Origin: an uncultured Bdellovibrionales bacterium
GTDB taxonomy: Bacteria; Patescibacteriota; Minisyncoccia; Moranbacterales; UBA1568
Length of the DNA stretch: 64,000 nucleotides
Reading direction: 5' to 3'
Assembly (NCBI GenBank): GCA_964597355.1
Contig: CAZQWS010000003.1
Location: forward strand, 15,301-79,300
In this document: positions 1-64,000 of the stretch, piece by piece
How positions within the stretch are numbered: the stretch's first letter is position 1
Layout of the letters: each line of letters begins with the position of its first letter
Notes under the pieces: generated by a model
The model's input: the letters and a program-made list of their open reading frames with translations, nothing else
What the model was told of the DNA's origin: nothing
Database searches by the model: none
Made by a program: the position numbers and the translations under genes

Positions 1-938
1 GTATGAGCCACTTCATAGGCGTTCAGGCGCTGTTCGTCGTTGGCCGCCGTAGGCAATGGGACGAGAATACTTGGCTTCTTGAGCGCGGCAAGCTCAGTTA
101 TACTCCCTGCTCCTGCGCGAGCGATCACTACATCCGCCGCAGCATAGGCCCGACCCATATCAGGCACGTCAAGAAAGGGTACCGGTCGATACTGTGCGTT
201 GTCTTCACTGACGCCTTTTTCGAGCGCGAGTTTTCGCACTTCTTCCATATGTGTTTCGCCCACTAGATGCAGCACCTGTATTCCCCGTTCGAGTAACTCA
301 GGCAAAGTCTTGATAATGAGATGGTTGAGCGCTCGTGCCCCAAGACTCCCACCCATCACCATGACGAGCGGCCGCGCTGGATCAAATCGAAAGTATGCGC
401 GTGACTCTGCCGGATCCGCTCCGAAAATTTCCGTCCGCACGGGATTACCCGTCAACATCACTTTAGCTGGAGGGAAATACTGACGCGCCCGTTCATAAGC
501 GATCGCAATCCGCCGAGCAAAGCGTGAAACGAAACGATTGGCTCGACCAGCCACCGCGTCGGAGTCATGCATCAGGATAGGAATACGGTAGACAAACGCT
601 GCAATAGCAATCGGTACCGAAGCCGCTCCTCCTTTGGAAAAGATTGCGTCTGGCATAAACCACAAGAGATGCCACAGCGCCTGGAGACAAGCCAACGGAA
701 ACTTGAAGAAATCAATAACATTCAACAACGAAAAATAGCGGCGCCACTTGGCCGTCAAAAGAAACTTCGCTCGAATCCCCTCTGTAGCCATCGCATCTTT
801 TTCAAACGGACCACGCGATCCCAGAAACAGAAATTCCACGTCCCCCTGAGTCAGGTTACGAATTTCGCGCGACACCGCCACAAGAGGAAAGGTATGCCCT
901 CCCGAAAGGCCGCCAGTAAGTACAATGCGTTTAGCCAT
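1..938 (-). CDS. murG: UDP-N-acetylglucosamine--N-acetylmuramyl-(pentapeptide) pyrophosphoryl-undecaprenol N-acetylglucosamine transferase MurG (5' part; 3' end runs off window)
   Basis: Reverse-complement of 900-938 reads ATG GCT AAA CGC ATT GTA CTT ACT GGC GGC = MAKRIVLTGG (MurG N-terminal G-rich loop). Minus-strand ORF is open to position 1 and is absent from the track only because it has no stop in the window. Sits next to ftsW. Confidence 0.75.
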   Translation of the reverse strand, partial: MAKRIVLTGGLSGGHTFPLVAVSREIRNLTQGDVEFLFLGSRGPFEKDAMATEGIRAKFLLTAKWRRYFSLLNVIDFFKFPLACLQALWHLLWFMPDAIFSKGGAASVPIAIAAFVYRIPILMHDSDAVAGRANRFVSRFARRIAIAYERARQYFPPAKVMLTGNPVRTEIFGADPAESRAYFRFDPARPLVMVMGGSLGARALNHLIIKTLPELLERGIQVLHLVGETHMEEVRKLALEKGVSEDNAQYRPVPFLDVPDMGRAYAAADVVIARAGAGSITELAALKKPSILVPLPTAANDEQRLNAYEVAH

Positions 939-1008
939 AGTTCAGTAAGCAATAAACAACAAACAGAGAATAAAAACTATCCACTTCTTCCTCCTTACTC
1001 CTACATTT

Positions 1009-2133
1009 TCACTTCTCTCTCAGTGTAGAGTGGCGGCTCACATTGAGCAAGATACCGATCGCCGCCATGAGAATGGCAAGAGAAGTCCCACCGAAACTGA
1101 TAAAGGGAAGTGGGATTCCGGTAAGCGGGATCAGTCCGGAAATAGCAGCAATATTGATAAACGCCTGACAGACCACCCAGGCAGTAATACCCGTCGCCAG
1201 AAGTTTGGCGAACATATCTGGCGCCTCTCTCGCGATAAGCATGCCTCGCCACAAGAAAGCCGTAAAGAGTGCCAAGACAAACGCTACGCCCAGTAATCCA
1301 GTTTCTTCTGACAGTACCGCGAAGATAGAGTCAGTGACTGGTTCGGGAAGATAGTTAAACTTCTGGCGACTATGACCCAGTCCTACCCCAAATAGTCCGC
1401 CCGAACCGATGGCGAGAAGTGCCTGCGTCATCTGATATCCAGCTCCCAATGGATCATGCTCTGGATTGAGAAAGACGAGAAACCGCTGCATTCGGTACGG
1501 AGCAATCCTGATAAGCACCGCAAGAAAAACGAGAGCTCCAAAAAACAGCGAAAAAAGATGCATGATACTCGCGCCAGAAGCGAAAAAAATAGTCATTGAA
1601 ACACAAAAAATAAGCCCAAGCGTTCCGGTATCGGGCTGTTTGATAATGAGAAATCCCACCACCATGAGAATCACCAGGAAGGGTAGGAACCCCTGGTAAA
1701 AGTCTTTGGCCTGTCGTTCGCCTTTGGTAGAAAGCCACGCTGCCAAATAAAGTACAATCGCAAGCTTCATCACTTCTGATGGTTGGAAAGAAATCGGGCC
1801 GAGATCTACCCAACGAGCCGCTCCATAAACAGTCGTCCCAAAGCCTGGAATAAATACCAGGATTAAGAGGCTCATGGCCGTCAGAAAAATTGGCATCACG
1901 AGCCGGCGCCACAGCATATAGGGAATACGCTCGCAGATGAGGAGAAGGATAGTACCCGCCCCAAGGCCAATCAGTTGCTGCTTGAAAAAATAATATGGAT
2001 CATCAAAGCGGACATTGCCGTAAGATACTCCGGCGCTCGCGATAGCCGTAAGCCCTGTACCAATCAAGAGAAAGAGAATGAGTTTAACGACCCGATCGCT
2101 TTCTCCCAGTTTTGTTTTAGTCGTGAGACGCAT
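1009..2133 (-). CDS. ftsW: SEDS-family peptidoglycan glycosyltransferase FtsW/RodA
   Basis: Polytopic membrane protein with the C-terminal SEDS signature '[20 protein letters not shown]'. Start moved to the ATG at 2131-2133 (MRLTTKTK), giving a 17-nt overlap with trmD. Context murG-ftsW. Confidence 0.75.
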
Positions 2134-2797
2134 GATCGTCTTGGTTTTGTTTTTGAGCTTTGGTCGTTCGCCACTTTTCAATTTCTGCGTGATGGCCGGA
2201 AAGCAGCACCGGTGGCACCGCCCAATCCCGATAAACCTCCGGCTTCGTATACTGAGGATACTCCAATGTCTCGCCGTCACTAAATGATTCGGTAAGCGCA
2301 CTAGTTTCATTGCCAAGTACTCCAGGAATAAGCCGCGCTACCGCATCGACGACTATCATGGCGGGAAGTTCTCCTCCGGTTAGCACGAAATCTCCGATAG
2401 ACAATTCTTCATCGGCAATACGCTCGGCTACCCGTTCATCCACCCCCTCGTACCGGCCACAAAGAAGTATCAGTCGATCGTATTCAGTGAGACGCTTGAC
2501 ATCTCCTTGGACAAAACGCTTGCCTTTGGCAGACAAGAGGATTACTCGCGTTTTCTTAGCTGGCTCTGCTTCTTTAAGAGCGGTCACCGCCAGATCAAAC
2601 GGCTCTACTTTCATCACCATCCCAGCCCCGCCGCCATAGGGTGTATCATCAGTGAGATGATGTTTATCAGTCGTCCAATTACGCAATTGATGTAAATAAA
2701 TACCTATTTTCCCATCCTTTTGGGCGCGTTTTAAAATCGAGGCTTGGGTATAACTCTCTAAGCTTTCTGGAAAAATGGAAATAATATCAAAACGCAT
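2117..2797 (-). CDS. trmD: tRNA (guanine37-N1)-methyltransferase TrmD
   Basis: N-terminus '[11 protein letters not shown]' and the '[14 protein letters not shown]' / '[13 protein letters not shown]' motifs are classic TrmD. ATG at 2795-2797; the track ORF began on an upstream TTG. Confidence 0.85.
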
Positions 2798-2929
2798 ACA
2801 CAAAATAAAGGCTCAACCACCCATAGTAAGCTCAGAGCTATTTTAGCATGTTTCCCGATAAAAAATTGGCCACGGAAGAGAAAGAAGGTTGGGCACACTC
2901 AACTCCTCTCTCGCTTCCGAGGCTAAAGT

Positions 2930-4309
2930 TTATTCTTCTGTTGTTATGTATTTGTCTCCTTTACTCAAAATGAACGGGCGATTGAGTTTGAGTTCGTATG
3001 TTTCTGTGCCGCTATCCCGAAGTACTGTGACTGTTATCGGCATATCATTCACACCTGGCTGCTTCTCGATTTTGAGATCATACTCATCAGCTTTCACCGT
3101 TTCCGGCAAGCGATATTCCCAGGTCACTTGTTTGGTTGTACCAAGTGGGACATGGACAAGGGCTCCAAAATATTTCTTGCCAAGTTCGCTACCAAAAACG
3201 GCCGGCTTGAAGTTTCCAGTAACTTTTTCCAACCAACTTCCTTCGGGTACATACAGCCGTGAAAAAGTCTGGTAATCACGCGTCATATAGTCTTTTTGCG
3301 TAGCGGTATGTTCGTACGTCACCACAACCTTGGCCTTCTTGGCATCACCACGAAGGTCAAGTGTATAATTAACTGAACGTCGCATCCGATAGTCGCTTTT
3401 CAAGGCATTCAGGTTGGAATCGACCAGCATGAGATAATCATCCTCCCATTTTGTATCAAGCTCCCCGCTCCAACCGGCCGTCTTCACTGTCTCCTGCAAG
3501 TCTTCGTCTTTAAAAAGTATTTGGATGTCCTTCTTATGGAGATCATCCAAAACCACCTTGAAGAGTTCGTACTTTTTCGGGATGGAGAGGTCTTTGACCT
3601 TATCGAGAATGATATTCCCTAACTCATGCATAACTTGTTTGCGATCCCCTCGACTAATCCCCTGCTTATAAAACGCCTGTTCTACCTGGTATTCAAGATC
3701 CAAAACACCCGTTTCAGCGTCATATTCCCCTGGATAACCTGGTACCACTACTGGCCCCGTAATCGAAAGAAATGAAGAAAGCACGTTGGTCGTAATACCG
3801 ATCACGCCATCAAACTCCTCTTTTCCTTCACCCATATGATAAAAATCTTCAGCCGCTTTGGCATTGACCGCCCAATCAGGCGAAACATTTGAGTCACGCA
3901 ACTTGAGCGTCCGCACGCCGAGCGTTTCAGACAATGGATACGGTGCCGGTACGGTATCCGGAATCCTCCCATCGAAGTTAATCACATCATGCGAACTAAA
4001 TTCCGTGACTTCGCCATCGTTCACTTTGAGAATACCAAAAGAACCGATGAAGCCACCACCGGGCCGGAGTTCCATATTATTTTGAAACAAGACCAGAAAT
4101 ACTTTTTCCTCGCCACGCGTATCGTAGAAATGTCCGGCTATTTTGGCGATCGTTTTGAGGTCACCCTGCATTTCTTCAGAAAAAGGCAGGATATTTGAAA
4201 TGTCCGTCAATGAATCCAGTCGGCTGGAGCGAGTTTCCCAGTAAAAATACCAAGCTCCCAAAAAGAGCGCGCTCACCAATATAAATCCGGTCCAGAATTT
4301 CCATGTCAT
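2930..4309 (-). CDS. DUF4012-like membrane-anchored protein (paralog of 60860..62956)
   Basis: N-terminal TM helix after the ATG at 4307-4309. Motif 'NNMELRPGGGFIGSFGIL' is shared with the second copy ('NNHELRPTGGFIGSYALL'). I recall this motif from DUF4012 proteins but cannot confirm it here. Confidence 0.55.
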   Translation of the reverse strand: MTWKFWTGFILVSALFLGAWYFYWETRSSRLDSLTDISNILPFSEEMQGDLKTIAKIAGHFYDTRGEEKVFLVLFQNNMELRPGGGFIGSFGILKVNDGEVTEFSSHDVINFDGRIPDTVPAPYPLSETLGVRTLKLRDSNVSPDWAVNAKAAEDFYHMGEGKEEFDGVIGITTNVLSSFLSITGPVVVPGYPGEYDAETGVLDLEYQVEQAFYKQGISRGDRKQVMHELGNIILDKVKDLSIPKKYELFKVVLDDLHKKDIQILFKDEDLQETVKTAGWSGELDTKWEDDYLMLVDSNLNALKSDYRMRRSVNYTLDLRGDAKKAKVVVTYEHTATQKDYMTRDYQTFSRLYVPEGSWLEKVTGNFKPAVFGSELGKKYFGALVHVPLGTTKQVTWEYRLPETVKADEYDLKIEKQPGVNDMPITVTVLRDSGTETYELKLNRPFILSKGDKYITTEE

Positions 4310-4380
4310 AAAAACAATCAACAGTAAACAATAAACAGGAGACCGTTATCTTCCTCACTCTAAAAACGTTGCAACCTCTC

Positions 4381-5490
4381 TTACAGTCTACCAGACAATA
4401 GCTCATTAAGACGGCGTTTGTATTCTGCTTGGGTTGGTTCAGCTGTTCTGAGTTCTTCCACGGCAGTCGGTGTACCAAGTACTGCTTCCGCCTGCGTCGC
4501 TTGGAATGCTGCCGTGGCATCGATATCAGCTTTGTAAAGCCGCGCGGTGGCTGCTTCGAGCGGCGACAAATCATCAGCGATCGGGAGATTGTCCGGCGCT
4601 GGACCCGTAGCCACGCCGTGCTGTGTGGGCATAGTCTCTGATGTTTCTTCTTCAAACACCTGAGTATCGGCCATTGTTTCCTTTTCGGTCGCGTCGGATT
4701 CTTCTGGCCAAGCCTCGATTACATCCACTGGATTGGGATCAGAAAAAGTTTCTTCATATGCGTAAGTCTCAGGCTGTTCACCTGTTGCTGGCGTTGGTTC
4801 AATCTCGAGTGGCGTATCGACTTGAGCGGCTGCTTCACGTTGCGACCAATACGGAGGGACTACTTTGGGACGAAATGTTTCAGGAGAAATGTGATATGGC
4901 TTCTGGAACGTCTGTCGAGTAGCTCGACGGGAAAAAATTCGCTCGAGCAAAGAGAGCACAAGGAAGAACGCAAGCGTCACGCCAAAGCCTGAACCGACAC
5001 TAGTTCCGATAAACCAGGTCCACGAGCTCACCCGCGTTTCAAACCATGGGCCATCAATCACGCGGAGATCAAGCTCTGATTCAAAACTGTAGAATTGACT
5101 CAGTTGATGTACAAGCTCTTTAGTGAGTAGTTCCAATACTTGCTTGGCCTCGTCTCGAGTTTCAAGCATCGCCGTGACCTCAAGCAAGCTGCTTCCAGAA
5201 ACGACTTCCGCCTCAATATGTTTGGCCCAGCCATTGCCCTCCAAAACCGTCCAATCAACCATCATTGCCCGCTCCGCTCCTTGGGCAAGGACGCGCTTTT
5301 CAAATGATTCAGTAAAGAGTACGTTTTTGGCATTTGCTGGAGCTACAATCGCTGTCTCCGTCTTTGGCAAGATAAGCAAGGAAATATGTCCTTGTGTATG
5401 ACGAAAACTCCCAAGCCAGAAAAGACCTGAAGCGATCGTAAGGGCGACGAATGTTACCCAGAAATATGTGGAGAGAAAGTTACGCAACAT
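4381..5490 (-). CDS. hypothetical bitopic membrane protein (Wzz/PCP-like topology) with acidic disordered C-terminus
   Basis: ATG at 5488-5490. TM near the N-terminus and a second TM around residue 165-185, with an exported domain between them. C-terminal region is rich in E/T/P/A. Flanked by DUF4012 and GT4 genes. Confidence 0.35.
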   Translation of the reverse strand: MLRNFLSTYFWVTFVALTIASGLFWLGSFRHTQGHISLLILPKTETAIVAPANAKNVLFTESFEKRVLAQGAERAMMVDWTVLEGNGWAKHIEAEVVSGSSLLEVTAMLETRDEAKQVLELLTKELVHQLSQFYSFESELDLRVIDGPWFETRVSSWTWFIGTSVGSGFGVTLAFFLVLSLLERIFSRRATRQTFQKPYHISPETFRPKVVPPYWSQREAAAQVDTPLEIEPTPATGEQPETYAYEETFSDPNPVDVIEAWPEESDATEKETMADTQVFEEETSETMPTQHGVATGPAPDNLPIADDLSPLEAATARLYKADIDATAAFQATQAEAVLGTPTAVEELRTAEPTQAEYKRRLNELLSGRL

Positions 5491-6658
5491 GTTTTGATTC
5501 AAAGTGATAGCGGGCTTCGTAGTCCTTCATTGTCTCACCGTAGAGCTCGACTGTTTTCGCGGCAATTGCTTCCCAGCTATAATGCTCGACCACTCGATCC
5601 TTGGCTTTGACTCCAAGTTTGACGGCCTCTTCTGGTCGATTGATATAGTAAGCCAGTTCTTGTTTCAATCCATCCACGTCTTTGGTAGGGAAGGTAACTC
5701 CTGCACCGCCACGAATCGCCTCGACATTGGCTGGAATGTCAGAAACGATAATCGGCAAGCCAAAGGCCATAGCTTCAAGCAACGCCACCGAAAGACCCTC
5801 ATCTTCAGATGGTTGAACAAACATCCCGGCCTCAGTAAAGAGTGTTGCTAGTGGCGTTCTAGTCAGTTCACCAGTAAAGATAATATTGGATCGGCCAGCA
5901 GCCATGAGCTTGAGATAGGCTTCGTATTCTTTGGTTTCTTTGGTACCCGTATGAGTTCCGACAATCACAAGTTTATAGTTGTTAGGCAGTTTGGTCGTAT
6001 CCTCAAGTTCCATAAACGCCTTGATGAGATACTGAATTCCTTTGTGCCCAACCAAACGGGAAACTGACAAGACATAGTTTCCTGGCCGCAAGCGATACTG
6101 GCTCAGGACAGTTTGATCGTGACAAGGTTCTACCTCGGCTCCATTAGGGATCGCAATTGCTTGAGAACCATAGAAAGACCGTGCATACTTTGCCAGGTGT
6201 TCGCTCACCGCGACGGTCCGCTCAGGAATATGGCAGGTAAAAAACTCCGCTGCCTTAAGACAGAGCTGAGCAAACCATCCCCACTTCTGGTGGAAATAAT
6301 CTCGACTATGAAACGTGGCGATCACCCGCGTGCGCGGGATAAAAATTCGAGGAATAAAAGATAGTATCGATGGCCCAATCGACTGAAAATGAATTACATC
6401 ATACCCCTGAAAAAGAGCGTGTAGCGTCGCGAACAAAGCATGCGAAATAGCATCCAAATGCTTGGTATGAATTGAAGGCAACGAAACAAGCTGCACTCCT
6501 TTGAAAGACTGTTTGTCTCGAGGGGTATAGTGAGGTCGAGTATACACCGTCACCTCATGTCCTAACCGGCGAAGCTCCACCGAGAGTTTCTCAACATGCT
6601 TCTCCACCCCACCAGAGAGCGCAGGGATCCCTTTTTGTCCGATGAAAGCAATTTTCAT
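5480..6658 (-). CDS. glycosyltransferase, GT4 family
   Basis: 'MKIAFIGQKGIPALSGGVEKHV...' N-terminal GT-B fold. C-terminal 'E..GLSVALLEAMAFGLPIIVSDIP' is the GT4 EX7E-type motif. Confidence 0.75.
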   Translation of the reverse strand: MKIAFIGQKGIPALSGGVEKHVEKLSVELRRLGHEVTVYTRPHYTPRDKQSFKGVQLVSLPSIHTKHLDAISHALFATLHALFQGYDVIHFQSIGPSILSFIPRIFIPRTRVIATFHSRDYFHQKWGWFAQLCLKAAEFFTCHIPERTVAVSEHLAKYARSFYGSQAIAIPNGAEVEPCHDQTVLSQYRLRPGNYVLSVSRLVGHKGIQYLIKAFMELEDTTKLPNNYKLVIVGTHTGTKETKEYEAYLKLMAAGRSNIIFTGELTRTPLATLFTEAGMFVQPSEDEGLSVALLEAMAFGLPIIVSDIPANVEAIRGGAGVTFPTKDVDGLKQELAYYINRPEEAVKLGVKAKDRVVEHYSWEAIAAKTVELYGETMKDYEARYHFESKHVA

Positions 6659-6739
6659 ACGTTTTGGGACAGGTAAAAGTTAACTGTGAATACTAGCAAG
6701 AAAAACGATTCTTGTCAACCCACCTGCGAACGCATAAAC

Positions 6740-6964
6740 TCATTCTCCCTTTAGTAAAGCCAAAACCTGGTAGCCTGAGAGAATCCGGAGGCAATGGAAG
6801 AAGTAACCAGGAACTGATCTTGGAAAAGAAGAGACGAGATGGAGATGCTCTTTGAGGTAATCAAAAACTGACTCGATCTTGGTTCGTGTTTTAAGCAACC
6901 AATACTGCCACTTGGTCATAAGATTCCTCTTCTGTTTGGGATGGGGTGGAGCAATGACGATCAT
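6740..6964 (-). pseudogene. C-terminal remnant of a DDE transposase (IS4/IS5-superfamily-like)
   Basis: 75-aa orphan ORF ending '...RTKIESVFDYLKEHLHL...GYQVLALL'. This resembles the conserved C-terminal 'R.KIE.VF..LK' block of IS5/IS1182/IS982-type transposases. No DDE core is present upstream. Confidence 0.4.
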
Positions 6965-7049
6965 CCTCAAGTGAAGAGTTTTAACAATAGAGCGATACGG
7001 GCAGTCTTTGAACCATCTTGGCTACCCCTATTATCCTTAATAGTAGCTT

Positions 7050-7078
7050 TTGTCAAGCCGCCCAACCTCCAGTACAAT
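7050..7078 (+). promoter_or_regulatory. sigma70-like promoter (TTGTCA-17-TACAAT)
   Basis: ttgtca at 7050-7055, a 17-nt spacer, tacaat at 7073-7078. Lies upstream of the 7110 ATG. Confidence 0.35.
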
Positions 7079-7109
7079 AGAGAAGCTGAACAAACACAAA
7101 AAATATTCC

Positions 7110-9215
7110 ATGTCACTCCATACTCTTTTTTCGCCCAAAAGCGTCGCTGTAATCGGAGCTTCCACTCGCCCAGGTTCTGTAGGTAACGACGTCGCAAAAA
7201 ATCTCGCCAAAAGCGATTTTCGTGGCGCAGTCTATTTCGTCAACCCTAAAGGCGGTGAACTCTTTGGCAAGGTTTGTTACCCTTCAATCAGTGCCCTGCC
7301 CGAACCAGTCGAGCTCGTCATTATCATTGTCCCAGCCACGATCGTCCCACACGTACTCAAAGAAGCGGGGGAAAAAATGACCCGGGCTGCCGTAATCATT
7401 TCCGCGGGCTTCCGTGAAACAGGTAGCACTGGCAAAGCTTTAGAAGAAGAGGTTATCGCCATCGCCAAAGAATATCGCATGGAGCTCCTCGGCCCAAACT
7501 GCCTTGGTTTCATTCGTCCTAAAGCTTTCCTCAATGCCTCCTTTGCGTCTACCCTCCCTGTCGACGGCCCTATCGCGTTCTTTTCCCAAAGCGGCGCTCT
7601 CACCAGCGCTTTCCTTGATCTCAGTCATGGTAATCTTGGATTTTCCACTTTCGCCTCAATCGGCAACAAAGCTCTTCTCGATGAAGCAGCTTTTCTCGCT
7701 CATTTCAAGGAGGACACAGCCACCAAAGTTATCGGCTTCTATACCGAAAGTCTCGTCAATGCCCCTCGCCTGATCAAACTCGGTCAAACACTGCTTGCTA
7801 AAAGTAAGCCTGTCATTGCGCTGAAATCAGGCACGACCGAAGCTGGCACCAGCGCCTCGAGTTCACATACGGGTGCCGTAGCCGGAAGCGATGCCGCTTA
7901 TACTGCGCTCTTTCGACAATCCCGCATCACTCGCGCCAAAAACTTTCAAGACCTCCTTGATCTCCTCTCAATCTTTGCGCATAACCCACTCCCAAAGAAC
8001 AATCGAGTCGCTATCGTCACCAACGCTGGTGGATTAGGAGTACTCGCTACCGATGCTTGCATCGAAAACGGACTAACATTGGCTACACTTGATGCAGCTA
8101 CCATTGCTAAACTTCAAAAAATTCTCCCACCGGCCGCCAATAGCCACAATCCAATCGATGTCTTGGGTGATGCTTTGGCCGAGCGCTACGCCCAAGCGCT
8201 CGACATCGTCGCCCAAGACAAACACATTGATCTACTCCTGGTTATCCTCACTCCTCAAACTATGACTGAGGATGAAAAAACAGCTGCGGCCGTTACCGCC
8301 ATTCATAAAAAATATCCCGAACTCCCTATCGCTACTGTGTTCTCGGGAAAAAAGTTAGTTGAAAAAGGTATTCAGGAACTCGAACATGTGGGCATCCCTA
8401 ACTTCCTCTCGCCGGAACGGGCGGCTCGAACCTTGGGCGCTTTGGCTCAAGTAGCGAAATGGCAAACGAGCCAAATAAACGAGGTTATGGCAACGTTTAC
8501 CGATATTGACCAAACACCAGTACAACAAGTACTAGAGACAGCGCGCAGGAACAACACCCTTCAACTCGGTGAGGCACCTGCGACTACTCTTCTTAAAGCC
8601 TATCAATTTCCTTTTCTTTCAAGCCAACTCGTCACTACTCGCGAGCAGGCCATAACTTTCGCCCAGACACTCGGGAAATCGATCGCACTCAAAATCGCTT
8701 CGCCGGATATTATCCATAAATCTGATGTCGGTGGCGTACTACTCGATATAAACCCAGATGAAGCTGATGTTGCCTTCGAGCACCTGATCGACACAGTGCG
8801 ACAGCATGTACCAGAAGCAAGGATCGATGGCGCGATGGCAGTGGAAATGGCTGAGTCAGATGGAATCGAGCTCCTTCTTGGTCTCAAGCAAGAAGCAGGC
8901 TTGGGCACGCTCGTCGTTCTTGGCCTCGGTGGCATCTATGTTGAAGTGTTCAATGACATCAGCATGCGCTTTGCTCCACTTTCGGAAAATGACATTGAAG
9001 AAATGATTGCTGAACTCAGGGCCTATCCACTCCTTGCTGGTACCCGTGGCAAACAACCTATCGACCTTGCAAAGTTAAAAGAATATCTAGCGCGACTGTC
9101 ACAACTTGCGATCGATCATCCAGATATCGCCGAACTTGATATCAATCCGCTCTTGGTTTTCCCCGAAGGCGACCGCTTTCGCATTCTCGATGCCCGCCTC
9201 CGGCTCAATCCATAA
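7110..9215 (+). CDS. acetate--CoA ligase (ADP-forming) / NDP-forming acyl-CoA synthetase, fused alpha+beta
   Basis: CoA-binding Rossmann N-terminus 'KSVAVIGASTRPGSVG', a succinyl-CoA-synthetase-like domain and a C-terminal ATP-grasp. The track ORF starts at a TTG at 7050 inside the promoter, so the start is set to the ATG at 7110 (MSLHTLFSPKS). Confidence 0.7.
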   Translation: MSLHTLFSPKSVAVIGASTRPGSVGNDVAKNLAKSDFRGAVYFVNPKGGELFGKVCYPSISALPEPVELVIIIVPATIVPHVLKEAGEKMTRAAVIISAGFRETGSTGKALEEEVIAIAKEYRMELLGPNCLGFIRPKAFLNASFASTLPVDGPIAFFSQSGALTSAFLDLSHGNLGFSTFASIGNKALLDEAAFLAHFKEDTATKVIGFYTESLVNAPRLIKLGQTLLAKSKPVIALKSGTTEAGTSASSSHTGAVAGSDAAYTALFRQSRITRAKNFQDLLDLLSIFAHNPLPKNNRVAIVTNAGGLGVLATDACIENGLTLATLDAATIAKLQKILPPAANSHNPIDVLGDALAERYAQALDIVAQDKHIDLLLVILTPQTMTEDEKTAAAVTAIHKKYPELPIATVFSGKKLVEKGIQELEHVGIPNFLSPERAARTLGALAQVAKWQTSQINEVMATFTDIDQTPVQQVLETARRNNTLQLGEAPATTLLKAYQFPFLSSQLVTTREQAITFAQTLGKSIALKIASPDIIHKSDVGGVLLDINPDEADVAFEHLIDTVRQHVPEARIDGAMAVEMAESDGIELLLGLKQEAGLGTLVVLGLGGIYVEVFNDISMRFAPLSENDIEEMIAELRAYPLLAGTRGKQPIDLAKLKEYLARLSQLAIDHPDIAELDINPLLVFPEGDRFRILDARLRLNP

Positions 9216-9228
9216 AAACGTTTTAAAA

Positions 9229-9272
9229 AAATTGAAGGGCGAGACCTGGTTTTCCGAGTCCGCCCTTTTTTG
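9229..9272. terminator. hairpin plus T-tract between convergent genes
   Basis: 'aagggcgagacctggttttccgagtccgcccttttttg': a GC stem (gggcg/cgccc) followed by T6. Sits between the end of 7110..9215(+) and the end of 9287..9580(-). Confidence 0.4.
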
Positions 9273-9286
9273 ATCGATTCACTTCC

Positions 9287-9511
9287 TTAGACGAGGCGTT
9301 TGAGAACATCCTCAGTAAGAGGCTCACGGAAAAGATGAGGGTTATCATACTGGAGCAGGGCATCGTAACCAACCACGACCATTAGTACTGCAAACAAGAG
9401 TAGTACAACGCTCCAGCCGATCCAATTGATTGAACGGTCATGTTGCCTTTGCCGCTTCTTATGCGACGTGGAACAAAAACGCTCACCTTGCGATTTTGAC
9501 TTCTGAAACAT
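9287..9511 (-). CDS. hypothetical small single-TM protein
   Basis: ORF 9287..9580. A plausible start is MFQKSK at 9511. One hydrophobic helix 'IGWSVVLLLFAVLMVVVGY'. No recognisable domain. Confidence 0.25.
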   Translation of the reverse strand: MFQKSKSQGERFCSTSHKKRQRQHDRSINWIGWSVVLLLFAVLMVVVGYDALLQYDNPHLFREPLTEDVLKRLV

Positions 9512-9563
9512 GCGACTCCCTTCAGATAAGCTAAAGTAAAAACACGCGCGTATTGTCGTACTT

Positions 9564-10784
9564 TTAGCGCGTATTGTCAACAGAAGTTATAGCTGAATGA
9601 TAGATAGTTTCTAGGGCAGCAAGATATTTATCCCGAGTCAGGTCCTGGATGCTTTTCCAGGCATTTTGACCCAACCCTGCTTGATCGAATTGATTAAACC
9701 GTTTGATGGCACTCCGAAGACTCTCAGCGTTGCCCGTTTCAAAAAGAAAACCATTGGATCCGTCTTGAACACGTTCGGGAATCCCACCAAGATTGGAGCC
9801 AATGACTGGTTTCCCAAACGAAAAAGCTTCAAGCATCACGTACGGCATATTCTCATACCACACCGAAGGCAAGATAAACGCTTTGGCGCCACGGAAAATA
9901 TCGTCCAACGTTTCACCGGTTTGAAAACCAAGAAAAACTACATTACTTAATCCTTGAGTTTCTTGATATTCCTTCAAGGCTACTTCTTCTGGTCCCGTAC
10001 CGACGATCACCAGCTTTTCATTGGGCAATTGTGCGAAGGCTTGGAGGAGTGTCTCTACACCCTTCTCCGGTGACAAACGTCCGACAAACAAGAAATATTC
10101 GCCCGTACCAAACTCAGTCGGCGGCAACGGAAACGGGTCCAATGGTTGAGGCACATGTTGGATGAGATATGGAAAACCCAGTTCTTTGTAGGTTTTGATA
10201 AGAAAACGACTCGGAGCAATAAACCGATCCACTTTGGCATAGCTCCGAATCAGTCGATGCAGCCAGGTTTCTACCGCACAAACAGCACTCTTCACAAGGG
10301 AGTCTTTAACCACCCGATCCACAAGACAACGCCAACCCGAAGTGGAAAACCAGATTTTGCCTTGCGCAAAAAGACTGTAGTTCGGCGACACCGCTTTATA
10401 ATCATGCAACGTCATCACTATTGGCACTCGATGTTTTTTGAGCGTCCAAAGAATTGAGGGCGAAAGCTGGTGATATGTATTGTGAAGATGAGCGACATCA
10501 GGCTTGAATTCTTGTATCAAGGCCTCCAGTTTCTGACTCGCCTCAAAATTCCATATGATGCGCAGCCCAGCTTTGGCTTTAGAGAAAAAAGATTGCTGAT
10601 CGTCAAGATAATCCACAGGACTCGCAAAAAATGACTCACAAGTACTTCCCTCATTGTTCGGATGTTCCATAGAGAAAAAAGCGACCTCGTTCCCGTTTTC
10701 TGCTAAAATACGAGCAGTATCAAAATAGGCTCGTTCCGCGCCGCCTTTTTTGTAGTGAAATTTGTTGATGATAAGTACTCGCAT
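9564..10784 (-). CDS. glycosyltransferase, GT4 family
   Basis: 'MRVLIINKFHYKKGGAERAYFD' N-terminus and the C-terminal 'PSVWYENMPYVMLEAFSFGKPVIGSNLGGIPE' GT4 motif. Confidence 0.75.
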   Translation of the reverse strand: MRVLIINKFHYKKGGAERAYFDTARILAENGNEVAFFSMEHPNNEGSTCESFFASPVDYLDDQQSFFSKAKAGLRIIWNFEASQKLEALIQEFKPDVAHLHNTYHQLSPSILWTLKKHRVPIVMTLHDYKAVSPNYSLFAQGKIWFSTSGWRCLVDRVVKDSLVKSAVCAVETWLHRLIRSYAKVDRFIAPSRFLIKTYKELGFPYLIQHVPQPLDPFPLPPTEFGTGEYFLFVGRLSPEKGVETLLQAFAQLPNEKLVIVGTGPEEVALKEYQETQGLSNVVFLGFQTGETLDDIFRGAKAFILPSVWYENMPYVMLEAFSFGKPVIGSNLGGIPERVQDGSNGFLFETGNAESLRSAIKRFNQFDQAGLGQNAWKSIQDLTRDKYLAALETIYHSAITSVDNTR

Positions 10785-10947
10785 GAGTTCGTGTTGAGTA
10801 TTGTGTATACAGTATAGCGTATATTAGAATCAACCCTCCTAAAACACTCTCATTTCAAACTAGGTGGCTACACCTTGTGAGTGACCGCGAACGTATCCTC
10901 GTTCAGGAAGCAAACAAGGTTAGACACCGCGTCATAATAGGCTAACT

Positions 10948-11604
10948 ATGCTATCATCTATCGTTGAGACCATCGCAAATTCAGTTTCGGCTAAAAACCG
11001 GACCAGAAAGTGGCTCCAGTTTTTGGAATGGGCCAAGACAACACCCGCAACTACTATTCTTGATATCGGGGTCAACACTATCGAATATTCCGAGAACGAT
11101 AACCTCCTTGAACGGCTCTATAGTTATCCGGCCAATATCACCGCCGTCGGTCTCGAAACAGATTGGGACGAATTCCGAACTCGGTATCCCGAAGTCAAAA
11201 CCCAAACAGCCGACGGGACTAAGCTTCCTTTCTCAGACAACAGTTTTGACATTGCGTACTCTAACGCTGTGATCGAACATGTGGGAAACCGAGAAAAGCA
11301 ACTCATCTTTCTCAAAGAAATGCACCGCGTAGGAAAGCATGGCTACTGTACCACACCCAATCGTTTTTTTCCTATCGAAGTCCATACCCGTATTCCTCTC
11401 TTGCATATTCTCCTCTCCAAATCTCTCTTCGATCGAATAGCCACTCTCATCGGGAAAAGCTGGGCTACCGGCGACTACATGCACCTCCTTTCTGAACGAG
11501 AGTTGCGTGCCCTCTTGGAACAAGCTGGCATTACCGAATATACGCTCATCAAAAACCGTTTCTTCAGCTTTCCCATGACCATTACCGTGTACTGGACCAA
11601 ATAA
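10948..11604 (+). CDS. class I SAM-dependent methyltransferase
   Basis: 'ILDIGVN' glycine-rich motif I and 'FDIAYSNAVIEHV' (Methyltransf_11/23-like). Divergent from the GT4 gene. Confidence 0.6.
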   Translation: MLSSIVETIANSVSAKNRTRKWLQFLEWAKTTPATTILDIGVNTIEYSENDNLLERLYSYPANITAVGLETDWDEFRTRYPEVKTQTADGTKLPFSDNSFDIAYSNAVIEHVGNREKQLIFLKEMHRVGKHGYCTTPNRFFPIEVHTRIPLLHILLSKSLFDRIATLIGKSWATGDYMHLLSERELRALLEQAGITEYTLIKNRFFSFPMTITVYWTK

Positions 11605-11607
11605 CCT

Positions 11608-12984
11608 ATGCTTCTCGATACTACTTTGACGCCTCACTGGAAGAATCCGCTCATTTGGATCGGAACAGCCGGCGTTTTTTGTTGCCTACTCCTCCTTTCA
11701 CTCATTCTTAACATTTCACTCCTCTTTCCTTTGGTCGTAGCCTTTGGGACGCTCTCGCTCATACTCCTCTTTCGGGCTCCCCTCTTGCTCCTGTCACTCC
11801 TCTTCATAGTGCGCATGTCACTCGACTACTCGTCGCAATACATCGGTCTCTCTCTGTGGACTATCACGCTTTCACTCTCGCAACTCCTTGGTCTCAGCAT
11901 CGCCCTTCTTGGAATCATTTCTATTGTTGTACATTTCCAGAAACTTCTCCGTTTTCCACTCCTTGCACCTTTCCTCGTTGTTACTCTCTGGGGACTGCTT
12001 ACCATTACCTACTCTATCAGCCCCAACGCTACGGCGTACGAACTCTTACGCTTCTTCAATCTCTTTGTAATCGGCTTTCTCGCTTTTGTTTCCATCACCC
12101 GATACCGCGACTTTCGTACCCTCCTCCATGCCATCTTTCTTTCCGGTATTTTGCCTGTCTTGTTCGGCCTCTACCAATTTATCTTCCATATCGGCCTCAA
12201 CGATGAAAATGTTTCCATCCCACGCATTTTTGGCACCTTCAGCCACCCTAATGTCTACAGTTTATTCCTATTCGCACTCATTGCCCTCGGTATTCTCTAT
12301 TTCCTCATCTATGCCAAAACTCGTGAGTCGCGATTCATGATCATGGGCTACCTCGCCCTCCTCACGGTAACCCTCCTCCTCACCTACGCTCGCATTGCCT
12401 GGATCGCGCTTTTTGTTTTTCTTTTTTTACTCTCGCTCTGGCGTTTCCGCCCCTTGCTGATCCCGCTTATGTTGTTTCCGATCATCCTCGTCACGTTTTC
12501 CGTGAGTATCCAAGATCGAGTCAATGAGGCATTCCATCCCACCCCAGACAGCTCCATCACCTGGCGCCAAAATCTCTGGCACGACATGGTACTCAAAACT
12601 GACTTCGAAAACCGTGAACTCTTGGGAAGTGGCATGGACACGTTTCGGATTTCCTCTGAACAGTTGCGTGGCCTACGTTTCGGTTCCAATGACCCTCACA
12701 ATGACTTTATTAAATTCTACGTCGAAGGTGGCGTGGTTGGAATCGCTGTTCTTGTGCTTTACATCAGCTTACTCCTCTTTTTCATTATCCGTATCTATTA
12801 CAAAACCCCGAGTCACAGCCTGCGCACCCTCGCTACGCTCTCTGGATTTGTGATTCTTACCCTCCTCCTAGCCAGTCTTTCTGACAATGTTTTCAAAAAC
12901 ACACCCGTCCAGTGGATACTCTGGACCATGCTCGGCGGCCTCCTCGCCCTCTATCGTGAATCAATAAAAAAATCATTAGAATAA
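11608..12984 (+). CDS. O-antigen ligase / Wzy-like polytopic membrane protein
   Basis: About 10-12 TM helices plus the Wzy_C-type loop 'HPHNDFIKFYVEGGVVGIAVLVLYI'. Confidence 0.6.
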   Translation: MLLDTTLTPHWKNPLIWIGTAGVFCCLLLLSLILNISLLFPLVVAFGTLSLILLFRAPLLLLSLLFIVRMSLDYSSQYIGLSLWTITLSLSQLLGLSIALLGIISIVVHFQKLLRFPLLAPFLVVTLWGLLTITYSISPNATAYELLRFFNLFVIGFLAFVSITRYRDFRTLLHAIFLSGILPVLFGLYQFIFHIGLNDENVSIPRIFGTFSHPNVYSLFLFALIALGILYFLIYAKTRESRFMIMGYLALLTVTLLLTYARIAWIALFVFLFLLSLWRFRPLLIPLMLFPIILVTFSVSIQDRVNEAFHPTPDSSITWRQNLWHDMVLKTDFENRELLGSGMDTFRISSEQLRGLRFGSNDPHNDFIKFYVEGGVVGIAVLVLYISLLLFFIIRIYYKTPSHSLRTLATLSGFVILTLLLASLSDNVFKNTPVQWILWTMLGGLLALYRESIKKSLE

Positions 12985-12990
12985 AGAAAA

Positions 12991-13040
12991 AAGAGGGTTT
13001 TGGATATGCTTTTGAGCATTTTTCCAAAACCCTCTTTGAA
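12991..13040. terminator. bidirectional hairpin terminator between convergent genes
   Basis: Perfect inverted repeat aagagggttttgga (12991-13004) / tccaaaaccctctt (13023-13036) in an A/T-rich context. Lies between the 12984 (+) gene end and the 13068 (-) gene end. Confidence 0.5.
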
Positions 13041-13067
13041 TTTCCCAACAACGCTCTCTCGTAATAC

Positions 13068-13811
13068 CTACGGACGGGACACGCCGAATACCCGCGGCAC
13101 AAGCACCGTTTGGTACTGACCCTTGGTGTCACCAATCCAGTCCGAGAGCCAGGCCTCGCAGTTGTTGGACGTAGCGCAGCCTTGGGACCATCCATTGTAG
13201 TCCATGTTGCCTCGCCAGTAATCCATACCAAACTGCAATCGCGCATCCCCCTCAACCTTCACCACAGCAAGGATGCCATAACGAGCGCCAGGCACTGCCT
13301 TGACCCGAGGCTCCGTCCACATGTGAACGATTGATTCCGGGATCGGCTTGAGGTTGATGGAGAGTACTCCTCCCGTCAGGCGGACCACCGGCTTTTGGAA
13401 TGCCGGCTTGCCCGAAATGAACCATTCGGGATTGCGCTTGAATTGCGCCCCTTCGAGCTTAAGGGAACTTGCCCCATCGAAGCGAAAGCTCGTCTCGGTG
13501 TCAAAGCCGCCTTCTGGCTTGAAACGAATGATCTCCATCTTCTGGATTTCAATCGTGGCCGGACGGTTGCGTTCACACGCATACACCGTGACGGCGTTCA
13601 ACATGCCAACGACATGGTCGAAACCCTTGGTCGCCATGAACTGCGGCGATTGGTACTCCTGCTTGATGACCTCATTCGGCCACATGGCAGTACCCCTTTC
13701 CCCTGCCTGCGGGATGAGCCGATCGGGAAGGTTAGGAGCGCACGGAGCTGCTTCACTCAAGCCCGAAAACATGAGCGAAACGAGGAAAAAGAGGATGCTG
13801 AGCCAAGTCAT
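13068..13811 (-). CDS. exported hypothetical protein with W/N-rich C-terminus (CLec-like?)
   Basis: Signal peptide 'MTWLSILFFLVSLMFSGLSEA'. C-terminus 'DYWRGNMDYNGWSQGCATSNNCEAWLSDWIGDTKGQYQTVLVP' resembles the DGR-target C-terminus (YW..N.D..W....W...G.Q.VL.P). GC is higher than in neighbouring genes. Confidence 0.5.
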   Translation of the reverse strand: MTWLSILFFLVSLMFSGLSEAAPCAPNLPDRLIPQAGERGTAMWPNEVIKQEYQSPQFMATKGFDHVVGMLNAVTVYACERNRPATIEIQKMEIIRFKPEGGFDTETSFRFDGASSLKLEGAQFKRNPEWFISGKPAFQKPVVRLTGGVLSINLKPIPESIVHMWTEPRVKAVPGARYGILAVVKVEGDARLQFGMDYWRGNMDYNGWSQGCATSNNCEAWLSDWIGDTKGQYQTVLVPRVFGVSRP

Positions 13812-14012
13812 GTGAGAGCTCCTTGGTTAAAGAACCATTGGATTAAAAAACTGCCAAAACCAAGATACACGATCCAGATTTTGACTATTCATCATGCTAC
13901 AAAGTATATATAAAGTCAAGAGAAAAATAAGCAAAAGAAAAGGGTCTCTCTTGAACTTGCGTTCTTGAGAGACCCGTGATTGGTCAGTTGACCAAGTGAG
14001 CCCGAGGAGAGC

Positions 14013-14756
14013 TCAGTCGTCCTTGCCGGCCGCAACTTCTTGCGGAGCCGGCTGGGTGCCACTCGGCGGCTGGATGATGCGCGCGAGTTCACGGCGAGAC
14101 TGAGGGGTCAGCCTGACCACCTTGCCGGAAGTGTCGTAGCCGACCACCGTCGCTGGGAAGCGCTTGTCATTGGCCGCAAGTACCATGAAGTCGCCGATGC
14201 CGACCGCATTGTTGTTCGGCTTCCAGCCAGCGTGGCCGAGCCATGCCTGCTTGCCGTCGGCCTTGACGAGGAGGAAGTTCATCGGCAGATAGCGAACCGA
14301 CGTCCCGTTCGCCTTGCGGGTCGGGAACCGGAGCACCACTTGGTTGTCGCCAACCTTGGCCGAAGCGATGACGCCGTCCTTGCACTTGTTGTCCAGCTTA
14401 ACGGACGCTGCGGTCTTGCCGCCGCACCAGTCGTTGCCGAGCTCGAGCGCGTAGACGGTGCCACCGCGGAAGTAGGCTGGGTTTTCGCCGTACCACGCTT
14501 CGCGTTTGGCATCCGCGCCGCCTTCCTTCTCGCTCGATTCGCCGTAGGCGTAGAGGTTGGTGAGGGTGAGCGTCGTGGTGCTGCCGTCGGAGTTGAAGTT
14601 GATGACGGAGTCGCCGCCCGGCAAGGGATGGCCCTTGTCGTCGGTATAGCCGTCGACCGCGATCTTCGCCGCGGGTGCAGAAGGCGTCTGCGCCAGCGCG
14701 AACACCGGCACGATGAGGGCGATGAGCGCCCAGAAGAAATTGCGCAGTTGCTTCAT
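14013..14756 (-). CDS. exported hypothetical protein (GC-rich)
   Basis: Start moved to the ATG at 14754-14756 (MKQLRNFFWALIALIVPVFALAQTP is a signal peptide), with 'aaggagg' 8 nt upstream. Local GC is about 70% in sampled 60-mers. The antisense 244-aa ORF is rejected. Confidence 0.5.
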   Translation of the reverse strand: MKQLRNFFWALIALIVPVFALAQTPSAPAAKIAVDGYTDDKGHPLPGGDSVINFNSDGSTTTLTLTNLYAYGESSEKEGGADAKREAWYGENPAYFRGGTVYALELGNDWCGGKTAASVKLDNKCKDGVIASAKVGDNQVVLRFPTRKANGTSVRYLPMNFLLVKADGKQAWLGHAGWKPNNNAVGIGDFMVLAANDKRFPATVVGYDTSGKVVRLTPQSRRELARIIQPPSGTQPAPQEVAAGKDD

Positions 14757-14780
14757 GATGTGGCCCCTCCTTGAGGCTGA

Positions 14781-14838
14781 GTGGGGAAATCCCCGATGGT
14801 AAAGAAGGTTCGCCATTTCCCTAGGGGAAAGGTTCCCC
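14781..14838 (-). promoter_or_regulatory. two GGGGA(A)-N2-3-(T)TCCCC inverted repeats in the 5'UTR of 14013..14756
   Basis: Plus strand 'tggggaaatccccga' (about 14781-14795) and 'ggggaaaggttcccc' (about 14824-14838). They sit between the predicted promoter and the RBS. Confidence 0.3.
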
Positions 14839-14856
14839 ACGGAATAATGACTTTTT

Positions 14857-14885
14857 ATGATAGCGCAAATAATGATTATTGTCAA
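14857..14885 (-). promoter_or_regulatory. sigma70-like promoter TTGACA-17-TATCAT for the 14013..14756 gene
   Basis: Minus strand reads gggTTGACAataatcattatttgcgcTATCATaaaaag. -35 at 14880-14885, -10 at 14857-14862. Preceded (in transcription order) by a hairpin at about 14948-14980. Confidence 0.4.
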
Positions 14886-15108
14886 CCCTAAATAATGTAA
14901 AAAAAAATGGCTATAATAAGCCAATAAATAAGTCTTAAAAAGAATAAAGGGCAGATATCACGAAGATACCCGCCCTTTCAAATTGCGAACGATGTCGCTT
15001 CACTGAATTTCATCTATATCAGTGCCTAAGTCGCATGCGAGGATTGCTCCCTACAGTGGCGCCAAGACCTATTTATGCATCAATAGATTTAGTTCAGTGA
15101 TATACAGC

Positions 15109-16941
15109 CTACTTCAATGGCGGCGGGCCAATATCGATCGACTTGATGAAGCCGTTCTTGGCCCGATCCATCGCGACCCCTCGCTCGGCGGCTTCGCTCA
15201 CGATTTGGTGCTGACGCACCTTGTCGCGGACAACGCGGCCACCCTTGACGGGATCAGCCCACCAGCCGAGAGCTGGGACGAGGTCTTTGCAGTCCTCTTT
15301 GAGGTCACAGTTGAACCCAACACCAAGGCCCGCGATGTGGTTCGGGTCGGCAATGCCGCCCCGCAGGCTCATCGAAGCACTGGTCGGATGCTGAACGAAG
15401 ACCCCTGCCTGGAAGTACGGGTGTACCAACGCGTCCGGAGACTCGTAGATCCACTGACGGAACCCCGCCTGGAGACCGAAGTCGAAACGCGAGAGATCAC
15501 CCGTATCGGCAATTGGCTTGCCGAAGTACGAGTGACTCACGTCCTTGCCCAGGGGGAAGGTCAGTGCGCCGAACACTTGCCATTCAGGGAACCATTCCTC
15601 GCCCTTCAGTCGGCGCCGATAGTCGTTGAGGCCAGCGGTTAGTCCCGCGAGGTCGAACTCACGCTTGGAAGCGTAGGCACCCTCCTGGTACTTTTCCACT
15701 TGCTTACCACCGACAATCGATACCTCCCAATCAATCCCCTTGTCGAGGATCTGCTTGTAGGAGGGGCCGAAGAGCACGTTCCAACCACGGAATTGCCCGC
15801 GGTCGCCACTCGTGTTGCCGTCCCACATGGAAGCGGTAATCTTGGCACCGACACCATGCGAGCCGTCGTCACTCGGCAGTCGCCGGAGACAGTACACGCT
15901 AGCGGTCGCGAACGTTGAGTCATCCTTCGCCCCATCATCGTGTGACAGGGTGTACTCCTGACCGAGAGACGCTGCAGGATCGATGTGATCACACATGGCC
16001 TTCGGCTTCGGAGCCTGCACAACTGGCACGACAGGTGTCGGCGGCGGTACAGCAGAAGGTTCGACTTTTACGAACGGAGCGCTAGCAGGTGGCTCAGGCG
16101 AAGTCACCGCCGGTAACGGTGGGACCGGCGGCAGTGTCATTGGGAAGAAGTTGCAGCAGAGTTCAAACTGCCCCACCCACTTGCCATCGATTTCACCAAC
16201 ATTGGCCCACATGTCCTGTTTGACGAGGACACGCCCCTTCCAGTACCCATGACCGAACGACAGACCATCGATGAATGTCCCAGCCTTGATGAGCTTGCGC
16301 TCCTTCACGAGAGTGGTCCACTTCATCGCCGTTTCCTTCGGGATTTCGAGATCCCGAGCGAGTACAGCAATTTGGTCCAACTTCTTGCACACAGGATCAC
16401 CACCAGGACGGCTGAACACACAGTAACCAAGCTTCGTCTTCGAGCAATCGACCAGTTGGTACCGGTTTTTCGGCACGAAGAAACGCTTGCCGACCTTGTT
16501 CATTCTGGCGAGAGTGGCATCGCTCACAACAAGGCTGAGCTTTTGGCCCGGCCGAATGTCATGGCAATCCTCGAGTTTATTCTCGAGGCAGAGTTCCTTC
16601 CAGTCGAGGTCGTACTGCTTCGCGATCTTGATGAGCATGTCGCCCTTCTTGATCATATATTCAGTCGCTTGTTTGTCCTCATTGACAACTTGTTCAGCTG
16701 TCAGTTCAGAGGCAATGCCCGCCGGAACACTCGCCACCGGAGCGGGAGTGCTAGCTGCCAAAACAGTGGGAACCGAAGCTTGCTGCCCCGGTGGATTTAC
16801 CACGTTTTTGGTAACCTGACCAACGTTGCCTTGCTTAGGCGTGTAGGTCGACCAGATTAACCCTGTAATACCAGTGAGCAGGATGACGAAAACCGCCCAT
16901 CCGGCCAACGGGTGACTCTTGGAAGAATATTGTTCACTCAT
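15109..16941 (-). CDS. membrane-anchored LysM-domain protein with Pro-rich linkers and large C-terminal domain of unknown function
   Basis: N-terminal TM 'LAGWAVFVILLTGITGLIWS'. LysM-like block 'YMIKKGDMLIKIAKQYDLDWKELCLENKL...IRPGQKL'. Pro-rich 'PPVPPLPAVTSPEPPASAP...PPPTPVVPVVQAPKP'. GC about 58-72%. Confidence 0.55.
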   Translation of the reverse strand: MSEQYSSKSHPLAGWAVFVILLTGITGLIWSTYTPKQGNVGQVTKNVVNPPGQQASVPTVLAASTPAPVASVPAGIASELTAEQVVNEDKQATEYMIKKGDMLIKIAKQYDLDWKELCLENKLEDCHDIRPGQKLSLVVSDATLARMNKVGKRFFVPKNRYQLVDCSKTKLGYCVFSRPGGDPVCKKLDQIAVLARDLEIPKETAMKWTTLVKERKLIKAGTFIDGLSFGHGYWKGRVLVKQDMWANVGEIDGKWVGQFELCCNFFPMTLPPVPPLPAVTSPEPPASAPFVKVEPSAVPPPTPVVPVVQAPKPKAMCDHIDPAASLGQEYTLSHDDGAKDDSTFATASVYCLRRLPSDDGSHGVGAKITASMWDGNTSGDRGQFRGWNVLFGPSYKQILDKGIDWEVSIVGGKQVEKYQEGAYASKREFDLAGLTAGLNDYRRRLKGEEWFPEWQVFGALTFPLGKDVSHSYFGKPIADTGDLSRFDFGLQAGFRQWIYESPDALVHPYFQAGVFVQHPTSASMSLRGGIADPNHIAGLGVGFNCDLKEDCKDLVPALGWWADPVKGGRVVRDKVRQHQIVSEAAERGVAMDRAKNGFIKSIDIGPPPLK

Positions 16942-17071
16942 AATTCCGGCCTCCTTCAGCCATGAATTCGTTGGAAGAACTCAGGAACAAAGGTGGGCAG
17001 CAAGGAGCGACCCACGCTTCATCCCGAATCGGTTTGAAGACAAGAGGGTCGCTCATCATGAGCCTCTCCTT

Positions 17072-17929
17072 CTATTTGAGACAATCTTCTTTGGCAAACG
17101 CACTCACGACTTGGTAGCCGTAAAGCGCACCTACGAGTGGCAATGCCGCTTCCATCCCGGGCGAGAGCTTGAGACTCGTGCACGAGAGGAGTCGGTCACT
17201 CACGCCATCAAGCGAAGTGAAAGCTATGACAGCCTCCACATCCTGACGGCTTTTCCCGAGGTAGCGTCCGTTTTGACCACGCAGCCCAAAGACATACGTG
17301 AACCCATGGAGCATACCGTCGAGAGCAAGCCGCGCATGTTCGTTGTTGATCGGATCGAGCCGGACCACTTGCATGACCGGTGAACGATTCGTTACAAAGA
17401 AATCAGCGCGGAGTTCCTGGGGATTGAAACCTTTGGGAAATTCCACTCGCTTGCTAAGCGTCGTCATCCCCCATTTCCCGTCCGAAGACAGGATGAGAAT
17501 GGACTTCCCGGCGAAACGCCGGGTGTCAACTGCAAGAGGGAAAAAGACATCAAAGCCTTTCACCTTCTGATCGACGCGTGCCTGATAGAGCTCGATTTTC
17601 CCATGCTCCAGAAACACGATCACTCGAAATGTCTCGCGAATAAGCGGTTGGCGAACCTTGCGGCCACCTTCCACCACTTCGTAACTCCGAGCCGTGTCCA
17701 CGAATTCCTGTTTCCAGTAATCGGGAAGCGGCTCCGGAAGCTTGAAGTACATGTACGCCACCCCTTCGGGTACGAACACATCTGCGTCGAGCACGCGATT
17801 CTGCCAAGGTTCTTGCCTTCCAATGGTCTCGACTGTACGAACTTCGAAACCGCTATCACGCGGAAGCGAAGAAGCACAACCAGTAAGCCAGACGACGACA
17901 AGAGCCAGAATGACACGAGCGAACCTCAT
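17072..17929 (-). CDS. putative lipoprotein, unknown function
   Basis: 'MRFARVILALVVVWLTGCASS' is a signal peptide with an LTGC lipobox. 'gaaggagg' RBS. Immediately upstream of the LysM gene. Confidence 0.45.
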   Translation of the reverse strand: MRFARVILALVVVWLTGCASSLPRDSGFEVRTVETIGRQEPWQNRVLDADVFVPEGVAYMYFKLPEPLPDYWKQEFVDTARSYEVVEGGRKVRQPLIRETFRVIVFLEHGKIELYQARVDQKVKGFDVFFPLAVDTRRFAGKSILILSSDGKWGMTTLSKRVEFPKGFNPQELRADFFVTNRSPVMQVVRLDPINNEHARLALDGMLHGFTYVFGLRGQNGRYLGKSRQDVEAVIAFTSLDGVSDRLLSCTSLKLSPGMEAALPLVGALYGYQVVSAFAKEDCLK

Positions 17930-17988
17930 GTTGAGACTCCTAGTTGAAGTTGAATTGAAGTAGGATGTTTAGGTACTTCTTCGAATCT

Positions 17989-18034
17989 TTCCTCTCGAGA
18001 TTCGCTGAGCATTCTCAGAAAACCTCGAGAGGAA
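17989..18034. terminator. strong hairpin downstream of the Wzz-like gene / upstream of the GC-rich block
   Basis: ttcctctcgag (17989-17999) pairs with ctcgagaggaa (18024-18034), a perfect 11-bp stem. The loop contains the nested ctgag....ctcag. No clear T-tract. Confidence 0.3.
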
Positions 18035-18060
18035 GGAGATGCTCCTTCTTCTCTATGAAC

Positions 18061-18681
18061 TTAGTAACCGCGACCAATGTCTCGGACAATCACTCGAAAA
18101 GCCATGAGCGATATTCCAACCAGAAATCCTAGGGCGATAATCGAAACGAGTTCCTTGGGAGCTGGATTGCGTTCCGTGATCGGCCCAGAGAGAATGCGGA
18201 TCTCGATAGCTTTTTCGTCACCGCCACGAAACTCCATATTCTTAGTAATCAACACATCCGAGAGAGCCTGCATTACTTTGCCTGCCTCTCGATCGGTATC
18301 TGCCTTGACGGTTACAGAAAGCATCCCGAGTTCGATGTTCTTCTCGACCGATACCATCGAGCGCCAAGCTTTGAGCCGCTCACTTTTGTCCATTGGCAAG
18401 AACTCCTTACCTACTTTGCCTGTTTCGATAACAGCGTTGATAAAACGTTCACTCCAAATAGACTCAGACAGCACTTTGCCCAAATACTCGGACGATTTGA
18501 ACAAGGTGTAAAAATCCTGATACTGCGTATTGGACTGCACCACCATAAAATCAGTCGTCACCTTGAAACGAGGCGAGAGGAGTGTCACGCCAAAAAAACT
18601 CACGGCCGCCACAAAGATACCAGCCAAGATCAAGCTGCCTTTTTTGTCGACTAATAGACGGAGAACCTGCGCAAATGACAT
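18061..18681 (-). CDS. Wzz/PCP-like polysaccharide chain-length-determinant family protein (short form)
   Basis: Bitopic, with an N-terminal TM 'LILAGIFVAAVSFFGVTLL' and a C-terminal TM 'IIALGFLVGISLMAF'. About 200 aa, as in CapA/YveK-type short PCPs. Confidence 0.5.
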   Translation of the reverse strand: MSFAQVLRLLVDKKGSLILAGIFVAAVSFFGVTLLSPRFKVTTDFMVVQSNTQYQDFYTLFKSSEYLGKVLSESIWSERFINAVIETGKVGKEFLPMDKSERLKAWRSMVSVEKNIELGMLSVTVKADTDREAGKVMQALSDVLITKNMEFRGGDEKAIEIRILSGPITERNPAPKELVSIIALGFLVGISLMAFRVIVRDIGRGY

Positions 18682-18827
18682 AGATTGATCTATTAAAGAC
18701 TAACGAACAATAATAGCAAAGTTTAATCAAAAAGTCAACCCCGTTAGAAGTTGCGGCTTAAGAGCCTACTTCTAACGGGGCGAGTCCCTTCTATTACTAA
18801 ATTTTAGGCTTTATTTAAGCCAAGAAA

Positions 18828-19970
18828 CTACCCTGTCAGCTTCCCCCATAAGTCAAAACGCAAGACATCGTAAAAAGTAACCCAAAGCATCAGGAAAAGT
18901 AGCACCAAAAATCCAATTTGATGCATATACCCCTCCACTTTCTGCGACACCGGCGAACCTTTGAGCTTCTCGATCAAGACAAAGAGAATACGCCCACCAT
19001 CGAGAGCTGGGATAGGCAGCGCGTTGATAATACCGAGATTGATCGAAAGAATCGCCGCAAAGTACAAGAGATATACTAATCCAAGCTCCGTCATTTGTTT
19101 GGTGAGATAGACAATACCCACTGGTCCAGCGATATCCACGTTGGTTTTCTCGCCCGTGAAAAGACTCCCGATCATCGTGACCAAGACCATCAGTATCTCC
19201 ATGGTTTTGAGATACGTCTGTTGGAGCCCTCTCCAAATAGCCTCAAAGAATCCGTATTTGACGATAGCCGTTTCCGAAAAGCTAATCCCGAGCGCCCCCT
19301 CACCAGCTGGAGCATTCATCCGAGGAGTACCCTTGAGCACCAGGGTTTTCTCTCCCCGTTCAACTGTAATCGCGATTTCCTTGCCCTTGTGGCTCGCAAT
19401 GTACTCCGTCACGATATCAAGATTCTTGACTGGGGCAGTATCAAGTTTTTTCAAAACATCCCCCGCCAACAGTCCCACTTCCTCCGCTGGTGTACCAGGC
19501 TGTACCTGGAGAATTTGTACTTTCGTTATATGGTACTTGGCTCGGTCCTCGGGATCAATCTGCTCTGGAAAACCAAGCATGAGAACAACCGCAAAAAGCA
19601 CCCAAGCCAAAAGGAAGTTCATCATCACTCCAGCCACGAGCACTTTGAAACGAACCCAGGCACTTTTCCCAGCAAAACTATCTGGCTCATGAACACTCTG
19701 TCGATCCTCCCCTTTGATCCGCACAAACCCCCCTAAAGGAATCCAGTTGAGGGAGTAGACTGTATGGGGACTATCTACATTTTCATTCCCCTTTACCAAA
19801 CGAAACTTCTTGGTGAAGTCATCAAACACAAAGCCAAAAATGCGTGGTGGGAAACCAAAACCAAACTCTTCGGCGGTGATACCATTGCGCCGAGCTGTGA
19901 GGAAATGCCCGAGTTCATGTACAAAAATAAGGATTCCAAGAACAAGAACGAAAATAAGGATAGTGAGCAT
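18828..19970 (-). CDS. rseP: RIP site-2 metalloprotease RseP
   Basis: 'HELGHFLTA' HExxH in the first TM, an internal PDZ-like region and a C-terminal 'LPIPALDGG' motif. Confidence 0.75.
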   Translation of the reverse strand: MLTILIFVLVLGILIFVHELGHFLTARRNGITAEEFGFGFPPRIFGFVFDDFTKKFRLVKGNENVDSPHTVYSLNWIPLGGFVRIKGEDRQSVHEPDSFAGKSAWVRFKVLVAGVMMNFLLAWVLFAVVLMLGFPEQIDPEDRAKYHITKVQILQVQPGTPAEEVGLLAGDVLKKLDTAPVKNLDIVTEYIASHKGKEIAITVERGEKTLVLKGTPRMNAPAGEGALGISFSETAIVKYGFFEAIWRGLQQTYLKTMEILMVLVTMIGSLFTGEKTNVDIAGPVGIVYLTKQMTELGLVYLLYFAAILSINLGIINALPIPALDGGRILFVLIEKLKGSPVSQKVEGYMHQIGFLVLLFLMLWVTFYDVLRFDLWGKLTG

Positions 19971-19974
19971 AAGT

Positions 19975-20532
19975 TTAAACCGTCATAATTTCTTTCTCTT
20001 TCTTCTCTCGAAGCATTTCTAGCTTTTGATTATACCCATCCACTACTTTCTGAAGATCGTCTTTGCCACGAAATTTGTCATCCTCACTAATGAGTCCTTT
20101 CTTCTCGACTTCCTGGATGTCTTTCCAGATGTCTTCACGCACCGAGCGAATCGCGATCTTCCCTTCTTCGGCTTTAGTATTCAAAACTTTGACTAATTCT
20201 TTACGACGTTCTTCAGTAAGAGCTGGCAACGTAATTCGAATGCCAATCCCATCATTCATAGGATTGAGGCCAAGATCTGACTCGCGGACAGCGGTTTCAA
20301 TACTAGCAAGAGTTCCCTTGTCCCAGGGGGAAATGAGAATCTGCCGTGGTTCTGGCACCGTCACGCTCGCCATCTGCTTCACGGGTGTCTGTGTGCCATA
20401 GTAGTCCACCAAGAGCCCCTCAACAAGCCCGGGATGAGCCCGTCCCGTACGAAGCTTGGTTAGTTCTCCTTCAAAGTGAGCGATAGCCTTTTCAAAACCA
20501 TCTTTTTTAGCATCAATCATGTCTTTCGTCAT
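19975..20532 (-). CDS. frr: ribosome recycling factor
   Basis: 185 aa with 'ISPWDKG...IRITLPALTEERRKELVK' typical of RRF. Confidence 0.85.
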   Translation of the reverse strand: MTKDMIDAKKDGFEKAIAHFEGELTKLRTGRAHPGLVEGLLVDYYGTQTPVKQMASVTVPEPRQILISPWDKGTLASIETAVRESDLGLNPMNDGIGIRITLPALTEERRKELVKVLNTKAEEGKIAIRSVREDIWKDIQEVEKKGLISEDDKFRGKDDLQKVVDGYNQKLEMLREKKEKEIMTV

Positions 20533-20555
20533 ATGTAGTAGGTAGGAGATAAAAA

Positions 20556-21686
20556 TTATTTGAATTTACGCAGCCCGAGATACAGTGTACCTGAATCGAA
20601 AGGATCATAAGCCACAACTGAGATGTCACGATCTACATTGAGCGGCACCACAGACCAAGTATCTCCGCTATTAGTTGATTTATAAAACGTACGTCCTGAA
20701 GCAAACACGATCTCACTCGAATTCTTTGGGTTTACAGCAAAGGCTCGAATAGGAAATTTCTCAGCACTTTCGATAATATTGAGTTTCTGCCAAGTAGCGC
20801 CAGCGTCAACGCTCCGAAAGATACCTGTCGCCTTGGTGCCAAGGTAGAGTGTCCCTGAAACCAAAGGATCAGCGATGAGCGCCACCATTCCACTCGGCGT
20901 CACTACAGAAACCCCTGTCCCTGTTTGTGATGTGATTGGGTCATTCCAAATAAGGCCATTGTCATCAGAACGGTAAACTTTCTTCTCGAAAGCAAGCGCG
21001 TAGAGACGATTCTGATCGGCAGCATCGAAAGCAATTTCAGTGATAGGGCCATTGATACTCGTACCGATATTCTTCCAAGTCTCTCCTCCATCCATACTAC
21101 GTACTACCGTACCCGTACTTGTCCCAGCGAAAATAGTCTCTGGTGAACGAGGCGCTTGGGCAAGGGAAGTAATCACTGTGCCAGTCCCTGGCTCCGTATA
21201 AACGTCCACCCAGGTATTACCGCCATCCTTGGTTCGGAAAATTTTGGCCCGATTGGCCACGACACCAGTCGCGAACATGCGCTCAGGATTCACCGAGTCG
21301 GCTGTAAATCGATAAACTTTCTGGGGAGGGAATTCGCGTGGCTCCCAGAGTTCTCCCGCGTCACTACTCTTGAAAATACCACTATCTACTGTCGCTACGA
21401 AAATACTTGGGGCCCGAGAAGGATTAGGATCCCCTTGCGGATCCCGCGTAACAAAGGAAATGTCCAAAACCTCGGCGGACGTAATTCTCCGTTTTTCATC
21501 TACGGTAACCTTGGGCTCAAAAGTCTTGCCACCGTCAGTCGAACGCCATATTGATCCCGGTAAAGCATTAGCCTGAAAAGCATTCGAACCGCCCGTCCCT
21601 CCACTACCTATTCTTGGAGGGGTTAGACTGCAGCCAGAAAGCACCAAAACTGATAGGAGTAATCCTCCAAGTGAGAGTTTTTGCAT
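20556..21686 (-). CDS. lipoprotein with BNR/Asp-box (S-x-D-G-G-x-T-W) beta-propeller repeats (Ycf48/sialidase-like fold)
   Basis: Lipobox 'LVLSGCS'. Repeated 'RSTDGGKTF', 'RTKDGGNTW', 'RSMDGGETW', 'RSVDAGATW', 'KSTNSGDTW'. Confidence 0.5.
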   Translation of the reverse strand: MQKLSLGGLLLSVLVLSGCSLTPPRIGSGGTGGSNAFQANALPGSIWRSTDGGKTFEPKVTVDEKRRITSAEVLDISFVTRDPQGDPNPSRAPSIFVATVDSGIFKSSDAGELWEPREFPPQKVYRFTADSVNPERMFATGVVANRAKIFRTKDGGNTWVDVYTEPGTGTVITSLAQAPRSPETIFAGTSTGTVVRSMDGGETWKNIGTSINGPITEIAFDAADQNRLYALAFEKKVYRSDDNGLIWNDPITSQTGTGVSVVTPSGMVALIADPLVSGTLYLGTKATGIFRSVDAGATWQKLNIIESAEKFPIRAFAVNPKNSSEIVFASGRTFYKSTNSGDTWSVVPLNVDRDISVVAYDPFDSGTLYLGLRKFK

Positions 21687-21766
21687 AGTTTTCCTTTGTC
21701 CCTAGTATAGCATGAGAGTCTTAGGGTAAAAAACAGAAAAACTTCTCGTTTGAATTTTTTCATTTT

Positions 21767-21839
21767 GTGGGTGCGGGGGGAATCGAACCCTCGACCGTTG
21801 GCTTAAAAGGCCACTGCTCTACCGACTGAGCTACGCACC
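21767..21839 (-). tRNA. tRNA-Lys (anticodon UUU)
   Basis: Reverse-complement folds as GGGTGCG/CGCACCC acceptor, D-arm GCTC-AGTCGGTA-GAGC, anticodon loop CTTTTAA, T-loop TTCGATT. No encoded CCA. Confidence 0.75.
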
Positions 21840-21912
21840 CATAGAACACAACATATAACCTACAACAAAATAAGGAAGGCGACAAGCCTTGAAGGTTTAT
21901 CGCTTCCTGTCC

Positions 21913-23226
21913 CTATTTTTTCCAAATTTTGTCCTTGCCAACAAACGACCGCAAAACCTCCGGTATCACTACGCTACCATCTTCCTGTTGGTAGTTCTCA
22001 AGGATAGCAATGAGCGTGCGACCAATAGCAAAGGCCGTGCCATCATTCATGTGAACCATCTCCAGTCGGCCATCGATTCGTTTCACTTTGGTATTGAGCC
22101 GACGAGCCTGATAATCAGTCATGAGGTCAGCAGTATGGGTTTCTCGGTATTTATTCTGTCCAGGAATCCAGGCTTCGATATCAACTGCTCGAGCATTGGG
22201 CGTACCCATATCACCCGTACACTTGAGCACTACTTGGTACGGAATACCGAGAGAGCGCATCAAGTATTCTTGAATAGCGGTAAAGAAATCATGTTCGGAA
22301 CGGGAACGTTCAGAAACTTCAAATGATTCCATCTCAAGCTTTTCAAATTGATGCAGACGCAGGATACCCTTCATATCTTTGCCGTAGGAACCCGCTTCTC
22401 GGCGGAAAGCTGAAGAAAAACCAATGTACCGGATTGGAAGTTCTGACTCATCAAGCGTTTCATCCATGTACATCGAACCGATCGAGTGTTCGGCGCTCCC
22501 CACCAAGTATAAATCATCGCCCGGAACAGCGTAGCGCTCTTCTTTTGGCTCGAGCCGGGCCATCCGTGAGAGTGTCTCAGTTTTTACCAAGACTGGCGGG
22601 ACAATCGGGACAAAGGGTTTATCAGAAACCGTGAGTCCAGCTTCACTGGCAATTGTGCGAAGCGTTTCCGTATTGGTCAGTACCGAGAAAACATACTGAA
22701 TCAAGGCAAACTGAAGCAAGGCCGCATCGCCTTTAAGGTATGCAAAACGACTCCCGCTAATTTTTACGGCTCGTTCGGTATCGATGATGTCGAGCGCCGC
22801 CCCCAATTCCCAATGTTCCTTGGGCTGAAAGGCAAACTGAGGGATATCGCCGACTGTTCGTAAAACTTTGTTTTCACTTTCATCTTTACCAATAGGAGTA
22901 TCATCACTCGGTACATTGGGCACCTCAGCCATCAATTCATCGTACTTAGCCTGAGCAGCAGCGAGCAATGGTTCCTTCTCCTCAAGTTTCGCTTTAATCT
23001 CCTTCCCCTTAGCAATCACCTCAGTGCGTTCCTCAGGGGTTTTGGCCTGGTGGATGAGATCGTTAATATCGTTTTTGAGCGACTGCAATTCCTCTACCTC
23101 ACGAAGGAGAGATCGACGGTCCTGATCAGCTGCCAAGAGTGCATCCACGTCCAAAGTAAGCCTCTTATTGAGCACGGCTTGCCTGATAGTTTCAACATGG
23201 TCGCGGATGTACTGGATATCGAGCAT
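21913..23226 (-). CDS. serS: serine--tRNA ligase
   Basis: N-terminal coiled-coil 'MLDIQYIRDHVETIRQAVLNKR' and class-II core motifs ('FRREAGSYGKDMKGILRLHQF'). Confidence 0.85.
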   Translation of the reverse strand: MLDIQYIRDHVETIRQAVLNKRLTLDVDALLAADQDRRSLLREVEELQSLKNDINDLIHQAKTPEERTEVIAKGKEIKAKLEEKEPLLAAAQAKYDELMAEVPNVPSDDTPIGKDESENKVLRTVGDIPQFAFQPKEHWELGAALDIIDTERAVKISGSRFAYLKGDAALLQFALIQYVFSVLTNTETLRTIASEAGLTVSDKPFVPIVPPVLVKTETLSRMARLEPKEERYAVPGDDLYLVGSAEHSIGSMYMDETLDESELPIRYIGFSSAFRREAGSYGKDMKGILRLHQFEKLEMESFEVSERSRSEHDFFTAIQEYLMRSLGIPYQVVLKCTGDMGTPNARAVDIEAWIPGQNKYRETHTADLMTDYQARRLNTKVKRIDGRLEMVHMNDGTAFAIGRTLIAILENYQQEDGSVVIPEVLRSFVGKDKIWKK

Positions 23227-23808
23227 AGGAAAACAGGTTTTAGGTAATAGGTTTTAGCGTGGAGAAAAGAAAAACATGACATGTATAGCATACGGAATTC
23301 CCCTATAAAAAGCAAAGCCCCGTCCATGCATTGCACGGTTAGGGTTTCGAAAGAGCACTAAAGTTCTCATGCTTGAGGTCGAAGAAGCCCCATGGTTCAT
23401 GACCCCGACTAGAACCGATCCAGTCTAAGCTGCGGTTCAGGCTGTTGTTCCAAAGAAAGTCGTTGGGGAAGTGCCATGACAGACCTCCTCTATAGCTGCG
23501 GGTTGATGATCGGGATTGAAGATTCTTACAAGAATCTTTTATTGTTAAAGAGAGTCTTCTCTCTATGTCACAATAACCTCCTCCCCGAATTGCCCTACGG
23601 TTGTCCGGGGGTTCCTTGTGTGTCATGAGGATCCTTGTTTTCTTGAGGGTGGGAGGTAAAAGAGACGACTCGTCTGGGGCTGCTCTTGTTTTCCTTGGTA
23701 AGCGATATAGCGTTTGATTTGATCTTCATTCAGTCCAATGCTTGAGACGAAGTATCCGACACTCCAGATGCTGTCTTTCTCAAGGTACATGTGCCCAACA
23801 GGAAGAAT

Positions 23809-25908
23809 TTAGAGACCAGGCTCTTCAATACGCAGGCCAACATTCGATATTGCTGAAGGTGTCTTAGAAACAATACGTTTTACCAATTTAAATGTGTTTG
23901 CGTCGTATACTTCAACCTCATTTGCTGACTGTGATACCACGTAGACAAATTTCCCATCATAGGTAAATTCTGGATGCCATGAGCTCTCACCTTTAACTGG
24001 GATAATTGTTTCAACTATTTCGTTCACACGCGCATCGATAACATAGATCTCATCTTTATGGTCACCGAACGCTGTGTCAGCCCACACATACGGGTATGAA
24101 GGGTCTTTGCTATAACTCCGCACAAAGAGTCCTGGTCCTCCTGTTTTAATATATTTTACCGGCTTCCAAGTTATTGTATCGATAACAGTTATAAGACCTT
24201 CACCAAGTGCCGGCACATAGATATAATTCCCCCATGCAGCGCCGGGGCCAGTATGTGGCGTCTCTCCAGTCTCAATCTCAGCAACTGACTTCATCGTAGC
24301 AAGGTCAAGAACCCAGGCGGTTTTTGATCCCTGTGAAGCAACAACATAATACTCTCCACCAGGAGTAAGGAATGCGTCGTGAAGCGCAGGGACATTTCCG
24401 CCGATATCCGAAAATTTATGCGTAACTGGAAAGTCAGGTTTGTCCGTATCTATAGCCCATACACTCATTGTATCCTTAAGAGCCACAATAATACGATTAC
24501 CATCTTCAACAACCGCTCCTGCTCTTGATTCGACCATTTCTCCATTCACCTCCATCGTAAGCGATATTGTTTTCTGTATTTCCATGGTGACAGCATCAAG
24601 AATCACCAGATTACCAGGCGCGTAGTTTCCGACTGCAACGTATTTTCCATTGTCAGTGATGGCAGTACCACGCGAGTTTTCTCCGACATTTATACTTTTT
24701 ACTGGCTGAAGTGTTTTGAGATCGATTTTTGTAAGCCATCCATCACGAGAAATGATAAACATATGCGCAGCCTCAGGCGAGAAAACAGAGGTATGGGGCT
24801 GGAAGCCAACATCATGAATGCGCCCAATGATCTCGTGAGTCAATCCATCAATAACCAAAAGTTTCTCATCATCCTTCTCAACAACAATCATGAGATTCTG
24901 TGGATTCCATGAATTTTCTTTCGCATAAAGTTCACGGTATGGCTTCAATTCTGTATTTTTTTGAAATGGAATATCCACATTCGTAACTCCAGTTCCATTT
25001 CCAAGATCACCGATATAATACTTCATCATCTTATCGCGTATCCCATCACCATGATTCTTGTGATAGTTAGCGCTAACATCTGTGCCACATTTGAACATCG
25101 CTGGATGCAATCTTGATGATTCAGTAGCATTGAATACTTTTCCGTCAATAATAAGCCAACAATCTTCCGAATTATTATGAAGAGTGACATCATCAACTGT
25201 ATATTTTACACCGGAAGCTTTCTGAACTATTTCCTTTCCGATAATCGCTGGGTTAACTACCCGATCAGCATCAAAAAACCACGCAGCGCTAAAACCTATA
25301 CCAAATATAAATGCCGCAAACAAAGAGCGCTTCAATATCATTGCATCGTTCGATCGAACAAATCTATGATGGACGATCCACGTAATGAGTACGCCGACAA
25401 CGAGCGTCATCGCGTAGAGTGCCATGAATGCAAAATAGCCAATGTCAGTCCTGTAAATCACGTGGTGAAACATGAGAAACACCCAGGAAACTACAGACAG
25501 CACGCCACTCTCAAGAAGAAAAGCGTCGAGTGCGATACCTCCATTATGCATATTCCGAACACGTGGCAGGTGCCGAAAACTGAATACAAATTCATTCGTG
25601 ACGAGAATCACCGCGACAGTCATGCTGGCGTAGAAAATACCCAGAGTCAACATCGACTCATACGCCAGCGTAAAAAGTCCAATGCCACTCATACTGTATA
25701 AAAGTAGCGCAGCCCACACCACCCTGCGTGACAACTTCAATAATGAAAATTCGTCTTTTGAGATCATCCCATCTCGTGCAGCAAAAAGAAACAAGGCATG
25801 ACTAAGTATAGCTGCCCCAAGGCCAAGTCCGAGAGCAATCGAGAAAATAAACAAATACGCAGTGTGCAGTCCAATATATGAAAAAAATTCCATTGCTTGA
25901 TTATACAT
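23809..25908 (-). CDS. fusion protein: N-terminal polytopic membrane domain, cytochrome b5-like heme/steroid-binding domain, C-terminal YVTN-type beta-propeller
   Basis: About 6 TM helices (residues 1-210). 'YTVDDVTLHNNSEDCWLIIDGKVFNATESSRLHPAMFKCGTD' is b5-like. The propeller repeats include 'GKYVAVGNYAPGNLVILDA' and 'GEYYVVASQGSKTAWVLDL'. Confidence 0.5.
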   Translation of the reverse strand: MYNQAMEFFSYIGLHTAYLFIFSIALGLGLGAAILSHALFLFAARDGMISKDEFSLLKLSRRVVWAALLLYSMSGIGLFTLAYESMLTLGIFYASMTVAVILVTNEFVFSFRHLPRVRNMHNGGIALDAFLLESGVLSVVSWVFLMFHHVIYRTDIGYFAFMALYAMTLVVGVLITWIVHHRFVRSNDAMILKRSLFAAFIFGIGFSAAWFFDADRVVNPAIIGKEIVQKASGVKYTVDDVTLHNNSEDCWLIIDGKVFNATESSRLHPAMFKCGTDVSANYHKNHGDGIRDKMMKYYIGDLGNGTGVTNVDIPFQKNTELKPYRELYAKENSWNPQNLMIVVEKDDEKLLVIDGLTHEIIGRIHDVGFQPHTSVFSPEAAHMFIISRDGWLTKIDLKTLQPVKSINVGENSRGTAITDNGKYVAVGNYAPGNLVILDAVTMEIQKTISLTMEVNGEMVESRAGAVVEDGNRIIVALKDTMSVWAIDTDKPDFPVTHKFSDIGGNVPALHDAFLTPGGEYYVVASQGSKTAWVLDLATMKSVAEIETGETPHTGPGAAWGNYIYVPALGEGLITVIDTITWKPVKYIKTGGPGLFVRSYSKDPSYPYVWADTAFGDHKDEIYVIDARVNEIVETIIPVKGESSWHPEFTYDGKFVYVVSQSANEVEVYDANTFKLVKRIVSKTPSAISNVGLRIEEPGL

Positions 25909-26069
25909 AGAAATATCTCTAGATGGAAATAGTGACCAATATCTCTCCTTGTCGAACTATCCAAGCAAAACTTATAATGTCAGATCTTGTACGTGTCACA
26001 GTATGGATCCGAACAGAAAAATTGGCTATACGAAAAGATAAATGAGCAGTCATTGCAGTTGCTCACCGT

Positions 26070-26262
26070 CTAGCTATCAAAAACTGGCAAGAGTGGTTGT
26101 ACTTGCCTGGCCGTCCGAAGCTTTCCTAAGCGAAGGAGGCTACTCAGGGACCTTTTTCACCCTGTTACACCTGTGGACAATGGTGGATTCCCCACCCGTA
26201 CCGAACGGTACGTTCGGGCGGGGAACTACCGACCCCAGCAATGCTTACCCGTTAGACCATTG
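26070..26262 (-). ncRNA. candidate structured non-coding RNA / 3' trailer co-transcribed with tRNA-Val, ending in an intrinsic terminator
   Basis: No coding potential. Minus-sense ...GGCAAGTACAACCACTCTTGCCAGTTTTTG is a stem plus T-run at about 26075-26110. Upstream are several perfect hairpins (GGTGG-GGAAT-CCACC; overlapping palindromes CCGAACGGTACGTTCGG / GTACCGAACGGTAC). Family unassigned. Confidence 0.2.
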
Positions 26263-26337
26263 TGGTCGCACCTGGACTCGAACCAGGGACCTTTCGAATG
26301 TGAATCGAACGTTCTAACCAACTGAACTATGCGACCA
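26263..26337 (-). tRNA. tRNA-Val (anticodon CAC)
   Basis: Reverse-complement is GGTCGCATAGTTCAGTTGGTTAGAACGTTCGATTCACATTCGAAAGGTCCCTGGTTCGAGTCCAGGTGCGACCA. Canonical cloverleaf with anticodon loop TTCACAT. Confidence 0.8.
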
Positions 26338-26448
26338 AGTAAACACTATCATGGTTAGTCTAACGGAGTGAAAATGCTGCTGCTCCCCGTCCACAACACT
26401 GTCGCGTAGCATTGCGAGCAGGTATGCGACCAGCTTTCTTGTTGTACC

Positions 26449-27921
26449 TTATTTTTCTTCCTTCGGCAAACTTTTGACCGGTGGGAAGATAACCGTTTCA
26501 CGGATGGAACGATTCATGAGAATAGCGAAGAAGCGTTCACTCATACCAAAACCAAACGCTGGTGGCATCCCGTATTCCAGCGCTTCAAGAAAATCTTCAT
26601 CAATCATCTGAGCTTCATTGTCCCCTGCTTCACGAAGTTTCATCTGAGCTTCAAATCGTGTTCTTTGATCGATAGGATCATTGAGCTCAGCAAAGCCGTT
26701 CCCGAGCTCGCTTTTCCCAGCGATAGGCTGCATCCGGAGCGTCCGACGAGGATTCTCAGGATCAAGCTTGGCAAGAGGTGAAACTTCTACCGGATGACCC
26801 ACGAGAATGCAAGGTTGGATGAGTTTTTGGCGGACTGTTTTTTTGTAAATGGTATCGATAAGGCGCCCCTTGCCAGCAGTTGAGTCATATTTAATCCCCA
26901 GCTCATCAGCTTGAGCCTGAAGCATCTCTACACTCACTTCATCAGAAAGATCGATACCAGTTTCTCGTTTGAACTCTGTAAAATAATCAATTCTGGGAAA
27001 CGGCTTACTCCAATCAATTTCCTCTCCATCAAAAGCGCTCTTCTCTGATTCCCCGATCACACTCCGAACAATTTGCCGATAGAGATCCTCTACCATGGCA
27101 CAACCCGTTTCAAAATCGGTATAAGCGCTATAGAATTCCATGTGATCAAACTCCTGGAGATGTTCTCGGTCAATACCTTCATTACGAAAGACTCGGCCAA
27201 TTTCAAACACGCGTTCATATCCACCAACAAGCAGTCGTTTCAAGGGAAGCTCGAGAGAGATACGCAGATAAAAATCCTGATCCAAAGCATTATGATGGGT
27301 AATAAACGGTTCCGCTTCCGCTCCGCCAGGAGTGTGTTCAAGTACCGGGGTCTGCACTTCCAAGAAATCTTTGCCCGCCAAAAACTGACGGGTGGTCTGC
27401 CAAAAAATATTTTTCTTCTTGAAGAGTGCGCGAGTTTCTGGATTCATAACGAGATCCAAATAACGTTTGCGGAGAAGCTGTTCCTCATCTTTCAAGCCAT
27501 AGAATTCAGCCGGAAGCGGCAAGAGTGATTTCGAAAGGATATTCCATTGTTCTACCCGAACACTTTTTTCATTTTGTTTAGTGAGAAAGACCGTCCCAGT
27601 AATGGAAACAAAGTCGCCCATTTCGACGGTATCTTTAAACAAGCGGAAGTTATCTTCTCCCAAAGTTTCGAGAGAAAGAAATCCCTGGAGTTTGGCAGTA
27701 CCGTCTTCAATATGAGTAAAGGCAATTTTGCCCATCACACGAAGCGAGCGGACTCGACCCACCACTGAAACTTTTTCCTCATCTTTAACCAGGGTATCAA
27801 AATCCCGAAGGACGATTTCATTCGTATGGCTTCGTGGAGTTTTTTCAGGGTACGCTGAACCAAACTGTTCTGTCAGTTTAGTAAGTTTCTCATGTTTGGT
27901 TTGCAAAATGTCTTCACGCAT
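26449..27921 (-). CDS. lysS: lysine--tRNA ligase (class II)
   Basis: OB-fold N-terminus plus class-II motifs ('FRNEGIDREHLQEFDHMEFY', 'GFGMSERF'). Confidence 0.85.
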   Translation of the reverse strand: MREDILQTKHEKLTKLTEQFGSAYPEKTPRSHTNEIVLRDFDTLVKDEEKVSVVGRVRSLRVMGKIAFTHIEDGTAKLQGFLSLETLGEDNFRLFKDTVEMGDFVSITGTVFLTKQNEKSVRVEQWNILSKSLLPLPAEFYGLKDEEQLLRKRYLDLVMNPETRALFKKKNIFWQTTRQFLAGKDFLEVQTPVLEHTPGGAEAEPFITHHNALDQDFYLRISLELPLKRLLVGGYERVFEIGRVFRNEGIDREHLQEFDHMEFYSAYTDFETGCAMVEDLYRQIVRSVIGESEKSAFDGEEIDWSKPFPRIDYFTEFKRETGIDLSDEVSVEMLQAQADELGIKYDSTAGKGRLIDTIYKKTVRQKLIQPCILVGHPVEVSPLAKLDPENPRRTLRMQPIAGKSELGNGFAELNDPIDQRTRFEAQMKLREAGDNEAQMIDEDFLEALEYGMPPAFGFGMSERFFAILMNRSIRETVIFPPVKSLPKEEK

Positions 27922-28013
27922 ATGACATTACTCTATCGGTTTTTTGGCTTATCGGCAAGCAAAACCCCGCCAAGGAGGCGGGGCATTGAAACGATCACAA
28001 TCAGTGCAACAGG

Positions 28014-28469
28014 CTACTTCACTGAGAGAATCTCGTACTTGATGGTGCCCGCGGGAGCAGCTACCGAAACCGTATCACCTTTGCTCTTGCCCATAAATTC
28101 CTTGCCAAGCGGTGACTCGCTCGAAATAAGTCCACGACTTGGATCCACCTCATTCGAACCAACGATTTCAAAACTCATTTCCTTGCCATGCAGTTTCACA
28201 GTGAGCTTGGAACCAACCTGGACGGTTGATGACTTTTTCACTGGTGCGGCTACGACAGATTCTTTGAGTTCGGCTTCGAGCTCTGCAATACGCATTTCGT
28301 TTTCATTCTGACGACGCTTGGCTTCACTGTATTCCGCGTTCTCAGAAAGATCGCCTTGCTCTTTGGCTTCTTTGATTGATTCCGCGATTTCCTGACGCAC
28401 AGTGCTCTTGCGCTCTTCAAGTTCGGCAATAAGTTTTTTCAAACCCTCTTCGGTAAAAACTTTGGACAT
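28014..28469 (-). CDS. greA: transcription elongation factor GreA
   Basis: 151 aa with an N-terminal coiled coil and a C-terminal FKBP-like domain ('GLISSESPLGKEFMGKSKGDTVSV'). Confidence 0.8.
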   Translation of the reverse strand: MSKVFTEEGLKKLIAELEERKSTVRQEIAESIKEAKEQGDLSENAEYSEAKRRQNENEMRIAELEAELKESVVAAPVKKSSTVQVGSKLTVKLHGKEMSFEIVGSNEVDPSRGLISSESPLGKEFMGKSKGDTVSVAAPAGTIKYEILSVK

Positions 28470-28597
28470 GGGACGGGTATTAACAATTTACGAGTATTGT
28501 GTTTTTGAATACAGTTCGAGACACGATGCCACCCATCATACAAGCCTGCCAAAAGAGTGTCAACCCCACACAAGTTTTGGCTCTACCATGGGATTTA

Positions 28598-30487
28598 CTA
28601 GTGTTTTCTTTCGGGATTGAAGTACCAATTATAGAGCGCCTGCGTAATCGGAACAGCGTGATAAGTCTCATTTTCACTCTGATCTTCCACTAGGATAATC
28701 ATAACTAGCTCTGGATTATCATACGGGGCAAAAGAGGCAAACCATCCATGAGTTTTTTTATCAGCCCCAAACTGGGCTGTCCCCGTCTTGCCAGCTACGG
28801 CCACAGGTAACGCCTGAAGTGATTGGGCCGTCCCATCGGTTACCGTTTCACGCATTCCTTCGCGAACTACCGATAAAATACCAGGAGAGAGAATACCGTT
28901 ATTTAATGGCTCTGGCGTTAACATTTCCTTTTTACCATTTCCTTTTTGGACACTCTCCACTACGTGCGGCCTAGGAAGCGTTCCGCCATTGGCAACGGCT
29001 GCCATAGCCAATGCGATTTGGAGCGGTGTCGCCAGGATATACCCTTGGCCAATAGAGGAATTATAGTCATCTCCAATATACCAACGTTCACCAAAGCGTT
29101 CTTGTTTCCAGGTTGGTGTCGGGAGAAATCCATCTTGCTCTCCTGGAAGATCAATACCTGTCCTTTTCCCCCAACCAAAACGTTCCTCATAGGCCTTCAT
29201 GCGTTCTATACCAAGTCCTTGAATACCTCCATACCCACCGCCGATAGAGTAAAAATATACATCACTTGACACCGCAATGGCCCGTCGTAAATCAGTCAAC
29301 CCATGGGCCTTCCAGTCACCAAAGAATGATCGACCCACCTGGATACCTCCCCGGCTTTCAATCGTAGTTTCAGGCGTGATCAACCCCTCGGCCAAGGCTG
29401 CTCCTGCGAGGATTGGCTTAATTGTAGAGCCTGGTGGATATTCACCAGCAATAGCCCGATTGAACAATGGTTTCCGTGAATCATTGGCTAGAGCGCTATA
29501 CTCCTTCTGACTAATGCCCCGAGCAAACAGGTTATTGTCGTACCCAGGAAAACTTACCAAGGCGCGCACCGCTCCAGTTTTTGGATCAAGGGCAACCAAA
29601 GCTCCTTTCTCAAGCTTAGCTTCGCCCAGGATGCGTTCCATAACACGGTATGCTTCTCGTTGAAGACCAGCATCAATAGTCAGTGTTAGATCACTCCCCT
29701 TTTGGGGTGCGATAATGCCGAGCGCTTTCTTCACTTGTCCCAAGGCATCCACTTCCACCAATTCCCCCCCATGCACTCCACGGAGTTCCTTTTCATAGCT
29801 TTTTTCAATACCTTGTTTCCCGATAGAATCCGTCATGGTATATCCTGCATCTTTACGCTCAGCTAATTCATCCGCGCGAATTTTCCCCTCATATCCGATG
29901 ATGTGCGAAAAAACAGTCCCGTCAATATACTTACGCTCGGCTGTCTTAAGAAGAACAATCCCTGGAAACTTCTGTCGTTCCGCTAAAAAATGAATGATAA
30001 CACTTTGCTCCAAATGGTCTTTGAGGAGTATCGGTTGGAAACTGCCTCCGTCCAAACGAGTCATGATTGATGCCCACGTTTCCTCGTCAGGACCAAAAAA
30101 GCTTTTGATATTTTCGAGGACTTGTGTTCGTCCGGTCTGGTCTCCTGGTAAATCACCTGGCACGATCGCCGCGCCGAGGCTCGGCTCATTTTCAACCAGC
30201 GGCACACCAAAACGATCAGTGATAATCCCACGTGGGGCTGAAAGCACAATAGAACGAAGACTATTGCGCTCAGCCATAGCCTGGTACTCACCTCCACGAA
30301 CAATATTGAGATAACCAAAACGACCAAAGAAAATGACTAGCACCAAAAGACTACAGCCAAACAGCCACGCACTTCCCTGTCTTTCGATCGGCCACTCCAA
30401 GCGAGCCGCGTCTTTCTGGGTCAATGTCAACACAGCATCATCGATTTCGTACGGTGGTTTGGGTGAACGAGAAGAAAACCAACTCAT
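28598..30487 (-). CDS. mrdA: penicillin-binding protein 2 / class-B transpeptidase
   Basis: TM anchor, a dimerisation domain, and the transpeptidase motifs 'STIKP' (SxxK), 'SSD' and 'KTGTA'. Directly upstream of mreD-mreC-mreB. Confidence 0.8.
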   Translation of the reverse strand: MSWFSSRSPKPPYEIDDAVLTLTQKDAARLEWPIERQGSAWLFGCSLLVLVIFFGRFGYLNIVRGGEYQAMAERNSLRSIVLSAPRGIITDRFGVPLVENEPSLGAAIVPGDLPGDQTGRTQVLENIKSFFGPDEETWASIMTRLDGGSFQPILLKDHLEQSVIIHFLAERQKFPGIVLLKTAERKYIDGTVFSHIIGYEGKIRADELAERKDAGYTMTDSIGKQGIEKSYEKELRGVHGGELVEVDALGQVKKALGIIAPQKGSDLTLTIDAGLQREAYRVMERILGEAKLEKGALVALDPKTGAVRALVSFPGYDNNLFARGISQKEYSALANDSRKPLFNRAIAGEYPPGSTIKPILAGAALAEGLITPETTIESRGGIQVGRSFFGDWKAHGLTDLRRAIAVSSDVYFYSIGGGYGGIQGLGIERMKAYEERFGWGKRTGIDLPGEQDGFLPTPTWKQERFGERWYIGDDYNSSIGQGYILATPLQIALAMAAVANGGTLPRPHVVESVQKGNGKKEMLTPEPLNNGILSPGILSVVREGMRETVTDGTAQSLQALPVAVAGKTGTAQFGADKKTHGWFASFAPYDNPELVMIILVEDQSENETYHAVPITQALYNWYFNPERKH

Positions 30488-30493
30488 AGGTAA

Positions 30494-30994
30494 TTACTTT
30501 GAACTTTGACGCAAGCCACGAAACTCTAAGAGCGAACTCGAAACAAGCCACTCTTCCAAGCGATACACAGAAAAAAATACTACAGGAAACATCCCCAACC
30601 CTAGGAGCATATCCCATCCCGAGGGCCAAGAAAAAGCAGGGGTGAAAACTTCATACACGATCAAGCTTACCAAAAAGAAAAGTATGGCCTGCGGATGAAT
30701 CAATGAATGACTCTCGGGAAAAAAGCGCTCTCTCACAAATCCAGTAATAAGCACCAATGGCAGAGCAAAGAAAAAGAAGGTGGTCAATGTACCTGCCCGC
30801 GAAAGATCAAAAAGCAAAACAGTTAGAAACGCCAATCCAAAGGCACGATCCAACGAAAAGACAATACCCATAGCAACTACAAGTGCGAGTATCGCTAGGG
30901 GTGCCTTTCCATTAGGAAAGACAATTTGCAAAAAAGAAACCTCAAAAATAACCCAGAAGAGAATAAGGAGAAAGTGCCAGCGAAAGAAACGCAT
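30494..30994 (-). CDS. mreD: rod shape-determining protein MreD (putative)
   Basis: 166-aa polytopic membrane protein immediately downstream of mreC. Assigned by size, topology and position only. Confidence 0.45.
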   Translation of the reverse strand: MRFFRWHFLLILFWVIFEVSFLQIVFPNGKAPLAILALVVAMGIVFSLDRAFGLAFLTVLLFDLSRAGTLTTFFFFALPLVLITGFVRERFFPESHSLIHPQAILFFLVSLIVYEVFTPAFSWPSGWDMLLGLGMFPVVFFSVYRLEEWLVSSSLLEFRGLRQSSK

Positions 30995-31010
30995 AAGCTA
31001 TTCAGTGCAT

Positions 31011-31826
31011 TTAGAATGAAATCATCACACTCACGAAGCGGAGGCTGTCAGCCCGTACCGGAGGAACGATAGTGGCCTGCTGAAACAACTGGTCTGCAGA
31101 AGGCCTTACTGTTTGAATAGTTCCAATCAAGAGGCCCGCTGGCAACCCATCACTTAACCCTGAAGTCATAATCATCGTCCCAGGCGAGAGAGTATCGGTT
31201 GGTCGAGCCAAGTCAAGCAGTAACCCTACTCCATGGTCGCCACGTACAATCATCTGTCCAGCAATTTCTTCTGCCATAGCAGCAATAAGACTCTCGTGAT
31301 GAGACAAAAGGCGCACTTCAGCGGAAAAGGGGGCAGTACTCAAAACTCGACCAATCAAAATGTTGCCTGCCGTTACCACCGGCATCCCTGGTCGTACCCC
31401 TTGGCTTTCACCTCGATTGATACGAATGGTCGTGGAAAGCCCTCCCGTGCCTCTTGCTATTACCTCGCCCGCCAAAAGCGTCGCTCCCGGGTGTGGTTCC
31501 AACCCTACCTGTCGTCGTAGTTCAGCGTTTTCCTGTTGCAAGGCCTTAAGTTGCGCCCGACTTCCAGTAAGTGACAAGACTTCACGATGAAGACGTTCAT
31601 TATCTTCTTTGAGTATTCGGATCGAACCAAGAAAACTTCCGCTTTCCCTCAATTCAAAACCCAACCAAGAAAACATATTCTCAAAGGGAGTAGTTGCTGT
31701 CACAAACACTGCCTGCAGTGGCCGAAAAAAATCTGGTGGCGCCAAAACGAACACTAGAAATCCGAGACCAAACACTCCCGCCAAAAGCGGCCATCGTCTC
31801 TTGATCCATGTGGTTTCTGGCTGCAT
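31011..31826 (-). CDS. mreC: rod shape-determining protein MreC
   Basis: N-terminal TM, a coiled-coil 'LKALQQENAELRRQV', and a C-terminal beta domain. Context mreB-mreC-mreD. Confidence 0.7.
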   Translation of the reverse strand: MQPETTWIKRRWPLLAGVFGLGFLVFVLAPPDFFRPLQAVFVTATTPFENMFSWLGFELRESGSFLGSIRILKEDNERLHREVLSLTGSRAQLKALQQENAELRRQVGLEPHPGATLLAGEVIARGTGGLSTTIRINRGESQGVRPGMPVVTAGNILIGRVLSTAPFSAEVRLLSHHESLIAAMAEEIAGQMIVRGDHGVGLLLDLARPTDTLSPGTMIMTSGLSDGLPAGLLIGTIQTVRPSADQLFQQATIVPPVRADSLRFVSVMISF

Positions 31827-31848
31827 ATATTCAAGTAGTAAAATCAGT

Positions 31849-32934
31849 TTACATGAGTGGTTTGCCTTGTTCGTCTTCGATTAGAACCTCTTTTAGAGTT
31901 TCCATATCATCAAGTACAATACCTGTACCCCGCACTACCGCGGTCAATGGATCATCGATGGTGCGCACTGGAATCCCCGTTTGATTCGCCAAAAGCTTGT
32001 CGAGTCCTCGGATAAGACTCCCTCCACCAGAAAGCACGATTCCTCGTTGCATCACGTCTGAGAGCAACTCTGGTGGCGTTTCCTCAATTACTGTTTTGAC
32101 ATTATTCACGATGATACGGATCGAACGCGACAAGGCCTCCCGCACGTGTGTATCAGTCAGCATCACCTCCTTGGGAAGGCCCGAAACAAGATCGCGCCCA
32201 CGAACAGCATAACGCAGATCTTCTTTCAAAGGATACGCACTACCAATTGAAATCTTTACATCTTCAGCTGTCCGTTCTCCCACGAGTAAATTAAATTCGT
32301 CTCGACAGTACCGCACAATGTCTTCATTCATTTCGTCTCCCGCGATTCGAAGACTGCGCGCGATGACAACACCCCCGAGAGAGATGACGGCAATCTCGGT
32401 CGTCCCGCCACCAATGTCTACCACCATATTGCCGGCCGCATCAATAACTGGCAAGCGGCCACCGATAGCCGCTGCCATTGGCTCATCGATAAGAAACGCT
32501 TGGCGTGCACCAGCATTCATCGCCGCCTCAATTACAGCCCGCTTCTCCACCTCGGTCACTCCTGACGGGATACCGATGAGTATTCTGGGCCGACGAAGAA
32601 ATTTGAAGTTTCCTTCCGTTACCTTGCTAATAAAATAGCGAAGCATCTGCTGGGTGATTTCAAAATCTGATACCACCCCATCAACCAATGGACGGATAGC
32701 TACGATATGCCCTGGTGTTTTTCCCACCATTTTCTTGGCCTCGCGACCAATAGCGAGAATCTGTCCTGTACGATTGTTGATAGCTACTACCGATGGCTCA
32801 TTGATGATGATACCGCGGCCACGCACATACACCAGGGTATTAGCGGTACCGAGATCAATGCCAATATCTTGGGTCACATGCCCAAAAAGCCGACTTTCAA
32901 GTTGTTTCCAAAAAGACTGAGAAGAGAATGCCAT
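31849..32934 (-). CDS. mreB: rod shape-determining protein MreB (actin-like ATPase)
   Basis: 'DIGIDLGTANTLVYV' phosphate-1 motif and 'DIGGGTTEIAVISLGG'. Start set to the ATG at 32932-32934 (MAFSSQ). Confidence 0.85.
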   Translation of the reverse strand: MAFSSQSFWKQLESRLFGHVTQDIGIDLGTANTLVYVRGRGIIINEPSVVAINNRTGQILAIGREAKKMVGKTPGHIVAIRPLVDGVVSDFEITQQMLRYFISKVTEGNFKFLRRPRILIGIPSGVTEVEKRAVIEAAMNAGARQAFLIDEPMAAAIGGRLPVIDAAGNMVVDIGGGTTEIAVISLGGVVIARSLRIAGDEMNEDIVRYCRDEFNLLVGERTAEDVKISIGSAYPLKEDLRYAVRGRDLVSGLPKEVMLTDTHVREALSRSIRIIVNNVKTVIEETPPELLSDVMQRGIVLSGGGSLIRGLDKLLANQTGIPVRTIDDPLTAVVRGTGIVLDDMETLKEVLIEDEQGKPLM

Positions 32935-33008
32935 ACGGGATAGGGTACACCTTATAGTATCCCAAAGTGAAACTCCTCTCAAGTATGGCAAAAATGGCAA
33001 AAAAGTAG

Positions 33009-34697
33009 CTATTTCAGCCGACGAAGCTTCTGTCGAGCGAGACGAATGGCCTTGTCTTTGTAGAGTGTGAAATCCGCCAGTGGTTTCACTGTCCCAGTTT
33101 CGACCAAAAAATACTCATCTACCGTCAAACGAGAAAGAAATGTCTCATCATGAGTAACTAAGAGTAGTGTGCCGTGATATTCAGCTAAAGCTTCTTCGAG
33201 AGCCTCGATCGCTTCGACATCAAGATGATTGGTTGGTTCATCAAGGATGAGTACATTGGCACCGCTGGCCGCCAAAGTGGCCAACAAGAAACGCACCCGC
33301 TCCCCCGGACTTAAATGAACGATTTTTTCACGAGCCACTTCCGGTGAAAACTGAAAACGTGATAACAACAGAAGAACGGCTTGTTCATCAAAAATATGTA
33401 ATTGTTTCGCAAAGTACTGTAGAGGTGTTTGATTCAGCGGCAGTACGTGATGCTCTTGCATAAGATCACCAAAGAGCACGCTTTTACTGCGCGTCACTTG
33501 ACCAGTCAACTGCGGTAACTCACCAGTGATCACTTTCAAAAGCGTCGACTTGCCGCTCCCATTCATACCAAGAAACATCACCCGTTTCCCGTACGGAATA
33601 CGAAGATTCACCCTCTTGGCGATTGGATTTTTCTTATCATAGCCAATAGCAACGCCCTTTAAGACAATGGTCGGCGGTTTCAACTGGGCAGATTTTGAAA
33701 GCGAAAATGCAAGTGGGGTCCGCTCAAACGGTTTTTCATACCGAGTAAGGCGTTTCCGTCGTCCTTCGAGAGCTTTCGATGCTCCAGTAAATTTCTTAAT
33801 AGCACGTTCTTTTTTGTAGTTAGAAGTAAGTTTGTCGCGATCTGGCCCACGTTTCTTTTTGGTATGTTCTACCCAATCCAATTTTTCCACTGAAGAAGCC
33901 TCTAGACGCTCTTTTTCTGCCTCTTGCTCACGATAATCTTCTTTAGCTCGGCGTAAAACATGTGCCCGTACTTCGGCCGCAGTAGACCAATTTCCCTTAC
34001 TGAGCGTGAGGGCATGCTTCTCGGTATTAACTTCGAGTACTTTTTCTACTACTCGGTCAAGAAACGCTCGGTCATGCGATGCCACGATGAGCGTTCCCTT
34101 AAAAAGACGGGCATACTGCTCAAGCCAAAGTAGAGCTTGGAGATCAAGATTATTGGTTGGTTCATCAAGAAGCAGTAAATCTACTCCACGAAGAATTACT
34201 CCGGCGAGAGCGATCTTGCGCTTCTCTCCGCCTGAAAGCGTCTTAAGAGAACGTTCGAGTAAATCTGCTGGAAGCGCAAGACCAGAGAGCACCGATGAGG
34301 CTCGATCAAGAAAAGCGAAGCCTCCAAGTTTTCGGTATGTTTCCTGGAGTGCTTCGTAGCGAAGCAAAACTTCTTCACTGCTAAGCCGTGACTCCAATGA
34401 TTTCATTTCATCCTCAAGCTCTCCAAGGCCAGCAGCCTGCCGCAAAAAAACGATAGTGGTCACATCGCCCTCAGCAATGGTTTCCTGGGGAAGATAACCG
34501 ACAAGAGTATTTTTAGCGAGTTGAATCTCTCCCCGATCCGTCGGTTCGAGCCCCGAAAGCATCTTGAGCAAAGTCGATTTGCCACTGCCATTGGGGCCGA
34601 TAAGCGCCACCCGCTGCCCGGCACCCACCGAAAAACCAGCATTCCAAAAAAGGCGCTTGGTCCCAAAAGTTTTTCTCAGTCCGGTAACGGTTAACAT
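33009..34697 (-). CDS. ABC-F family ATPase (two tandem ABC domains, no TMD)
   Basis: Two Walker A sites ('GPNGSGKST', 'GMNGSGKST'), two signatures ('LSGGEKRKIALA', 'LSPGERVRF') and a charged inter-domain linker. The ORF track begins at a GTG at 34715; the first ATG is 34697. Confidence 0.75.
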   Translation of the reverse strand: MLTVTGLRKTFGTKRLFWNAGFSVGAGQRVALIGPNGSGKSTLLKMLSGLEPTDRGEIQLAKNTLVGYLPQETIAEGDVTTIVFLRQAAGLGELEDEMKSLESRLSSEEVLLRYEALQETYRKLGGFAFLDRASSVLSGLALPADLLERSLKTLSGGEKRKIALAGVILRGVDLLLLDEPTNNLDLQALLWLEQYARLFKGTLIVASHDRAFLDRVVEKVLEVNTEKHALTLSKGNWSTAAEVRAHVLRRAKEDYREQEAEKERLEASSVEKLDWVEHTKKKRGPDRDKLTSNYKKERAIKKFTGASKALEGRRKRLTRYEKPFERTPLAFSLSKSAQLKPPTIVLKGVAIGYDKKNPIAKRVNLRIPYGKRVMFLGMNGSGKSTLLKVITGELPQLTGQVTRSKSVLFGDLMQEHHVLPLNQTPLQYFAKQLHIFDEQAVLLLLSRFQFSPEVAREKIVHLSPGERVRFLLATLAASGANVLILDEPTNHLDVEAIEALEEALAEYHGTLLLVTHDETFLSRLTVDEYFLVETGTVKPLADFTLYKDKAIRLARQKLRRLK

Positions 34698-34763
34698 ACA
34701 AAAATAGCCCTCCACTTAAGAATGCTATTATGCTACAAAAACTTAATTTTGTACAGAGAAGTC

Positions 34764-35915
34764 TTAGATTTTGTTCAAAAGCTCTAAAAAATGTTTCGCA
34801 GATTTGTTCCAAGAGAAAAGCTGTTTCTGTATCAACGACCGCTCCGAAAGCATCAAATGTAAATCCTTATCACCCAGCACTTGACGGAGAGCCTGGAGGA
34901 TTTCATCCGGTCTATATGGATCAATGAGAATACCGGCATTACCCACGACTTCCGGCAGTGAAGCCGAGTGAGAGGCTATAACTGGGATACCGCAGGTGAG
35001 CGCTTCAAGCGGAGGGAAACCAAAGCCTTCGTAGAAAGATGGGTATACAAAAACACTCGACAGCGTATAGAGTGCTGCTTTGTCCCGCTCATCCACAAAG
35101 CCAAGAAGGTGTATATGGTGCCGGACCGGCGAACGGCGTACTGCTTCGAGGAGTTCCTCACACTTCCAGCCTGGAGTCCCTGCAATGACGAGTTCATACT
35201 TCACACTTTCCCCTACTGCCGTTTGATGAAACACTTCGTAGGCTCTGACGAGCGAAAGAAGATTCTTGCGTGGTTCAAGCGTACCCAAAGAAAGAATGAA
35301 ACGGTAAGGAAGCCTGTATTTTTTTTGTACCTCGATAAGACGGATATCATTGCGGTCAACGGGATAAAATTTCTCACTCACTCCACTCATGATAGTGTGT
35401 ACTTTACCTTGTGAAATTCGATAGCGAGTCCGCACATCATCGGCCGTAGACTGCGAAACTGCTACAACCTTGTCAGACCGACGAAGGAGTCCTGGTAGAT
35501 TGACCATATAATGCCACAAACGTTGCTTTTTTGAGAACGTTTCTGGGAACCACTCAAACGAAAGATCGTGTACCGTTACGATCAGCTGCACCTGTTTCGA
35601 GAAAGCAGCAAAATTCATATTGGGCATAAAAAAAACATCAACCCCACCAATAAGCTGATCAAGCTTAGGATACCGCAGGTACCAGAGCGCAAAATTCAAG
35701 AGTTTGTTGGGGATACGAAAACGTTTGATCGTCACATATGGGAAGTCCTGCGCAAAGGAAAGGTCTGGCTCGCCCTTGCCCCAGGCGTTAAAAAAGAGTA
35801 TAAATTCATGCTCTTTACCCAAAACAAACACCTCGCGGAGTAGCCCGCGCACGTATTCCTCTACCCCACTCTGTTTTCCTCCAGCGAGAGACCGGATGTC
35901 TATTCCTATCCTCAT
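34764..35915 (-). CDS. glycosyltransferase, GT4 family
   Basis: 'MRIGIDIRSLAGGKQSGVEEYV' and a C-terminal 'PSFYEGFGFPPLEALTCGIPVIASHSASLPEV'. Confidence 0.7.
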   Translation of the reverse strand: MRIGIDIRSLAGGKQSGVEEYVRGLLREVFVLGKEHEFILFFNAWGKGEPDLSFAQDFPYVTIKRFRIPNKLLNFALWYLRYPKLDQLIGGVDVFFMPNMNFAAFSKQVQLIVTVHDLSFEWFPETFSKKQRLWHYMVNLPGLLRRSDKVVAVSQSTADDVRTRYRISQGKVHTIMSGVSEKFYPVDRNDIRLIEVQKKYRLPYRFILSLGTLEPRKNLLSLVRAYEVFHQTAVGESVKYELVIAGTPGWKCEELLEAVRRSPVRHHIHLLGFVDERDKAALYTLSSVFVYPSFYEGFGFPPLEALTCGIPVIASHSASLPEVVGNAGILIDPYRPDEILQALRQVLGDKDLHLMLSERSLIQKQLFSWNKSAKHFLELLNKI

Positions 35916-35944
35916 AGCCGTTCAATCATGAATCATGCCCTCTC

Positions 35945-36595
35945 CTATCCGACAGTCTCTCTTTTGTATTTTTGATAGTTCCGCCAAAAGTAATTGATGA
36001 GTACGGCCCAAAAAGCTACAAAGATTCCAACGCCCGTCACAATGGGCACTACCCGTGACAAACTCCAGAGAGCTGACTTGGTTACTGGCTTTTCACCAAT
36101 CACGGTAAACCACTCTTTTTGTCGGGCATCTTCGTTGAGTGAAAAAAGGTATTCATTGGCCCCAGCCACTATCGCCTCACCAAGAAGAACTCCTTCGGAT
36201 ACATCTCGTGTTTTATACTGCAGCTTAATGATATTTGTTCCCAGACGTACTACTTTTGGCCGAGCATTCGTGTAAGTTCGGTATGCTTCAGTCGAGAGTT
36301 TTGCCCGCTCAGCCACTGTTCGCTTCCCAGTCTCACTGCCGAGATACTGACTGAGACTCTCTGCTATACGTTCATCAGCCTGGAGACGATAAAAATGGTC
36401 ATAGCTGTATTCTTGTGCAGAAGTCACACTAGTACGAGTTACCGAAAGAATCAATTCATTGGTATAAAAGACGGGCTGAAACTGGTACGCCCCAATACCT
36501 ACAAGTATCGTCACAAACATCGTCCCCAAAAAAAGAAACCGGCTTCGATCAAAGATGGCTACTAATTCAGTAAATGTCATAGGCTTTAGACTCAT
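35945..36595 (-). CDS. Wzz/PCP-like bitopic membrane protein (second copy)
   Basis: N-terminal TM 'FLGTMFVTILVGIGAY' and C-terminal TM 'VPIVTGVGIFVAFWAVLI'. About 215 aa. Sandwiched between two GT4 genes. Confidence 0.45.
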   Translation of the reverse strand: MSLKPMTFTELVAIFDRSRFLFLGTMFVTILVGIGAYQFQPVFYTNELILSVTRTSVTSAQEYSYDHFYRLQADERIAESLSQYLGSETGKRTVAERAKLSTEAYRTYTNARPKVVRLGTNIIKLQYKTRDVSEGVLLGEAIVAGANEYLFSLNEDARQKEWFTVIGEKPVTKSALWSLSRVVPIVTGVGIFVAFWAVLINYFWRNYQKYKRETVG

Positions 36596-37698
36596 CGCGA
36601 GAGATGCTCGAATAACTTCTTTTCTACCAAGTACTTTATTTTAGCCTTAAACTGAGCTTTGTCAAAAACCTGCACTCCAGCCCGAATAACGTCTGAATCA
36701 TATCGATCAGCCTCAAAGTTCTTCAGGGTTGCCACAAGCGAGTCCGTCGTCTGAGCATCAAATAATTCCCCCATTACCCCGACCTTCAAGTGTTCGACGA
36801 TATCCCCACCCCGATAGGCAATCACTGGACGGCCCGAGGCAAAGGCTTCCTGGGCCACAATACCGAAATCTTCTTCTTGCGGGAAGATAAAAGCTTGACA
36901 CTCGGCATAATACTTCGGTAAATCTTCATCCGGTACACGATCAAGAAACTCAATTGTTGGCCCCGCAAGTTTCCGCAATCGAGCATGTTCTGGCCCACGC
37001 CCAATGATTTTGAGCGGTAGCTTGAGTCGATTAAAAGCTTCGATTGCAATGTCATGACGTTTATAAGCGATGAGACGGCCAACCATGAGAAAATATGGCT
37101 TACGTTCTTCTGGCCGAGCAATGTAAAAACGTTCGATCTCAACTGGTGGATGAATCACTTCTGCCTCTTTGTGGTAATACTTTTTGATGCGCTTCCGGAC
37201 GAATTCTGAGTTAGCGATGTAGTAATCAACCCGATCAGCCGTCGCCTTGTCCCACACTCGAATCGGGTTCATGAAAAAGGGTACCAGTTTTTTCACCAAG
37301 CGCGGAAAACCGAAATCTTCGGTGTACTTCTGGCAATCATCCCAGGCATAACGCATCGGTGTATGCACATAGGAGATATGGAGTGTCTCAGGCCTGGTGA
37401 TAATTCCCTTGGCATAACTCGACGAATCTGAAAGTACCACATCGTAATCCCGAAAATCAAATTGCTCAATAGCAAGGGGCATAAGGGGTGGAAAAAGCCG
37501 ATGATGCCTCCTCGCTATCGGCCACTTCTGGAGAAACGACGTATAAATTTGCTTCTCGACGAACTTCCCCCGCATTGCTTCTGGATCGTAGAGAATTGTA
37601 TAAATAGAAGCATAGGGCCAGAGCTCGGTAAAAGCCTCCAGAACGCGTTCGGCACCGCCATACTGCACCAAATAATCATGAACGAGAGCTATCTTCAT
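36592..37698 (-). CDS. glycosyltransferase, GT4 family
   Basis: 'MKIALVHDYLVQYGGAERV' and a C-terminal 'FPQEEDFGIVAQEAFASGRPVIAYRGGDIVE'. Confidence 0.75.
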   Translation of the reverse strand: MKIALVHDYLVQYGGAERVLEAFTELWPYASIYTILYDPEAMRGKFVEKQIYTSFLQKWPIARRHHRLFPPLMPLAIEQFDFRDYDVVLSDSSSYAKGIITRPETLHISYVHTPMRYAWDDCQKYTEDFGFPRLVKKLVPFFMNPIRVWDKATADRVDYYIANSEFVRKRIKKYYHKEAEVIHPPVEIERFYIARPEERKPYFLMVGRLIAYKRHDIAIEAFNRLKLPLKIIGRGPEHARLRKLAGPTIEFLDRVPDEDLPKYYAECQAFIFPQEEDFGIVAQEAFASGRPVIAYRGGDIVEHLKVGVMGELFDAQTTDSLVATLKNFEADRYDSDVIRAGVQVFDKAQFKAKIKYLVEKKLFEHLSR

Positions 37699-37721
37699 TC
37701 CAATAAATCTTAGTAAAATAC

Positions 37722-37937
37722 TTATCGTGATTTTAAAATCAGATCTCGAAAAACAAAAGGTTCCAACTCCTCTTTGATAAGCAGTCTTGATTCAGTAGCA
37801 TACTTTTGAAGTCCTAATGTTGGTTTATGGGAGAAACCAACATAGTGGTAAAGATTACTCCCATCAATGCAGATAGCAACTCGTTTTTGGGTATTTGCTT
37901 TTAACATAGGATTTTTAGGTGTAGAGACTGCGATCAT
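37722..37937 (-). pseudogene. truncated NYN/LabA-like (PIN-fold) domain ORF
   Basis: 71 aa containing 'KRVAICIDGSNLYHY', the N-terminal DGxNL motif of NYN/LabA-like nucleases. The ORF is less than half the usual domain length and lies in a 400-nt gap between two genes. Confidence 0.3.
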
Positions 37938-38104
37938 TGTACAACTATTTCTCTGAAATCTAAAAAACCACCATGTGCCATTGCTGGCCCAGGGTGGGTG
38001 ATTTTAGGAAAAAGATTCGATAGATTCAAACCCTTGTCAATGCCACCGAAATTGAGCCTGGTCTTGCCCTAGAGAACTCTGGTCGCCTTTATCGTTTTCT
38101 TGGG

Positions 38105-39061
38105 CTACATTTTGAAATAATCGCGGTACCAATCGACAAAGTTTTTAATACCAACATCAATACGGGTCGTTGGTTTCCAACCAAGTTTCCGGAGACGTCG
38201 GATGTCAGCTACGGTCGATGGCACGTCGCCCGGCTGCATTGGCATCATTTTTTTCTTGGCTATTTTGCCAACATTTTTCTCGATTACCTCAATAAACCGT
38301 GTCAGTTTTTCTTCCTTGTCACCACCAATATTCATAACTGCGCAATCCAAATTGGCATCGAGACAAGTCAGAATGCCAGAAACAATGTCGTCGACATACG
38401 TGAAGTTTCGAGTCATGTTACCGAAGTTGTAGACTTTAATCGTTTCTCCAGCAAATATGGCCCGGGTAAAATCAAACAGTGCCATATCGGGCCGTCCCCA
38501 CGGACCATACACGGTAAAGAAACGGAGTCCTGTCGTCGGTAGCCCGTGAATGTGACTATACACGTGTGCCATAAGCTCGGTGGCTTTTTTGGTCGCAGCA
38601 TACGGTGAGATCGGTGTGTCTACTGGATCCGTTTCCGAAAATGGGAGTTTCTTGTTGTTACCATACACACTCGAAGACGAAGCGTAGAGGAAATTCTGCA
38701 CCTTGTACTTCGCGGCAAGATCCAGAAGGTACGCCGTCCCCATCACATTGACATCAGCATAGAGTGCAGGGTTCTTGAGTGAATTGCGTACCCCAGCCAT
38801 CGCAGCGAGATGAACCACTTTTTCTGGACGTTCTTTTTTAAATACCTTTTCCAAGAACTTTGGGTCACGAATATCTCCCCGATAGAGCTTGAATTGTCCC
38901 TTATAGGGCTTCAAAAACTTTTTGATCCGATCTTCTTTGATCTTGGGATCGTAGTAATCATTGAAGTTGTCGATGAGGATCGGAGTATCACCACGGTCCA
39001 TTAGAGCCTTTGCAGTCGTACTACCTATGAAACCGGCACCTCCCGTAATAAGAATTTTCAT
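38105..39061 (-). CDS. NAD-dependent nucleotide-sugar epimerase (UDP-glucuronate/UDP-glucose 4-epimerase family, SDR)
   Basis: 'MKILITGGAGFIGS' Rossmann fold, 'YASSSSVYG' and 'YAATK' catalytic motifs. Confidence 0.8.
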   Translation of the reverse strand: MKILITGGAGFIGSTTAKALMDRGDTPILIDNFNDYYDPKIKEDRIKKFLKPYKGQFKLYRGDIRDPKFLEKVFKKERPEKVVHLAAMAGVRNSLKNPALYADVNVMGTAYLLDLAAKYKVQNFLYASSSSVYGNNKKLPFSETDPVDTPISPYAATKKATELMAHVYSHIHGLPTTGLRFFTVYGPWGRPDMALFDFTRAIFAGETIKVYNFGNMTRNFTYVDDIVSGILTCLDANLDCAVMNIGGDKEEKLTRFIEVIEKNVGKIAKKKMMPMQPGDVPSTVADIRRLRKLGWKPTTRIDVGIKNFVDWYRDYFKM

Positions 39062-39078
39062 GGTTATATGGCTAATAG

Positions 39079-40269
39079 TTACATGACTGATGAAATTCTA
39101 CTCCTCAAATATTGATAATACTTTCCATTTTTTGCATTTACCGTCGTGTACCGATCAAGAGCTGTTTGTCGTGCCTTGTTCCCCATTTCCGCTCGTAGGT
39201 CTTTATTTTTAATCAATAAGCCAATTTTGTCTACCCATGTTTCCGTCGTATCTGCTACAAAACCGTCCACGCCGTCGGTAATGGCATCACGGAAAGTCCC
39301 CGTAGCCGCAGCTATCGTCGGTACCTTCACTATACCCGCTTCAAAAAACTTTAACTCTGACTTGGCCTCACAGAACGGGTTACCGATCTCGAGTGGCGCC
39401 ACGTTGATATCAAGTGAGGCGATGTTTCCAAACAGTTCTTTGCGTGGGACAAAAGGAATACGCTCGATACGGTCGTTGTACTGATTCAATTCACTCTCTG
39501 TATCAAGTGGTCCCGTCAACACTAAACGCATCTCAGGATAGGTTTCGAAAAGTTTCACCAAAGCCCCCGTAATCGTCGCAAAGTCTCTGTCATGACTCGG
39601 CGTCCCACTCAAATAGCCAATCCGAACAATTTGCTGATTGCTGATTGCTGATTGCTGATTGTGTAAAGCTTGCTCGGCCCACGCCACATCCTGTTTTGAT
39701 AGTTTGTTAGGTACTACAAACACCTGTTTCCCCTTGGCTTGAATTTTCTCCGCCAAGAAATTTGTGGTTGTGGTCGCTACCTCAACATATGGATCCATCA
39801 AAACTTCCCCACCAACGCCGTATTCATAGAGCTTCCGCTCAAGTACATTCATCTTTTGCCAATAGTCCATGTGGACCAAGAAAGCAGGATCATACACCAA
39901 GTCATCCGTCTCAAAGATAATGGTTTTTTTCAACGCTTTGGCGCGTTCGATAAACTGAGCCAGTTTGGGTGTTAAAAGAGTACGGTGAAGAATAAATATT
40001 TGAAACTGTTCAACAGCCAGAAGAAGTTTGGGATGATCTTGGTATGTAGCCGCAGCAGGAAGTCCATGAAAAGAGAGCTCCTCGGCCACATGTTTGGTAC
40101 GATACCGAGCACTATCGGCCATGCCTCCAGATATAAGCAGGATCTGACCAGTACCAATCGATTGGAAGAGTGCCGTGAAAATAGTCCATGCCCGACGCCC
40201 ACCACGAATAAGACCATCTTGTCGGATGATCGCCCAAACCTTACCGAGTTTTATGAACCACGTTTTCAT
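39079..40269 (-). CDS. glycosyltransferase (GT4-like C-terminal domain) containing an in-frame heptanucleotide tandem repeat
   Basis: C-terminal 'EAKSELKFFEAGIVKVPTIAAATGTFRDAITDGVDGFVAD...LRAEMGNKARQ' is GT4-like. Coding strand carries (CAATCAG)x4 at 39634-39661, encoding NQQSAISNQQ. Confidence 0.6.
   Translation of the reverse strand: MKTWFIKLGKVWAIIRQDGLIRGGRRAWTIFTALFQSIGTGQILLISGGMADSARYRTKHVAEELSFHGLPAAATYQDHPKLLLAVEQFQIFILHRTLLTPKLAQFIERAKALKKTIIFETDDLVYDPAFLVHMDYWQKMNVLERKLYEYGVGGEVLMDPYVEVATTTTNFLAEKIQAKGKQVFVVPNKLSKQDVAWAEQALHNQQSAISNQQIVRIGYLSGTPSHDRDFATITGALVKLFETYPEMRLVLTGPLDTESELNQYNDRIERIPFVPRKELFGNIASLDINVAPLEIGNPFCEAKSELKFFEAGIVKVPTIAAATGTFRDAITDGVDGFVADTTETWVDKIGLLIKNKDLRAEMGNKARQTALDRYTTVNAKNGKYYQYLRSRISSVM
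39634..39661 (-). repeat. 4 x 7-nt perfect tandem repeat (CAATCAG on coding strand; ctgattg on plus)
   Basis: Read directly: ttg ctgattg ctgattg ctgattg ctgattg tgtaaag. The 7-nt unit is not a multiple of 3, so copy-number change would frameshift the ORF. Confidence 0.9.
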
Positions 40270-40294
40270 TTGAGTATCGTATCAGTACTTACTT

Positions 40295-40798
40295 CTACAG
40301 CATTTCTTCCGTTTGGACAATAAGGTTTTTGGCATTTTCAAACGTGGCTCTGGCCACTGCTTCTTCGTAAGGAAGCCAAACAAAGTCTGTATGTTCATGA
40401 GAAAGGCGTACCGTCTGGCTCAGATTAACTTCGACTGGATAAAAGTGCACTTCCTTGAAAATCCACAGTCCTCGGTCAATTTCTTTGCGCTTCACAGCTT
40501 CATTTCCCTTGGCAATATAAAAGTAACGGATACTCATACGCCTTTCAAGAATCTGGAGATTGGTAAGACCCGTTTCTTCTTCTGTCTCGCGCCGAAGGGT
40601 CATCATTTCTGTTTCACCTTCTTCGACATGCCCCTTGGCAAAGTCAAAGTGCCCACTCGGATACTGGAGAAGTAGGTACTCTCGCTTCCCAGGAGCCACT
40701 TCACGAAACACAACTGCTCCAACCGAAATTTCCCATGCAGTAGGAAGACCGCAGAGAGTAAGGAGACGATAAAGAATTCGGTTTACTGGGAGTTGCAT
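40295..40798 (-). CDS. NUDIX hydrolase
   Basis: Nudix box 'GHVEEGETEMMTLRRETEEETGL' (GX5EX7REUXEEXGU). Confidence 0.7.
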   Translation of the reverse strand: MQLPVNRILYRLLTLCGLPTAWEISVGAVVFREVAPGKREYLLLQYPSGHFDFAKGHVEEGETEMMTLRRETEEETGLTNLQILERRMSIRYFYIAKGNEAVKRKEIDRGLWIFKEVHFYPVEVNLSQTVRLSHEHTDFVWLPYEEAVARATFENAKNLIVQTEEML

Positions 40799-40889
40799 AC
40801 TCCCTTAGCTTACACGGACTTTGGACCATTGACAAAACCAAAAAAACACGGGACTCTCAATAGTGCGCTTGATACGCTACACTACAGAT

Positions 40890-42998
40890 ATGACTCTCCT
40901 TTCCCCAATAAAATTTATCATCCGCCAGAGCGCATGGCTCGTGCTCATCCTCTCGCTTGGCTTCACGATCGGTGGGCTTTCGATCTACTATTTTGACGCA
41001 GCTGATTCACTTGATCTCGAAAAACATCCCCTCAAAGAGACAACTCTCATCTATGACCGAACTGGTGAGACCATCCTCTACCAAATCCACGGCGAAGAAA
41101 ACCGACGAGTCATCCAACACGAGGCCATGCCTGAGTCAGTGCGTTTTGCCACGGTTGCTGCCGAGGATGCCCACTTCTACTCTCACCCCGGTATTGATGT
41201 CATTGCTATCATCCGCGCTGGTATTGCCAATCTCCAGAAGGGCAAGATCGACCAAGGAGCTTCCACCATCACTCAACAGCTCGCCCGTGCCCTTTTTCTG
41301 ACACGCGAAAAAACATGGGTACGCAAAGCCCGAGAGGCGATACTCGCTATTAAAATTGAACGCCAGTTTTCCAAAGAAGAAATCCTCGATCTCTACCTCA
41401 ACGCCGTCCCATATGGCTCCAACGCCTATGGCATCGAAGCTGCCGCCCAAACGTTCTTTGGGAAAACCACGGGAGAACTCACGCTTGACGAAAGCACCTT
41501 ATTGGCCGCTCTCCCCAATGCTCCTACCCTGCTTTCTCCGTATGGCAAAAACCGAGAAGAGCTCATAGAGAAAAAGAATCATATTCTTGCCCGAATGCTC
41601 GAGCTCGATTTCATCACTCAATCAGAATATGATCAAGCGTTCGCTACAAAAACACTTGAAAAAGTTATTCCGCTCGAACGGCGAATTGTCGCGCCGCACT
41701 TTACCTTTTATGTGATCGAACGCCTTGAAGAACTCTATGGCCGCGAACGTCTGGAAGAAGAGGGTTTCCGAGTTATGACCACTATCAACCTTGAGTTCCA
41801 AAAGGAAGCTGAACGTGTTGTAGCTGAAGGGGTAACAAAGAACAAACAGGCTCATGCTAGTAACTCCGCTCTCGTTGCGGTTGATCCTACCAAGGGTGAA
41901 GTGCTCGCCATGGTCGGGAGCCGGGATTACTTTGACACCACCATCGATGGACAAGTCAATGTCGCAATTGAAAGCCGCCAACCAGGATCGACGTTTAAGC
42001 CGTTTGCCTACGCCACTGCCTTTGTCGAAGGTTTTGAACCAGAAACCCCGATTTATGATGTGCCTATCAACTTCGGACCCGACGGCTCTGGTAGTGACTA
42101 CAAGCCCAATAACTATGATGGGAAATTCCGCGGCCGAATGACGATGCGTGAAGCGTTGGCGCAGTCCTTGAATATTCCGGCGGTTTCTGCTCTCTACCTT
42201 GCCGGTATCCAGGATACGATTAACACAGCTACCAAACTTGGCATCACCACACTCACCGATCCGAATCGTTATGGCCTCGCCCTGGTCCTCGGCGGTGCTG
42301 AAGTTCGCCTCCTCGACATAACCAGTGCCTTTGGTGTTTTTGGCCAAGAAGGCAAACGTGTCCCAGTCGACGGTATCCAAAGCGTTACCGACCGCGACAG
42401 CAAATCCCTCTATTTCAAAGCTGAATCCGAACAAGTGCTCGATCCAGAAGTTGCCCGCAAAATTAACTCGATCCTTTCTGACAATGCTGCCCGTACACCA
42501 ACGTTCGGTCCGCGTAGTCCGCTCGCGTTCCCTGCAGGCGTGACGGTCGCCGCCAAAACCGGTACCACCCAGAACTTCCGTGACGCCTGGACGATTGGCT
42601 ACACCGGCAAAATCGCCGTTGGTGTGTGGACCGGCAATAACGACAATACTCCCATGAATATGGGTTCGGATGGTATTTATGTCGCTGCCCCAATCTGGCG
42701 AACCTATATGGACCTCATGCTTGAGCGTTTTCCTGAAACTGGTTTTACTGATTATACGCATCGCCCCGCCGATGTACAGCCACGCTTCGGATCACTGGAA
42801 CCAAAAACTATCTACATCAACAAAAATACCGGCAAAGAAATTTCCAAGAAAAAGGCGGGTAAAAAAGATTCAGAAGATGTCGAAATGCGTATCGTTGATG
42901 GTGGCACTACCTTTACCTACACCAAAGATAACGGCGATCTCAATTTCACACCAGCTACCCTTGAAGATTTGCGTCGCATCTACTATCCAACACAGTAA
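40890..42998 (+). CDS. class-A penicillin-binding protein (GT51 transglycosylase + transpeptidase), PBP1A-like
   Basis: GT51 motifs 'EDAHFYSHPGID', 'GASTITQQLAR', 'KRKAREAILAIKIE'. Transpeptidase motifs 'STFKP', 'SLN', 'KTGTT'. The track ORF starts at a GTG at 40863; the first ATG is at 40890. Confidence 0.8.
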   Translation: MTLLSPIKFIIRQSAWLVLILSLGFTIGGLSIYYFDAADSLDLEKHPLKETTLIYDRTGETILYQIHGEENRRVIQHEAMPESVRFATVAAEDAHFYSHPGIDVIAIIRAGIANLQKGKIDQGASTITQQLARALFLTREKTWVRKAREAILAIKIERQFSKEEILDLYLNAVPYGSNAYGIEAAAQTFFGKTTGELTLDESTLLAALPNAPTLLSPYGKNREELIEKKNHILARMLELDFITQSEYDQAFATKTLEKVIPLERRIVAPHFTFYVIERLEELYGRERLEEEGFRVMTTINLEFQKEAERVVAEGVTKNKQAHASNSALVAVDPTKGEVLAMVGSRDYFDTTIDGQVNVAIESRQPGSTFKPFAYATAFVEGFEPETPIYDVPINFGPDGSGSDYKPNNYDGKFRGRMTMREALAQSLNIPAVSALYLAGIQDTINTATKLGITTLTDPNRYGLALVLGGAEVRLLDITSAFGVFGQEGKRVPVDGIQSVTDRDSKSLYFKAESEQVLDPEVARKINSILSDNAARTPTFGPRSPLAFPAGVTVAAKTGTTQNFRDAWTIGYTGKIAVGVWTGNNDNTPMNMGSDGIYVAAPIWRTYMDLMLERFPETGFTDYTHRPADVQPRFGSLEPKTIYINKNTGKEISKKKAGKKDSEDVEMRIVDGGTTFTYTKDNGDLNFTPATLEDLRRIYYPTQ

Positions 42999-43014
42999 GT
43001 GGAATGAAATCTCA

Positions 43015-44283
43015 CTAATCTTTGCGTAGCGCTTCCATCGGTGTTAACTGCGAAGCCCGATAGGCTGGCGAGAGACCAAAGATGAGTCCCACCGCAACTG
43101 AAAACCCCACTCCCAAAAGAAATGACTGGAACGAAAAAGTAAGCGGGAGGTCAAAGCCGAGGACTGCAAAGAGTACACTGAGTCCCAAAGTGAGAAGTAC
43201 CCCGAGGAGGATCCCGATCACTCCTCCTAAAAGAGTGACCGTAAGTGCCTCAAACAGAAATTGTTTCAGGATACTGCGCGACGTGGCGCCTACGGCTTTT
43301 CGAAGACCGATCTCATTGGTACGCTCAGCCACCGACACATACATGACATTCATAATACCCACCCCGCCTACCACGAGCGAAATCGAGGTGAGTGCCAAAA
43401 GGAGAATAGAGAGGGATCCAAACACATCTCCCAATGTTGCCTGTGCCTCTTTGGTCGATGTCACGGAAAAATCGTCTTTACCAGGATTATCAATATCATG
43501 ACGCTTGCGAAGCAGTCCGACAATATCAGCGACGGTTTCTGTTTCCCGAGATGGATCCTCCATCTTTACCGAAATAAATTGTACATAGTCCACTCCTAAT
43601 ATTTTTTTCTGGAGAGTCTGTACTGGCACATACGTGAAAGCATCAAGATTGAAGAAGGCAGCCGCCCCTCGTGGCGCGAGCACGCCAATTACTCGGTATT
43701 TCTCCCCCTTGAGTGTAATAGATTCCCCGATAGCACCACTCTCGCCAAAAAATGTTTCCTTTGTTTCGCTACCAAGCACGACTACCCGAGCTAAGCTCTC
43801 ATCTTCCTCTTCGGTAAAAAAACGCCCGCTGGCCAACTTGGCATTAGTATCCACTTGTAGTGCCCCCGCCCCAGTACCAAACAGTGAAATGCGCTTGCCT
43901 ACTGATCCATAGGTAGCCCGCTCTTGGCCGATAGTACCTGCATAAATCGCCTCAATATTGGGGAGCTTCTTGATGGCCTCTGCATCTTCTACCACGAGCG
44001 TCGTTATCTGCGTCCCCTGAGCTCGACCGGTCGCATTATCACTCGACATTGCCGAAGTATTGGGAATCTTTACCTCTATTTGGATCACGTCCGTCCCAAA
44101 ACTTTCCACCTGGCCCAAAACAAAACCCTTTACCCCGTCACCAAGCGCCGTCACTACTACCACTGAGAACACCCCTATCACCACGCCGAGCAATGCCAAA
44201 GCAGTTCGCATTTTGTGCGTGCGAATCGTTCGCAAAGCGAAGAAGAGAGGGATCGAAAAATGTTTCAGCCAGGTATTATTCAT
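43015..44283 (-). CDS. ABC transporter permease, MacB/FtsX family
   Basis: N-terminal TM, a large extracytoplasmic MacB-PCD-like domain and a C-terminal FtsX 4-TM bundle. Paired with 44276..45517. Confidence 0.7.
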   Translation of the reverse strand: MNNTWLKHFSIPLFFALRTIRTHKMRTALALLGVVIGVFSVVVVTALGDGVKGFVLGQVESFGTDVIQIEVKIPNTSAMSSDNATGRAQGTQITTLVVEDAEAIKKLPNIEAIYAGTIGQERATYGSVGKRISLFGTGAGALQVDTNAKLASGRFFTEEEDESLARVVVLGSETKETFFGESGAIGESITLKGEKYRVIGVLAPRGAAAFFNLDAFTYVPVQTLQKKILGVDYVQFISVKMEDPSRETETVADIVGLLRKRHDIDNPGKDDFSVTSTKEAQATLGDVFGSLSILLLALTSISLVVGGVGIMNVMYVSVAERTNEIGLRKAVGATSRSILKQFLFEALTVTLLGGVIGILLGVLLTLGLSVLFAVLGFDLPLTFSFQSFLLGVGFSVAVGLIFGLSPAYRASQLTPMEALRKD

Positions 44284-45517
44284 AGCGTAGTGCTTCCATT
44301 GGACTTACCTTGGCTGCTTTGAAAGCTGGATACAAACCAAAAGTAATTCCAATAATGAGTGAGACTGAAAAACCAATTACAAGAGATGAGAGCGGCACCA
44401 GAAATTGCCAGTCATAACCAAGTGTCGGAATAATAATGGCAGCGAGATAAGCAATGGCAACTCCAAACACCATACCAATACAGCCACCGACAAGGGTAAT
44501 GAAAGACGACTCAATAAGAAACTGCGTAATGATATGTTGGGGCCGCGCCCCAACTGCTTTTCGGAGACCAATCTCTCGCACTCGCTGCGAAACCGAAATA
44601 AGCATGGAATTCATGATGCCGATTCCTCCCACTAAGAGCGAAATAGAGGAAATAGCGATCAGGAAATACTTGAGCACATTGGTGATATTGGTCAGGACGC
44701 CAAGTGCTGCTTTGGTGCTGCGTACCGAAAAGTCTGATTCTTCATCTTCCTCGAGATCGTGACGATCACGGAGGAGAAGGGTCATATCTGCCATCGTCCG
44801 TTCGATATTTTCTGGTGCATCAGCTTTCCCTCGAGCGAAATTAAGATAATCAATGCCGAGCAATATTTTCTGTGCGGTGACAAGGGGCACATAAATAAGC
44901 GTATCTGGATTAGAAAAAGCTGCCGATCCACGCTCTTCCAAAACTCCGATAACTTTGAAAGGGTTGTCATTAATTTTCAAGGTTTCACCAAGCGGATCAC
45001 GATTGGGAAAGAGCTCCTTAGCCCGAGTGGCCCCGAGTACCACCACTCGAGAGAGGTCACCTTCTTCTTCTGGAAAGAAAAAACGGCCGAGTGCTACCTC
45101 AATATTCTCTACCCCAATCATTTCCGGTGATACTCCCTGATAGGTAAGCTCAAAGGAATCTACTTCTGATTCGGCCGTAGCCGAGCCTGTAACATAGCCT
45201 GAAACAGCCGAAAGGTGCGGGACATTGCGCCGCTCACGAAGAGCTTTGAGATCATCATTTTTGAGAGTGGTAGTGACAATACCAAGTGCCTGAGCTGGTG
45301 GCCCGCTTTCTTCCGAAGCCCCAGGTAGTACCACAACGAGATTAGAGCCAACGTTTTCAACTTGGGACAGCACAAGCTTCTGTGCACTCGCTCCGATGGC
45401 CATGACCATAATAACTGCTGCCACTCCAATCACTACCCCTAACACGGTCAGCATAAACCGAAGCTTTGCAGTCAAAAGAGAACGATACGCAATTTTAATC
45501 GGATCTGAGAGTTTCAT
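44276..45517 (-). CDS. ABC transporter permease, MacB/FtsX family (second)
   Basis: Same architecture as 43015..44283. 8-nt overlap with the downstream paralog. Confidence 0.7.
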   Translation of the reverse strand: MKLSDPIKIAYRSLLTAKLRFMLTVLGVVIGVAAVIMVMAIGASAQKLVLSQVENVGSNLVVVLPGASEESGPPAQALGIVTTTLKNDDLKALRERRNVPHLSAVSGYVTGSATAESEVDSFELTYQGVSPEMIGVENIEVALGRFFFPEEEGDLSRVVVLGATRAKELFPNRDPLGETLKINDNPFKVIGVLEERGSAAFSNPDTLIYVPLVTAQKILLGIDYLNFARGKADAPENIERTMADMTLLLRDRHDLEEDEESDFSVRSTKAALGVLTNITNVLKYFLIAISSISLLVGGIGIMNSMLISVSQRVREIGLRKAVGARPQHIITQFLIESSFITLVGGCIGMVFGVAIAYLAAIIIPTLGYDWQFLVPLSSLVIGFSVSLIIGITFGLYPAFKAAKVSPMEALRYE

Positions 45518-45529
45518 TGAATCGTAAAA

Positions 45530-46264
45530 TTACTTCAGAAGCTCAGTCTCATTGGTAGCGAAGCGTCGATTCAAAACGGCTGCGTCCGCAACAATCTGCC
45601 CATCTTTCATGGTAAGAATACGCTTACCATGCTCTGCTGTAGAAGTCTCATGGGTTACCAAAATAATCGTATGGCCTGCATTATTGAGTTCCTGCAAAAT
45701 AGACATGACCTGGAGACCTGATTTGGAATCAAGATTCCCCGTAGGTTCATCTGCAAAAATAATTTCTGGATTATTGACGAGAGCCCGCGCAATGGCTACG
45801 CGCTGCTTCTCACCACCTGACAATTGATTGGAAAGGTAACCTTTCCGATGGAGCATACCTACTGCTCGAAGCGCCTCCTCAACTGCTTTCTCATTGGAGA
45901 AATCCATTTCCTCATCATAAAGTAAGGGGAGTTCTACATTTTCAGCCACGGTAGTTTTGGGCAGCAAATTGAAAGCTTGAAAGACAAAACCAATCTTCTT
46001 GTTGCGAAGCCCTGCCAATTGATCATCCGAAAATTCCGTGACATTTTTCCCCTCCAAAAAATACGTTCCCCCAGTAGCTCGATCCAAGAGACCAAGTACT
46101 TGCATGAGAGTAGATTTCCCTGATCCCGATGGACCCATGATCGCCACAAACTCGCCCCTCTCTATGACAAACGTAGCACGCGAAAGAGCTGAGGTCTTCA
46201 CCCCTTCATTGTCATAGATTTTGGCTAACTCCTCTACCTGAATCAAGGGTCTTCCGCCATTCAT
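45530..46264 (-). CDS. ABC transporter ATP-binding protein (MacB/LolD-type)
   Basis: Walker A 'GPSGSGKST', Q-loop, signature '[15 protein letters not shown]', Walker B '[12 protein letters not shown]'. Confidence 0.8.
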
Positions 46265-46266
46265 AG

Positions 46267-47268
46267 CTATTTCTTTTGAGTCGCTCCAATCGTCACCACA
46301 TCACCTTCTTTCAGACCAGACTTTACTTCAATAGTTCCGTCATCACCTTCGAGTCCAGTGATAACTTCTACTTTCTCAAAAGAATTTTCACCTCGTTTCA
46401 CTGAGGCATAGGTTATACCTTCCTCTTTCGTTAGCGCTCGATACGGCACCCAGAGCACACCAGTCCGCTTGGCTGTTTCGATATCGATATTGCCGGTCAT
46501 TCCTTCTTTCAATCGAGAATCCATGTGTTTCAAGCGAAACTTCACTTTATAAGAAACGACATCTTGCACAACGGTCGAAGCGGGATCGATCTCAATAACT
46601 TCCGCTATAAAAATTTCATCATTGGTAAAGGCGTCAAACGTCACCTCTGACTGCATACCGATAGCCACCTTGGCTATATCGGACTCTGGTACTCGTGACT
46701 CAAGTACGAGGCTTTCTGGCTTCATCACTCGAGCCAAAACTTTCCCTACCGTTGCCACTTCGCCCACTCTCCCCGAAAACTGCGAAATCTGGCCATCCAT
46801 TGGAGCGTAAAGAGTATTCTCTTGCATTTGCGCTTTGATGGTGCGGACTTTTTCCCTGGCTTGTTCCGCCAAGAGTTTCTTTGCGTTTAAATCTTCTGGC
46901 GTGTAAGCACCGGTACGATTACGCCGAACTTGTTTCTCATTTTCCTCAGCTATTGCTACTGCAAGTTGAGCCTCTTTATACTGTGAATAAATCACTTCTC
47001 GATCAAGTGAAAGTAGCTTCATGTCAGTCACTACCTGATCGCCATTTTTGACGAACACTTCATCAATCGTGCCAATGCCAGTAAAGGAAAGATCAGCGTA
47101 TATTTCAGGGAGCAACTCTCCCGTGACACTGACCGTCTCGACAATATCTCCCCGCTTCACAGTTTCCGTTTGTACGGTTTCTTCATCTCCTTTGCTCATG
47201 AAATACCAAACCATCCCTCCAATGGCGATAAGTATGAGCCCGATAATAATATTTCTTTTCTGAAACAT
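46267..47268 (-). CDS. efflux transporter periplasmic adaptor (HlyD/MacA family)
   Basis: N-terminal TM, a coiled-coil hairpin and beta-barrel/lipoyl-like segments. Heads the adaptor-ATPase-permease-permease operon. Confidence 0.6.
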   Translation of the reverse strand: MFQKRNIIIGLILIAIGGMVWYFMSKGDEETVQTETVKRGDIVETVSVTGELLPEIYADLSFTGIGTIDEVFVKNGDQVVTDMKLLSLDREVIYSQYKEAQLAVAIAEENEKQVRRNRTGAYTPEDLNAKKLLAEQAREKVRTIKAQMQENTLYAPMDGQISQFSGRVGEVATVGKVLARVMKPESLVLESRVPESDIAKVAIGMQSEVTFDAFTNDEIFIAEVIEIDPASTVVQDVVSYKVKFRLKHMDSRLKEGMTGNIDIETAKRTGVLWVPYRALTKEEGITYASVKRGENSFEKVEVITGLEGDDGTIEVKSGLKEGDVVTIGATQKK

Positions 47269-47273
47269 AGTGC

Positions 47274-47702
47274 TTAGAGTAAAGGCTTGTGTACTACTGC
47301 TGCATCCATGGCCTTATTAGCCTCCGCATCCGCAACTGTATTTTTCTCACGAAACACATGTACAAACGTCACCGATTTGAAATCAAGCATCAAATTCCAT
47401 ACTTGAAAGAAAAGTGGCTGGAGCTTTTCATTCTCAATCTTGTAAATATGATTGAGTTGGCGACAGGCAAGTTCCGAATCCATCCGGCACTCCACTTCAG
47501 TTTGTTTAGCTTTTTCTTTCCCTACCAATGCCTTAATCTTTTTGAGTCCCGCGACAATCGCCATATACTCGGCTTCATTGTTTGTTTTGGTCCCCAAAAA
47601 TTCGCCAAAGCGTTTGTCGAGCGTTTCGATATATACACCCAAAGCTGCCGGTCCAGGATTGCCACGCGATCCCCCGTCGCTGTACATGATAATTTTTTCC
47701 AT
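47274..47702 (-). CDS. rnhA: ribonuclease H (type 1-like)
   Basis: 'MYSDGGSRGNPGPAA...TNNEAEYMAIVAGL...D' gives the RNase H DEDD catalytic arrangement. Start set to the ATG at 47700-47702 (MEKIIMYSDGGS). Confidence 0.6.
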   Translation of the reverse strand: MEKIIMYSDGGSRGNPGPAALGVYIETLDKRFGEFLGTKTNNEAEYMAIVAGLKKIKALVGKEKAKQTEVECRMDSELACRQLNHIYKIENEKLQPLFFQVWNLMLDFKSVTFVHVFREKNTVADAEANKAMDAAVVHKPLL

Positions 47703-47902
47703 GTCTTTATTATACAAGAGAAAAAGAAAAAGCCCGAGAGCGATGCCCCCGAGCTTGCGATCCGAAACGATTCATACAACTGAATGTCCATCCACCTCCT
47801 TAACGGCAAGTCGCATGACTGACTCCTTGTTGGTTAGAGCCAAAAGCCCGGAAGAACTGGCTCTACCGTAGCGAGAAAGAAAAGCTCTTTCAAACCAGCG
47901 CT

Positions 47903-49597
47903 TTATGAAGAAGTTTGAATATCCTGGAGCACCATTTGGACTCGACTGCGGCCATTCCAACTGTTTTCAGCGAGAGTACCAGCGAGGTTCACCCGCATCC
48001 CCGGTCGGAGATCCGGATAACTGGTGACAAGCGACCAGCCAACGACATCAAGTGGCCCGCCTACTTCCCGATCAATCGTGAGTTTCCAATGCCTGCCATC
48101 TTTCCCAACCGTTCGCGTACTCGAGAGCAACACCTCCTCGAGAGCAAAGACTGGCTCTGGATTACCCTCTCCAAACGGCTGGAGGGTTTCCAAACCATGA
48201 ATGAGTTCTACAGAACAGTCATGTGGGTGGAGAGCAAGGTCAATCATGAGTTCCGGAACGGTTTCTACCCCAATCAAAGCTTGTTCTATCAAACCATTGA
48301 AGCGATCATAGAAATCCTCCAATCGATCATTCCGGATCGTCATTCCCGCCGCTTGCTCATGGCCGCCAAATTTTTCAAGCATATCACCGCACTGTTCCAG
48401 TGCCTCAATAATATTAAGGCCTGGGATACTTCGAAACGATCCTCGGCTCATCTCCCCGTCAGTTTGCAAAATACAAGTCGGTTTCCCAAACTCATGCGCC
48501 ACTCGGCCCGCCACAAGCCCAACAATCCCGAGCGGATATTCCGGTCCAACGGCAAAAATAAACTTCTTATCTTGATATTTTGTTTCAGCAAGAGCCTTTA
48601 CCAATGTCGTTACTTCTTGACTCTGTTTCTGTCTAGCAATGTTATACGCTTCGAGCTCGAGCGCAAGGCCTCGTGCCTTGACCCGATCCCGCTCCATGAG
48701 AAGATCATGAGCAAGCTTGCCATGAGCCATCCGGGACGCCGCATTGATCCGAGGAGCAATGTGAAAAGCGATGAGCCGCGCTGTGGGGGGCATTTCCTCA
48801 TTCATCGGGATCCGACCAACCGCAATAAGCTCTTGAAGTCCGATACGTCTCGTTTTCGCAAGCACCAAGAGACCATACTTCACGATAGCCCGATTCTCCC
48901 CAATGAGAGGCATGACGTCCGCTACTGTCCCAATGGCCGCTACATCGAGCAACCACTTTAATTCCCCCATACGCTCTGGGAGAAAACGTTGGAAAAGCGC
49001 AGTTACCACCTTAAACGTCGTACCCGCACCACACAGATCCCTGAAGGGGTACGTTTCGTTGGGAAGCTTGGGATTAATGATAGCGAAGGCTTGGGGCAAT
49101 ACCTCCGGCACATGGTGATGGTCAATAATAATCGTCTCCATCCCTTTTTCGAGGGCCGCTTTAATCTCCGCATGGTTCATCATGCCGCAATCAAGTGTGA
49201 CGACAAGTTTCACTCCCTGGTCTTTAAAATGTTTGATCGCTTCAATGTTGAGACCATGCCCTTCACGCACCTTGTGGGGAATATATACCTCGTATTCGAT
49301 ACCAAGCGCTGTCATCGCTTCTCGAAAGAGCACTGAAGAAGTAATACCATCCGCGTCAAAATCACCAAAAATCCCCACTTTTTCTCCGGCCTGTTTCGCC
49401 TCACTCAGCCGCACTACTACTCTTTCCATGGCACGAAAGAGATAGGGGTCATGAAGATCTCGTTCATAGTCTGGAGAGAGAAAACGCCATTGATCAGCCT
49501 CATTTTCTACTCGTGCTTGAAGTAATGCCTGAACAACCCTCTCGACACCAAGCGGTTCAGACGGTAAAAGTGAATGGCGAAACCTCCAACGGGGCAT
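47903..49597 (-). CDS. recJ: single-stranded-DNA-specific exonuclease RecJ
   Basis: DHH motifs 'VGIFGDFDADGITSS', 'IIIDHHH', the DHHA1 'GGGH' region and a C-terminal OB-like domain. Confidence 0.8.
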   Translation of the reverse strand: MPRWRFRHSLLPSEPLGVERVVQALLQARVENEADQWRFLSPDYERDLHDPYLFRAMERVVVRLSEAKQAGEKVGIFGDFDADGITSSVLFREAMTALGIEYEVYIPHKVREGHGLNIEAIKHFKDQGVKLVVTLDCGMMNHAEIKAALEKGMETIIIDHHHVPEVLPQAFAIINPKLPNETYPFRDLCGAGTTFKVVTALFQRFLPERMGELKWLLDVAAIGTVADVMPLIGENRAIVKYGLLVLAKTRRIGLQELIAVGRIPMNEEMPPTARLIAFHIAPRINAASRMAHGKLAHDLLMERDRVKARGLALELEAYNIARQKQSQEVTTLVKALAETKYQDKKFIFAVGPEYPLGIVGLVAGRVAHEFGKPTCILQTDGEMSRGSFRSIPGLNIIEALEQCGDMLEKFGGHEQAAGMTIRNDRLEDFYDRFNGLIEQALIGVETVPELMIDLALHPHDCSVELIHGLETLQPFGEGNPEPVFALEEVLLSSTRTVGKDGRHWKLTIDREVGGPLDVVGWSLVTSYPDLRPGMRVNLAGTLAENSWNGRSRVQMVLQDIQTSS

Positions 49598-49618
49598 ACG
49601 AGGAAAGTCCGTTGGGAA

Positions 49619-50170
49619 TTAGGCACAAATAATTTCAGCTGAGAGCTGTTTGCGAGGAGCATCCAATACCTTAACACGTAAAACATAGCGCTCCCCCTCT
49701 CCAGTCATACACATGAAATTCTCAGGCAGTCCCATGTCGCGAGCAAACCGCTTACCATCATACGTCGTAGGATCAATCGAAACCAAATATTCAGTCGTAG
49801 ACAAGAGCATCTTGGCCCGAGAAAGTACTTCCGTCAAAGGCGTAATGCCTCGAACAATAAAATCATTCACACCCATCTCACGCGAACGCTCTTCGTCTTC
49901 TTGGCGACCAAGGTGGGAAAGAAAAATCACTGGAATAGAAGCTGTCATCACATTTTTGCGAAGCGCTTCGACGAGCATAAAGCCATCCATCTGCGGCATG
50001 ATAATACCCGTCAGAATGATGTCTGGTTTTTTCTCGTTGATTTTTTCCATCGCTTCCAAGCCATTACTGGCTTCTTCCACATCAAACCCTGCATTACGAA
50101 AAAGTTCCACATATACTTCGCGAGTTTCATTGTCATCATCAACCAGAAGAATGCGTTGTGGTACTGTCAT
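49619..50170 (-). CDS. response regulator (REC domain) with C-terminal domain of unknown function
   Basis: 'ILLVDDDNETREV...DIILTGIIMPQMDG...' is REC with the phospho-acceptor Asp. The roughly 60-aa C-terminus has no DNA-binding HTH that I can recognise. Confidence 0.6.
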   Translation of the reverse strand: MTVPQRILLVDDDNETREVYVELFRNAGFDVEEASNGLEAMEKINEKKPDIILTGIIMPQMDGFMLVEALRKNVMTASIPVIFLSHLGRQEDEERSREMGVNDFIVRGITPLTEVLSRAKMLLSTTEYLVSIDPTTYDGKRFARDMGLPENFMCMTGEGERYVLRVKVLDAPRKQLSAEIICA

Positions 50171-50242
50171 AAGAGGTATCCTAAAAAGTTACAAAAGATA
50201 CTTTGAGTATACCGCAAAACAATCTCCTTGCCCAACCAGTAT

Positions 50243-51325
50243 TTAATCAACAGTCTTAAGTTCTTCGAGCAGCTTCTTCATAGCGAGCGAAGGGTGTTTG
50301 GGTATAGCAAGTTCTACTTTAACCAGATGATCCCCCTTACCAAAACGAGAAAGTCGCGGAATCCCTCCGCCTTTAATACGAAAAGTTTCTCCAGGAACCG
50401 TCCCGGCTGGAATTTTCATGGAAATGTTCCCCTCAAGCGTCACTACTTCAACCTTATCTCCCAAAACCAACTGAGGATAGGAAACCTGGATCGCAGAAAC
50501 AACATCATCTCCTCGTCGAACCAACACCTCATGTGGCTGCACGTGCACCACCACAAAAAGATCTCCTGCCTTCACACCGCCTTCGCCCGCTTCGCCTTCT
50601 CCAGTGAGCGACAAAGCCTGCCCATCCTCGATACCAGCTGGAATACTAACAGTCAGTTTTCGTTCTTCCCGTACTCGTCCGCTGCCTTTACAAACACCAC
50701 AGTGTTCAGCAAATATCTTTCCTCTGCCATGGCAGGTATCGCAGCGGCTCATTTGGGCAAACACCCCAAGAATCGTACGCATCTCTTTACGAAGTTGCCC
50801 CTGACCCTGACAAGCAGCACAGGTTGTTTCTTTACTTTCCGGCTTTCCTCCTGTACCGCGGCAGGTTGCACAACTCACAAAAGTTCGAACCGAAATGTCT
50901 TTCTTCACTCCCCGTACCATTTCCTCAAAACTAATTTCTACGTCTACTTGTACATCAGATCCTCTGGGTTCCTGTGAACGACCACGCCCACCAGTAAAAA
51001 TATCAGTAAACAGATCCTCAAAATTAGATCCTCCAAAGTCGAAGCCTTGGCCACCGAACTGTGAAAAGTCAAAACCTCCAAACCCTTGGCCACTACCATG
51101 TGCTCCTCCGCCATGGCTAAAAGCCTGGCCAAATTGGTCATATTGGTTTCGTTTCTTTGGATCGCTTAACACGTTGTAAGCCTCATTAATCTCCTTAAAT
51201 TTAGCCTCATTCCCACCCTGTTTGTCAGGGTGATGAGTATGAGCTAGCTTACGGTAAGCTTTTTTAATTTCGTCTTGAGAAGCGGTTTTATCCACCCCCA
51301 GTAACGTGTAGTAATCTTTTGCCAT
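50243..51325 (-). CDS. dnaJ: molecular chaperone DnaJ
   Basis: J-domain 'DYYTLLGV...HPDK', a G/F-rich linker, and four CxxCxG zinc-finger repeats. Confidence 0.85.
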
Positions 51326-51379
51326 ACAGTATTAGCACTCTCTATTATCGAGTGCTAAGAAAAGTCTGTCAACCCCACA

Positions 51380-52345
51380 CTAAACCTCAATAATTTCTTG
51401 TTCTGCTGAGACTACTGAGAGTTTGACCCAGCCAAAAGTGAGGAACATTCGGAAAAGACCATGAGCCAAGATACCAATAAATGGCACGAGGAAAGCAAGC
51501 AATGGATACAGTGTCAAAAAAAGGAGGAAAGAAAGGAAAAAAGGAAGGATCGGGATCGGTAACTTCGTACTCCCATTAGAGAAAAGAGCTATTGTTTTTT
51601 TGCGTAAAACTTCAGCGAGAATCACCTGCATATTTTCCGTTCCTATAACCTCACGGCCAAGGAGGCGTCCCAGTTCTTTCTTTGTCCGAGCCAATTCTTG
51701 CTCCCAAAACATATTCTGTACCTCTAGAGGGGCATCCACCATAGCGACATCATTATTTATTTGGACCTCATGCAAAAAGTTATCCACTGTTACCGTCTTA
51801 TCTTGGAGTGTGTCGATACCCGGATACAAAGACTTCATCATCCGTAGGAGAAGTGGGCCGGTTCCCTCAGCTAAATCAAAACTTGGCACCAGCCGTTCCC
51901 AAGAAAGTGTCTCAGCGTGAACAAAATACTGACTAGACAACGTTACGCTTACCCCCAGAACAAGTAGTGTCATGCCTGAAAGTAAGCTGCGTCGCACCGA
52001 AACATGCAGTCGTTCGCCAAGCTCCTGTTGAACTTGACGCAATCCGCAAAAAACAAGGGCTCCTGAAATTATCACTAGAAGAGCGTGCCAAAGTGAAAGC
52101 GCTTGTAACAAGCTTGGCGCCACCGCCACCAAAGCCGCTAGAGCAGAGAATAATTTTTCTTGCCAAAGGATTGCTCCAGTTAGAAGAAAGAGGAAAAACA
52201 AAGCAAACCAGAGTGATGGTACCAAAAAACTACTTGCCTCTTCTACCAAAACTGCTCGAGTAAGAGCGTCCCAGGCTCCAAAACTAAAAACACCTAAACC
52301 GACCAGAAGCCCGAGAGCTGTTTTTTTACGCACTGACCATATCAT
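51380..52345 (-). CDS. hypothetical polytopic membrane protein
   Basis: Multiple TM helices at both ends. No recognisable motif. Confidence 0.35.
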   Translation of the reverse strand: MIWSVRKKTALGLLVGLGVFSFGAWDALTRAVLVEEASSFLVPSLWFALFFLFLLTGAILWQEKLFSALAALVAVAPSLLQALSLWHALLVIISGALVFCGLRQVQQELGERLHVSVRRSLLSGMTLLVLGVSVTLSSQYFVHAETLSWERLVPSFDLAEGTGPLLLRMMKSLYPGIDTLQDKTVTVDNFLHEVQINNDVAMVDAPLEVQNMFWEQELARTKKELGRLLGREVIGTENMQVILAEVLRKKTIALFSNGSTKLPIPILPFFLSFLLFLTLYPLLAFLVPFIGILAHGLFRMFLTFGWVKLSVVSAEQEIIEV

Positions 52346-52359
52346 AAGGGAAAGTATGA

Positions 52360-53403
52360 TTAGAGTCCGTGTTTTCCACGATTGGCGACATGTTCCTCAA
52401 AGGTTTTTGAAAACACTGTTTCTCCTGTCTCGAGGTTATTCAAGAAATAATAGTACTCATTAGGAATAGGGTTGAGCGCAGCGGTAAGTGACTCGATCCC
52501 TGGGTTAGCAATCGGGCCAGGTGGGAGACCAGGATACTGATATGTGTTATAAAGAGAATCATGTTCGATGTCTTTTAAGGTTGGCTGCATCTTACTTACA
52601 CCAAGTACATAGTTTACCGTTGCGTCACTCTGTAACGGTTGATTGATAGCGAGACGTTTAAGGAAAATATCACTAATAATGCGCCGCTCTTCAGCATTCT
52701 TCCCCTCTTCTTCGATGATACTTGCCAAAATTAAACTTTCGTAAGCAGTCAGTTTGGTTTTTCCTACATAGGTTCCAAATAAAGGGAGCGCCTTCTTCTC
52801 AAAAGTTTTAAGGAGTTCATTCACTATCAGTTCACCAGTAGCCTCCTTTGGGAAAAGATACGTATCAGGAAAGAGGTAGCCTTCGAAACTTGCACTAGTT
52901 GGTAGTGTAGTTAGAAAGGAAAATCGTTCTTTCCACTTTGGGTAGGGTTCCATAACAATCGAAAGGAAGTCATCGCCCGGAAGACCCAGAGCCGTCAAAC
53001 GCTCAGCCATCATACGTGCCGTAAATCCCTCAGGAAAAGTTACTTTGACCCCCGGAGGGATCACTTTGCCTTCGATAAGTCGTTCGACAATTTCTGGGAT
53101 AGAGAGATCTCCTGAAAGTTCATAATTCCCAAACTGAATTTTATCTTGGAGGTTGGAACGCATGACATAGTAAAGGAATGGGAGTTTGCTTTCAATGATT
53201 CCTTCTTGTTCCAAACGTTCAGCGATTGCCCTTGCTCCCTCACCTTTGACCACCACAAAAGTTGTCACTACTTTCTTACTTCCTCTCGCCTCTTCTACCT
53301 GTCCATCCCAATACCAAAACGCCGCTCCTCCTAAGAGAAGCGCGAGGCCAAGAATCCAAGCAAAAAGTTTTAAGAGGTTACGCCCAAGCGATGGAGTTTC
53401 CAT
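52360..53403 (-). CDS. mltG: endolytic murein transglycosylase MltG (YceG-like)
   Basis: N-terminal TM and a YceG-like fold with 'YYYFLNN...' near the C-terminus. Confidence 0.65.
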   Translation of the reverse strand: METPSLGRNLLKLFAWILGLALLLGGAAFWYWDGQVEEARGSKKVVTTFVVVKGEGARAIAERLEQEGIIESKLPFLYYVMRSNLQDKIQFGNYELSGDLSIPEIVERLIEGKVIPPGVKVTFPEGFTARMMAERLTALGLPGDDFLSIVMEPYPKWKERFSFLTTLPTSASFEGYLFPDTYLFPKEATGELIVNELLKTFEKKALPLFGTYVGKTKLTAYESLILASIIEEEGKNAEERRIISDIFLKRLAINQPLQSDATVNYVLGVSKMQPTLKDIEHDSLYNTYQYPGLPPGPIANPGIESLTAALNPIPNEYYYFLNNLETGETVFSKTFEEHVANRGKHGL

Positions 53404-53411
53404 GGAAAAAT

Positions 53412-53852
53412 CTAATAACCGCTAACCTGAATCACAACGTCTCGTTTCCGCGAACCATCAAATTCTACCGCAAAGACATTTTGTCGTTCGGTAAGGAGCA
53501 GCTTTCCCTTTTCCACTGGAATAGTCTCGCTATTTCCGAGAAGAATGGCCTTGCAATGTGAATGCCCATTGGAACGACCATCAGAAGCCGATTCTCGACG
53601 CAGCTCAAATAAATCATGGCTGTACTGGTCATCCACCGGAACAATTCGGTAGAGAATCCGCATAAAATCCTGAAGCAGCATAGTTTCGTTGTGGTTGATA
53701 GCGATACCCATGGTGGTATGCGGAACATAGACAAGCACCTGTCCCTCACGAATACCCGAGTGGTCAATCACTTCCTGCACTTTTTCGGTAATATCGATAA
53801 ACTCTATTTGAGATTTACTCTCGATATCGATCCGCTCCTTATGGATTTTCAT
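53412..53852 (-). CDS. YjbQ/UPF0047 family protein (secondary thiamine-phosphate synthase-like)
   Basis: 'VYVPHTTMGIAINHNE' and 'NGHSHCKAILLGNSETIPV...LGT.Q.VF..EFDG.R.R' fit the YjbQ family. Start set to the ATG for MKIHKERIDIE. Confidence 0.55.
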   Translation of the reverse strand: MKIHKERIDIESKSQIEFIDITEKVQEVIDHSGIREGQVLVYVPHTTMGIAINHNETMLLQDFMRILYRIVPVDDQYSHDLFELRRESASDGRSNGHSHCKAILLGNSETIPVEKGKLLLTERQNVFAVEFDGSRKRDVVIQVSGY

Positions 53853-53894
53853 ATTATTTTTATTTGAAACTTGCCCAGTGCCCAGCACTTCCTT

Positions 53895-54206
53895 TTAGAA
53901 ACTCGCAAGCTCTGTTTTGAGACTTTCCTTGGATTGTGTCCCAACAAATTCCTTCACCACCTGACCATTCTTAAACACCTTCATAGTAGGAATCGACATC
54001 ACGCCTTGGTCTTGGGCAATGGCTGGGTGAGCATCCACATTGAGTTTACCGATCTTCACATTGGTAAGTTCATCGGAAAGCTCATCAATAACCGGTCCCA
54101 TGATTTGGCAGGGCCCACACCAAGGCGCCCAAAAGTCCACCAAGACTGGCTTGTCGCTTTTCAACACTTCTGCATCAAAATTATCTTTCGTAAATTCCAA
54201 AGCCAT
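53895..54206 (-). CDS. trxA: thioredoxin
   Basis: 'VLVDFWAPWCGPCQ' active site. Start set to the ATG at 54204-54206 (MALEFTKDNF). Confidence 0.8.
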   Translation of the reverse strand: MALEFTKDNFDAEVLKSDKPVLVDFWAPWCGPCQIMGPVIDELSDELTNVKIGKLNVDAHPAIAQDQGVMSIPTMKVFKNGQVVKEFVGTQSKESLKTELASF

Positions 54207-54376
54207 ACACAAAACATTAACGGTCAATTACTCTCTCATTTTAGAATTTTCTCCCAAAAAAAGCAAAGGAGTTCGTAGGCATTTTCCCGCCAACTCCTCC
54301 CAAGACGCCTATTCCGATAGATCCCTTCCCTGATCCAACGCAATCGGGAAAGCGACGAGAGCGCGAGAGCGGCGAT

Positions 54377-56191
54377 TTATTTATTCTTCAAAATTTCCAA
54401 GAAAGCTTTTGGCGGAATAGTCATCCGACCTGTTGCTTGCATGCGTTTCTTACCAGCTTTCTGTTTTTCCAGAAGTTTCTTCTTACGAGAGAAATCACCG
54501 CCATACATATAACCAGTCACATCCTTCCGAAAAGCCGAGATGGTTTCACGTGCAATCACCTTAGCACCAATAGCCGCCTGGAGTGCCACTGCGAAGTTTT
54601 GGCGCGGTAACACTTCCTTTAATTTCGCCACAGTTTTCCTTCCCTCGCTCTGCGCCAGACGCTGAGGTACCATGCGCGAAAAAGCCTCGATTTTTTCATT
54701 GGCCACGAGAATATCAAGTCGTACCACGTCACTTTCTCGGTAACCGATTGGTTCATAGTTCATGGAAGCATACCCCGACGAGACACTTTTGAGGTCATCA
54801 TGGAAATTCACAATCACATCCATAAGCGGCGCATCAAACGTAAGGAGTACTCGCTCCGCATTGATGTACTCGGTGTTTTTGTAAATACTTCGAATAGACT
54901 GACCAAGCTCCATCACGTTCCCGAGATACTCGCTTGGCGTAATAATCGATAAGGCCACGTATGGTTCATACATCGTCTCGATTCCGGCTGGATCAGGCAT
55001 ATCGGTTGGTGAATACAAATCAACCAATTTTTCCTCACTAGCCAGTTTCATTTGATACACCACCGATGGCGTCGTAATGGTTGGCACCAGATTAAACTCA
55101 CGCTCGAGGCGAGCCTGGATAATTTCTAGATGAAGGAGTCCCAGGAAACCACACCGGAATCCTCGCCCCAACGCCTGATTACTCTCGGGCTCAAACACAA
55201 AGGCCGCATCATTCAACTTGAGCTTCTCCAAAGCATCACGCATGAAAGCATAGTCCTCCCCGTCAGTTGGGTACAAGCTCGCATACACCGCTGGTTTGAT
55301 TTCAGTATACCCAGGCAGTGGCTCTGCTTTAAGAGGGTCTCGTTCGCGTGGTTTCAGGGTAATGGTATCTCCCACTCGACATTCCGCAATCGTTTTGAGT
55401 CCGGTGGCAATGTAACCTATATCACCAGCCGTAAGTTTCTCCCCTGCTACCAGCTTGGGCCGGAAATGCCCCACCTCGACTGTCACCGTTTCTGCGGCCG
55501 TCGCCAGAAAATGGAGCGGCGTATCTCGTTCTACACTCCCATCCACGACTTTTACAAAAGCCACCACGCCTTTGTATGTGTCATAGACCGAATCAAAAAT
55601 AAGGGCGCGTAGCGGTTCGCCGAGTTTTCCTTGTGGTGCTGGCACGCTGGTAATCACTCTTTCCAATACCTGCTGAACCCCCACTCCCGTTTTTCCTGAT
55701 GCCAAAAGGATGTCGTCTTCAGCGCAACCAAGTACATGAATAATTTCTTTTTTTGCCTTATCAATTTCAGCATTCGGAAGGTCGATCTTATTAATTACCG
55801 GAATTACCTCAAGTCCCTGCTCGATAGCGAGGTAGAGATTGGCTAGGGTCTGAGCCTGCACTCCTTTGGTCGCATCTACGAGTAAAATAGCACCTTCTAC
55901 CGCCGCCAATGAACGAGATACTTCGTAATGAAAATCGACATGTCCCGGGGTATCAATAAGATTAAGTGTGTATTCCTGACCATTGAAAGCGTACTGCATT
56001 TTGACTGGCTGGAGTTTGATCGTAATCCCTCGCTCCCGTTCGAGATCCATTTGATCCAGGATCTGCTCCTTCATCTTACGTTTTTCGATCGTATGAGTAA
56101 GATCAAGCAGCCGATCCGCAAAGGTCGACTTGCCATGATCGATATGGGCAATAATACAAAAATTGCGAATATTCTCCTGTAACATAAGCAC
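54377..56191 (-). CDS. lepA: translation elongation factor 4 (LepA)
   Basis: 'NFCIIAHIDHGKST' G1, 'DTPGHVDF' G3, 'NKIDL' G4, and the LepA-specific C-terminal domain. Confidence 0.85.
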   Translation of the reverse strand: MLMLQENIRNFCIIAHIDHGKSTFADRLLDLTHTIEKRKMKEQILDQMDLERERGITIKLQPVKMQYAFNGQEYTLNLIDTPGHVDFHYEVSRSLAAVEGAILLVDATKGVQAQTLANLYLAIEQGLEVIPVINKIDLPNAEIDKAKKEIIHVLGCAEDDILLASGKTGVGVQQVLERVITSVPAPQGKLGEPLRALIFDSVYDTYKGVVAFVKVVDGSVERDTPLHFLATAAETVTVEVGHFRPKLVAGEKLTAGDIGYIATGLKTIAECRVGDTITLKPRERDPLKAEPLPGYTEIKPAVYASLYPTDGEDYAFMRDALEKLKLNDAAFVFEPESNQALGRGFRCGFLGLLHLEIIQARLEREFNLVPTITTPSVVYQMKLASEEKLVDLYSPTDMPDPAGIETMYEPYVALSIITPSEYLGNVMELGQSIRSIYKNTEYINAERVLLTFDAPLMDVIVNFHDDLKSVSSGYASMNYEPIGYRESDVVRLDILVANEKIEAFSRMVPQRLAQSEGRKTVAKLKEVLPRQNFAVALQAAIGAKVIARETISAFRKDVTGYMYGGDFSRKKKLLEKQKAGKKRMQATGRMTIPPKAFLEILKNK

Positions 56192-56230
56192 CTCACAGCG
56201 TAGAGGAAAAAGCTCACAAAAGCAAATAAC

Positions 56231-57370
56231 TTATTTCAGTCTGAATTTCAACGCCCGCATCACGTTCCACCCTCTCCCCCACTTCATCATCCCCTGGTAT
56301 GAAGTTAGTATTTCAAGCTCCCCTGACTTCGAGGCTATCTTTCGGAGCATCCTCCGCTTCGTCACCGTCCGTAACACTCGATGGCAGGGGAAATGCACCC
56401 AACCCAAGAAATCCACTCCACTCCCCAGGGTCTCAATCGAGACTTTGTTCGGATGGAGATCAAGACTGAGCCTCAGCTTGAGGAAAGCTTGGATTTTGGT
56501 GAGCAAGGTTTCAAGCTCTTGCTTGCTTTGTGACAACACTACAAAATCATCTGCATAGCGAATGTAATACTTCACTCTGAGTACATGTTTCACAAACTGG
56601 TCAAATTCATTCAGGTAGATATTCATCAGGAGTTGCGAAGTCAGATTGCCCAGAGGTAGTCCCTTCCCCTTGTCATCCCGAGCGCAGTCCCCGCCTGCCG
56701 GACGGGCAGGAAGAGATCCTGACTGGAAGCTGTACACGACTTGTCCAAGAAGCCATAAAATATCCGAGTCTTCAATCCATTCCTCAAGCATCCGTAAGAG
56801 AATCTCCTGATCAATACTGGCAAAGAACTTTCGGATATCACATTTCAAGACAAAGCATTGCTTAGTATAGTTCTTCGAGATTTTTCTTGAGAAGGTTTCA
56901 AATCTGAGTAAAGATTTATGGACTCCCTTGCCATCCTGACAAGAGTAAGAGTCCTGGATGAAACGTCTGAAAAAGGATGGCGAGAGGGCTCTATAGAGGA
57001 GGTGATGCAGCACCCTATCTCTCACGCTCGCTTTGTGAATGTCTCGTGGCTTGGGGTCATTGATCTTGAAAGCCTGATAGGGACCGTGAGTATATGTTTT
57101 CGTCTTGAGAGACTCATGGAGATCAATGAGATGATCCATGAGATGCAGCTCAAACTCCTGGACGTCTTTTTTCTGTTGCTTGCCTTTTCGGAAATTTTTC
57201 CAGGCCAAGAGGAGATTCTCGAGTGATATAATCTCTTGGTAACTGACGATAAATTTTGTTTTTCCCTTATGACCCAGACCCCCCCCGCAGGAATCTTGTC
57301 TTTGACCCAGAAGTTCAAGGCGCTCTACCGATCGTGGCAAGCTATCGTGCTCCATATTCCCAAAGTTCAT
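56231..57370 (-). CDS. DGR reverse transcriptase
   Basis: RT motifs in order: 1 'LENLLLAWKNFRKGK', 2 'PRDIHKASVRDRVLHHLLYRAL', 3 'VLKCDIRKFFASIDQ', 4 'GLPLGNLTSQLLMNIYLNEFD', 5 'YIRYADDFVV' (rc of atcatctgcata at about 56538-56549). Motif 4 has the DGR-specific [I/L]GxxxSQ in place of QGxxxSP. Confidence 0.85.
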   Translation of the reverse strand: MNFGNMEHDSLPRSVERLELLGQRQDSCGGGLGHKGKTKFIVSYQEIISLENLLLAWKNFRKGKQQKKDVQEFELHLMDHLIDLHESLKTKTYTHGPYQAFKINDPKPRDIHKASVRDRVLHHLLYRALSPSFFRRFIQDSYSCQDGKGVHKSLLRFETFSRKISKNYTKQCFVLKCDIRKFFASIDQEILLRMLEEWIEDSDILWLLGQVVYSFQSGSLPARPAGGDCARDDKGKGLPLGNLTSQLLMNIYLNEFDQFVKHVLRVKYYIRYADDFVVLSQSKQELETLLTKIQAFLKLRLSLDLHPNKVSIETLGSGVDFLGWVHFPCHRVLRTVTKRRMLRKIASKSGELEILTSYQGMMKWGRGWNVMRALKFRLK

Positions 57371-57658
57371 CGATATACATTTGGTAGTAAAATTGATACC
57401 CTCTTTCTCGAAATGCTTGAAATCCTGTTTCGAGCCCAGTATGCGAGGATGGAAACCAAATTACAGTACCTGGTAGCCGCCATCAGTAAACTCGATCTCC
57501 TCAAGTTCTTCCTCCAAATCGGTTGGGAAAACCAACTCATCGATACCAAACAATACACCAAACTCTCGGAAGATATGAGTGAGGTAGGGAGAATGCTTGG
57601 CGGCTGGAAAAAAGGCCTGGAAACAAAACTCTCACCGAAGGAGGTAAGAGAAACGTAA
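57269..57658 (+). CDS. avd: Avd-like accessory variability determinant (four-helix-bundle protein), opposite strand to RT/TR/target
   Basis: 129 aa, translated directly from the plus strand. '...HIPKVHRYTFGSKIDTLFLEMLEILFRAQ...LLKFFLQIGWENQLIDTKQYTKLSEDMSEVGRMLGGWKKGL' parallels Bordetella phage Avd as I recall it. Similar size to Avd. Its 5' end overlaps the RT ORF by about 100 nt. Confidence 0.65.
   Translation: MTQTPPAGILSLTQKFKALYRSWQAIVLHIPKVHRYTFGSKIDTLFLEMLEILFRAQYARMETKLQYLVAAISKLDLLKFFLQIGWENQLIDTKQYTKLSEDMSEVGRMLGGWKKGLETKLSPKEVRET
57279..57286. repeat. C8/G8 homopolymer inside the avd/RT overlap
   Basis: gacc cccccc gcagg: eight C on plus. It encodes T-P-P-A in avd and G-G-G in the RT N-terminus. 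Confidence 0.85.
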
Positions 57659-57667
57659 AGAAAGTAG

Positions 57668-57779
57668 CGGAGAAAGAACCTGGTCCCCGGCATTCCACTG
57701 GCCATTCTCGTCGAGCTTCCAATCGTTGACGTTCCACTTGTGGTTATCGGCGTTCCAGTAGAAGTTGACCGTGAAAATT
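57668..57779 (-). repeat. DGR template repeat (TR), 112 bp
   Basis: Aligns to 58151-58262 without gaps. All 16 mismatches are plus-strand T, i.e. minus-strand A, in this copy. In the target frame it would encode IFTVNFYWNADNHKWNVNDWKLDENGQWNAGDQVLSP, rich in AAC/AAT. Confidence 0.85.
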
Positions 57780-58129
57780 CTGTGTCTCGAGCCATCTATG
57801 CCACCACCCTTCGATAGCTCTTAAGGTTGCATCGTATCTGGGACCTCGAAGTCCACCAGCTCAAGACACCAACTCTCTTACTAAGATTTTTTGAAAATTG
57901 ACGACCCTCCTACGCGAGACTTGCCTACCACTCAGACAGGCGTATCCGGCGTAGCTCTCGCCAGTTCAATGCCCAATACGATGACTCCCAAGCCCATAGC
58001 CGGAGAGATTACGATCATATCGTTTAGATTGTATCAAAATAAAAGGCCCCGGGAAACTTTTTGCAAAGTGTCCAAGGGCCCACTGGTCCGCCTTTGGCGG
58101 AAGTGTCCAAGGGTCAGTTGACCCGATGA

Positions 58130-58764
58130 CTAGCGTGCCTGAGAGTTGGCCGGAGAAAGAACCTGGTCCCCGGCAGGCCACAGGCCACGCTCGCCGAGCT
58201 TCCAAGCGTCGACGTCCCACTCGTGGCTAACGGCGTCCCAGCAGAAGTTGACCGCGAAAACTTCGCCATTCACCCCCACCAAGTACATCAGGAAGTAACC
58301 CGGCATACCGTTGGGGTGGAGATCGATCAGGGAGATGATGTCCTCCCACTGGCCCAAGAAGGGCTTGATGAGTTCGGTCTGAATGACGCTATCGAACGCC
58401 GACCGCTGAAGCTCGTCGTTGTGGTAGACGCGCTCCGGTGCCGCTTCCACCGGCTTGAGGGCTGGCAGGATCCGCTCTCGGAAGGAGGGCGAGACCCAGA
58501 GACCCGGGCGTTCGGCAAAGGCTTGCGTCGGATCCGTCGACTGAGTGCGAGCCGGCAGCTTGATGGGAGATAGCTGCTTGAGAAGCGGTACGGGGACGAT
58601 TTGGGATCGGCCAGCGAGTAGCTCACCAAGCTGGAAGCAAAACTCTCTGTTTTGAGGGTTATCCTTGGCGAGGCGGCTCAGCAGCTTGGCTGCAGTTTCA
58701 CCGTGTTCGTCAGGAACAAACATAGCTGCTTTCGTGATCATCCCCACTGTTGCATTACTGGACA
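58130..58764 (-). CDS. DGR target (variable) protein with C-terminal C-type-lectin-like VR
   Basis: ORF open to 58822 (GTG). The best start is the ATG at 58762-58764, preceded by AGGAGA at -6 (MSSNATVGMITK...). C-terminal 37 aa are encoded by the VR. No signal peptide. GC about 62-68%. Confidence 0.7.
58151..58262 (-). repeat. DGR variable repeat (VR) at 3' end of target gene
   Basis: Encodes ...FAVNFCWDAVSHEWDVDAWKLGERGLWPAGDQVLSP. The 25 bp at the transcript-3' end (58151-58175) are identical to TR and GC-rich (tGCCGGGGACCAGGttctttctccg), which is IMH-like. Confidence 0.85.
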
Positions 58765-58981
58765 TGTCTTTCTCCTGTTTGGAGCGAGCTGTACGGCATT
58801 GACCAGACATTGGTTTCACCACAGCCCCTCACCTTTCTCTATGATTCTTGATCACCTCAAGAAATAACTACACAAATTCGTACGGTCGAGCAGAATTGTG
58901 CAGTATGCCTCTTACAAAGATTGATTGCGGAAGAGAAAAATAAGGGGCTATGGCAAAACTCTAGATTTTTAATGAACTAAT

Positions 58982-59010
58982 TATTATACACCTTTTTAGT
59001 GTTTTTTACA
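58982..59010 (-). promoter_or_regulatory. sigma70-like promoter TTGTAA-17-TATAAT upstream of DGR target gene
   Basis: Minus strand reads cTTGTAAaaaacactaaaaaggtgTATAATaattag. -35 at 59005-59010, -10 at 58982-58987, about 210 nt upstream of the start. Confidence 0.4.
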
Positions 59011-59072
59011 AGAGCAGGGAGATGCCAAAATAAGCCATTACACGGTTACTTGGAAGCCGAACTTCCAAGTAG

Positions 59073-60797
59073 TTACCAGTCCCCTTTTTCGGGATGGTCT
59101 TGGGTAAGTGCGACGGTTTCCGGTCGGCGAAATACTCGACAAAGGATGAAACGACGAATATCCTCGTACTCAGGCAAATGATACCAGGCTGAAAGAGCTA
59201 CATAGGTTCCCAGGCCAATGACAAGGCCAAGGCCGAGCTTCACCAAAACCTCAACAAATGTATCAAGACGATCAATAGTGAGCGCAAAAAGTCCCTTGGA
59301 AAGTTGGGCTACAAGTGCCGCTGCAAGAGCAATGAACAAAATCTTAAAGAGAGGCGCAAAAAACTTGAAGTCACTCCAACTCGCAAGTCGCTGCCGAAGA
59401 AAGACATACAGGAAGAGAAGTTGTACAGTAACACCAATCGAAAAAGCTAAACCTAGTCCAAAGACTTCAAAACGGGGGAGAAAAAACGGGACCAGTCCCA
59501 AATGTACTGTTTCACCCACCAGCGCAGCTATCAAAGGAAGTCTCGTATCTTGTAATGCGAAAAAGGCACGCACAAAAAGAGGGATCAGGCACTGAGCAAA
59601 AAGTGAGAGCGAGAGGATGCCTAATATCTGAAATGTCAGGATTGTATCTTCCCAGTTAAAGGCTCCTGTACCAAGGACTATACGGACAATTTCCGCTCGA
59701 AAGATAATCATAAAGAGCGAGAGCGGTATAACGAAGTAAAGAATACGTTGCACAGTACGATTAAAGATTTCAAAAAAGTCTTTAATCGCACCTTTTCCGG
59801 CAAATGAAGACAGGACTGGGAAAGCAGCTACCGCAAATGAAATACCGAAAAGACCAAGTGGCACACTTTGAATATTGGTGGCTAGAGTTACCACTGCGAG
59901 ACTTCCCGAAGCCAAGGTTGAAGCGAACACCGTAACGATAAGAAGGCTGATTTGATTGATAGCCATAGCTAGTGAGCGTGGAATCATCAGTCGTACCACT
60001 TGGCGAGTTGAAGCATCAAGTAAATGCTTCCAGTGGAACCTGCGATATTGGTAGCCAGCATGAGTCACAGCCGGATACTGAACTAAGACATGGAGAAATG
60101 CTCCGAGCACAACGCCCCAAGCCAAGCCAGCTATTCCAAAGTAGGGAACAAAACAAACAATCCCAATAATAATACCAACATTATAAAAAATGGGTGCTAG
60201 TGAGTATGCAAGAAAACGCTTCAAAGAAATAAGCACCCCACCAAACACTGCCGAGAGTGCGAGGAGAACAGGCGACAACAGCATAATGCGAGTGAGGGTA
60301 GCCACAAGGGCTTGTTTCTCCTCTGGAAAACCTGGAGCAATCCAGGTAGCTACCCACGGAGCAAAGAGAATACCAAGAAGCGCTGCACCGCCGAGAGTTA
60401 GGAGAAGAAGATAGAGGACGCTATGCATAAGCCGCCAGGCTTCATTTTCTTTATCCTTGCCCATAAGCTCGGTAAAGACTGGAACAAAAGCTGCCGAGAG
60501 CGCTCCGAGTACAAGAAAGCCGTAAATAAAATCCGGCAAACGAAAAGCGGCATAATAGGCATCAAGCGTGTCACCAGCACCAAAAGAAGAGGCGAGGAGA
60601 CGGTCACGGACGAAACCAAGCACTCGACTCATTACTCCGGCGAGTGCGATAATAAAAGCTGCTCCACCAAGAGAGGCCACAGGCAACCGACTCTGTCGCA
60701 ACCATTTCAGAAAGAAAAATTTCACAATAAGGAAAATTATATTTTGATCAATCCTGACACCAAGACTCAATACTCTTACTACCCCAACCCCTCTCAA
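59073..60797 (-). CDS. murJ: lipid II flippase MurJ (MviN)
   Basis: 14-TM protein with 'SRVLGFVRDRLLASSFGAGDTLDAYYAAFRLPD' near the N-terminus. Start uncertain: the track ORF begins at 60797 and alternative starts lie downstream. A hairpin (cttggaag-ccgaa-cttccaag, about 59049-59069) follows the stop. Confidence 0.7.
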   Translation of the reverse strand: MRGVGVVRVLSLGVRIDQNIIFLIVKFFFLKWLRQSRLPVASLGGAAFIIALAGVMSRVLGFVRDRLLASSFGAGDTLDAYYAAFRLPDFIYGFLVLGALSAAFVPVFTELMGKDKENEAWRLMHSVLYLLLLTLGGAALLGILFAPWVATWIAPGFPEEKQALVATLTRIMLLSPVLLALSAVFGGVLISLKRFLAYSLAPIFYNVGIIIGIVCFVPYFGIAGLAWGVVLGAFLHVLVQYPAVTHAGYQYRRFHWKHLLDASTRQVVRLMIPRSLAMAINQISLLIVTVFASTLASGSLAVVTLATNIQSVPLGLFGISFAVAAFPVLSSFAGKGAIKDFFEIFNRTVQRILYFVIPLSLFMIIFRAEIVRIVLGTGAFNWEDTILTFQILGILSLSLFAQCLIPLFVRAFFALQDTRLPLIAALVGETVHLGLVPFFLPRFEVFGLGLAFSIGVTVQLLFLYVFLRQRLASWSDFKFFAPLFKILFIALAAALVAQLSKGLFALTIDRLDTFVEVLVKLGLGLVIGLGTYVALSAWYHLPEYEDIRRFILCRVFRRPETVALTQDHPEKGDW

Positions 60798-60859
60798 TCT
60801 ATCAGAATCAACCTCTTTTCAGAGAGGATCACCGGTAGTAAGTTCGCATGGGAAGTTCT

Positions 60860-62956
60860 TCACTTTCTATTCGTGTCAAAAACAGTTCCAGCAAAGATCG
60901 TATGGTCCAATATTGTATTCAATTTGAGAGCTCGCCCGTACGGTACCAAATTTTCAGCGCTCTGCCAAATAGATTTCCAATACTCAGGGTATTCAATCTG
61001 GCTTGAAAGCTTTGCCCCAACTGTTCCCGCCTGCTTCTGATACAACACCGAAAAAGGTACCATCCCAGTTACCCCATCCTTCACTACCGCTAGTCGGAAT
61101 GGCAGACGGTATCGATACGTCACTGTCACATTTTCCCCCGGACTGACATATACCCAATTCCCAAACACCGTCTTCCCAAATTCCTCTCCGATGCGGGTAC
61201 CGCTCGCCTCATCAACCCTTATCAGACTTTCTTCTTTAACTACCTCCTCATCACGTCGAAAGTCGAGCGCATCATAATCCAACGGTGGTACTGGAAATTC
61301 GCGAGTCATCCCCTCAGCAGAGAGAAGCTCGGAACCGAGCGGTACATAGACCCGCATGTAATTGGCGTTAACCTTATTCCACCATTCGTACGGGGTATCT
61401 CCACCCCGATGTTCTCGAGTTACCGTCAATGTATCAATAATAGACCCATCTGCTTGAATGCTCATCGCATGACGAATAACGTCGTCGACCACACCATCTG
61501 TTTTATAGCCATTGATATTGGCGTGAATAACCGATAGATAGTCATACGGGGTAGAGAGCATCGTCCCAGACCAGCCTGAAGCATTAATAAGTTCTTGAGC
61601 CTTGGGCTCGCGAGCATAGAGCAAAATATGCCGTTCATTGAGCAGCGATACAAATGCATCAGCCAATTGAAGAAACGTTTCTTCTTTGGGCGCGCTTACT
61701 AATCGATCCAAAATGACTCCCGTAAGATCCCCCAATATCTTCTTAGGTGTATTCTCTTCTTTGTTATACTTTACTTCCACCTCTTCTTGGATCAGCGACA
61801 TGAAATTCTCTTTATCGACAGTTACTCCATACTCAGGAAGATTTATCGGCCCAATGATCTCGAGTAGGCGGGCAAGTACCACTGGCGTAAGCGCCACCAC
61901 TCCATCCGTCGTTGGTCCGCCAGTTTTCTCATAAAAAAACATGGCTTTTTCAGCGGACGTAGGAAAATCAGGAAACCAATTACTATCATGCAAACTCCAG
62001 CCAGCGCTAATCTTCTGAATAGGAGCTGGAGGCACGATATTCTCTTTGAGCTGCCCATCCGGATTAAAAATTCCATCTACGAAAAAACGTCGAATCTTCC
62101 CGTTATTAATATCAAGCAGCGCATAGCTCCCGATAAAACCTCCCGTCGGTCGTAATTCATGATTGTTCTGAAAAAGAAAGAGATACACTCTCGGACCGTT
62201 TTTACCAAGCAACTCTTGCAAGAGGTTAGTGTGTTCTCCAGAAAGTGTGAGTGTCTGAGCTAATACCGTAAGTAAGCGTTCTCCTCGCGAAAAGCTTTCA
62301 CGCTTTTCTTCAGGGATACTCTCCAAATCAACATACTGAAAAAGCCTCACCGCCTCTTGAAACTCTTTTCCTCCAGTCTCAAGCACTGGCTCCCCAGCCA
62401 CCAAAAGATCAAGTAACGATAATTCACTTTGGTGAAGCCGTTGTTTGGATTCAAAGAGTAGTACCGTCAAAGCCTGCGCCCCCTTGGTAAGATGCATCCC
62501 TGCTTGCATCAGCGCCACTCCACTCACTCCTTCTCCAAGGCCTGGAATAAGATTGAGCATCGGGAGGAGTTGCGCTGTCCCAAACAAGAGTTTCTGTCCG
62601 CGCTCAAAGTGTTCCTCAGCTCGACGCAACTCCATCTGACTTGCTTGCAAATCGTTGGTCCGAAGTAAACTTGCAGCCTTCTCCATGGCCTGATAACCTG
62701 CTTCCCCTTCGGCCATCACTCGTTCTTTCCAGTATGTCCCACCAAAAAACACCCCTACTCCTATCAAAGCTACTCCTCCCCAAAACCAGGGTGAACTCGC
62801 GTGCCAAGATGGTTTGGACCTAGTGTGCCCAAGTTGGACTGATACTTTTGGTACAGCCAACACAACCGATTTTTTAAAAATCGGAGACTCAGGCCGAGGA
62901 GAGATCGAACCGGTAGACTCCTCAAAAGATCGAGAGATCGGACGAATATCACGCAT
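60860..62956 (-). CDS. DUF4012-like membrane-anchored protein (second, longer paralog)
   Basis: N-terminal TM 'WFWGGVALIGVGVFFGG' and motif 'NNHELRPTGGFIGSYALLDINNGKIRRFFVDGIFNPDG', matching 2930..4309. Confidence 0.55.
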   Translation of the reverse strand: MRDIRPISRSFEESTGSISPRPESPIFKKSVVLAVPKVSVQLGHTRSKPSWHASSPWFWGGVALIGVGVFFGGTYWKERVMAEGEAGYQAMEKAASLLRTNDLQASQMELRRAEEHFERGQKLLFGTAQLLPMLNLIPGLGEGVSGVALMQAGMHLTKGAQALTVLLFESKQRLHQSELSLLDLLVAGEPVLETGGKEFQEAVRLFQYVDLESIPEEKRESFSRGERLLTVLAQTLTLSGEHTNLLQELLGKNGPRVYLFLFQNNHELRPTGGFIGSYALLDINNGKIRRFFVDGIFNPDGQLKENIVPPAPIQKISAGWSLHDSNWFPDFPTSAEKAMFFYEKTGGPTTDGVVALTPVVLARLLEIIGPINLPEYGVTVDKENFMSLIQEEVEVKYNKEENTPKKILGDLTGVILDRLVSAPKEETFLQLADAFVSLLNERHILLYAREPKAQELINASGWSGTMLSTPYDYLSVIHANINGYKTDGVVDDVIRHAMSIQADGSIIDTLTVTREHRGGDTPYEWWNKVNANYMRVYVPLGSELLSAEGMTREFPVPPLDYDALDFRRDEEVVKEESLIRVDEASGTRIGEEFGKTVFGNWVYVSPGENVTVTYRYRLPFRLAVVKDGVTGMVPFSVLYQKQAGTVGAKLSSQIEYPEYWKSIWQSAENLVPYGRALKLNTILDHTIFAGTVFDTNRK

Positions 62957-63085
62957 ACCAGGTACTTGACGTTCGATTTTTTGGTTTTATATACCCACAC
63001 TTTCAACCAGACCAAGACACCTAAGCTTTTGCTTTTGAGAAAATTGGTCTCTCTAGCCAAACTCTTAGTACCTAGCCTACCTACG

Positions 63086-64000
63086 TTATCTTGTTTCTCT
63101 ATGATACTGCCGAAGCGTAACAACTGCCATACTTGCCCATGAAAACTGTTTCACGCGTTTGTATCCGAGAGCGATCATTCGCTGGCGCAAGCCTTCATTT
63201 CTGCCAATCATTTCAAGCTTATCTCTCGTTTCCTTCAGGTTTTTTGGATTAAAAAAAATCCCCGCCTCCCCCACAACCTCCGGCAAAGCTCCAGCTCGAG
63301 CCGAGACTACTGGCGTACCAAAAGTAAGTGCCTCTAGAGCTGGCAATCCAAACCCCTCGTATAGTGATGGGAAAAAGTAGCTCTCCGCTTCTCGGTACAG
63401 CGTAGGTAACAGTCGGTCAGACACAAAGCCAACAAAGCGGACATTGTTGAGGTGTTCATTCTTCACTCTTTCTTTCAGACCGCGGTAGAAATAATCTTCA
63501 CGTCCAACACAAACAAAAAGTTTTTCCGGTAAACAAGAGGCTACCCGAAGCAAAAGCTCAAGGTTCTTATGCGGATAGGCATTCCCTACGTAGAGCACAT
63601 ATGGCTTACCTTCACCTCGAAAGTTCAACCCGAGCATTTGAAGCGCCACTTGTTCCTCTTCCTTGGAGACAAGTGGGCAAACAGCATCGGCTGCCTCGTA
63701 CGCTACACAGATTTTCCCTACTGCTTTGGGATAAACCGTAATCAAGTCTCTTCTGGTAAACTCTGAGACAGTAAAAATGGTACGTGCACGCTTAATAGCG
63801 CTCCCAATCACTATTCGATAGAGTAAATATTTGACCCAATACAAGAAAGGGGGGAGCTCCGATGCTTTCACTGTCGGGTAGTGAAGTAAAATCAAGTCAT
63901 GAATAGTCACCACGAAAGGACGCTTGTAGAAAAGCGGCACATTGAAATGAGGGAAGTGCATGAGGTCAACTCTGAAGCGCCGTAGGAGTCGCGGGAACAA
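63086..64000 (-). CDS. glycosyltransferase, GT4 family (C-terminal part; 5' end beyond window)
   Basis: 'PSLYEGFGLPALEALTFGTPVVSARAGALPEVVGE' GT4 motif. The ORF is open at the window edge. Confidence 0.7.
   Translation of the reverse strand: MFPRLLRRFRVDLMHFPHFNVPLFYKRPFVVTIHDLILLHYPTVKASELPPFLYWVKYLLYRIVIGSAIKRARTIFTVSEFTRRDLITVYPKAVGKICVAYEAADAVCPLVSKEEEQVALQMLGLNFRGEGKPYVLYVGNAYPHKNLELLLRVASCLPEKLFVCVGREDYFYRGLKERVKNEHLNNVRFVGFVSDRLLPTLYREAESYFFPSLYEGFGLPALEALTFGTPVVSARAGALPEVVGEAGIFFNPKNLKETRDKLEMIGRNEGLRQRMIALGYKRVKQFSWASMAVVTLRQYHRETR

Follow-up and report, generated by a model that had tools for sequence, protein, structure and literature searches.

A GC-rich, position-conserved cassette of exported proteins, one predicted to pair a LysM wall anchor with a beta-barrel, in the surface-glycan locus of Moranbacteria-type CPR bacteria

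Hypervariable O-antigen and capsule loci typically have a higher AT content than the rest of the genome and code for sugar enzymes. In the 64,000-nucleotide stretch of DNA that we analyzed (the window), a block at 13.0–18.0 kb resembles these loci in occupying a fixed, Wzz/Wzy-associated slot between conserved genes, in its variability (one to four small genes), in having genealogies discordant with those of its flanks and in its atypical composition. Unlike those loci, however, the block is GC-rich and encodes exported proteins without named families, and the glycosyltransferase, Wzy and Wzz genes are here the stable, natively composed part. We consider it somewhat probable that the block is an ancestral, position-fixed, hypervariable surface cassette in the surface-glycan locus of a Moranbacteria-type clade of the CPR (Patescibacteria), whose alleles are exchanged and one of whose products, p3, anchors the wall to a lipid layer.

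The predicted arrangement of p3, a wall-binding module, a spacer and a beta-barrel in one polypeptide, is also that of the OmpM/SlpA-type and OmpA-type tethers. Such peptidoglycan-tethered barrel proteins are known in diderm members of the Terrabacteria, the group containing the CPR, where OmpM is the typical tether (bioRxiv 10.1101/2021.05.31.446380). Those tethers belong to diderm bacteria and use an SLH or OmpA_C wall module, whereas p3 uses LysM, has a barrel of 12 strands that is not porin-sized, shows no sequence relationship to them and comes from a clade for which no outer membrane is known. It also differs from the inverse autotransporters (intimin/invasin, type Ve): p3 has no Pfam match to their beta-domain, has two extra elements between LysM and barrel, the Cys-rich middle domain and the Pro-rich linker, and belongs to an organism in which an outer membrane and BAM are presumed absent. 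After the barrel, p3 has only about 45 residues (a helix and two short strands) in place of the long Ig-like/lectin passenger of intimin. The type Va translocators BrkA, AIDA-I, Hbp, EspP and NalP have 8–15% identity to p3 in structural alignments; p3 has no Pfam Autotransporter match, and in a profile search its barrel had no sequence similarity to solved outer-membrane proteins (OMPs) or BamA. The type Va helix precedes and threads the barrel, whereas that of p3 comes after it, and the N-terminal wall-binding LysM of p3 would hold that part on the cell side rather than let it be exported through a pore.

P3 is a 610-aa modular envelope protein encoded on the minus strand at 15109–16941. From its N-terminus it has a TM/signal anchor (aa 11–31), a LysM module (16534–16659; aa 95–136; PF01476, E 1.6e-9, 38 bits against a cut-off of 20.9), a Cys-rich middle, a Pro-rich linker (15997–16137; aa 269–315; pLDDT <50), a predicted 12-stranded antiparallel beta-barrel of outer-membrane-protein type (15247–15987; aa 319–565) and an alpha-helix (15184–15237; aa 569–586, by DSSP on the AF2 model; pLDDT about 60–80), which may be a plug or linker. 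PDB profile matches in the LysM region were confined to LysM proteins. The original prediction of a LysM module, Pro-rich linkers and an unassignable C-terminal domain in one protein describes p3 correctly. The barrel gene, present in one copy per locus, is followed by a terminator-like hairpin (14946–14978, minus strand; 14-bp stem then a U-run; dG −22.1 kcal/mol, z −6.9).

We propose that p3 would be exported, that its LysM module would bind the cell's own peptidoglycan, and that the linker, of roughly 45 residues, would extend outwards and place the barrel in a lipid layer outside the wall. This layer would most likely be a Gram-negative host's outer membrane, in which the barrel could serve as an anchor or channel; the host membrane is favored because CPR bacteria are taken to be single-membraned and host-attached. 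A single membrane plus murein has been inferred for Patescibacteria (PMC11809585, PMC8871954), and the pairing of a cell-wall anchor with an outer-membrane-type barrel, as predicted by the model, is surprising for bacteria believed to have one membrane. The barrel would be nothing unusual if the clade turned out to be diderm. Lipoprotein p4 and secreted proteins p1 and p2 would have accessory roles at the surface, and the variability of the cassette may reflect host or phage pressure.

The barrel was predicted by AF2 from an alignment of only 12 sequences, with a pTM of 0.45, and its insertion into a membrane is suggested by sequence patterns, in which hydrophobic alternation was weak on about half of the strands. 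There was no BAM-type C-terminal signal, and the protein continues past the barrel. These features, together with the presumption that the CPR are monoderm (PMC11809585), would suit a reading in which the C-terminal domain were a soluble or wall-embedded beta-rich adhesin or an S-layer-like module, which AlphaFold had closed into a barrel by default, and if the cassette encoded variable wall-associated proteins. We regard that alternative as unlikely, although it is the one we take most seriously.

The block was the sole strong compositional outlier in the window, as had been proposed, with a GC of 0.58 compared with 0.477 for the whole window (sd 0.038 in 500-nt windows of the whole stretch). 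The 1-kb windows over 14001–16000 had a GC of 0.583–0.585, and the 500-nt maximum was 0.648. In 4-kb tetranucleotide scans the block alone lay beyond 2 SD, deviating by >4 SD (TETRA correlation 0.40 versus a mean of 0.61; L1 distance 0.33–0.34 versus 0.16 ± 0.04). GC3 was 0.69 in p1, 0.77 in p2 (0.84 from the ATG at 14756), 0.67 in p3 and 0.58 in p4, against a background of about 0.45–0.50; the remaining window genes mostly had ~0.38–0.55, with Wzy reaching up to 0.58. The third codon positions carried the shift, whereas GC2 was barely moved, so that Pro/Ala/Gly content, an explanation raised in the original prediction, does not account for the GC of the block. The window has only one other high-GC gene, at 58130–58822.

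Both flanks are natively composed. On the left is a gene for a Wzy/O-antigen-ligase-family membrane protein (11608–12984, plus strand), a solid assignment (PF04932 Wzy_C, E 7.5e-15), and on the right one for a Wzz/PCP-like two-TM protein (18061–18681, minus strand; GC3 0.55), whose designation as Wzz-like is backed by TIGR01006 at E 1.6e-8 but is weak, at 34 bits against a cut-off of 296. The cassette was in the same slot in 12/12 fetched relatives sharing the locus (L004, L007, L009, L012, L022–L028 and L030), which were found by four search routes in independent assemblies and have RseP identities down to about 57%. The gene order was (BNR)-RRF-RseP-Wzz-like, usually a lipoprotein, the LysM/barrel protein, one to four small secreted proteins and Wzy, the last two being scored only where the contig of the relative extended that far. 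Because the same block occurs in all 12 of these relatives, the earlier proposal that it was inserted, having been acquired from a high-GC partner, is not supported. Next to RseP the block was absent in the more distant named Moraniibacteriota L013 and L015 (RseP 51–54%), and when 5.8 billion and 1.84 billion proteins were searched, no homologues were seen in other contexts or outside the clade wherever context was checked. The organism names among those homologues were Moranbacteria only. One close relative, L012, is labelled Bdellovibrionales, and the taxonomy of the clade rests on few record names.

All four cassette genes are on the minus strand. The 247-aa secreted protein p1 (13068–13811) has a cleavable signal peptide ending ...LSEA/AP and conserved Cys/Trp motifs (DYW...SNNCEAW...GDT); it had no match among Pfam, NCBIfam, PHROG or PDB profiles, and none of its homologues (n = 23) has a name. 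Orthologues of p1 occupied the same position in L004, L007, L009, L012, L025, L026 and L028, and some relatives had two paralogues. Also of 247 aa and secreted, p2 (14013–14756; signal peptide MKQLRNFFWALIALIVPVFALA/QT, ending ...FALA/QT) has the highest GC content of the four genes, with orthologues in L004, L007, L009, L026 and L027, a distant one in L023 and none detectable in L012. Sigma-70-like promoter matches lie on the minus strand upstream of p1 (13891–13919; TTGACT-17-CATGAT, 9/12, a consensus match only) and p2 (14857–14885; TTGACA-17-TATCAT, a strong 11/12). P4 (17072–17929) is a 285-aa lipoprotein with the lipobox LTGC at aa 15–18; most relatives have it beside the Wzz-like gene, but L024 lacks it and L022 has a different lipoprotein of 379 aa in its place. 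The signal peptides of p1 and p2, the TM anchor of p3 and the lipobox of p4 agree with the predicted export of all four products, and a cell-surface or host-interaction role for them is reasonable. None could be assigned to a named family in Pfam, NCBIfam or PHROGs, as had been anticipated, except that the LysM of p3 gave the sole match. P4 had been suggested to be native, but we count it as a cassette member because its synteny, GC3 and genealogy agree with those of the cassette.

Between the window and L009/L004, the flanks had a dS >1.9 or saturated and a 4-fold identity of 0.29–0.51, whereas the block had a dS of 0.45–1.0 and a 4-fold identity of 0.54–0.79, far above the 0.28–0.40 expected from composition at saturation. 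Against L007, dS was 0.16–0.67 in the flanks and 0.29–1.08 in the block. Quartet-informative sites favored one split in the flanks (Wzz 69:1:4, Wzy 141:18:21, MT 56:5:9, GT4 75:26:12), and this deep species split was missing from the block genes (p4 23:15:12, p3 41:27:33, p2 11:13:8, p1 15:17:24). Together, synonymous divergence and quartet sites show that the cassette has its own, non-tree-like genealogy. We read this discordance as probable exchange between related species, although quartet sites divided this evenly are explained equally well by a star-like history and by recombination that is still going on. The p3 linker is the junction at which relatives hold alternative N-terminal halves, and alternative middle domains are visible in the sequences: in L004 the same barrel is joined to a different N-terminal half, with a nucleotide identity to the window of 0.80–0.85 on the barrel side and 0.47–0.58 on the N-terminal side. 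Block proteins also evolve faster (dN/dS 0.10–0.37 versus 0.04–0.12 in the flanks, within four close lineages).

Block GC3 exceeded flank GC3 in 11/12 relatives, or 12/13 loci including the window, the exception being L024, in which the block is less GC-rich than its flanks. Block GC was 0.53–0.62 (about 0.58) across loci while flank GC was 0.416–0.566 (r = 0.28). On our preferred reading, cassette alleles or pieces of them would be repeatedly swapped between related species by homologous replacement, and the lasting GC3 excess would be a by-product of frequent recombination, through GC-biased gene conversion, or would come from a shared allele pool rich in GC. In bacteria generally, GC3 is higher in genes that recombine (PMC4450053). 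Gene conversion is a candidate cause here; an unsampled GC-rich reservoir lineage, or selection at synonymous sites, could also keep GC3 high. The excess is probably not the signature of a foreign donor, so that of the horizontal movement originally predicted, apparent allele exchange among related species of the clade is retained and import from outside is not.

The similar block GC in all lineages and the lack of the block beside RseP in L013 and L015 would also suit a single ancient transfer from a GC-rich diderm into the ancestor of the clade, followed by vertical descent with incompletely ameliorated GC. The barrel, of a fold class otherwise known from outer membranes, would then be an OMP relic. 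This is doubtful: the flanks are synonymously saturated and their GC3 has drifted from 0.41 to 0.73 across lineages, while that of the block is still about 0.63–0.79 (0.52 in L028), which makes passive retention of donor GC implausible, especially in the fastest-evolving genes. Such descent also fits poorly with the discordant block genealogies and the dissimilarity of the barrel to solved OMPs and BamA. Still less probable is selection at synonymous sites (through very high expression, mRNA stability or secretion-linked codon usage) that raised GC3 and lowered dS. GC3 does peak in the small secreted genes, with p2 (0.84) also having the lowest dS, and each gene has promoter-like and terminator-like signals. 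However, the block/flank dS ratio, below about 0.3 for L009 and L004, rose to about 1 or more for L007, and a constant lower synonymous rate cannot explain low block dS when the ratio varies by relative. Moreover, the 4-fold identity of the block lies well above its saturation expectation, and the BNR lipoprotein, RRF and LepA genes of the window, which are exported or housekeeping, are not GC3-rich.

A recent genomic island from a foreign high-GC organism such as a host, placed into the polysaccharide locus, would account for the strongest compositional and tetranucleotide outlier of the window, for hairpins at both bounds and for exported orphan products, and an outer-membrane-type barrel with a lipoprotein would suit a diderm donor. 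It is nonetheless very improbable, being contradicted by the position and GC excess that the relatives share, by the restriction of the families to this syntenic context wherever context was checked and by the absence of tRNA, integrase, other mobility genes or flanking repeats at the cassette. Mis-assembly or mis-binning of a fragment from a GC-rich organism, which the compositional shifts at both edges and three short contigs spanning little beyond the block (L001–L003) might suggest, is refuted by the same junctions and flanking genes in >12 independent assemblies produced by differing projects and assemblers, among them contigs 175 kb and 399 kb long, and has a negligible probability.

Two convergent hairpin terminators had been predicted to bound the block, and both hairpins exist. 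The left one (12990–13037), with a 15-bp stem, separates the Wzy and p1 genes, which converge on it, and carries a U-tail on the minus strand; it folds with a dG of −28.9 kcal/mol (z −7.3) on the minus strand and −28.3 (z −6.3) on the plus strand, as well as which none of 200 shuffles folded. It is likely a bidirectional terminator forming the left edge of the cassette, and its stem sequence was not found in the relatives. The right one (17989–18034, minus strand; dG −34.9 kcal/mol, z −5.3) is not convergent, since it sits between tandem minus-strand genes, after the Wzz-like stop and before p4, and it has no U-run. Its stem, TTCCTCTCGAG/CTCGAGAGGAA, is kept at the same position in L004, L007 and L009.

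The block at ~13.0–18.0 kb of the window comprises four minus-strand genes: p1 (13068–13811) and p2 (14013–14756), which encode small secreted proteins with cleavable signal peptides, p3 (15109–16941), whose product combines a hydrophobic N-terminal anchor with a LysM domain, and p4 (17072–17929), which encodes a lipoprotein with an LTGC lipobox. The original prediction that this block is compositionally atypical was borne out by its GC content, GC3 and tetranucleotide profile. The GC of the block was 0.58 versus 0.477 for the whole window, with values of 0.583–0.585 in the 1-kb windows at 14001–16000 and of up to 0.648 in 500-nt windows; elsewhere in the 64 kb, GC above 0.6 occurred in a single place, at 57.9–58.9 kb. 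GC3 was 0.69 in p1, 0.77–0.84 in p2, 0.67 in p3 and 0.58 in p4, and about 0.38–0.58 in the remaining genes of the window. As the shift sits at third codon positions and the GC2 of the block genes was nearly unshifted, amino acid content is not its cause. A tetranucleotide scan in 4-kb windows showed that the three windows covering the block were the only ones to exceed 2 SD, and the block itself deviated by >4 SD.

Atypical composition by itself is not a reliable sign of foreign origin, and the original reading of the block as an insertion from a foreign high-GC donor was not sustained. Relatives were reached by four routes: exact or homologous matches to p3, RseP, homologues of p4, and an exhaustive p3 profile search for distant members. 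The cassette was found at the identical site in all 12 relatives with this locus, whose RseP identity ranged from 97% down to ~57%, and none of them had an empty site, a finding that had been proposed to count against insertion. Wherever the contig reaches, the relatives share the gene order (MreC-PBP2-GreA-LysRS-SerRS)-BNR-RRF-RseP-Wzz-like, followed by the lipoprotein, the LysM/barrel protein, one to four small secreted proteins and Wzy. Beyond Wzy there is a methyltransferase gene (MT), missing in some relatives, and then a GT4 gene. The barrel domain was present in exactly one copy per locus; the lipoprotein gene was missing in one relative (L024), and another (L022) carried a different, larger lipoprotein. 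Two distant, AT-rich Moraniibacteriota (L013 and L015; RseP 51–54% identical) had no block beside RseP and no Wzz-like gene there either.

Mobility signatures were likewise absent: no direct repeats flanking the block were found in the window, no tRNA gene is adjacent to it (the nearest is at 21767), and no gene within it had a Pfam match to an integrase or transposase. No homologues from a donor lineage were identified: in every case where the gene neighborhood was inspected, the families lay in this same syntenic setting, and the only organism names among the family matches were Candidatus Moranbacteria/Moraniibacteriota. A recent genomic island was therefore rejected despite the atypical composition. 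Genomic islands are usually AT-rich, and a GC-rich cassette runs against this common pattern. Together, these data indicated that the GC-rich block is an ancestral locus. Several short metagenomic contigs (L001–L003, L005, L006 and L008; 2.5–6 kb) span little beyond the cassette and end near its edges, which would match the expected assembly-graph effect of strain variation or composition-dependent coverage at the locus.

The compositional excess was also seen in the relatives. Across 13 lineages, including that of the window, flank GC was 0.416–0.566 (GC3 0.41–0.73) versus 0.53–0.62 (GC3 0.52–0.79) for the cassette. The cassette was GC-richer than its flanks in 12 of the 13, the sole exception being L024, the lineage with the most GC-rich background, and flank and cassette values were barely correlated (r = 0.28). 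The atypical composition is thus a property of the cassette, carried across species of ~42% to 57% GC.

Comparison of the window with its three close relatives, L004, L007 and L009, revealed that cassette and flanks have different histories. Between the window and L009 or L004, the flank genes had reached synonymous saturation (NG86 dS >1.9 or undefined, four-fold identity 0.29–0.51), while the cassette genes had dS values of 0.45–1.0 and four-fold identities of 0.54–0.79 against a saturation expectation of 0.28–0.40. Between the window and L007, its closest relative, dS was 0.16–0.67 in the flanks and 0.29–1.08 in the cassette. A uniformly slower synonymous rate in the cassette is excluded, because the contrast between cassette and flanks differs between L009/L004 and L007. 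Quartet-informative sites in the four lineages, counted as (window,L007)|(L004,L009) to the first and second alternatives, strongly backed one grouping in the flanks (Wzz-like, 69:1:4; Wzy, 141:18:21; MT, 56:5:9; GT4, 75:26:12) and were near-evenly spread over all three in the cassette (p4, 23:15:12; p3, 41:27:33; p2, 11:13:8; p1, 15:17:24). In addition, p3 of L004 is a mosaic, with a barrel of 0.80–0.85 nucleotide identity and a different N-terminal half (0.47–0.58), the junction being the Pro-rich linker. No sharp recombination breakpoints were detected at the cassette edges from nucleotide identity in 100-nt windows, since the adjoining ends of Wzy and Wzz are fairly conserved themselves, which leaves the synonymous sites and quartet patterns as the basis for exchange. 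From these sequence comparisons we conclude that cassette alleles or segments were probably exchanged among related species after the species had diverged.

A star-like burst is also compatible with the near-even quartet split of the cassette genes, and both this reading and exchange are discordant with the flanks. Under exchange, the lasting GC3 excess would be best accounted for by frequent recombination at the locus with GC-biased gene conversion, an effect documented across bacteria (PMC4450053). Translational selection on synonymous sites is an unlikely source of the excess, as the dS ratio is not constant between lineage pairs. The cassette lends itself to testing GC-biased gene conversion in a natural recombination hot spot of reduced genomes. 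Variable surface cassettes that recombine while holding a fixed position in the chromosome are a known kind of locus, and the block matches them; unusually, it is GC-rich, and its products are orphan exported proteins rather than sugar enzymes. dN/dS among the four close lineages was 0.10–0.37 in the cassette versus 0.04–0.12 in the flanks. We hypothesize that the fast modular evolution and inter-species exchange of the cassette fit a surface exposed to hosts or phages.

The compositional puzzle of the block is largely explained, and the LysM-barrel protein p3 is a surprising lead in this CPR lineage. The LysM domain was identified by Pfam at residues 95–136 (PF01476, E 1.6e-9, 38 bits versus a cut-off of 20.9), and profile matches to LysM proteins in the PDB agree. 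An AlphaFold2 model, based on an alignment of 12 sequences, predicted a TM helix (residues 11–31), the LysM domain (93–137), a Cys-rich alpha/beta middle domain (174–267), a disordered Pro-rich linker (270–315), twelve long antiparallel strands (319–565; pLDDT mostly 80–92) and a helix after the predicted barrel (569–586). Several of the strands have a one-sided hydrophobic run, and in or near the strands Trp and Tyr are common. The p3 family profile had no match to solved OMPs at E ≤ 10. Some p3 homologues have, in place of the N-terminal anchor, a cleavable signal peptide followed directly by LysM, which suggests export of p3, with LysM anchoring it to the wall. When the p3 profile was searched exhaustively, ~88 representative clusters covering the barrel region were found among the best 150, versus 12 matches in a first word-indexed search; the family is therefore far larger and more diverse than first seen. 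Every context examined for the family was this same locus, and no description of it was found in the literature on beta-barrels or autotransporters in Patescibacteria or Moranbacteria.

The predicted fold and domain order of p3 resemble those of several known systems. Like the inverse autotransporters of type Ve (intimin/invasin), it has LysM at the N-terminus and, in the model, a 12-stranded barrel after it. However, type Ve proteins have a long C-terminal passenger (Ig-like or lectin), p3 has just 45 residues past the barrel, and no inverse autotransporter profile matched p3, LysM being its sole Pfam match. The predicted 12-stranded outer-membrane barrel fold is also that of type Va autotransporters (PF03797), but residues 316–610 of p3 had no Pfam or NCBIfam match at E ≤ 0.1. 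In type Va proteins a helix precedes the barrel, passes through the pore and leads to an exported N-terminal passenger, whereas in p3 a disordered Pro-rich segment precedes the barrel, the only helix (residues 569–586) follows it, and the N-terminal part is the wall-binding LysM. In predicted fold and domain order, p3 is thus close to the translocation units of autotransporters and inverse autotransporters, but it departs from them in sequence and passenger. The OmpM-type tethers of diderm Terrabacteria combine a wall-binding domain with a barrel (bioRxiv 10.1101/2021.05.31.446380), and by analogy the wall-binding module and predicted barrel of p3 may parallel the architecture of these tethers and of OmpA.

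The gene neighborhood raised a further candidate. In E. coli K-12 (192–204 kb), frr and rseP are directly followed by bamA-skp-lpxD, and at 18–21 kb of the window and in the relatives frr-rseP are followed by the Wzz-like, lipoprotein and barrel-protein genes. Homology of p3 to BamA/Omp85 was rejected, hhalign giving a probability of 0.1% against E. coli BamA, and p3 does not qualify as a family member by BamA similarity and POTRA domains. The positional parallel is either a coincidence or a very old relic.

Outer membranes are not known from the phylum in which p3 occurs. By RseP, RRF and the BNR lipoprotein, the next-closest named relatives of the window are three Candidatus Moraniibacteriota MAGs with the same gene order (RseP 51–54% and RRF 53–62% identical), and Moranbacteria/Moraniibacteriota names were attached to one p4 homologue and one p3 family member. 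The placement rests on L013–L015, P0044 and P0237; the clusters of the window's own housekeeping proteins carried no organism names. Genomes of the clade include GCA_052034935.1 (399-kb contig) and GCA_964561695.1, with a further 175-kb contig in ENA, and the contigs occur in samples of sewage or wastewater type. Moraniibacteriota falls within the Patescibacteria/Parcubacteria group, and for Patescibacteria a single membrane together with murein is inferred (PMC11809585, PMC8871954). The window encodes the envelope proteins MreB/C, PBP2, RodA, PBP1, MurJ and MltG and many GT4 enzymes, and no outer-membrane biogenesis genes were seen in its 64 kb or in ~20 kb of each relative. One relative with the same locus, L012 (CAZOFS010000002.1; RseP 84% identical), was deposited as an "uncultured Bdellovibrionales bacterium", and the remaining named relatives all belong to Candidatus Moraniibacteriota/Moranbacteria. 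For L012 the label is probably a taxonomic mislabel of a MAG; were it correct, expectations for the envelope would change. A MacB-type ABC exporter at 43015–47268 consists of two MacB_PCD/FtsX permeases, one ATPase and an HlyD-family membrane-fusion protein, and no TolC-like partner was found in the window. It leaves the envelope question undecided, because such adaptor proteins occur in monoderms too.

A role for the block in the cell surface or in host interaction, as originally proposed, is plausible, and the predicted barrel of p3 makes it more specific. We speculate that LysM would tether p3 to the cell's own peptidoglycan and that the Pro-rich stalk would extend outward, so that the 12-stranded barrel would come to lie outside the wall, within a lipid layer. 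Because Patescibacteria are inferred to be single-membraned and many are episymbionts, the most economical placement of the barrel would be the outer membrane of a Gram-negative host cell, in which p3 would act as an attachment anchor or nutrient conduit. Alternatively, the lipid layer could belong to the CPR cell, as an outer layer not previously recognised. That p3 is a genuine membrane barrel tethered outside the symbiont wall, whether as a host outer-membrane device or as a sign of the cell's own outer layer, is in our view rather unlikely. If true, p3 would be a new kind of episymbiont–host interface device or new evidence on the evolution of the CPR envelope, and the GC-rich recombining cassette would record the associated arms race. 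For the question of how uncultured CPR episymbionts contact their hosts, p3 as modelled would be a concrete, clonable, clade-specific and wall-anchored candidate with conserved partners, and it bears on whether any CPR lineage retains an outer lipid layer.

The prediction that all four block products are exported agreed with the predicted signal peptides of p1 and p2, the anchor of p3 and the lipobox of p4. Apart from LysM in p3, none of the four belonged to a named family in Pfam, NCBIfam or PHROGs, and PDB profile searches with the p3, p1 and p4 family alignments returned LysM matches or nothing. The p1 and p2 proteins are orphans whose recognisable features are signal peptides and conserved motifs. 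All-against-all BLASTP detected no paralogy among the four and the high-GC protein encoded at 58 kb, which also had no family match in Pfam, NCBIfam or PHROGs.

On the left flank, the Wzy-like assignment (11608–12984, plus strand) was confirmed by PF04932 Wzy_C (E 7.5e-15, 55.5 bits versus a cut-off of 31.7). The right-flank protein (18061–18681, minus strand) had a weak match to TIGR01006 (E 1.6e-8, 34 bits versus a cut-off of 296) and no Pfam Wzz match; its two-TM topology is compatible with a Wzz/polysaccharide co-polymerase. The hairpins predicted at both block edges exist, but the right one is not a convergent terminator, as it lies between tandem genes and has no U-run. Its highly stable stem (TTCCTCTCGAG...CTCGAGAGGAA; 17989–18034), between the Wzz-like and lipoprotein genes, is conserved in L004 (about 8907), L007 (about 1479) and L009 (about 3733), and the intergenic DNA around it is only ~60% identical in these relatives. 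The right hairpin may be a regulatory or processing element rather than a simple terminator.

The window as a whole is dominated by cell-wall and glycosyltransferase genes, is transcribed almost entirely from the minus strand, and has two DUF4012 membrane proteins, one near each end (2930–4321 and 60860–62956). A 699-residue nirS-like protein (23809–25908) has a cytochrome d1 haem domain (PF02239, E 5e-69) and a cytochrome b5-like domain. By the standards of this genome its gene is AT-rich (GC3 0.38). SerRS and tRNA-Val/LysRS border the gene, and in L004 and L012 the corresponding place is taken by a GC-rich gene for 382–392 residues with a weak Rieske match. This interval is a second variable islet, and a respiratory-type gene such as the nirS-like one is unusual in a CPR genome. 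The window also contains a complete diversity-generating retroelement (56231–58822), with a minus-strand reverse transcriptase gene (56231–57370; RVT_1, E 3e-22), a template repeat (57668–57777) and a variable repeat (58151–58260) at the 3' end of the target gene. The target (58130–58822, minus strand; GC3 0.70) is the only other high-GC gene of the window and encodes the high-GC protein at 58 kb. Without exception, the mismatches between the repeats pair an A in the template with G, T or C in the variable copy.

Follow-up and report, generated by a model that had tools for sequence, protein, structure and literature searches.

A heptanucleotide repeat in the inter-domain loop of a Moranbacteria glycosyltransferase gene: a candidate low-rate phase-variation locus

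In the window, by which we mean the whole stretch of 64,000 nucleotides that was analysed, a gene for a GT4-type glycosyltransferase carries an uninterrupted tandem repeat with a unit of 7 nt, not divisible by three, within its open reading frame. The slippage-prone region corresponds to the loop between the two Rossmann domains of the enzyme, and judged from the orthologous sequences, period-7-specific slippage has long affected this inter-domain loop across Moranbacteria. With somewhat more confidence than doubt, we propose the tract as a candidate low-rate translational phase-variation (contingency) locus, i.e., as a Moranbacteria counterpart of pglE in Neisseria. The positions of the features concerned are compiled in Table 1.

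Table 1. The repeat tract, the glycosyltransferase (GT) gene with its domains and predicted alternative stops, and the directly adjoining genes (positions in the window)
Feature	Position	Strand	Basis
NAD-dependent sugar epimerase/dehydratase (SDR) gene, 17 nt downstream of the GT gene	38105..39061	minus	Pfam Epimerase/GDP_Man_Dehyd
GT4-type (GT-B fold) glycosyltransferase gene, 396 aa, carries the repeat	39079..40269	minus	Pfam, homologues, AlphaFold2
C-terminal Rossmann domain, residues 215-396	39082..39627	minus	Pfam match 239-377, invariant columns
TGA in the alternative frame, ending the products of 221 aa (2 units) or 228 aa (5 units)	39590..39592	minus	in silico
TGA in the alternative frame, ending the products of 217 aa (3 units) or 224 aa (6 units)	39609..39611	minus	in silico
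Inter-domain linker: helix 192-206 and loop 207-214	39628..39696	minus	DSSP on the model, alignments
Heptanucleotide simple-sequence repeat	39631..39661	minus	TRF, raw sequence, shuffles, nine identical assemblies
N-terminal part, residues 1-191: N-terminal helices and first Rossmann-like domain	39697..40269	minus	model
NUDIX hydrolase gene, immediately upstream of the GT gene	40295..40798	minus	Pfam NUDIX

Tandem Repeats Finder (TRF) describes the array with period 7, 4.4 copies, 100% matches and a score of 62, which is the top score among the arrays of the 64-kb window. In the raw sequence, the plus strand reads TTGCTGA four times followed by TTG, i.e., (TTGCTGA)x4.4, and the coding (minus) strand accordingly (AATCAGC)x4 plus a partial unit, also 4.4 copies. 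The codons at the tract (CAC AAT CAG CAA TCA GCA ATC AGC AAT CAG CAA) are translated as H-NQQSAISNQQ, around residues 203-213 of the 396-aa reading frame. The preliminary description of this DNA had reported a perfect four-copy 7-nt repeat, in frame as NQQSAISNQQ, which TRF, raw sequence and translation confirm; apart from the choice of register, its coordinates (39634-39661) and peptide are right. The 28-nt pattern had no match in 100 dinucleotide-preserving shuffles, and a two-unit probe with up to two mismatches matched the tract alone. The identical tract is present in eight further assemblies from different samples, so that an assembly artefact is ruled out. As a separate observation, a similar heptamer tract is situated just upstream of another start codon at window positions 4312-4337.

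The gene scores above the Pfam gathering cut-off for PF00534 (Glycos_transf_1; 39.7 bits against 26.4) and likewise for PF13524 (Glyco_trans_1_2) and PF13692 (Glyco_trans_1_4), the matches spanning residues 239-377. Its N-terminal half has no match to Pfam Glyco_transf_4, the N-domain of GT4 enzymes, and in NCBIfam every match lies far under the cut-off, with no equivalog near. Homologues number 1491 at E <= 0.001; the best 120 of these share 57-100% identity and measure 364-423 aa (nearly all 389-423 aa), and those among the best 120 that carry a name belong almost all to Moranbacteria/Moraniibacteriota or Patescibacteria, for which reason the window is assigned to a bacterium of the Candidate Phyla Radiation (CPR) belonging to Moranbacteria. 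Across Moranbacteria, the glycosyltransferase family is conserved at 45-77% identity, and the gene itself is conserved, single-copy and syntenic.

The AlphaFold2 model of the protein (pLDDT 85, pTM 0.85) exhibits a GT-B fold with two Rossmann domains, and its best PDB matches in Foldseek are the GT4 enzymes TreT, HepE, MshA, PimA, and BshA (probability 1.0, TM 0.57-0.64, sequence identity 12-16%). These retaining enzymes have the two-Rossmann GT-B fold and the C-terminal Glycos_transf_1 domain in common with the Moranbacteria glycosyltransferase, whereas the latter possesses an extra pair of N-terminal helices. The earlier designation of the gene as GT4-like is thus backed by the Pfam gathering scores as well as by the GT-B model. 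A simple EX7E catalytic motif was considered and rejected, as the invariant glutamates E301, E305, and E310 are not spaced in this manner.

Concerning the surroundings of the tract, the model passes from the helix 192-206 through the loop 207-214 into the strand 215-219, the first of the C-terminal domain, and the tract codes for the end of this helix and for the loop between the two Rossmann domains. The linker is the sole strongly indel-rich segment in the family alignments: across the family, N188 and H226, which serve as conserved anchors, are separated by 34 to 74 aa with no conserved sequence, and because of this range the ON protein should tolerate the tract. The question raised in the preliminary description, whether the peptide segment lies in a loop tolerant of insertions or is a fixed peptide conserved among orthologues, is answered in favour of the former, both model and alignments showing a hypervariable inter-domain loop.

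When the number of units is changed in silico, the gene stays in frame with 1, 4 or 7 units, and with 2, 3, 5 or 6 units the predicted products are 217-228 aa long, ending at a TGA that is reached 4-15 codons past the tract. These predicted OFF products keep the part comprising residues 1-191 together with a short out-of-frame tail. They are without the whole C-terminal domain, including the motifs YLSGTPSH and FCE[AS]KSELKFFEAG, which are invariant in the alignment columns, and such truncated products of 217-228 aa are presumably inactive. The expectation that a slip by one unit causes a frameshift and truncates the enzyme therefore holds in silico, the stop being situated ahead of the C-terminal domain.

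For comparison, orthologous loci were fetched from species-representative genomes (80) and from metagenomes (80), each set being the best 80 by tblastn score, and the linker DNA of each orthologue was located via the protein alignment. In GTDB, the family gave at least 552 hits. Perfect repeats of at least 18 nt and at least 2.5 copies, with periods from 2 to 12, were counted in 154 distinct orthologue genes. In these, 18.5 kb of linker DNA contain 18 perfect period-7 repeats, the other 162 kb of the glycosyltransferase gene contain none, and the flanks contain 12 in 726 kb, which corresponds to an approximately 59-fold enrichment in the linker. No perfect repeat of any other period between 2 and 12 was found in the linker, triplet periods included. 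A self-match test agrees with this count: period 7 reaches at least 16/21 in 27 of 147 linkers, the other periods from 4 to 12 never exceed 17 in the linker, and in four control gene regions values never exceed 15. The histogram of the period-7 self-match is bimodal with a trough at 14-16, i.e., the tract is either well kept or absent.

If mismatches are allowed, a period-7 tract of 27-38 nt (3.9-5.4 copies) is found in 29 of 152 linkers, about a fifth, and roughly four fifths of the orthologues are without any tract. The tract-bearing genes belong to at least 16 of the 64 clusters formed at 70% identity, and at least 20 different units occur among the 29 linkers. Examples of such units are GAATCAC (4.4 copies, locus L009), ATTCAAA (4.6, L055), CAAGAAA (4.6, L078), AATCATC (4.1, L166), ATGCTCC (3.9, L065), AAGAATC (3.7, L007), GCTACAA (3.6, L113), and AACAAAC (3.4, L049), and many other loci possess 2.6-2.9 perfect copies. 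The peptides of relatives at the linker position had hinted at other 7-nt units, which the DNA bore out. Tract length is nearly uniform across orthologues, at around 4-5 units, and an ON allele of seven units was not seen in any orthologue examined. The comparison of orthologues for the presence of the repeat, as suggested at the outset, has thus yielded other heptamer units at the same place. Since frame-neutral repeats would be harmless in the loop, the exclusive occurrence of a frame-breaking period is the reverse of what purifying selection usually brings about in coding DNA. The recurrence of period 7 at one loop, in about a fifth of the lineages and with frame-neutral repeats never taking its place, is unusual for coding DNA, and this comparative pattern holds independently of whether the tract switches.

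In related lineages, the copies of a unit change in concert. In L007, with (AATCAAG)n, and L009, with (AATCACG)x4.4, the same position of the unit differs in every copy, at a protein identity of 83%. L166 possesses a perfect (AATCATC)x4, and L167 (80% nucleotide identity) a point-mutated, decayed version of equal length, while in L016 the units AATCAAC and AATCAGC alternate, which suggests from the sequence a duplication of two units. The sister lineages nearest to the species of the window, among them L174 and L176, share the synteny at 72-77% identity and have no tract. Tracts of 27-32 nt with zero mismatches are found in six lineages, and the identity of third codon positions between tract-bearing lineages amounts to 36-40%, near saturation. 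Because synonymous sites are saturated between these lineages, the perfect tracts must be either recent or continually homogenised, and the concerted change of lineage-specific units indicates that replication slippage has repeatedly been active at the linker site. As homogenisation or birth of a tract by steps of single units passes through frameshifted alleles, OFF cells are to be expected in populations; the upkeep of the tract against point mutation would need either tolerated OFF states or slippage frequent enough to give a standing OFF subpopulation.

Two further interpretations of the orthologous linkers were rejected. Tract-less linkers are not contractions from four units to one, as linker lengths are not set apart by a clean 7 aa. 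Units are shared by the distant pairs WIN/L016 (WIN denoting the window), L166/L168, L060/L078, and L055/L135, with a tract identity of 93-97%. However, these shared units do not prove selection at the nucleotide level: approximately 6 shared pairs among 406 are near the chance expectation, and the sharing is indecisive because a perfect repeat varies independently at just seven positions and the choice of A-rich heptamers free of stops is small.

Variation in copy number within the species was looked for in nine assemblies (the window, two from Logan, four from ENA, and two from JGI), which stem from different samples and assemblers. They represent four nucleotide alleles that differ at up to 25 of 1191 nt (2.1%). 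The organism is present in, e.g., the samples SRR8893623, SRR11524805, ERZ28614686, and JGI 3300007448. Copy-number polymorphism is absent from these nine consensus assemblies, each of the four alleles having exactly four perfect units, and ten 90% clusters of tract-bearing orthologues likewise include no member whose length differs by 7 aa in either direction. In classical contingency loci, the number of repeats differs between almost any two strains; by this standard, the tract is stable at the consensus level. A scan of JGI metagenomes with both flanks and 3-7 units gave no match, in a collection evidently without the species. The phase switch proposed in the preliminary description is therefore supported by the anatomy of the tract and by the turnover of units at the same site, whereas variation in copy number did not appear in the nine consensus assemblies.

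OFF alleles were also sought. No gene frameshifted at the tract exists among the 154 distinct orthologues, a set in which the ranking by tblastn score favoured intact genes; each of the 163 loci gives a single tblastn match in frame, and a ranking of the 'best 80' would drop split genes. A search with the N-terminal 202 aa against a set of 5.8 billion proteins, which appeared to give short targets alone and few candidates, yielded 18 short proteins and no slippage product among them, at uncertain sensitivity. Three individual candidates were rejected. P0122/L014 shows two compensating frameshifts beside G-runs and is likely a long-read sequencing error (that this is a long-read assembly was judged from the naming of its contigs). 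In P0128/L164, the contig diverges at a palindromic repeat of around 23 nt, i.e., at a contig break, and in P0126/L165, a deletion that lies downstream of the linker has broken the gene in two.

Concerning the gene neighbourhood, the NUDIX gene is syntenic in the closest relatives (L001-L003, L176, and L177). A homologue of the SDR gene follows immediately downstream of the glycosyltransferase gene in 65 of 125 orthologous loci and farther downstream in 17 more; the SDR is the conserved partner of the glycosyltransferase. Beyond the SDR gene lie a small reading frame, a GT4 gene, a gene for a 216-aa protein without assignment, and another GT4 gene, so that the neighbourhood comprises three GT4 genes in total. 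The surrounding genes concern the cell envelope (PBP1A, PBP2, MreB, MreC, and a MacB-type ABC transporter with HlyD), and neither a flippase nor a polymerase was seen among the genes of the neighbourhood. The description of this region as a polysaccharide locus beside a sugar epimerase thus applies in part: the SDR gene does adjoin the glycosyltransferase gene, but flippase and polymerase were not seen and cell-wall genes lie around.

Taken as a mechanism, a slippage-prone heptanucleotide repeat in the loop between the Rossmann domains of a conserved Moranbacteria GT4 enzyme would give rise to OFF cells through slips of single units, and slips of the same kind would also revert OFF cells. What would change on switching is a glycoconjugate to whose synthesis the adjacent sugar epimerase/dehydratase would also contribute, and ON (four units) would be the dominant state in natural populations. 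Given its shortness and its constancy across all assemblies, the tract probably switches at a low rate, by analogy that of the 'mutable' rather than the 'hypermutable' class, and ON would predominate. Four units represent the short, low-rate end for such tracts. They pass the published screening threshold for simple-sequence repeats (at least three units for 7-mers, PMC2651432) and, by analogy with the classes in PMC4235727, would fall in the 'mutable' to 'hypermutable' range. Given that the comparison reveals in the loop a period-7-specific slippage site across Moranbacteria, a contingency locus is the best single explanation of the tract, held by us with moderate confidence, and its main rival, a non-adaptive microsatellite, is a serious possibility to which we give less credence.

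According to this rival, the linker is an insertion-tolerant mutational hot spot whose repeats are homogenised by slippage and from which deleterious frameshifts are purged, with no regulatory role at all. The heptamer tract would have arisen long ago or would arise repeatedly, and four units would be the smallest in-frame expansion that selection lets pass. The invariant copy number in the nine assemblies and the related clusters agrees with this, as do the lack of any OFF allele among orthologues and short proteins and the uniform length of around 4-5 units, which a reading-frame filter would produce. That the glycosyltransferase gene is conserved and keeps its synteny also points to steady purifying selection; as a conserved, single-copy and syntenic gene, it lacks the appearance of a strain-variable gene for a surface glycan. 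Simple-sequence repeats of intermediate length, termed 'mutable', can stem from genome composition without selection for mutability (PMC4235727). Neutral slippage in an indel-tolerant loop should, however, favour triplets, whereas the linker has period 7 only and the rest of the gene no such repeat. Furthermore, perfect tracts in deep lineages and the bimodal self-match distribution need frequent homogenisation or rebirth through frameshifted alleles, and if these alleles were strongly deleterious, such events would be far rarer than point mutations. The disrupted orthologue L165 also indicates that the glycosyltransferase gene can be lost. Concerted evolution can in principle proceed through rare, deleterious OFF intermediates, and it is thus no proof of an adaptive switch.

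A sequence-specific element of DNA or mRNA, such as a binding array or a structure that regulates, e.g., the downstream epimerase gene, is improbable. Period 7 is indeed kept while the protein sequence varies, some units recur in very distant lineages, and in L060, heptamer repeats of the AAATTCR unit family, which forms linker tracts elsewhere, are situated directly upstream of two start codons. But units are wholly different between lineages (AATCAGC, GAATCAC, ATTCAAA, CAAGAAA, ATGCTCC, GCTACAA, and others) and accordingly provide no common recognition motif; the sharing of units would fit a small pool of stop-free, A-rich heptamers, and approximately four fifths of the orthologues do without the tract. 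A search for an RNA family, a promoter or a terminator at the tract was also negative: the tract matches no Rfam family, and sites resembling promoters or terminators are absent from it. Finally, a chance repeat or an assembly artefact, considered on account of the shortness of the tract (31 nt), found no support and can be dismissed in view of the shuffles without a match, the identical tract in nine independent assemblies from different assemblers and samples, and the homologous tracts in dozens of orthologues.

Beyond the contingency locus as such, it is a tentative suggestion that the tract represents a selected contingency element, long kept in the inter-domain loop of an envelope glycosyltransferase across the class Moranbacteria, and that phase-varying a surface glycoconjugate by simple-sequence repeats is a trait conserved in this class. 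If so, these ultra-small, probably host-attached CPR bacteria perhaps vary their attachment to the host or their susceptibility to phages, and the tracts near other start codons (4312-4337 in the window; L060) would then point to further phase-variable genes, forming a wider heptamer-based set. To our knowledge, phase variation by simple-sequence repeats is known almost entirely from culturable, host-adapted pathogens, and full-text searches revealed no literature linking it with Patescibacteria or CPR. Should switching occur at the tract, the Candidate Phyla Radiation would gain its first described locus of this kind, and with it a sequence-defined handle on surface variation in uncultivated bacteria with reduced genomes.

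Among known systems, the organization of the tract is most readily compared with pglE of Neisseria meningitidis and N. gonorrhoeae, in which a non-triplet repeat of 7 nt is likewise situated inside the coding sequence of a glycosyltransferase, such that a change by one unit causes a frameshift. Phase variation of pglE, a galactosyltransferase of protein glycosylation, is controlled by this heptanucleotide repeat (PMC7157529). Isolates and carriers provide documented cases of pglE switching, and strains differ in the tract, whereas the Moranbacteria tract is constant at four units in nine assemblies, with no OFF allele found. It further differs in being located mid-gene, in an inter-domain loop, and in belonging to an uncultivated, non-pathogenic organism, and the two are likened by mechanism, not by sequence.

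The contingency loci of the lipopolysaccharide glycosyltransferases of Haemophilus influenzae similarly possess an intragenic non-triplet repeat in a gene of glycan biosynthesis, these being tetranucleotide repeats, with some penta-, hepta-, and octanucleotide ones. In these loci, the tract is as a rule long (in many cases above 10 units), strain-variable, and commonly situated near the 5' end. In surveys of simple-sequence repeats in H. influenzae, 7-mers qualify from three units upward, and the heptamer tracts reported there have 13-38 copies (PMC2651432). By these in-silico standards (at least three units for 7-mers, location within a reading frame, frameshift on slippage), the Moranbacteria tract qualifies, whereas it differs in having four units alone, without variation.

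Bayliss and co-workers distinguish a 'mutable' class of short or intermediate tracts, which change at 1e-7 to 1e-5 per division and whose reversible switching may be rare and detectable under selection alone, from a hypermutable class that comprises, e.g., three or more copies of a pentamer (PMC4235727). By analogy, the Moranbacteria tract falls most plausibly into the 'mutable' class. Repeats of this class are said to arise without selection for mutability; in the Moranbacteria, however, the recurrence of a specific period at a specific position argues for more than an accident of composition.

Concerning heptamers outside the coding part, the Moranbacteria MAG locus L060 carries repeats of the units AAATTCA and AAATTCG, situated 4-10 nt 5' of two start codons, i.e., those of the gene for the SDR epimerase, the usual downstream partner of the glycosyltransferase, and of an unannotated 258-aa ORF further downstream, whose sequence is hydrophobic and resembles that of a membrane protein. 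The spacers holding these repeats are AT-rich and contain many AAATTTCGAATTT-like palindromes. In the window, another heptamer repeat, which is imperfect (TTGTTTA, around 3.7 units, 78% matches), is followed immediately by the ATG of a DUF4012-family gene, with a GT4 gene situated in the same region; this repeat could be a simple sequence repeat (SSR) directly 5' of a start codon.

Coordinates of the features in the window and in the orthologous loci (L-numbers)
Sequence	Position	Strand	Feature
Window	2930-4321	-	DUF4012-family gene
Window	4312-4337	-	TTGTTTA repeat
Window	5480-6658		GT4 gene
Window	39079-40269	-	Glycosyltransferase gene
L014 (CAVZUR010000004.1)	3540-3660		Frameshifted linker region
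L060	4360-4378 and 5499-5527		AAATTCA and AAATTCG repeats
L164	1480-1667		Divergence into unrelated sequence at linker palindrome
L165 (LCNJ01000021.1)	631-1825		Split glycosyltransferase orthologue

In L165, from a GW2011 Moranbacteria genome, the orthologue of the glycosyltransferase gene is divided into two ORFs of 268 aa and 108 aa by a deletion and a frameshift downstream of the linker, in which degenerate TTATCAR heptamers are still visible. Some lineages may thus be able to do without the gene; alternatively, the split may result from an error in the assembly. In L014, a large MAG contig, the linker region exhibits two compensating frameshifts beside G-runs and lacks the heptamer tract, and the orthologue is called as a protein of 199 aa (P0122). 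These frameshifts are most likely due to sequencing error, since the naming of the contig suggests a long-read assembly.

In one lineage (L054 and L103), the heptamer tract of the linker is replaced by two copies of the palindrome CCAAGAGCT[A/T]AGCTCTTGG, situated around 23 nt apart. In the related L164, a short JGI contig, unrelated sequence begins exactly at the linker palindrome. The cause could be that the assembly breaks at this site, or that the palindrome has undergone a rearrangement.

Before the first Rossmann domain, residues 1-33 of the glycosyltransferase form a helix pair (MKTWFIKLGKVWAIIRQDGLIRGGRRAW...) that is conserved in the family, lies outside the coverage of the Pfam GT4 N-domain models, and may have a role in membrane association. 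Many of the GTDB-representative MAGs with the Moranbacteria-type gene (L004-L083) are titled 'uncultured Bdellovibrionales bacterium', which looks like a submitter's taxonomy label in conflict with the relatives of the gene. In L055, L135, and L033, units of the AAATTCA/AAATTCG family of L060 lie inside the glycosyltransferase ORF, where they make up the linker tract.

Follow-up and report, generated by a model that had tools for sequence, protein, structure and literature searches.

A complete diversity-generating retroelement with a reverse-strand avd gene in a probable Candidatus Moranbacteria genome

Background

Tens of thousands of diversity-generating retroelements (DGRs) have been catalogued, and their variable domains are, as a rule, C-type-lectin (CLec) folds. 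The prototype is the element of Bordetella phage BPP-1, which has the order mtd-avd-TR-brt. In a second arrangement, termed architecture B3 and typical of CPR bacteria, a reverse-strand avd gene separates TR from RT, written TR-(avd)-RT (Wu et al. 2018, NAR, PMC5758913); in the scheme of Roux et al. 2021 (PMC8144416), the B3 DGRs of that CPR set are DGR clade 2. For the variable proteins, AvpA and related archaeal and groundwater CLec proteins (Handa et al. 2016, PMC5006420) offer a further point of comparison. We describe here how a locus located in a 64-kb stretch of DNA, referred to as the window, compares with these systems.

Gene organization and host

The locus is a complete, intact DGR, compact (about 2.8 kb) and with one target, in which the target gene with its VR is followed by a leader, TR, a reverse-strand avd and the reverse transcriptase (RT) gene. 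The initial annotation had already proposed a complete DGR, and this was borne out by the A-only footprint, the DGR-type RT and the target with a C-terminal VR, to which an Avd can be added. That annotation had correctly listed the target, TR and RT but had overlooked the avd accessory gene, which is encoded on the other strand, in the interval separating TR from RT. With avd (57269-57658, plus strand) placed between TR (57668-57779, minus strand) and the RT gene (56231-57370, minus strand), the order is the TR-(avd)-RT of B3. A CPR host is supported by LepA from the window, which at 90% identity clusters with TXH06509.1, annotated as [quoted passage not shown]. We therefore read the locus, with a probability of about 0.9, as a chromosomal DGR of the CPR-specific B3 architecture in a Candidatus Moranbacteria genome.

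No difference in kind from the B3/CPR elements (Wu et al. 2018; Roux et al. 2021) was found: the TR-(avd)-RT order with reverse-strand avd, the lone target directly upstream, with VR at its C-terminus, the small size of that target and its lack of a recognisable transmembrane or other domain, and the host type, CPR (Patescibacteria) and cellular rather than viral, are all the same. Relatives are plentiful in metagenomes with groundwater-style sample names. At least 571 relatives of the RT were found in metagenomes, a reverse-strand avd abutting the RT gene has the same position and strand in 75 related loci, and 48 retrieved loci have the layout of the window together with a TR/VR pair showing the A-bias. 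This recurrence marks the element as a DGR of an already known kind and, since CPR bacteria are already known to be enriched in B3 architecture, the find of a DGR is in itself ordinary. Relative to BPP-1, in which the element is phage-borne and avd lies upstream of TR on the same strand, the element in the window is chromosomal and its avd is downstream of TR on the opposite strand, so that the "spacer" between TR and RT is antisense avd.

Template and variable repeats

A gap-free 112-bp alignment between an intergenic copy (TR) and a genic copy (VR, 58151-58262, minus strand), with 16 mismatches at all of which the intergenic copy carries A, had been described earlier. Our recount agreed in each respect (A>G 10, A>C 4 and A>T 2), and the same pair emerged from an independent repeat search. 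The repeat boundary had been placed correctly, position 57780 being a non-A mismatch, and both peptides, the Asn-rich intergenic one and the genic one, are as quoted. VR encodes the last ~37 residues of the target before a 6-residue tail. Of the 30 adenines in TR, 29 occupy the first or second codon position in the reading frame of VR, and the repeat has 7 AAY codons; 16 of the 30 adenines are changed in VR, compared with 0 mismatches at the 82 non-A positions, and the chance of all 16 mismatches falling on A is P=1.5e-11 (hypergeometric). The theoretical repertoire of TR-derived peptides is about 1e17. Among the target homologues the VR codons are the main site of difference, with the W/V/L/E/G scaffold residues invariant, and a search of the whole 64-kb window gave no additional VR-like copy.

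The 3' end of VR (58151-58175, minus strand) is identical to TR 57668-57692 over 25 bp, TGCCGGGGACCAGGTTCTTTCTCCG, and is GC-rich as noted before (64% GC, compared with 48% for the window). By analogy with BPP-1, this IMH-like stretch would have a role in homing. A GC-rich segment at the 3' ends of VR and TR is also a feature of BPP-1, in which, however, IMH and IMH* differ, whereas the two copies in the window are identical and therefore unable by themselves to give direction. The flanks do differ: an array of CTTGG motifs lies 3' of VR, whereas a short strand (D) and a hairpin, both described below, lie 3' of TR. The flank of VR (58066-58124, minus strand), a candidate target-site recognition element, contains two copies of CCCTTGGACACTT (58113-58101 and 58078-58066) plus a pair of small palindromes, GGGTCAACTGACCC (58124-58111) and CCGCCAAAGGCGG (58100-58088). 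An array of CTTGG/CTTAG/CTTTG motifs follows VR in 46 of 46 distinct loci, with 0.96 CTTGG per flank (control regions: 0.00) and 2.04 of the degenerate motif (shuffles: 0.38), suggesting that the array may serve in recognition.

At the ends of the target gene, a consensus scan located a promoter-like site, TTGTAA-17-TATAAT (58983-59011, minus strand, 10/12 matches), which may be the promoter of the gene. A hairpin (58081-58045) with a T-tract (58044-58036), predicted by folding at 58036-58081 on the minus strand, is likely the terminator; it did not pass a strict terminator scan, and related loci have a hairpin plus a T-run at the same place.

Reverse transcriptase and Avd

The RT gene encodes 379 aa from the ATG at 57370 (RVT_1), with the catalytic motif YADD and, as previously noted, LGNLTSQ as motif 4, encoded at 56653 on the minus strand. 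Each of these two motifs is present in 78 of 80 RT relatives, and BPP-1 has the same catalytic and fidelity residues (I/LGxxxSQ, YxDD). A further possibility is that an ordinary duplication, or a gene-conversion tract, explains the repeat, the RT beside it being unrelated (group II intron, retron or defence system) and the A-bias coincidental. The best NCBIfam model for the RT is indeed that of group II intron RT/maturase, but its 133.5 bits are far below the cut-off of 300, the RT falls under the cut-offs of all eight NCBIfam RT models (group II, retron, DRT), and the group II model tops the list because NCBIfam has no DGR RT model. Among solved structures, the best PDB match was the Bordetella bRT (8ub7, 141 bits), followed by retron-type and group II intron RTs with 62; moreover, Avd is present, Rfam found no intron RNA or retron family, and the A-bias recurs in 48 independent loci whose gene order is the same. 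So far as sequences can tell, such a coincidence is already refuted, its probability being negligible, and the RT, judged by its sequence, belongs to the DGR lineage.

A GC-rich insertion before motif 4 was considered as a disruption of the RT and rejected, because the loop at this place naturally ranges from 17 to 40 aa across the lineage. The 5' end of the RT gene overlaps that of avd divergently, and the overlap contains a G8 homopolymer (57279-57286, minus strand); at the same site a relative, locus L001, has G9 plus TAT, which shifts the N-terminus of its RT into another start frame.

The avd gene, on the strand opposite to target, TR and RT, encodes 129 aa from the ATG at 57269, with TTG alternatives at 57296 and 57302. 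Its product is basic (pI 9.6), passed the cut-off of Pfam bAvd (60.1 bits, cut-off 40) and scored 71.1 bits with NCBIfam DivGenRetAVD, under the cut-off of 80. A basic Avd partner and A-specific mutagenesis are both shared with BPP-1.

Target protein

The target gene (58130-58765, minus strand) encodes 211 aa from the ATG at 58765, or 230 aa if the GTG at 58822 is used; homologues begin at the position equivalent to MSSNAT. The protein is acidic (pI 5.2), has no transmembrane segment by hydropathy and is not recognisably Mtd-like. An exhaustive profile search yielded a family of 510 representatives at 50% identity, compared with just 4 relatives from a word-index protein search, and a scan of genome contigs with a 5-sequence target alignment found one distant locus, L006.

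The variable region had been described as of the C-type-lectin type. The peptides on which this was based stand, but a link by sequence to CLec families was not found: the target had no match in Pfam, NCBIfam or PDB, no Pfam family occurred in the target and 90 relatives, a lenient Pfam scan (E<=10) of eight proteins from five classes gave no lectin or FGE signal, and there was no match to FGE-sulfatase, Mtd, DUF1566 or lectin families or to a solved CLec variable protein. Profiles of the target family and its sister classes matched no DGR variable protein chain in PDB, and that of the sister classes gave no CLec or AvpA match despite their RFAGV motif. An AF2 model from a 90-sequence alignment, superseding a run on 5 sequences (pLDDT 51.6), reached a pLDDT of 87; confident as it is, the model has no strong structural neighbour, and a fold search in BFVD returned nothing.

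Compared with AvpA and its relatives (PMC5006420), the target is likewise small, single-domain and from an uncultivated groundwater lineage, and in both the C-terminal strand is encoded by IMH. The RFXGV motif of AvpA resembles the RFAGV(R) with which sister target classes of the same RT lineage end, and the family of the window has WxAG at the equivalent place. No sequence relationship to AvpA was detectable, however, and AvpA has 46 residues after VR, whereas VR in the window is at the extreme C-terminus. [quoted passage not shown]

RNA elements around the template repeat

A -10-like, TG-extended TAnAAT box, GATACAAT (58028-58035, minus strand), forms part of a column block conserved among 46 aligned loci (TTTTG.TA.AAT) and, from its sequence, is likely the promoter of the TR RNA; homology with locus L003, which lacks the cassette, stops at this box. 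Between the box and TR lies a structured leader of ~245 nt (57780-58022, minus strand), in which hairpins P1 (58006-57985) and P2 (57954-57910) carry conserved GAUUACGGUUU-type loops and a long-range helix of 12 bp (57869-57858 paired with 57793-57782) surrounds two further hairpins (57854-57841 and 57827-57806). In RNAalifold, 35 of its 39 pairs showed compensatory changes; 93.3% of the alignment cells were paired, compared with 69.3% in shuffles and 39-46% with the partners slid, and the covariation score was 0.739 compared with 0.283, the higher value being reached in 0 of 500 shuffles. A covariance model of the leader gave 65 hits, one per DGR locus, and none in 683 kb of control loci or elsewhere in the window. 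The leader had no match in Rfam at E<=10; the BPP-1 spacer is reportedly represented there by Weinberg's RT-10 motif. The main texts of Wu et al. 2018 (PMC5758913) and Roux et al. 2021 (PMC8144416) contain no description of such a leader RNA or of the CTTGG array. Viral contigs scanned for the 14-mer GAAGATACTTGGTG gave at least 120 matches, but the covariance model hit 0 of the 80 viral loci among the matches listed; these therefore look like chance matches and were reused as negative controls for the model.

TR starts 3 nt after the 12-bp helix, and of 45 loci, 43 have the start of their TR/VR homology between -2 and +8 nt relative to this helix. A leader strand termed U, GUAAGAGAGU (57872-57881, minus strand), pairs with the D strand, ACUUUCUUUAC (57655-57665, minus strand), located directly 3' of TR. 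The U:D duplex (57881-57872 with 57665-57655) has -8.6 kcal/mol in the window, shows compensatory changes across loci and averages -6.3 kcal/mol for native combinations compared with -4.3 for non-native ones (Mann-Whitney p=3.6e-8). A duplex between the sequences flanking TR is thus present, resembling the avd:Sp "cPRT Stop" of BPP-1 (bioRxiv 10.1101/2023.10.23.563531). However, its upstream partner is a dedicated non-coding leader of ~245 nt, whereas that in BPP-1 is the 3' end of avd, and, unlike in BPP-1, a 12-bp helix purely of leader sequence abuts TR. A TR:Sp primer duplex as in BPP-1 was not found: the best duplexes between the last 30 nt of TR and positions +35 to +170 were no better than in shuffles (median z 0.01) and were not conserved in position among loci. 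A 14-bp duplex of the TR 3' end, shared by the window and L001, was rejected as a primer duplex, being not conserved elsewhere.

Also on the minus strand, a conserved hairpin, CUCUUACC-UCCUUC-GGUGAGAG (57650-57629), is followed by UUUU (57628-57625); together they span 57625-57650, antisense within the last codons of avd. A hairpin of 7-13 bp was present at the same place in nearly all of 46 distinct loci, with basal pairs C-G/U-A/C-G, 5-6 pair types at each of pairs 4-8, and z<-2 relative to shuffles in 91%. Covariation thus supports the leader helices, the clamp duplex (U:D) and this hairpin as real RNA elements. Stem-loops just downstream of TR, as also present in BPP-1, have been reported as Avd-binding for 207 DGRs (Handa et al., bioRxiv 10.1101/2023.10.23.563531), and by analogy the hairpin matches this class of putative Avd-binding elements. 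It might instead be an intrinsic terminator that ends a discrete TR RNA of ~400 nt and keeps antisense transcription out of avd, without binding RT or Avd, the RT being transcribed separately. The hairpin is the sole terminator-like site in 56000-59200, UUUU follows the stem immediately in 38 of the 46 loci, and stopping there would avoid transcription convergent with avd; yet the U-tract is short, with four U, and stem-loops at this place in the 207 DGRs have been read as Avd-binding. We find the terminator reading somewhat doubtful, and the two roles are not exclusive.

Proposed mechanism

The individual RNA elements may act as follows. The RNA would start at the TAnAAT box, at about 58030, and would run through the leader and the 112-nt TR to the 3' hairpin. 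The U strand would pair with the D strand past TR and the 12-bp helix would stack on the 5' end of TR, so that TR would be held as a closed loop. RT and the basic Avd would copy TR into cDNA with misincorporation opposite adenines, and cDNA synthesis may halt at the 12-bp helix, setting the 5' limit of TR/VR homology. The cDNA would then replace VR at the 3' end of the target gene, guided by the shared GC-rich 25 bp and probably helped by the CTTGG array, which follows VR but not TR. The outcome would be variation at up to 20 codons, on the C-terminal beta-strands of the target, which is small, soluble and acidic.

A joint reading, which we offer tentatively and rate at a little under even odds, is that the leader represents an undescribed structured-RNA class serving as the RNP scaffold of B3 DGRs and that the target displays its variable residues on a C-terminal beta-meander that is not a recognisable CLec fold. 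In this case the leader may do what in BPP-1 falls to the 3' end of avd and to the spacer between TR and RT, because the spacer of B3 elements is occupied by antisense avd. If true, a non-CLec beta-meander target would be an exception to the rule for DGR variable domains.

Activity and decay of the element

The asymmetric mismatches had been taken to indicate ongoing or recent retrohoming. The A-only footprint was confirmed, but no VR variation was seen among other assemblies: five further strain assemblies from different runs (L005, L088, L089, L090 and L095) had 0 mismatches in VR, a test of low power because these are consensus sequences of near-identical strains. More distant target homologues do differ at the VR codons. 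We infer that the element may be active at present. The alternative, that it is a recently silenced relic in which a VR diversified in the past is now a frozen allele, would agree with the identity of VR in all five additional assemblies covering it and with decay in the nearest relatives: in L001 and L002, TGA replaces the motif-4 glycine of the RT and there are two non-A mismatches, and L003 has kept a diversified VR but lost TR-avd-RT. (Recoding of UGA as Gly in the L001 RT was rejected, because other long genes of the contig are intact under the standard code.) In the window, however, RT, Avd and TR are intact, as is every conserved cis element, and the lack of mismatches at the 82 non-A positions means that no drift has built up since the last homing event. 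The strains compared are, moreover, ~100% identical over 2-3 kb, so that little time separates them, and their assemblies give the consensus rather than minority variants. We consider a relic rather unlikely.

Conclusions

To our knowledge, this DGR lineage has never been studied experimentally, and the value of the locus is that of a clean, intact reference for a lineage abundant in metagenomes. The trio of an intact element in the window, one with a nonsense codon in the RT gene (L001) and one with the cassette deleted (L003) shows how fast such elements decay. The locus also makes two questions concrete: whether the unannotated small targets of CPR bacteria are C-type-lectin folds, and how a DGR with antisense avd in the TR-RT spacer assembles its RNA-protein complex.

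Repeat pair and reverse transcriptase

Pairwise alignment confirmed that, on the minus strand, the intergenic template repeat (TR, 57668-57779) and the genic variable repeat (VR, 58151-58262) match gap-free over 112 bp. The two copies differ at 16 positions; at each of these the TR has A, and the VR has G at ten, C at four and T at two. With 30 A among the 112 bases of the TR, the probability that 16 of 16 mismatches fall on A is 1.5e-11, which bears out the A-only footprint proposed in the initial annotation; none of the 82 non-A positions is mismatched. The repeat boundaries proposed there are exact, since position 57780 is a non-A mismatch, and the shared 3' end is, as had been described, an identical and GC-rich run of 25 bases (64% versus 48% in the window). 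In the target frame, 29 of the 30 template adenines lie at codon position 1 or 2, with seven AAY codons, and the TR can specify about 1e17 peptides. No further VR-like copies were present in the 64-kb window.

The reverse transcriptase (RT) ORF (56231-57370, minus strand; Pfam RVT_1) contains the motifs LGNLTSQ and YADD. Its top solved relative in a PDB sequence comparison was 8ub7 (141 bits), followed by retron-type and group II intron RTs (62 bits). Entry 8ub7 is the Bordetella phage enzyme bRT, since bRT residues I181, G182 and Q187, as numbered in a cryo-EM preprint on BPP-1 DGR RNA and bRT complexes (Handa et al., bioRxiv 10.1101/2023.10.23.563531), align to PIGSLTSQ, and nine PDB entries fit the nine complexes of that preprint. 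The RT fell under the curated cut-off of all group II, retron, Abi and DRT models in NCBIfam, and this, together with the bRT score, upholds its earlier assignment to the DGR type from the LGNLTSQ motif. In a tblastn search with the window RT, 172 phage records had matching RTs, among them Bordetella phages, ANMV-1 and Vibrio phage VP585, which we take to carry DGRs.

Within the RT gene, the GC-rich segment at 56668-56745 (63%) corresponds to the loop before motif 4, where insertions are hypervariable although the enzyme is conserved elsewhere; this loop spans 17-40 residues among 80 relatives, and the insertion in the window lies inside that natural range. Three independent Logan contigs (L088, L090 and L091) start exactly at 56833 and a fourth, L093, starts 10 nt off, suggesting an assembly-graph branch point (strain polymorphism or repeat) just past this position.

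Accessory gene avd

A gene overlooked in the initial annotation, avd (57269-57658, plus strand), scored 60 bits with Pfam bAvd (cut-off 40) and 71 bits with NCBIfam DivGenRetAVD, under the cut-off of 80; its product has a pI of 9.6. At their 5' ends, avd and the RT gene overlap divergently, and the last avd codons underlie the sequence just 3' of the TR. A G8 homopolymer (57279-57286) lies within the 5' overlap. At this site, contig L001, which carries the closest diverged relative of the window DGR, has G9 plus TAT, so that its RT starts at a TTG in another frame (MNFWVK...), and this peptide is encoded out of frame in the window. The homopolymer is a possible slippage site affecting expression of RT, Avd or both.

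Relatives, host and genomic setting

Scanning metagenomes with the RT yielded at least 571 relatives, of which the 80 best (53-60% identity) were analysed as loci. In 75 of these best 80 loci Avd is encoded on the opposite strand and adjoins the RT, and in 48 there is a TR/VR pair in which A accounts for 70% or more of the mismatches (100% in most of the 48). The layout is constant: VR, about 240-420 nt, TR, the avd stop codon (within about 25 nt or less in most loci) and then RT; every target is a small protein of about 190-250 aa that has the VR at its very C-terminus. From this shared layout and these small targets, the window locus is an ordinary member of an abundant lineage. The finding is real and correctly identified, the element being a DGR of a well-known kind. 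The order TR-(avd)-RT with avd reversed has been termed architecture B3 (Wu et al., PMC5758913), and a cellular DGR clade restricted to Patescibacteria has been described, whose targets typically lack a recognisable transmembrane or other domain (Roux et al., PMC8144416). Clustering at 90% identity groups the LepA protein of the window with a protein that carries the annotation Candidatus Moranbacteria.

Locus L057 has one TR and two VRs (3168-3274, 3604-3710 and 5685-5791), the VRs lying upstream and downstream of the RT; in each VR, 16 of 16 mismatches are on adenines, making it a two-target member of the lineage. The window DGR is flanked by housekeeping genes, with lepA (54377-56191) downstream and an ORF for a putative MurJ-like, multi-pass membrane protein of 574 aa (59073-60797) upstream. 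The L001 relative is located between uvrB-side genes and uvrA, and these differing flanks indicate that the whole cassette occupies different chromosomal sites in related genomes. The only Rfam matches at gathering threshold in the 64-kb window were two minus-strand tRNA genes (21768-21840 and 26263-26336).

Predicted leader RNA and sequences around the TR

The stretch between VR and TR is not mere filler. Following the likely terminator hairpin of the target and its T-tract is a conserved TAnAAT box (58035-58028, minus strand), and then a leader of about 245 nt, for which RNAalifold predicted 39 pairs; compensatory changes occur in 35 of these. Paired cells amounted to 93.3%, versus 69.3% in shuffles and 39-46% with the partners slid, and the covariation score was 0.739 versus 0.283, and none of 500 shuffles reached 0.739. 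The helices are two minus-strand hairpins (58006-57985 and 57954-57910), whose loops are conserved and of the GAUUACGGUUU type, and a long-range 12-bp helix (57869-57858 with 57793-57782, minus strand) that encloses two small hairpins and stops 3 nt short of the TR. TR/VR homology starts within -2 to +8 nt of this helix in 43 of 45 loci, and the helix would act as a physical stop of cDNA synthesis.

For the TR-proximal domain, a covariance model with 107 positions and 23 pairs gave 65 matches, one per DGR locus and all on the RT strand, including 21 in loci outside the model-building set. It had no match in 683 kb of control viral loci, in the rest of the window or in L003, a related contig without the cassette. 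The leader region matched no Rfam family at E<=10, and we take the motifs of Weinberg et al., RT-10 included, to be in Rfam. The RT-10 motif has been placed in the TR-RT spacer of BPP-1 (Weinberg et al.).

The leader also pairs across the TR. Positions 57881-57872, just 5' of the 12-bp helix, form a clamp duplex with 57665-57655, just 3' of the TR (consensus AAAUGAAGA with UCUUCAUUU), with compensatory changes across loci; native partners were more stable than non-native ones (-6.3 versus -4.3 kcal/mol, p=3.6e-8). This duplex matches the upstream:downstream 'cPRT Stop' duplex of BPP-1. It is followed by a hairpin (57650-57629, minus strand), antisense within the last avd codons and the only terminator-like site in 56000-59200. 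In most loci the hairpin has 7-13 bp, then UUUU, and lies 13-18 nt past the TR; three basal pairs are kept, each of pairs 4-8 varies among 5-6 types of pair, and z<-2 applies to 91% of the hairpins. For 207 DGRs, CPR included, stem-loops immediately 3' of the TR have been reported and called putative Avd-binding elements (preprint 10.1101/2023.10.23.563531). A search across loci for a conserved duplex of the primer type with the TR 3' end found none. This covariation-supported RNA architecture for the B3 type of DGR goes beyond the catalogue, and no description of it was found in the main texts available.

The 3' flank of the VR differs from that of the TR in carrying an array of CTTGG/CTTAG/CTTTG motifs, present in 46 of 46 loci between the VR and the likely target terminator; control regions have practically none of these motifs. 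The array of the window (58066-58124, minus strand) consists of two 13-nt direct repeats, CCCTTGGACACTT, and two palindromes. We infer that the array is a candidate target-recognition element.

Target protein

The target gene (58130-58765, minus strand) encodes an acidic protein of 211 aa without a hydrophobic segment. A word-index search found four relatives; with an exhaustive profile search the family came to 510 representatives at 50% identity, most of them about 200 aa long. In an AlphaFold2 model from a 90-sequence alignment (mean pLDDT 87, above 94 at residues 61-205), three helices of poor definition at the N-terminus precede a compact alpha/beta domain, with the VR on its last four strands (157-163, 169-177, 182-189 and 201-205). 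Because variable residues alternate along these strands in the sequence, they would line one face of the sheet. The model is a confident one for a target family that lacks annotation and has no strong structural neighbour, and as such it goes beyond the DGR catalogue.

The initial annotation had proposed a C-type lectin (CLec) target, and this was not substantiated: none of 90 aligned family members matched Pfam, the family profile matched no PDB sequence, and Foldseek found no strong neighbour of the model in PDB or BFVD. The sister classes of target in this RT lineage have RFAGV(R) at their C-terminus, reminiscent of the AvpA motif RFXGV (PMC5006420), and judging from profile alignment these classes are probably homologous to the window family (hhalign 69%, E 4e-5). 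The sister-class profile likewise matched no solved CLec protein. A CLec assignment of the variable domain is possible.

A family member with 36% identity (L006:4959-5468) is present in a MAG labelled Bdellovibrionales, where the 5 kb to each side of it contain neither RT nor avd; it may represent the family outside DGRs, targeting in trans or a misbinned contig.

Activity and decay

RT, Avd, TR and every conserved element are intact in the window, the loop before RT motif 4 is of natural length and the non-A positions show no drift, all of which speaks for competence. In our judgement the element is competent and was used recently. Of the ongoing or recent retrohoming proposed earlier, the ongoing part is not supported, as the VR is identical in all five VR-covering contigs of the same strain, from several other runs, in a comparison of consensus sequences, which hide minority variants. 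With an overall identity to the window of 99.5-100%, these contigs are separated from it by little time. A strain 99.7% identical to the window (L005) has six differences, all within 58340-58369 in the target gene upstream of the VR; they are not A-specific, one changes I to V, and the cluster could be a small recombination tract or assembly strain mixing.

Signs of degeneration were observed in other relatives. In L001 and L002, an in-frame TGA (L001:8043-8045) replaces the motif-4 glycine of LGNLTSQ (GLPL*NLTSQ), identically in two independent runs, and the TR and VR of L001 differ by 20 A and 2 non-A mismatches. Recoding of UGA as Gly is unlikely, since the standard code leaves the other genes of the contig intact, and the L001 RT looks recently inactivated. 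The third contig, L003, retains a target homologue (1117-1930) with a clearly diversified VR and has no TR, avd or RT; its homology to the window ends at the TAnAAT box (window ~58031), with a UvrA gene next, and it appears to have lost the DGR core by deletion, which left the VR frozen. L001/L002 and L003 thus represent alternative fates of the element among its relatives.
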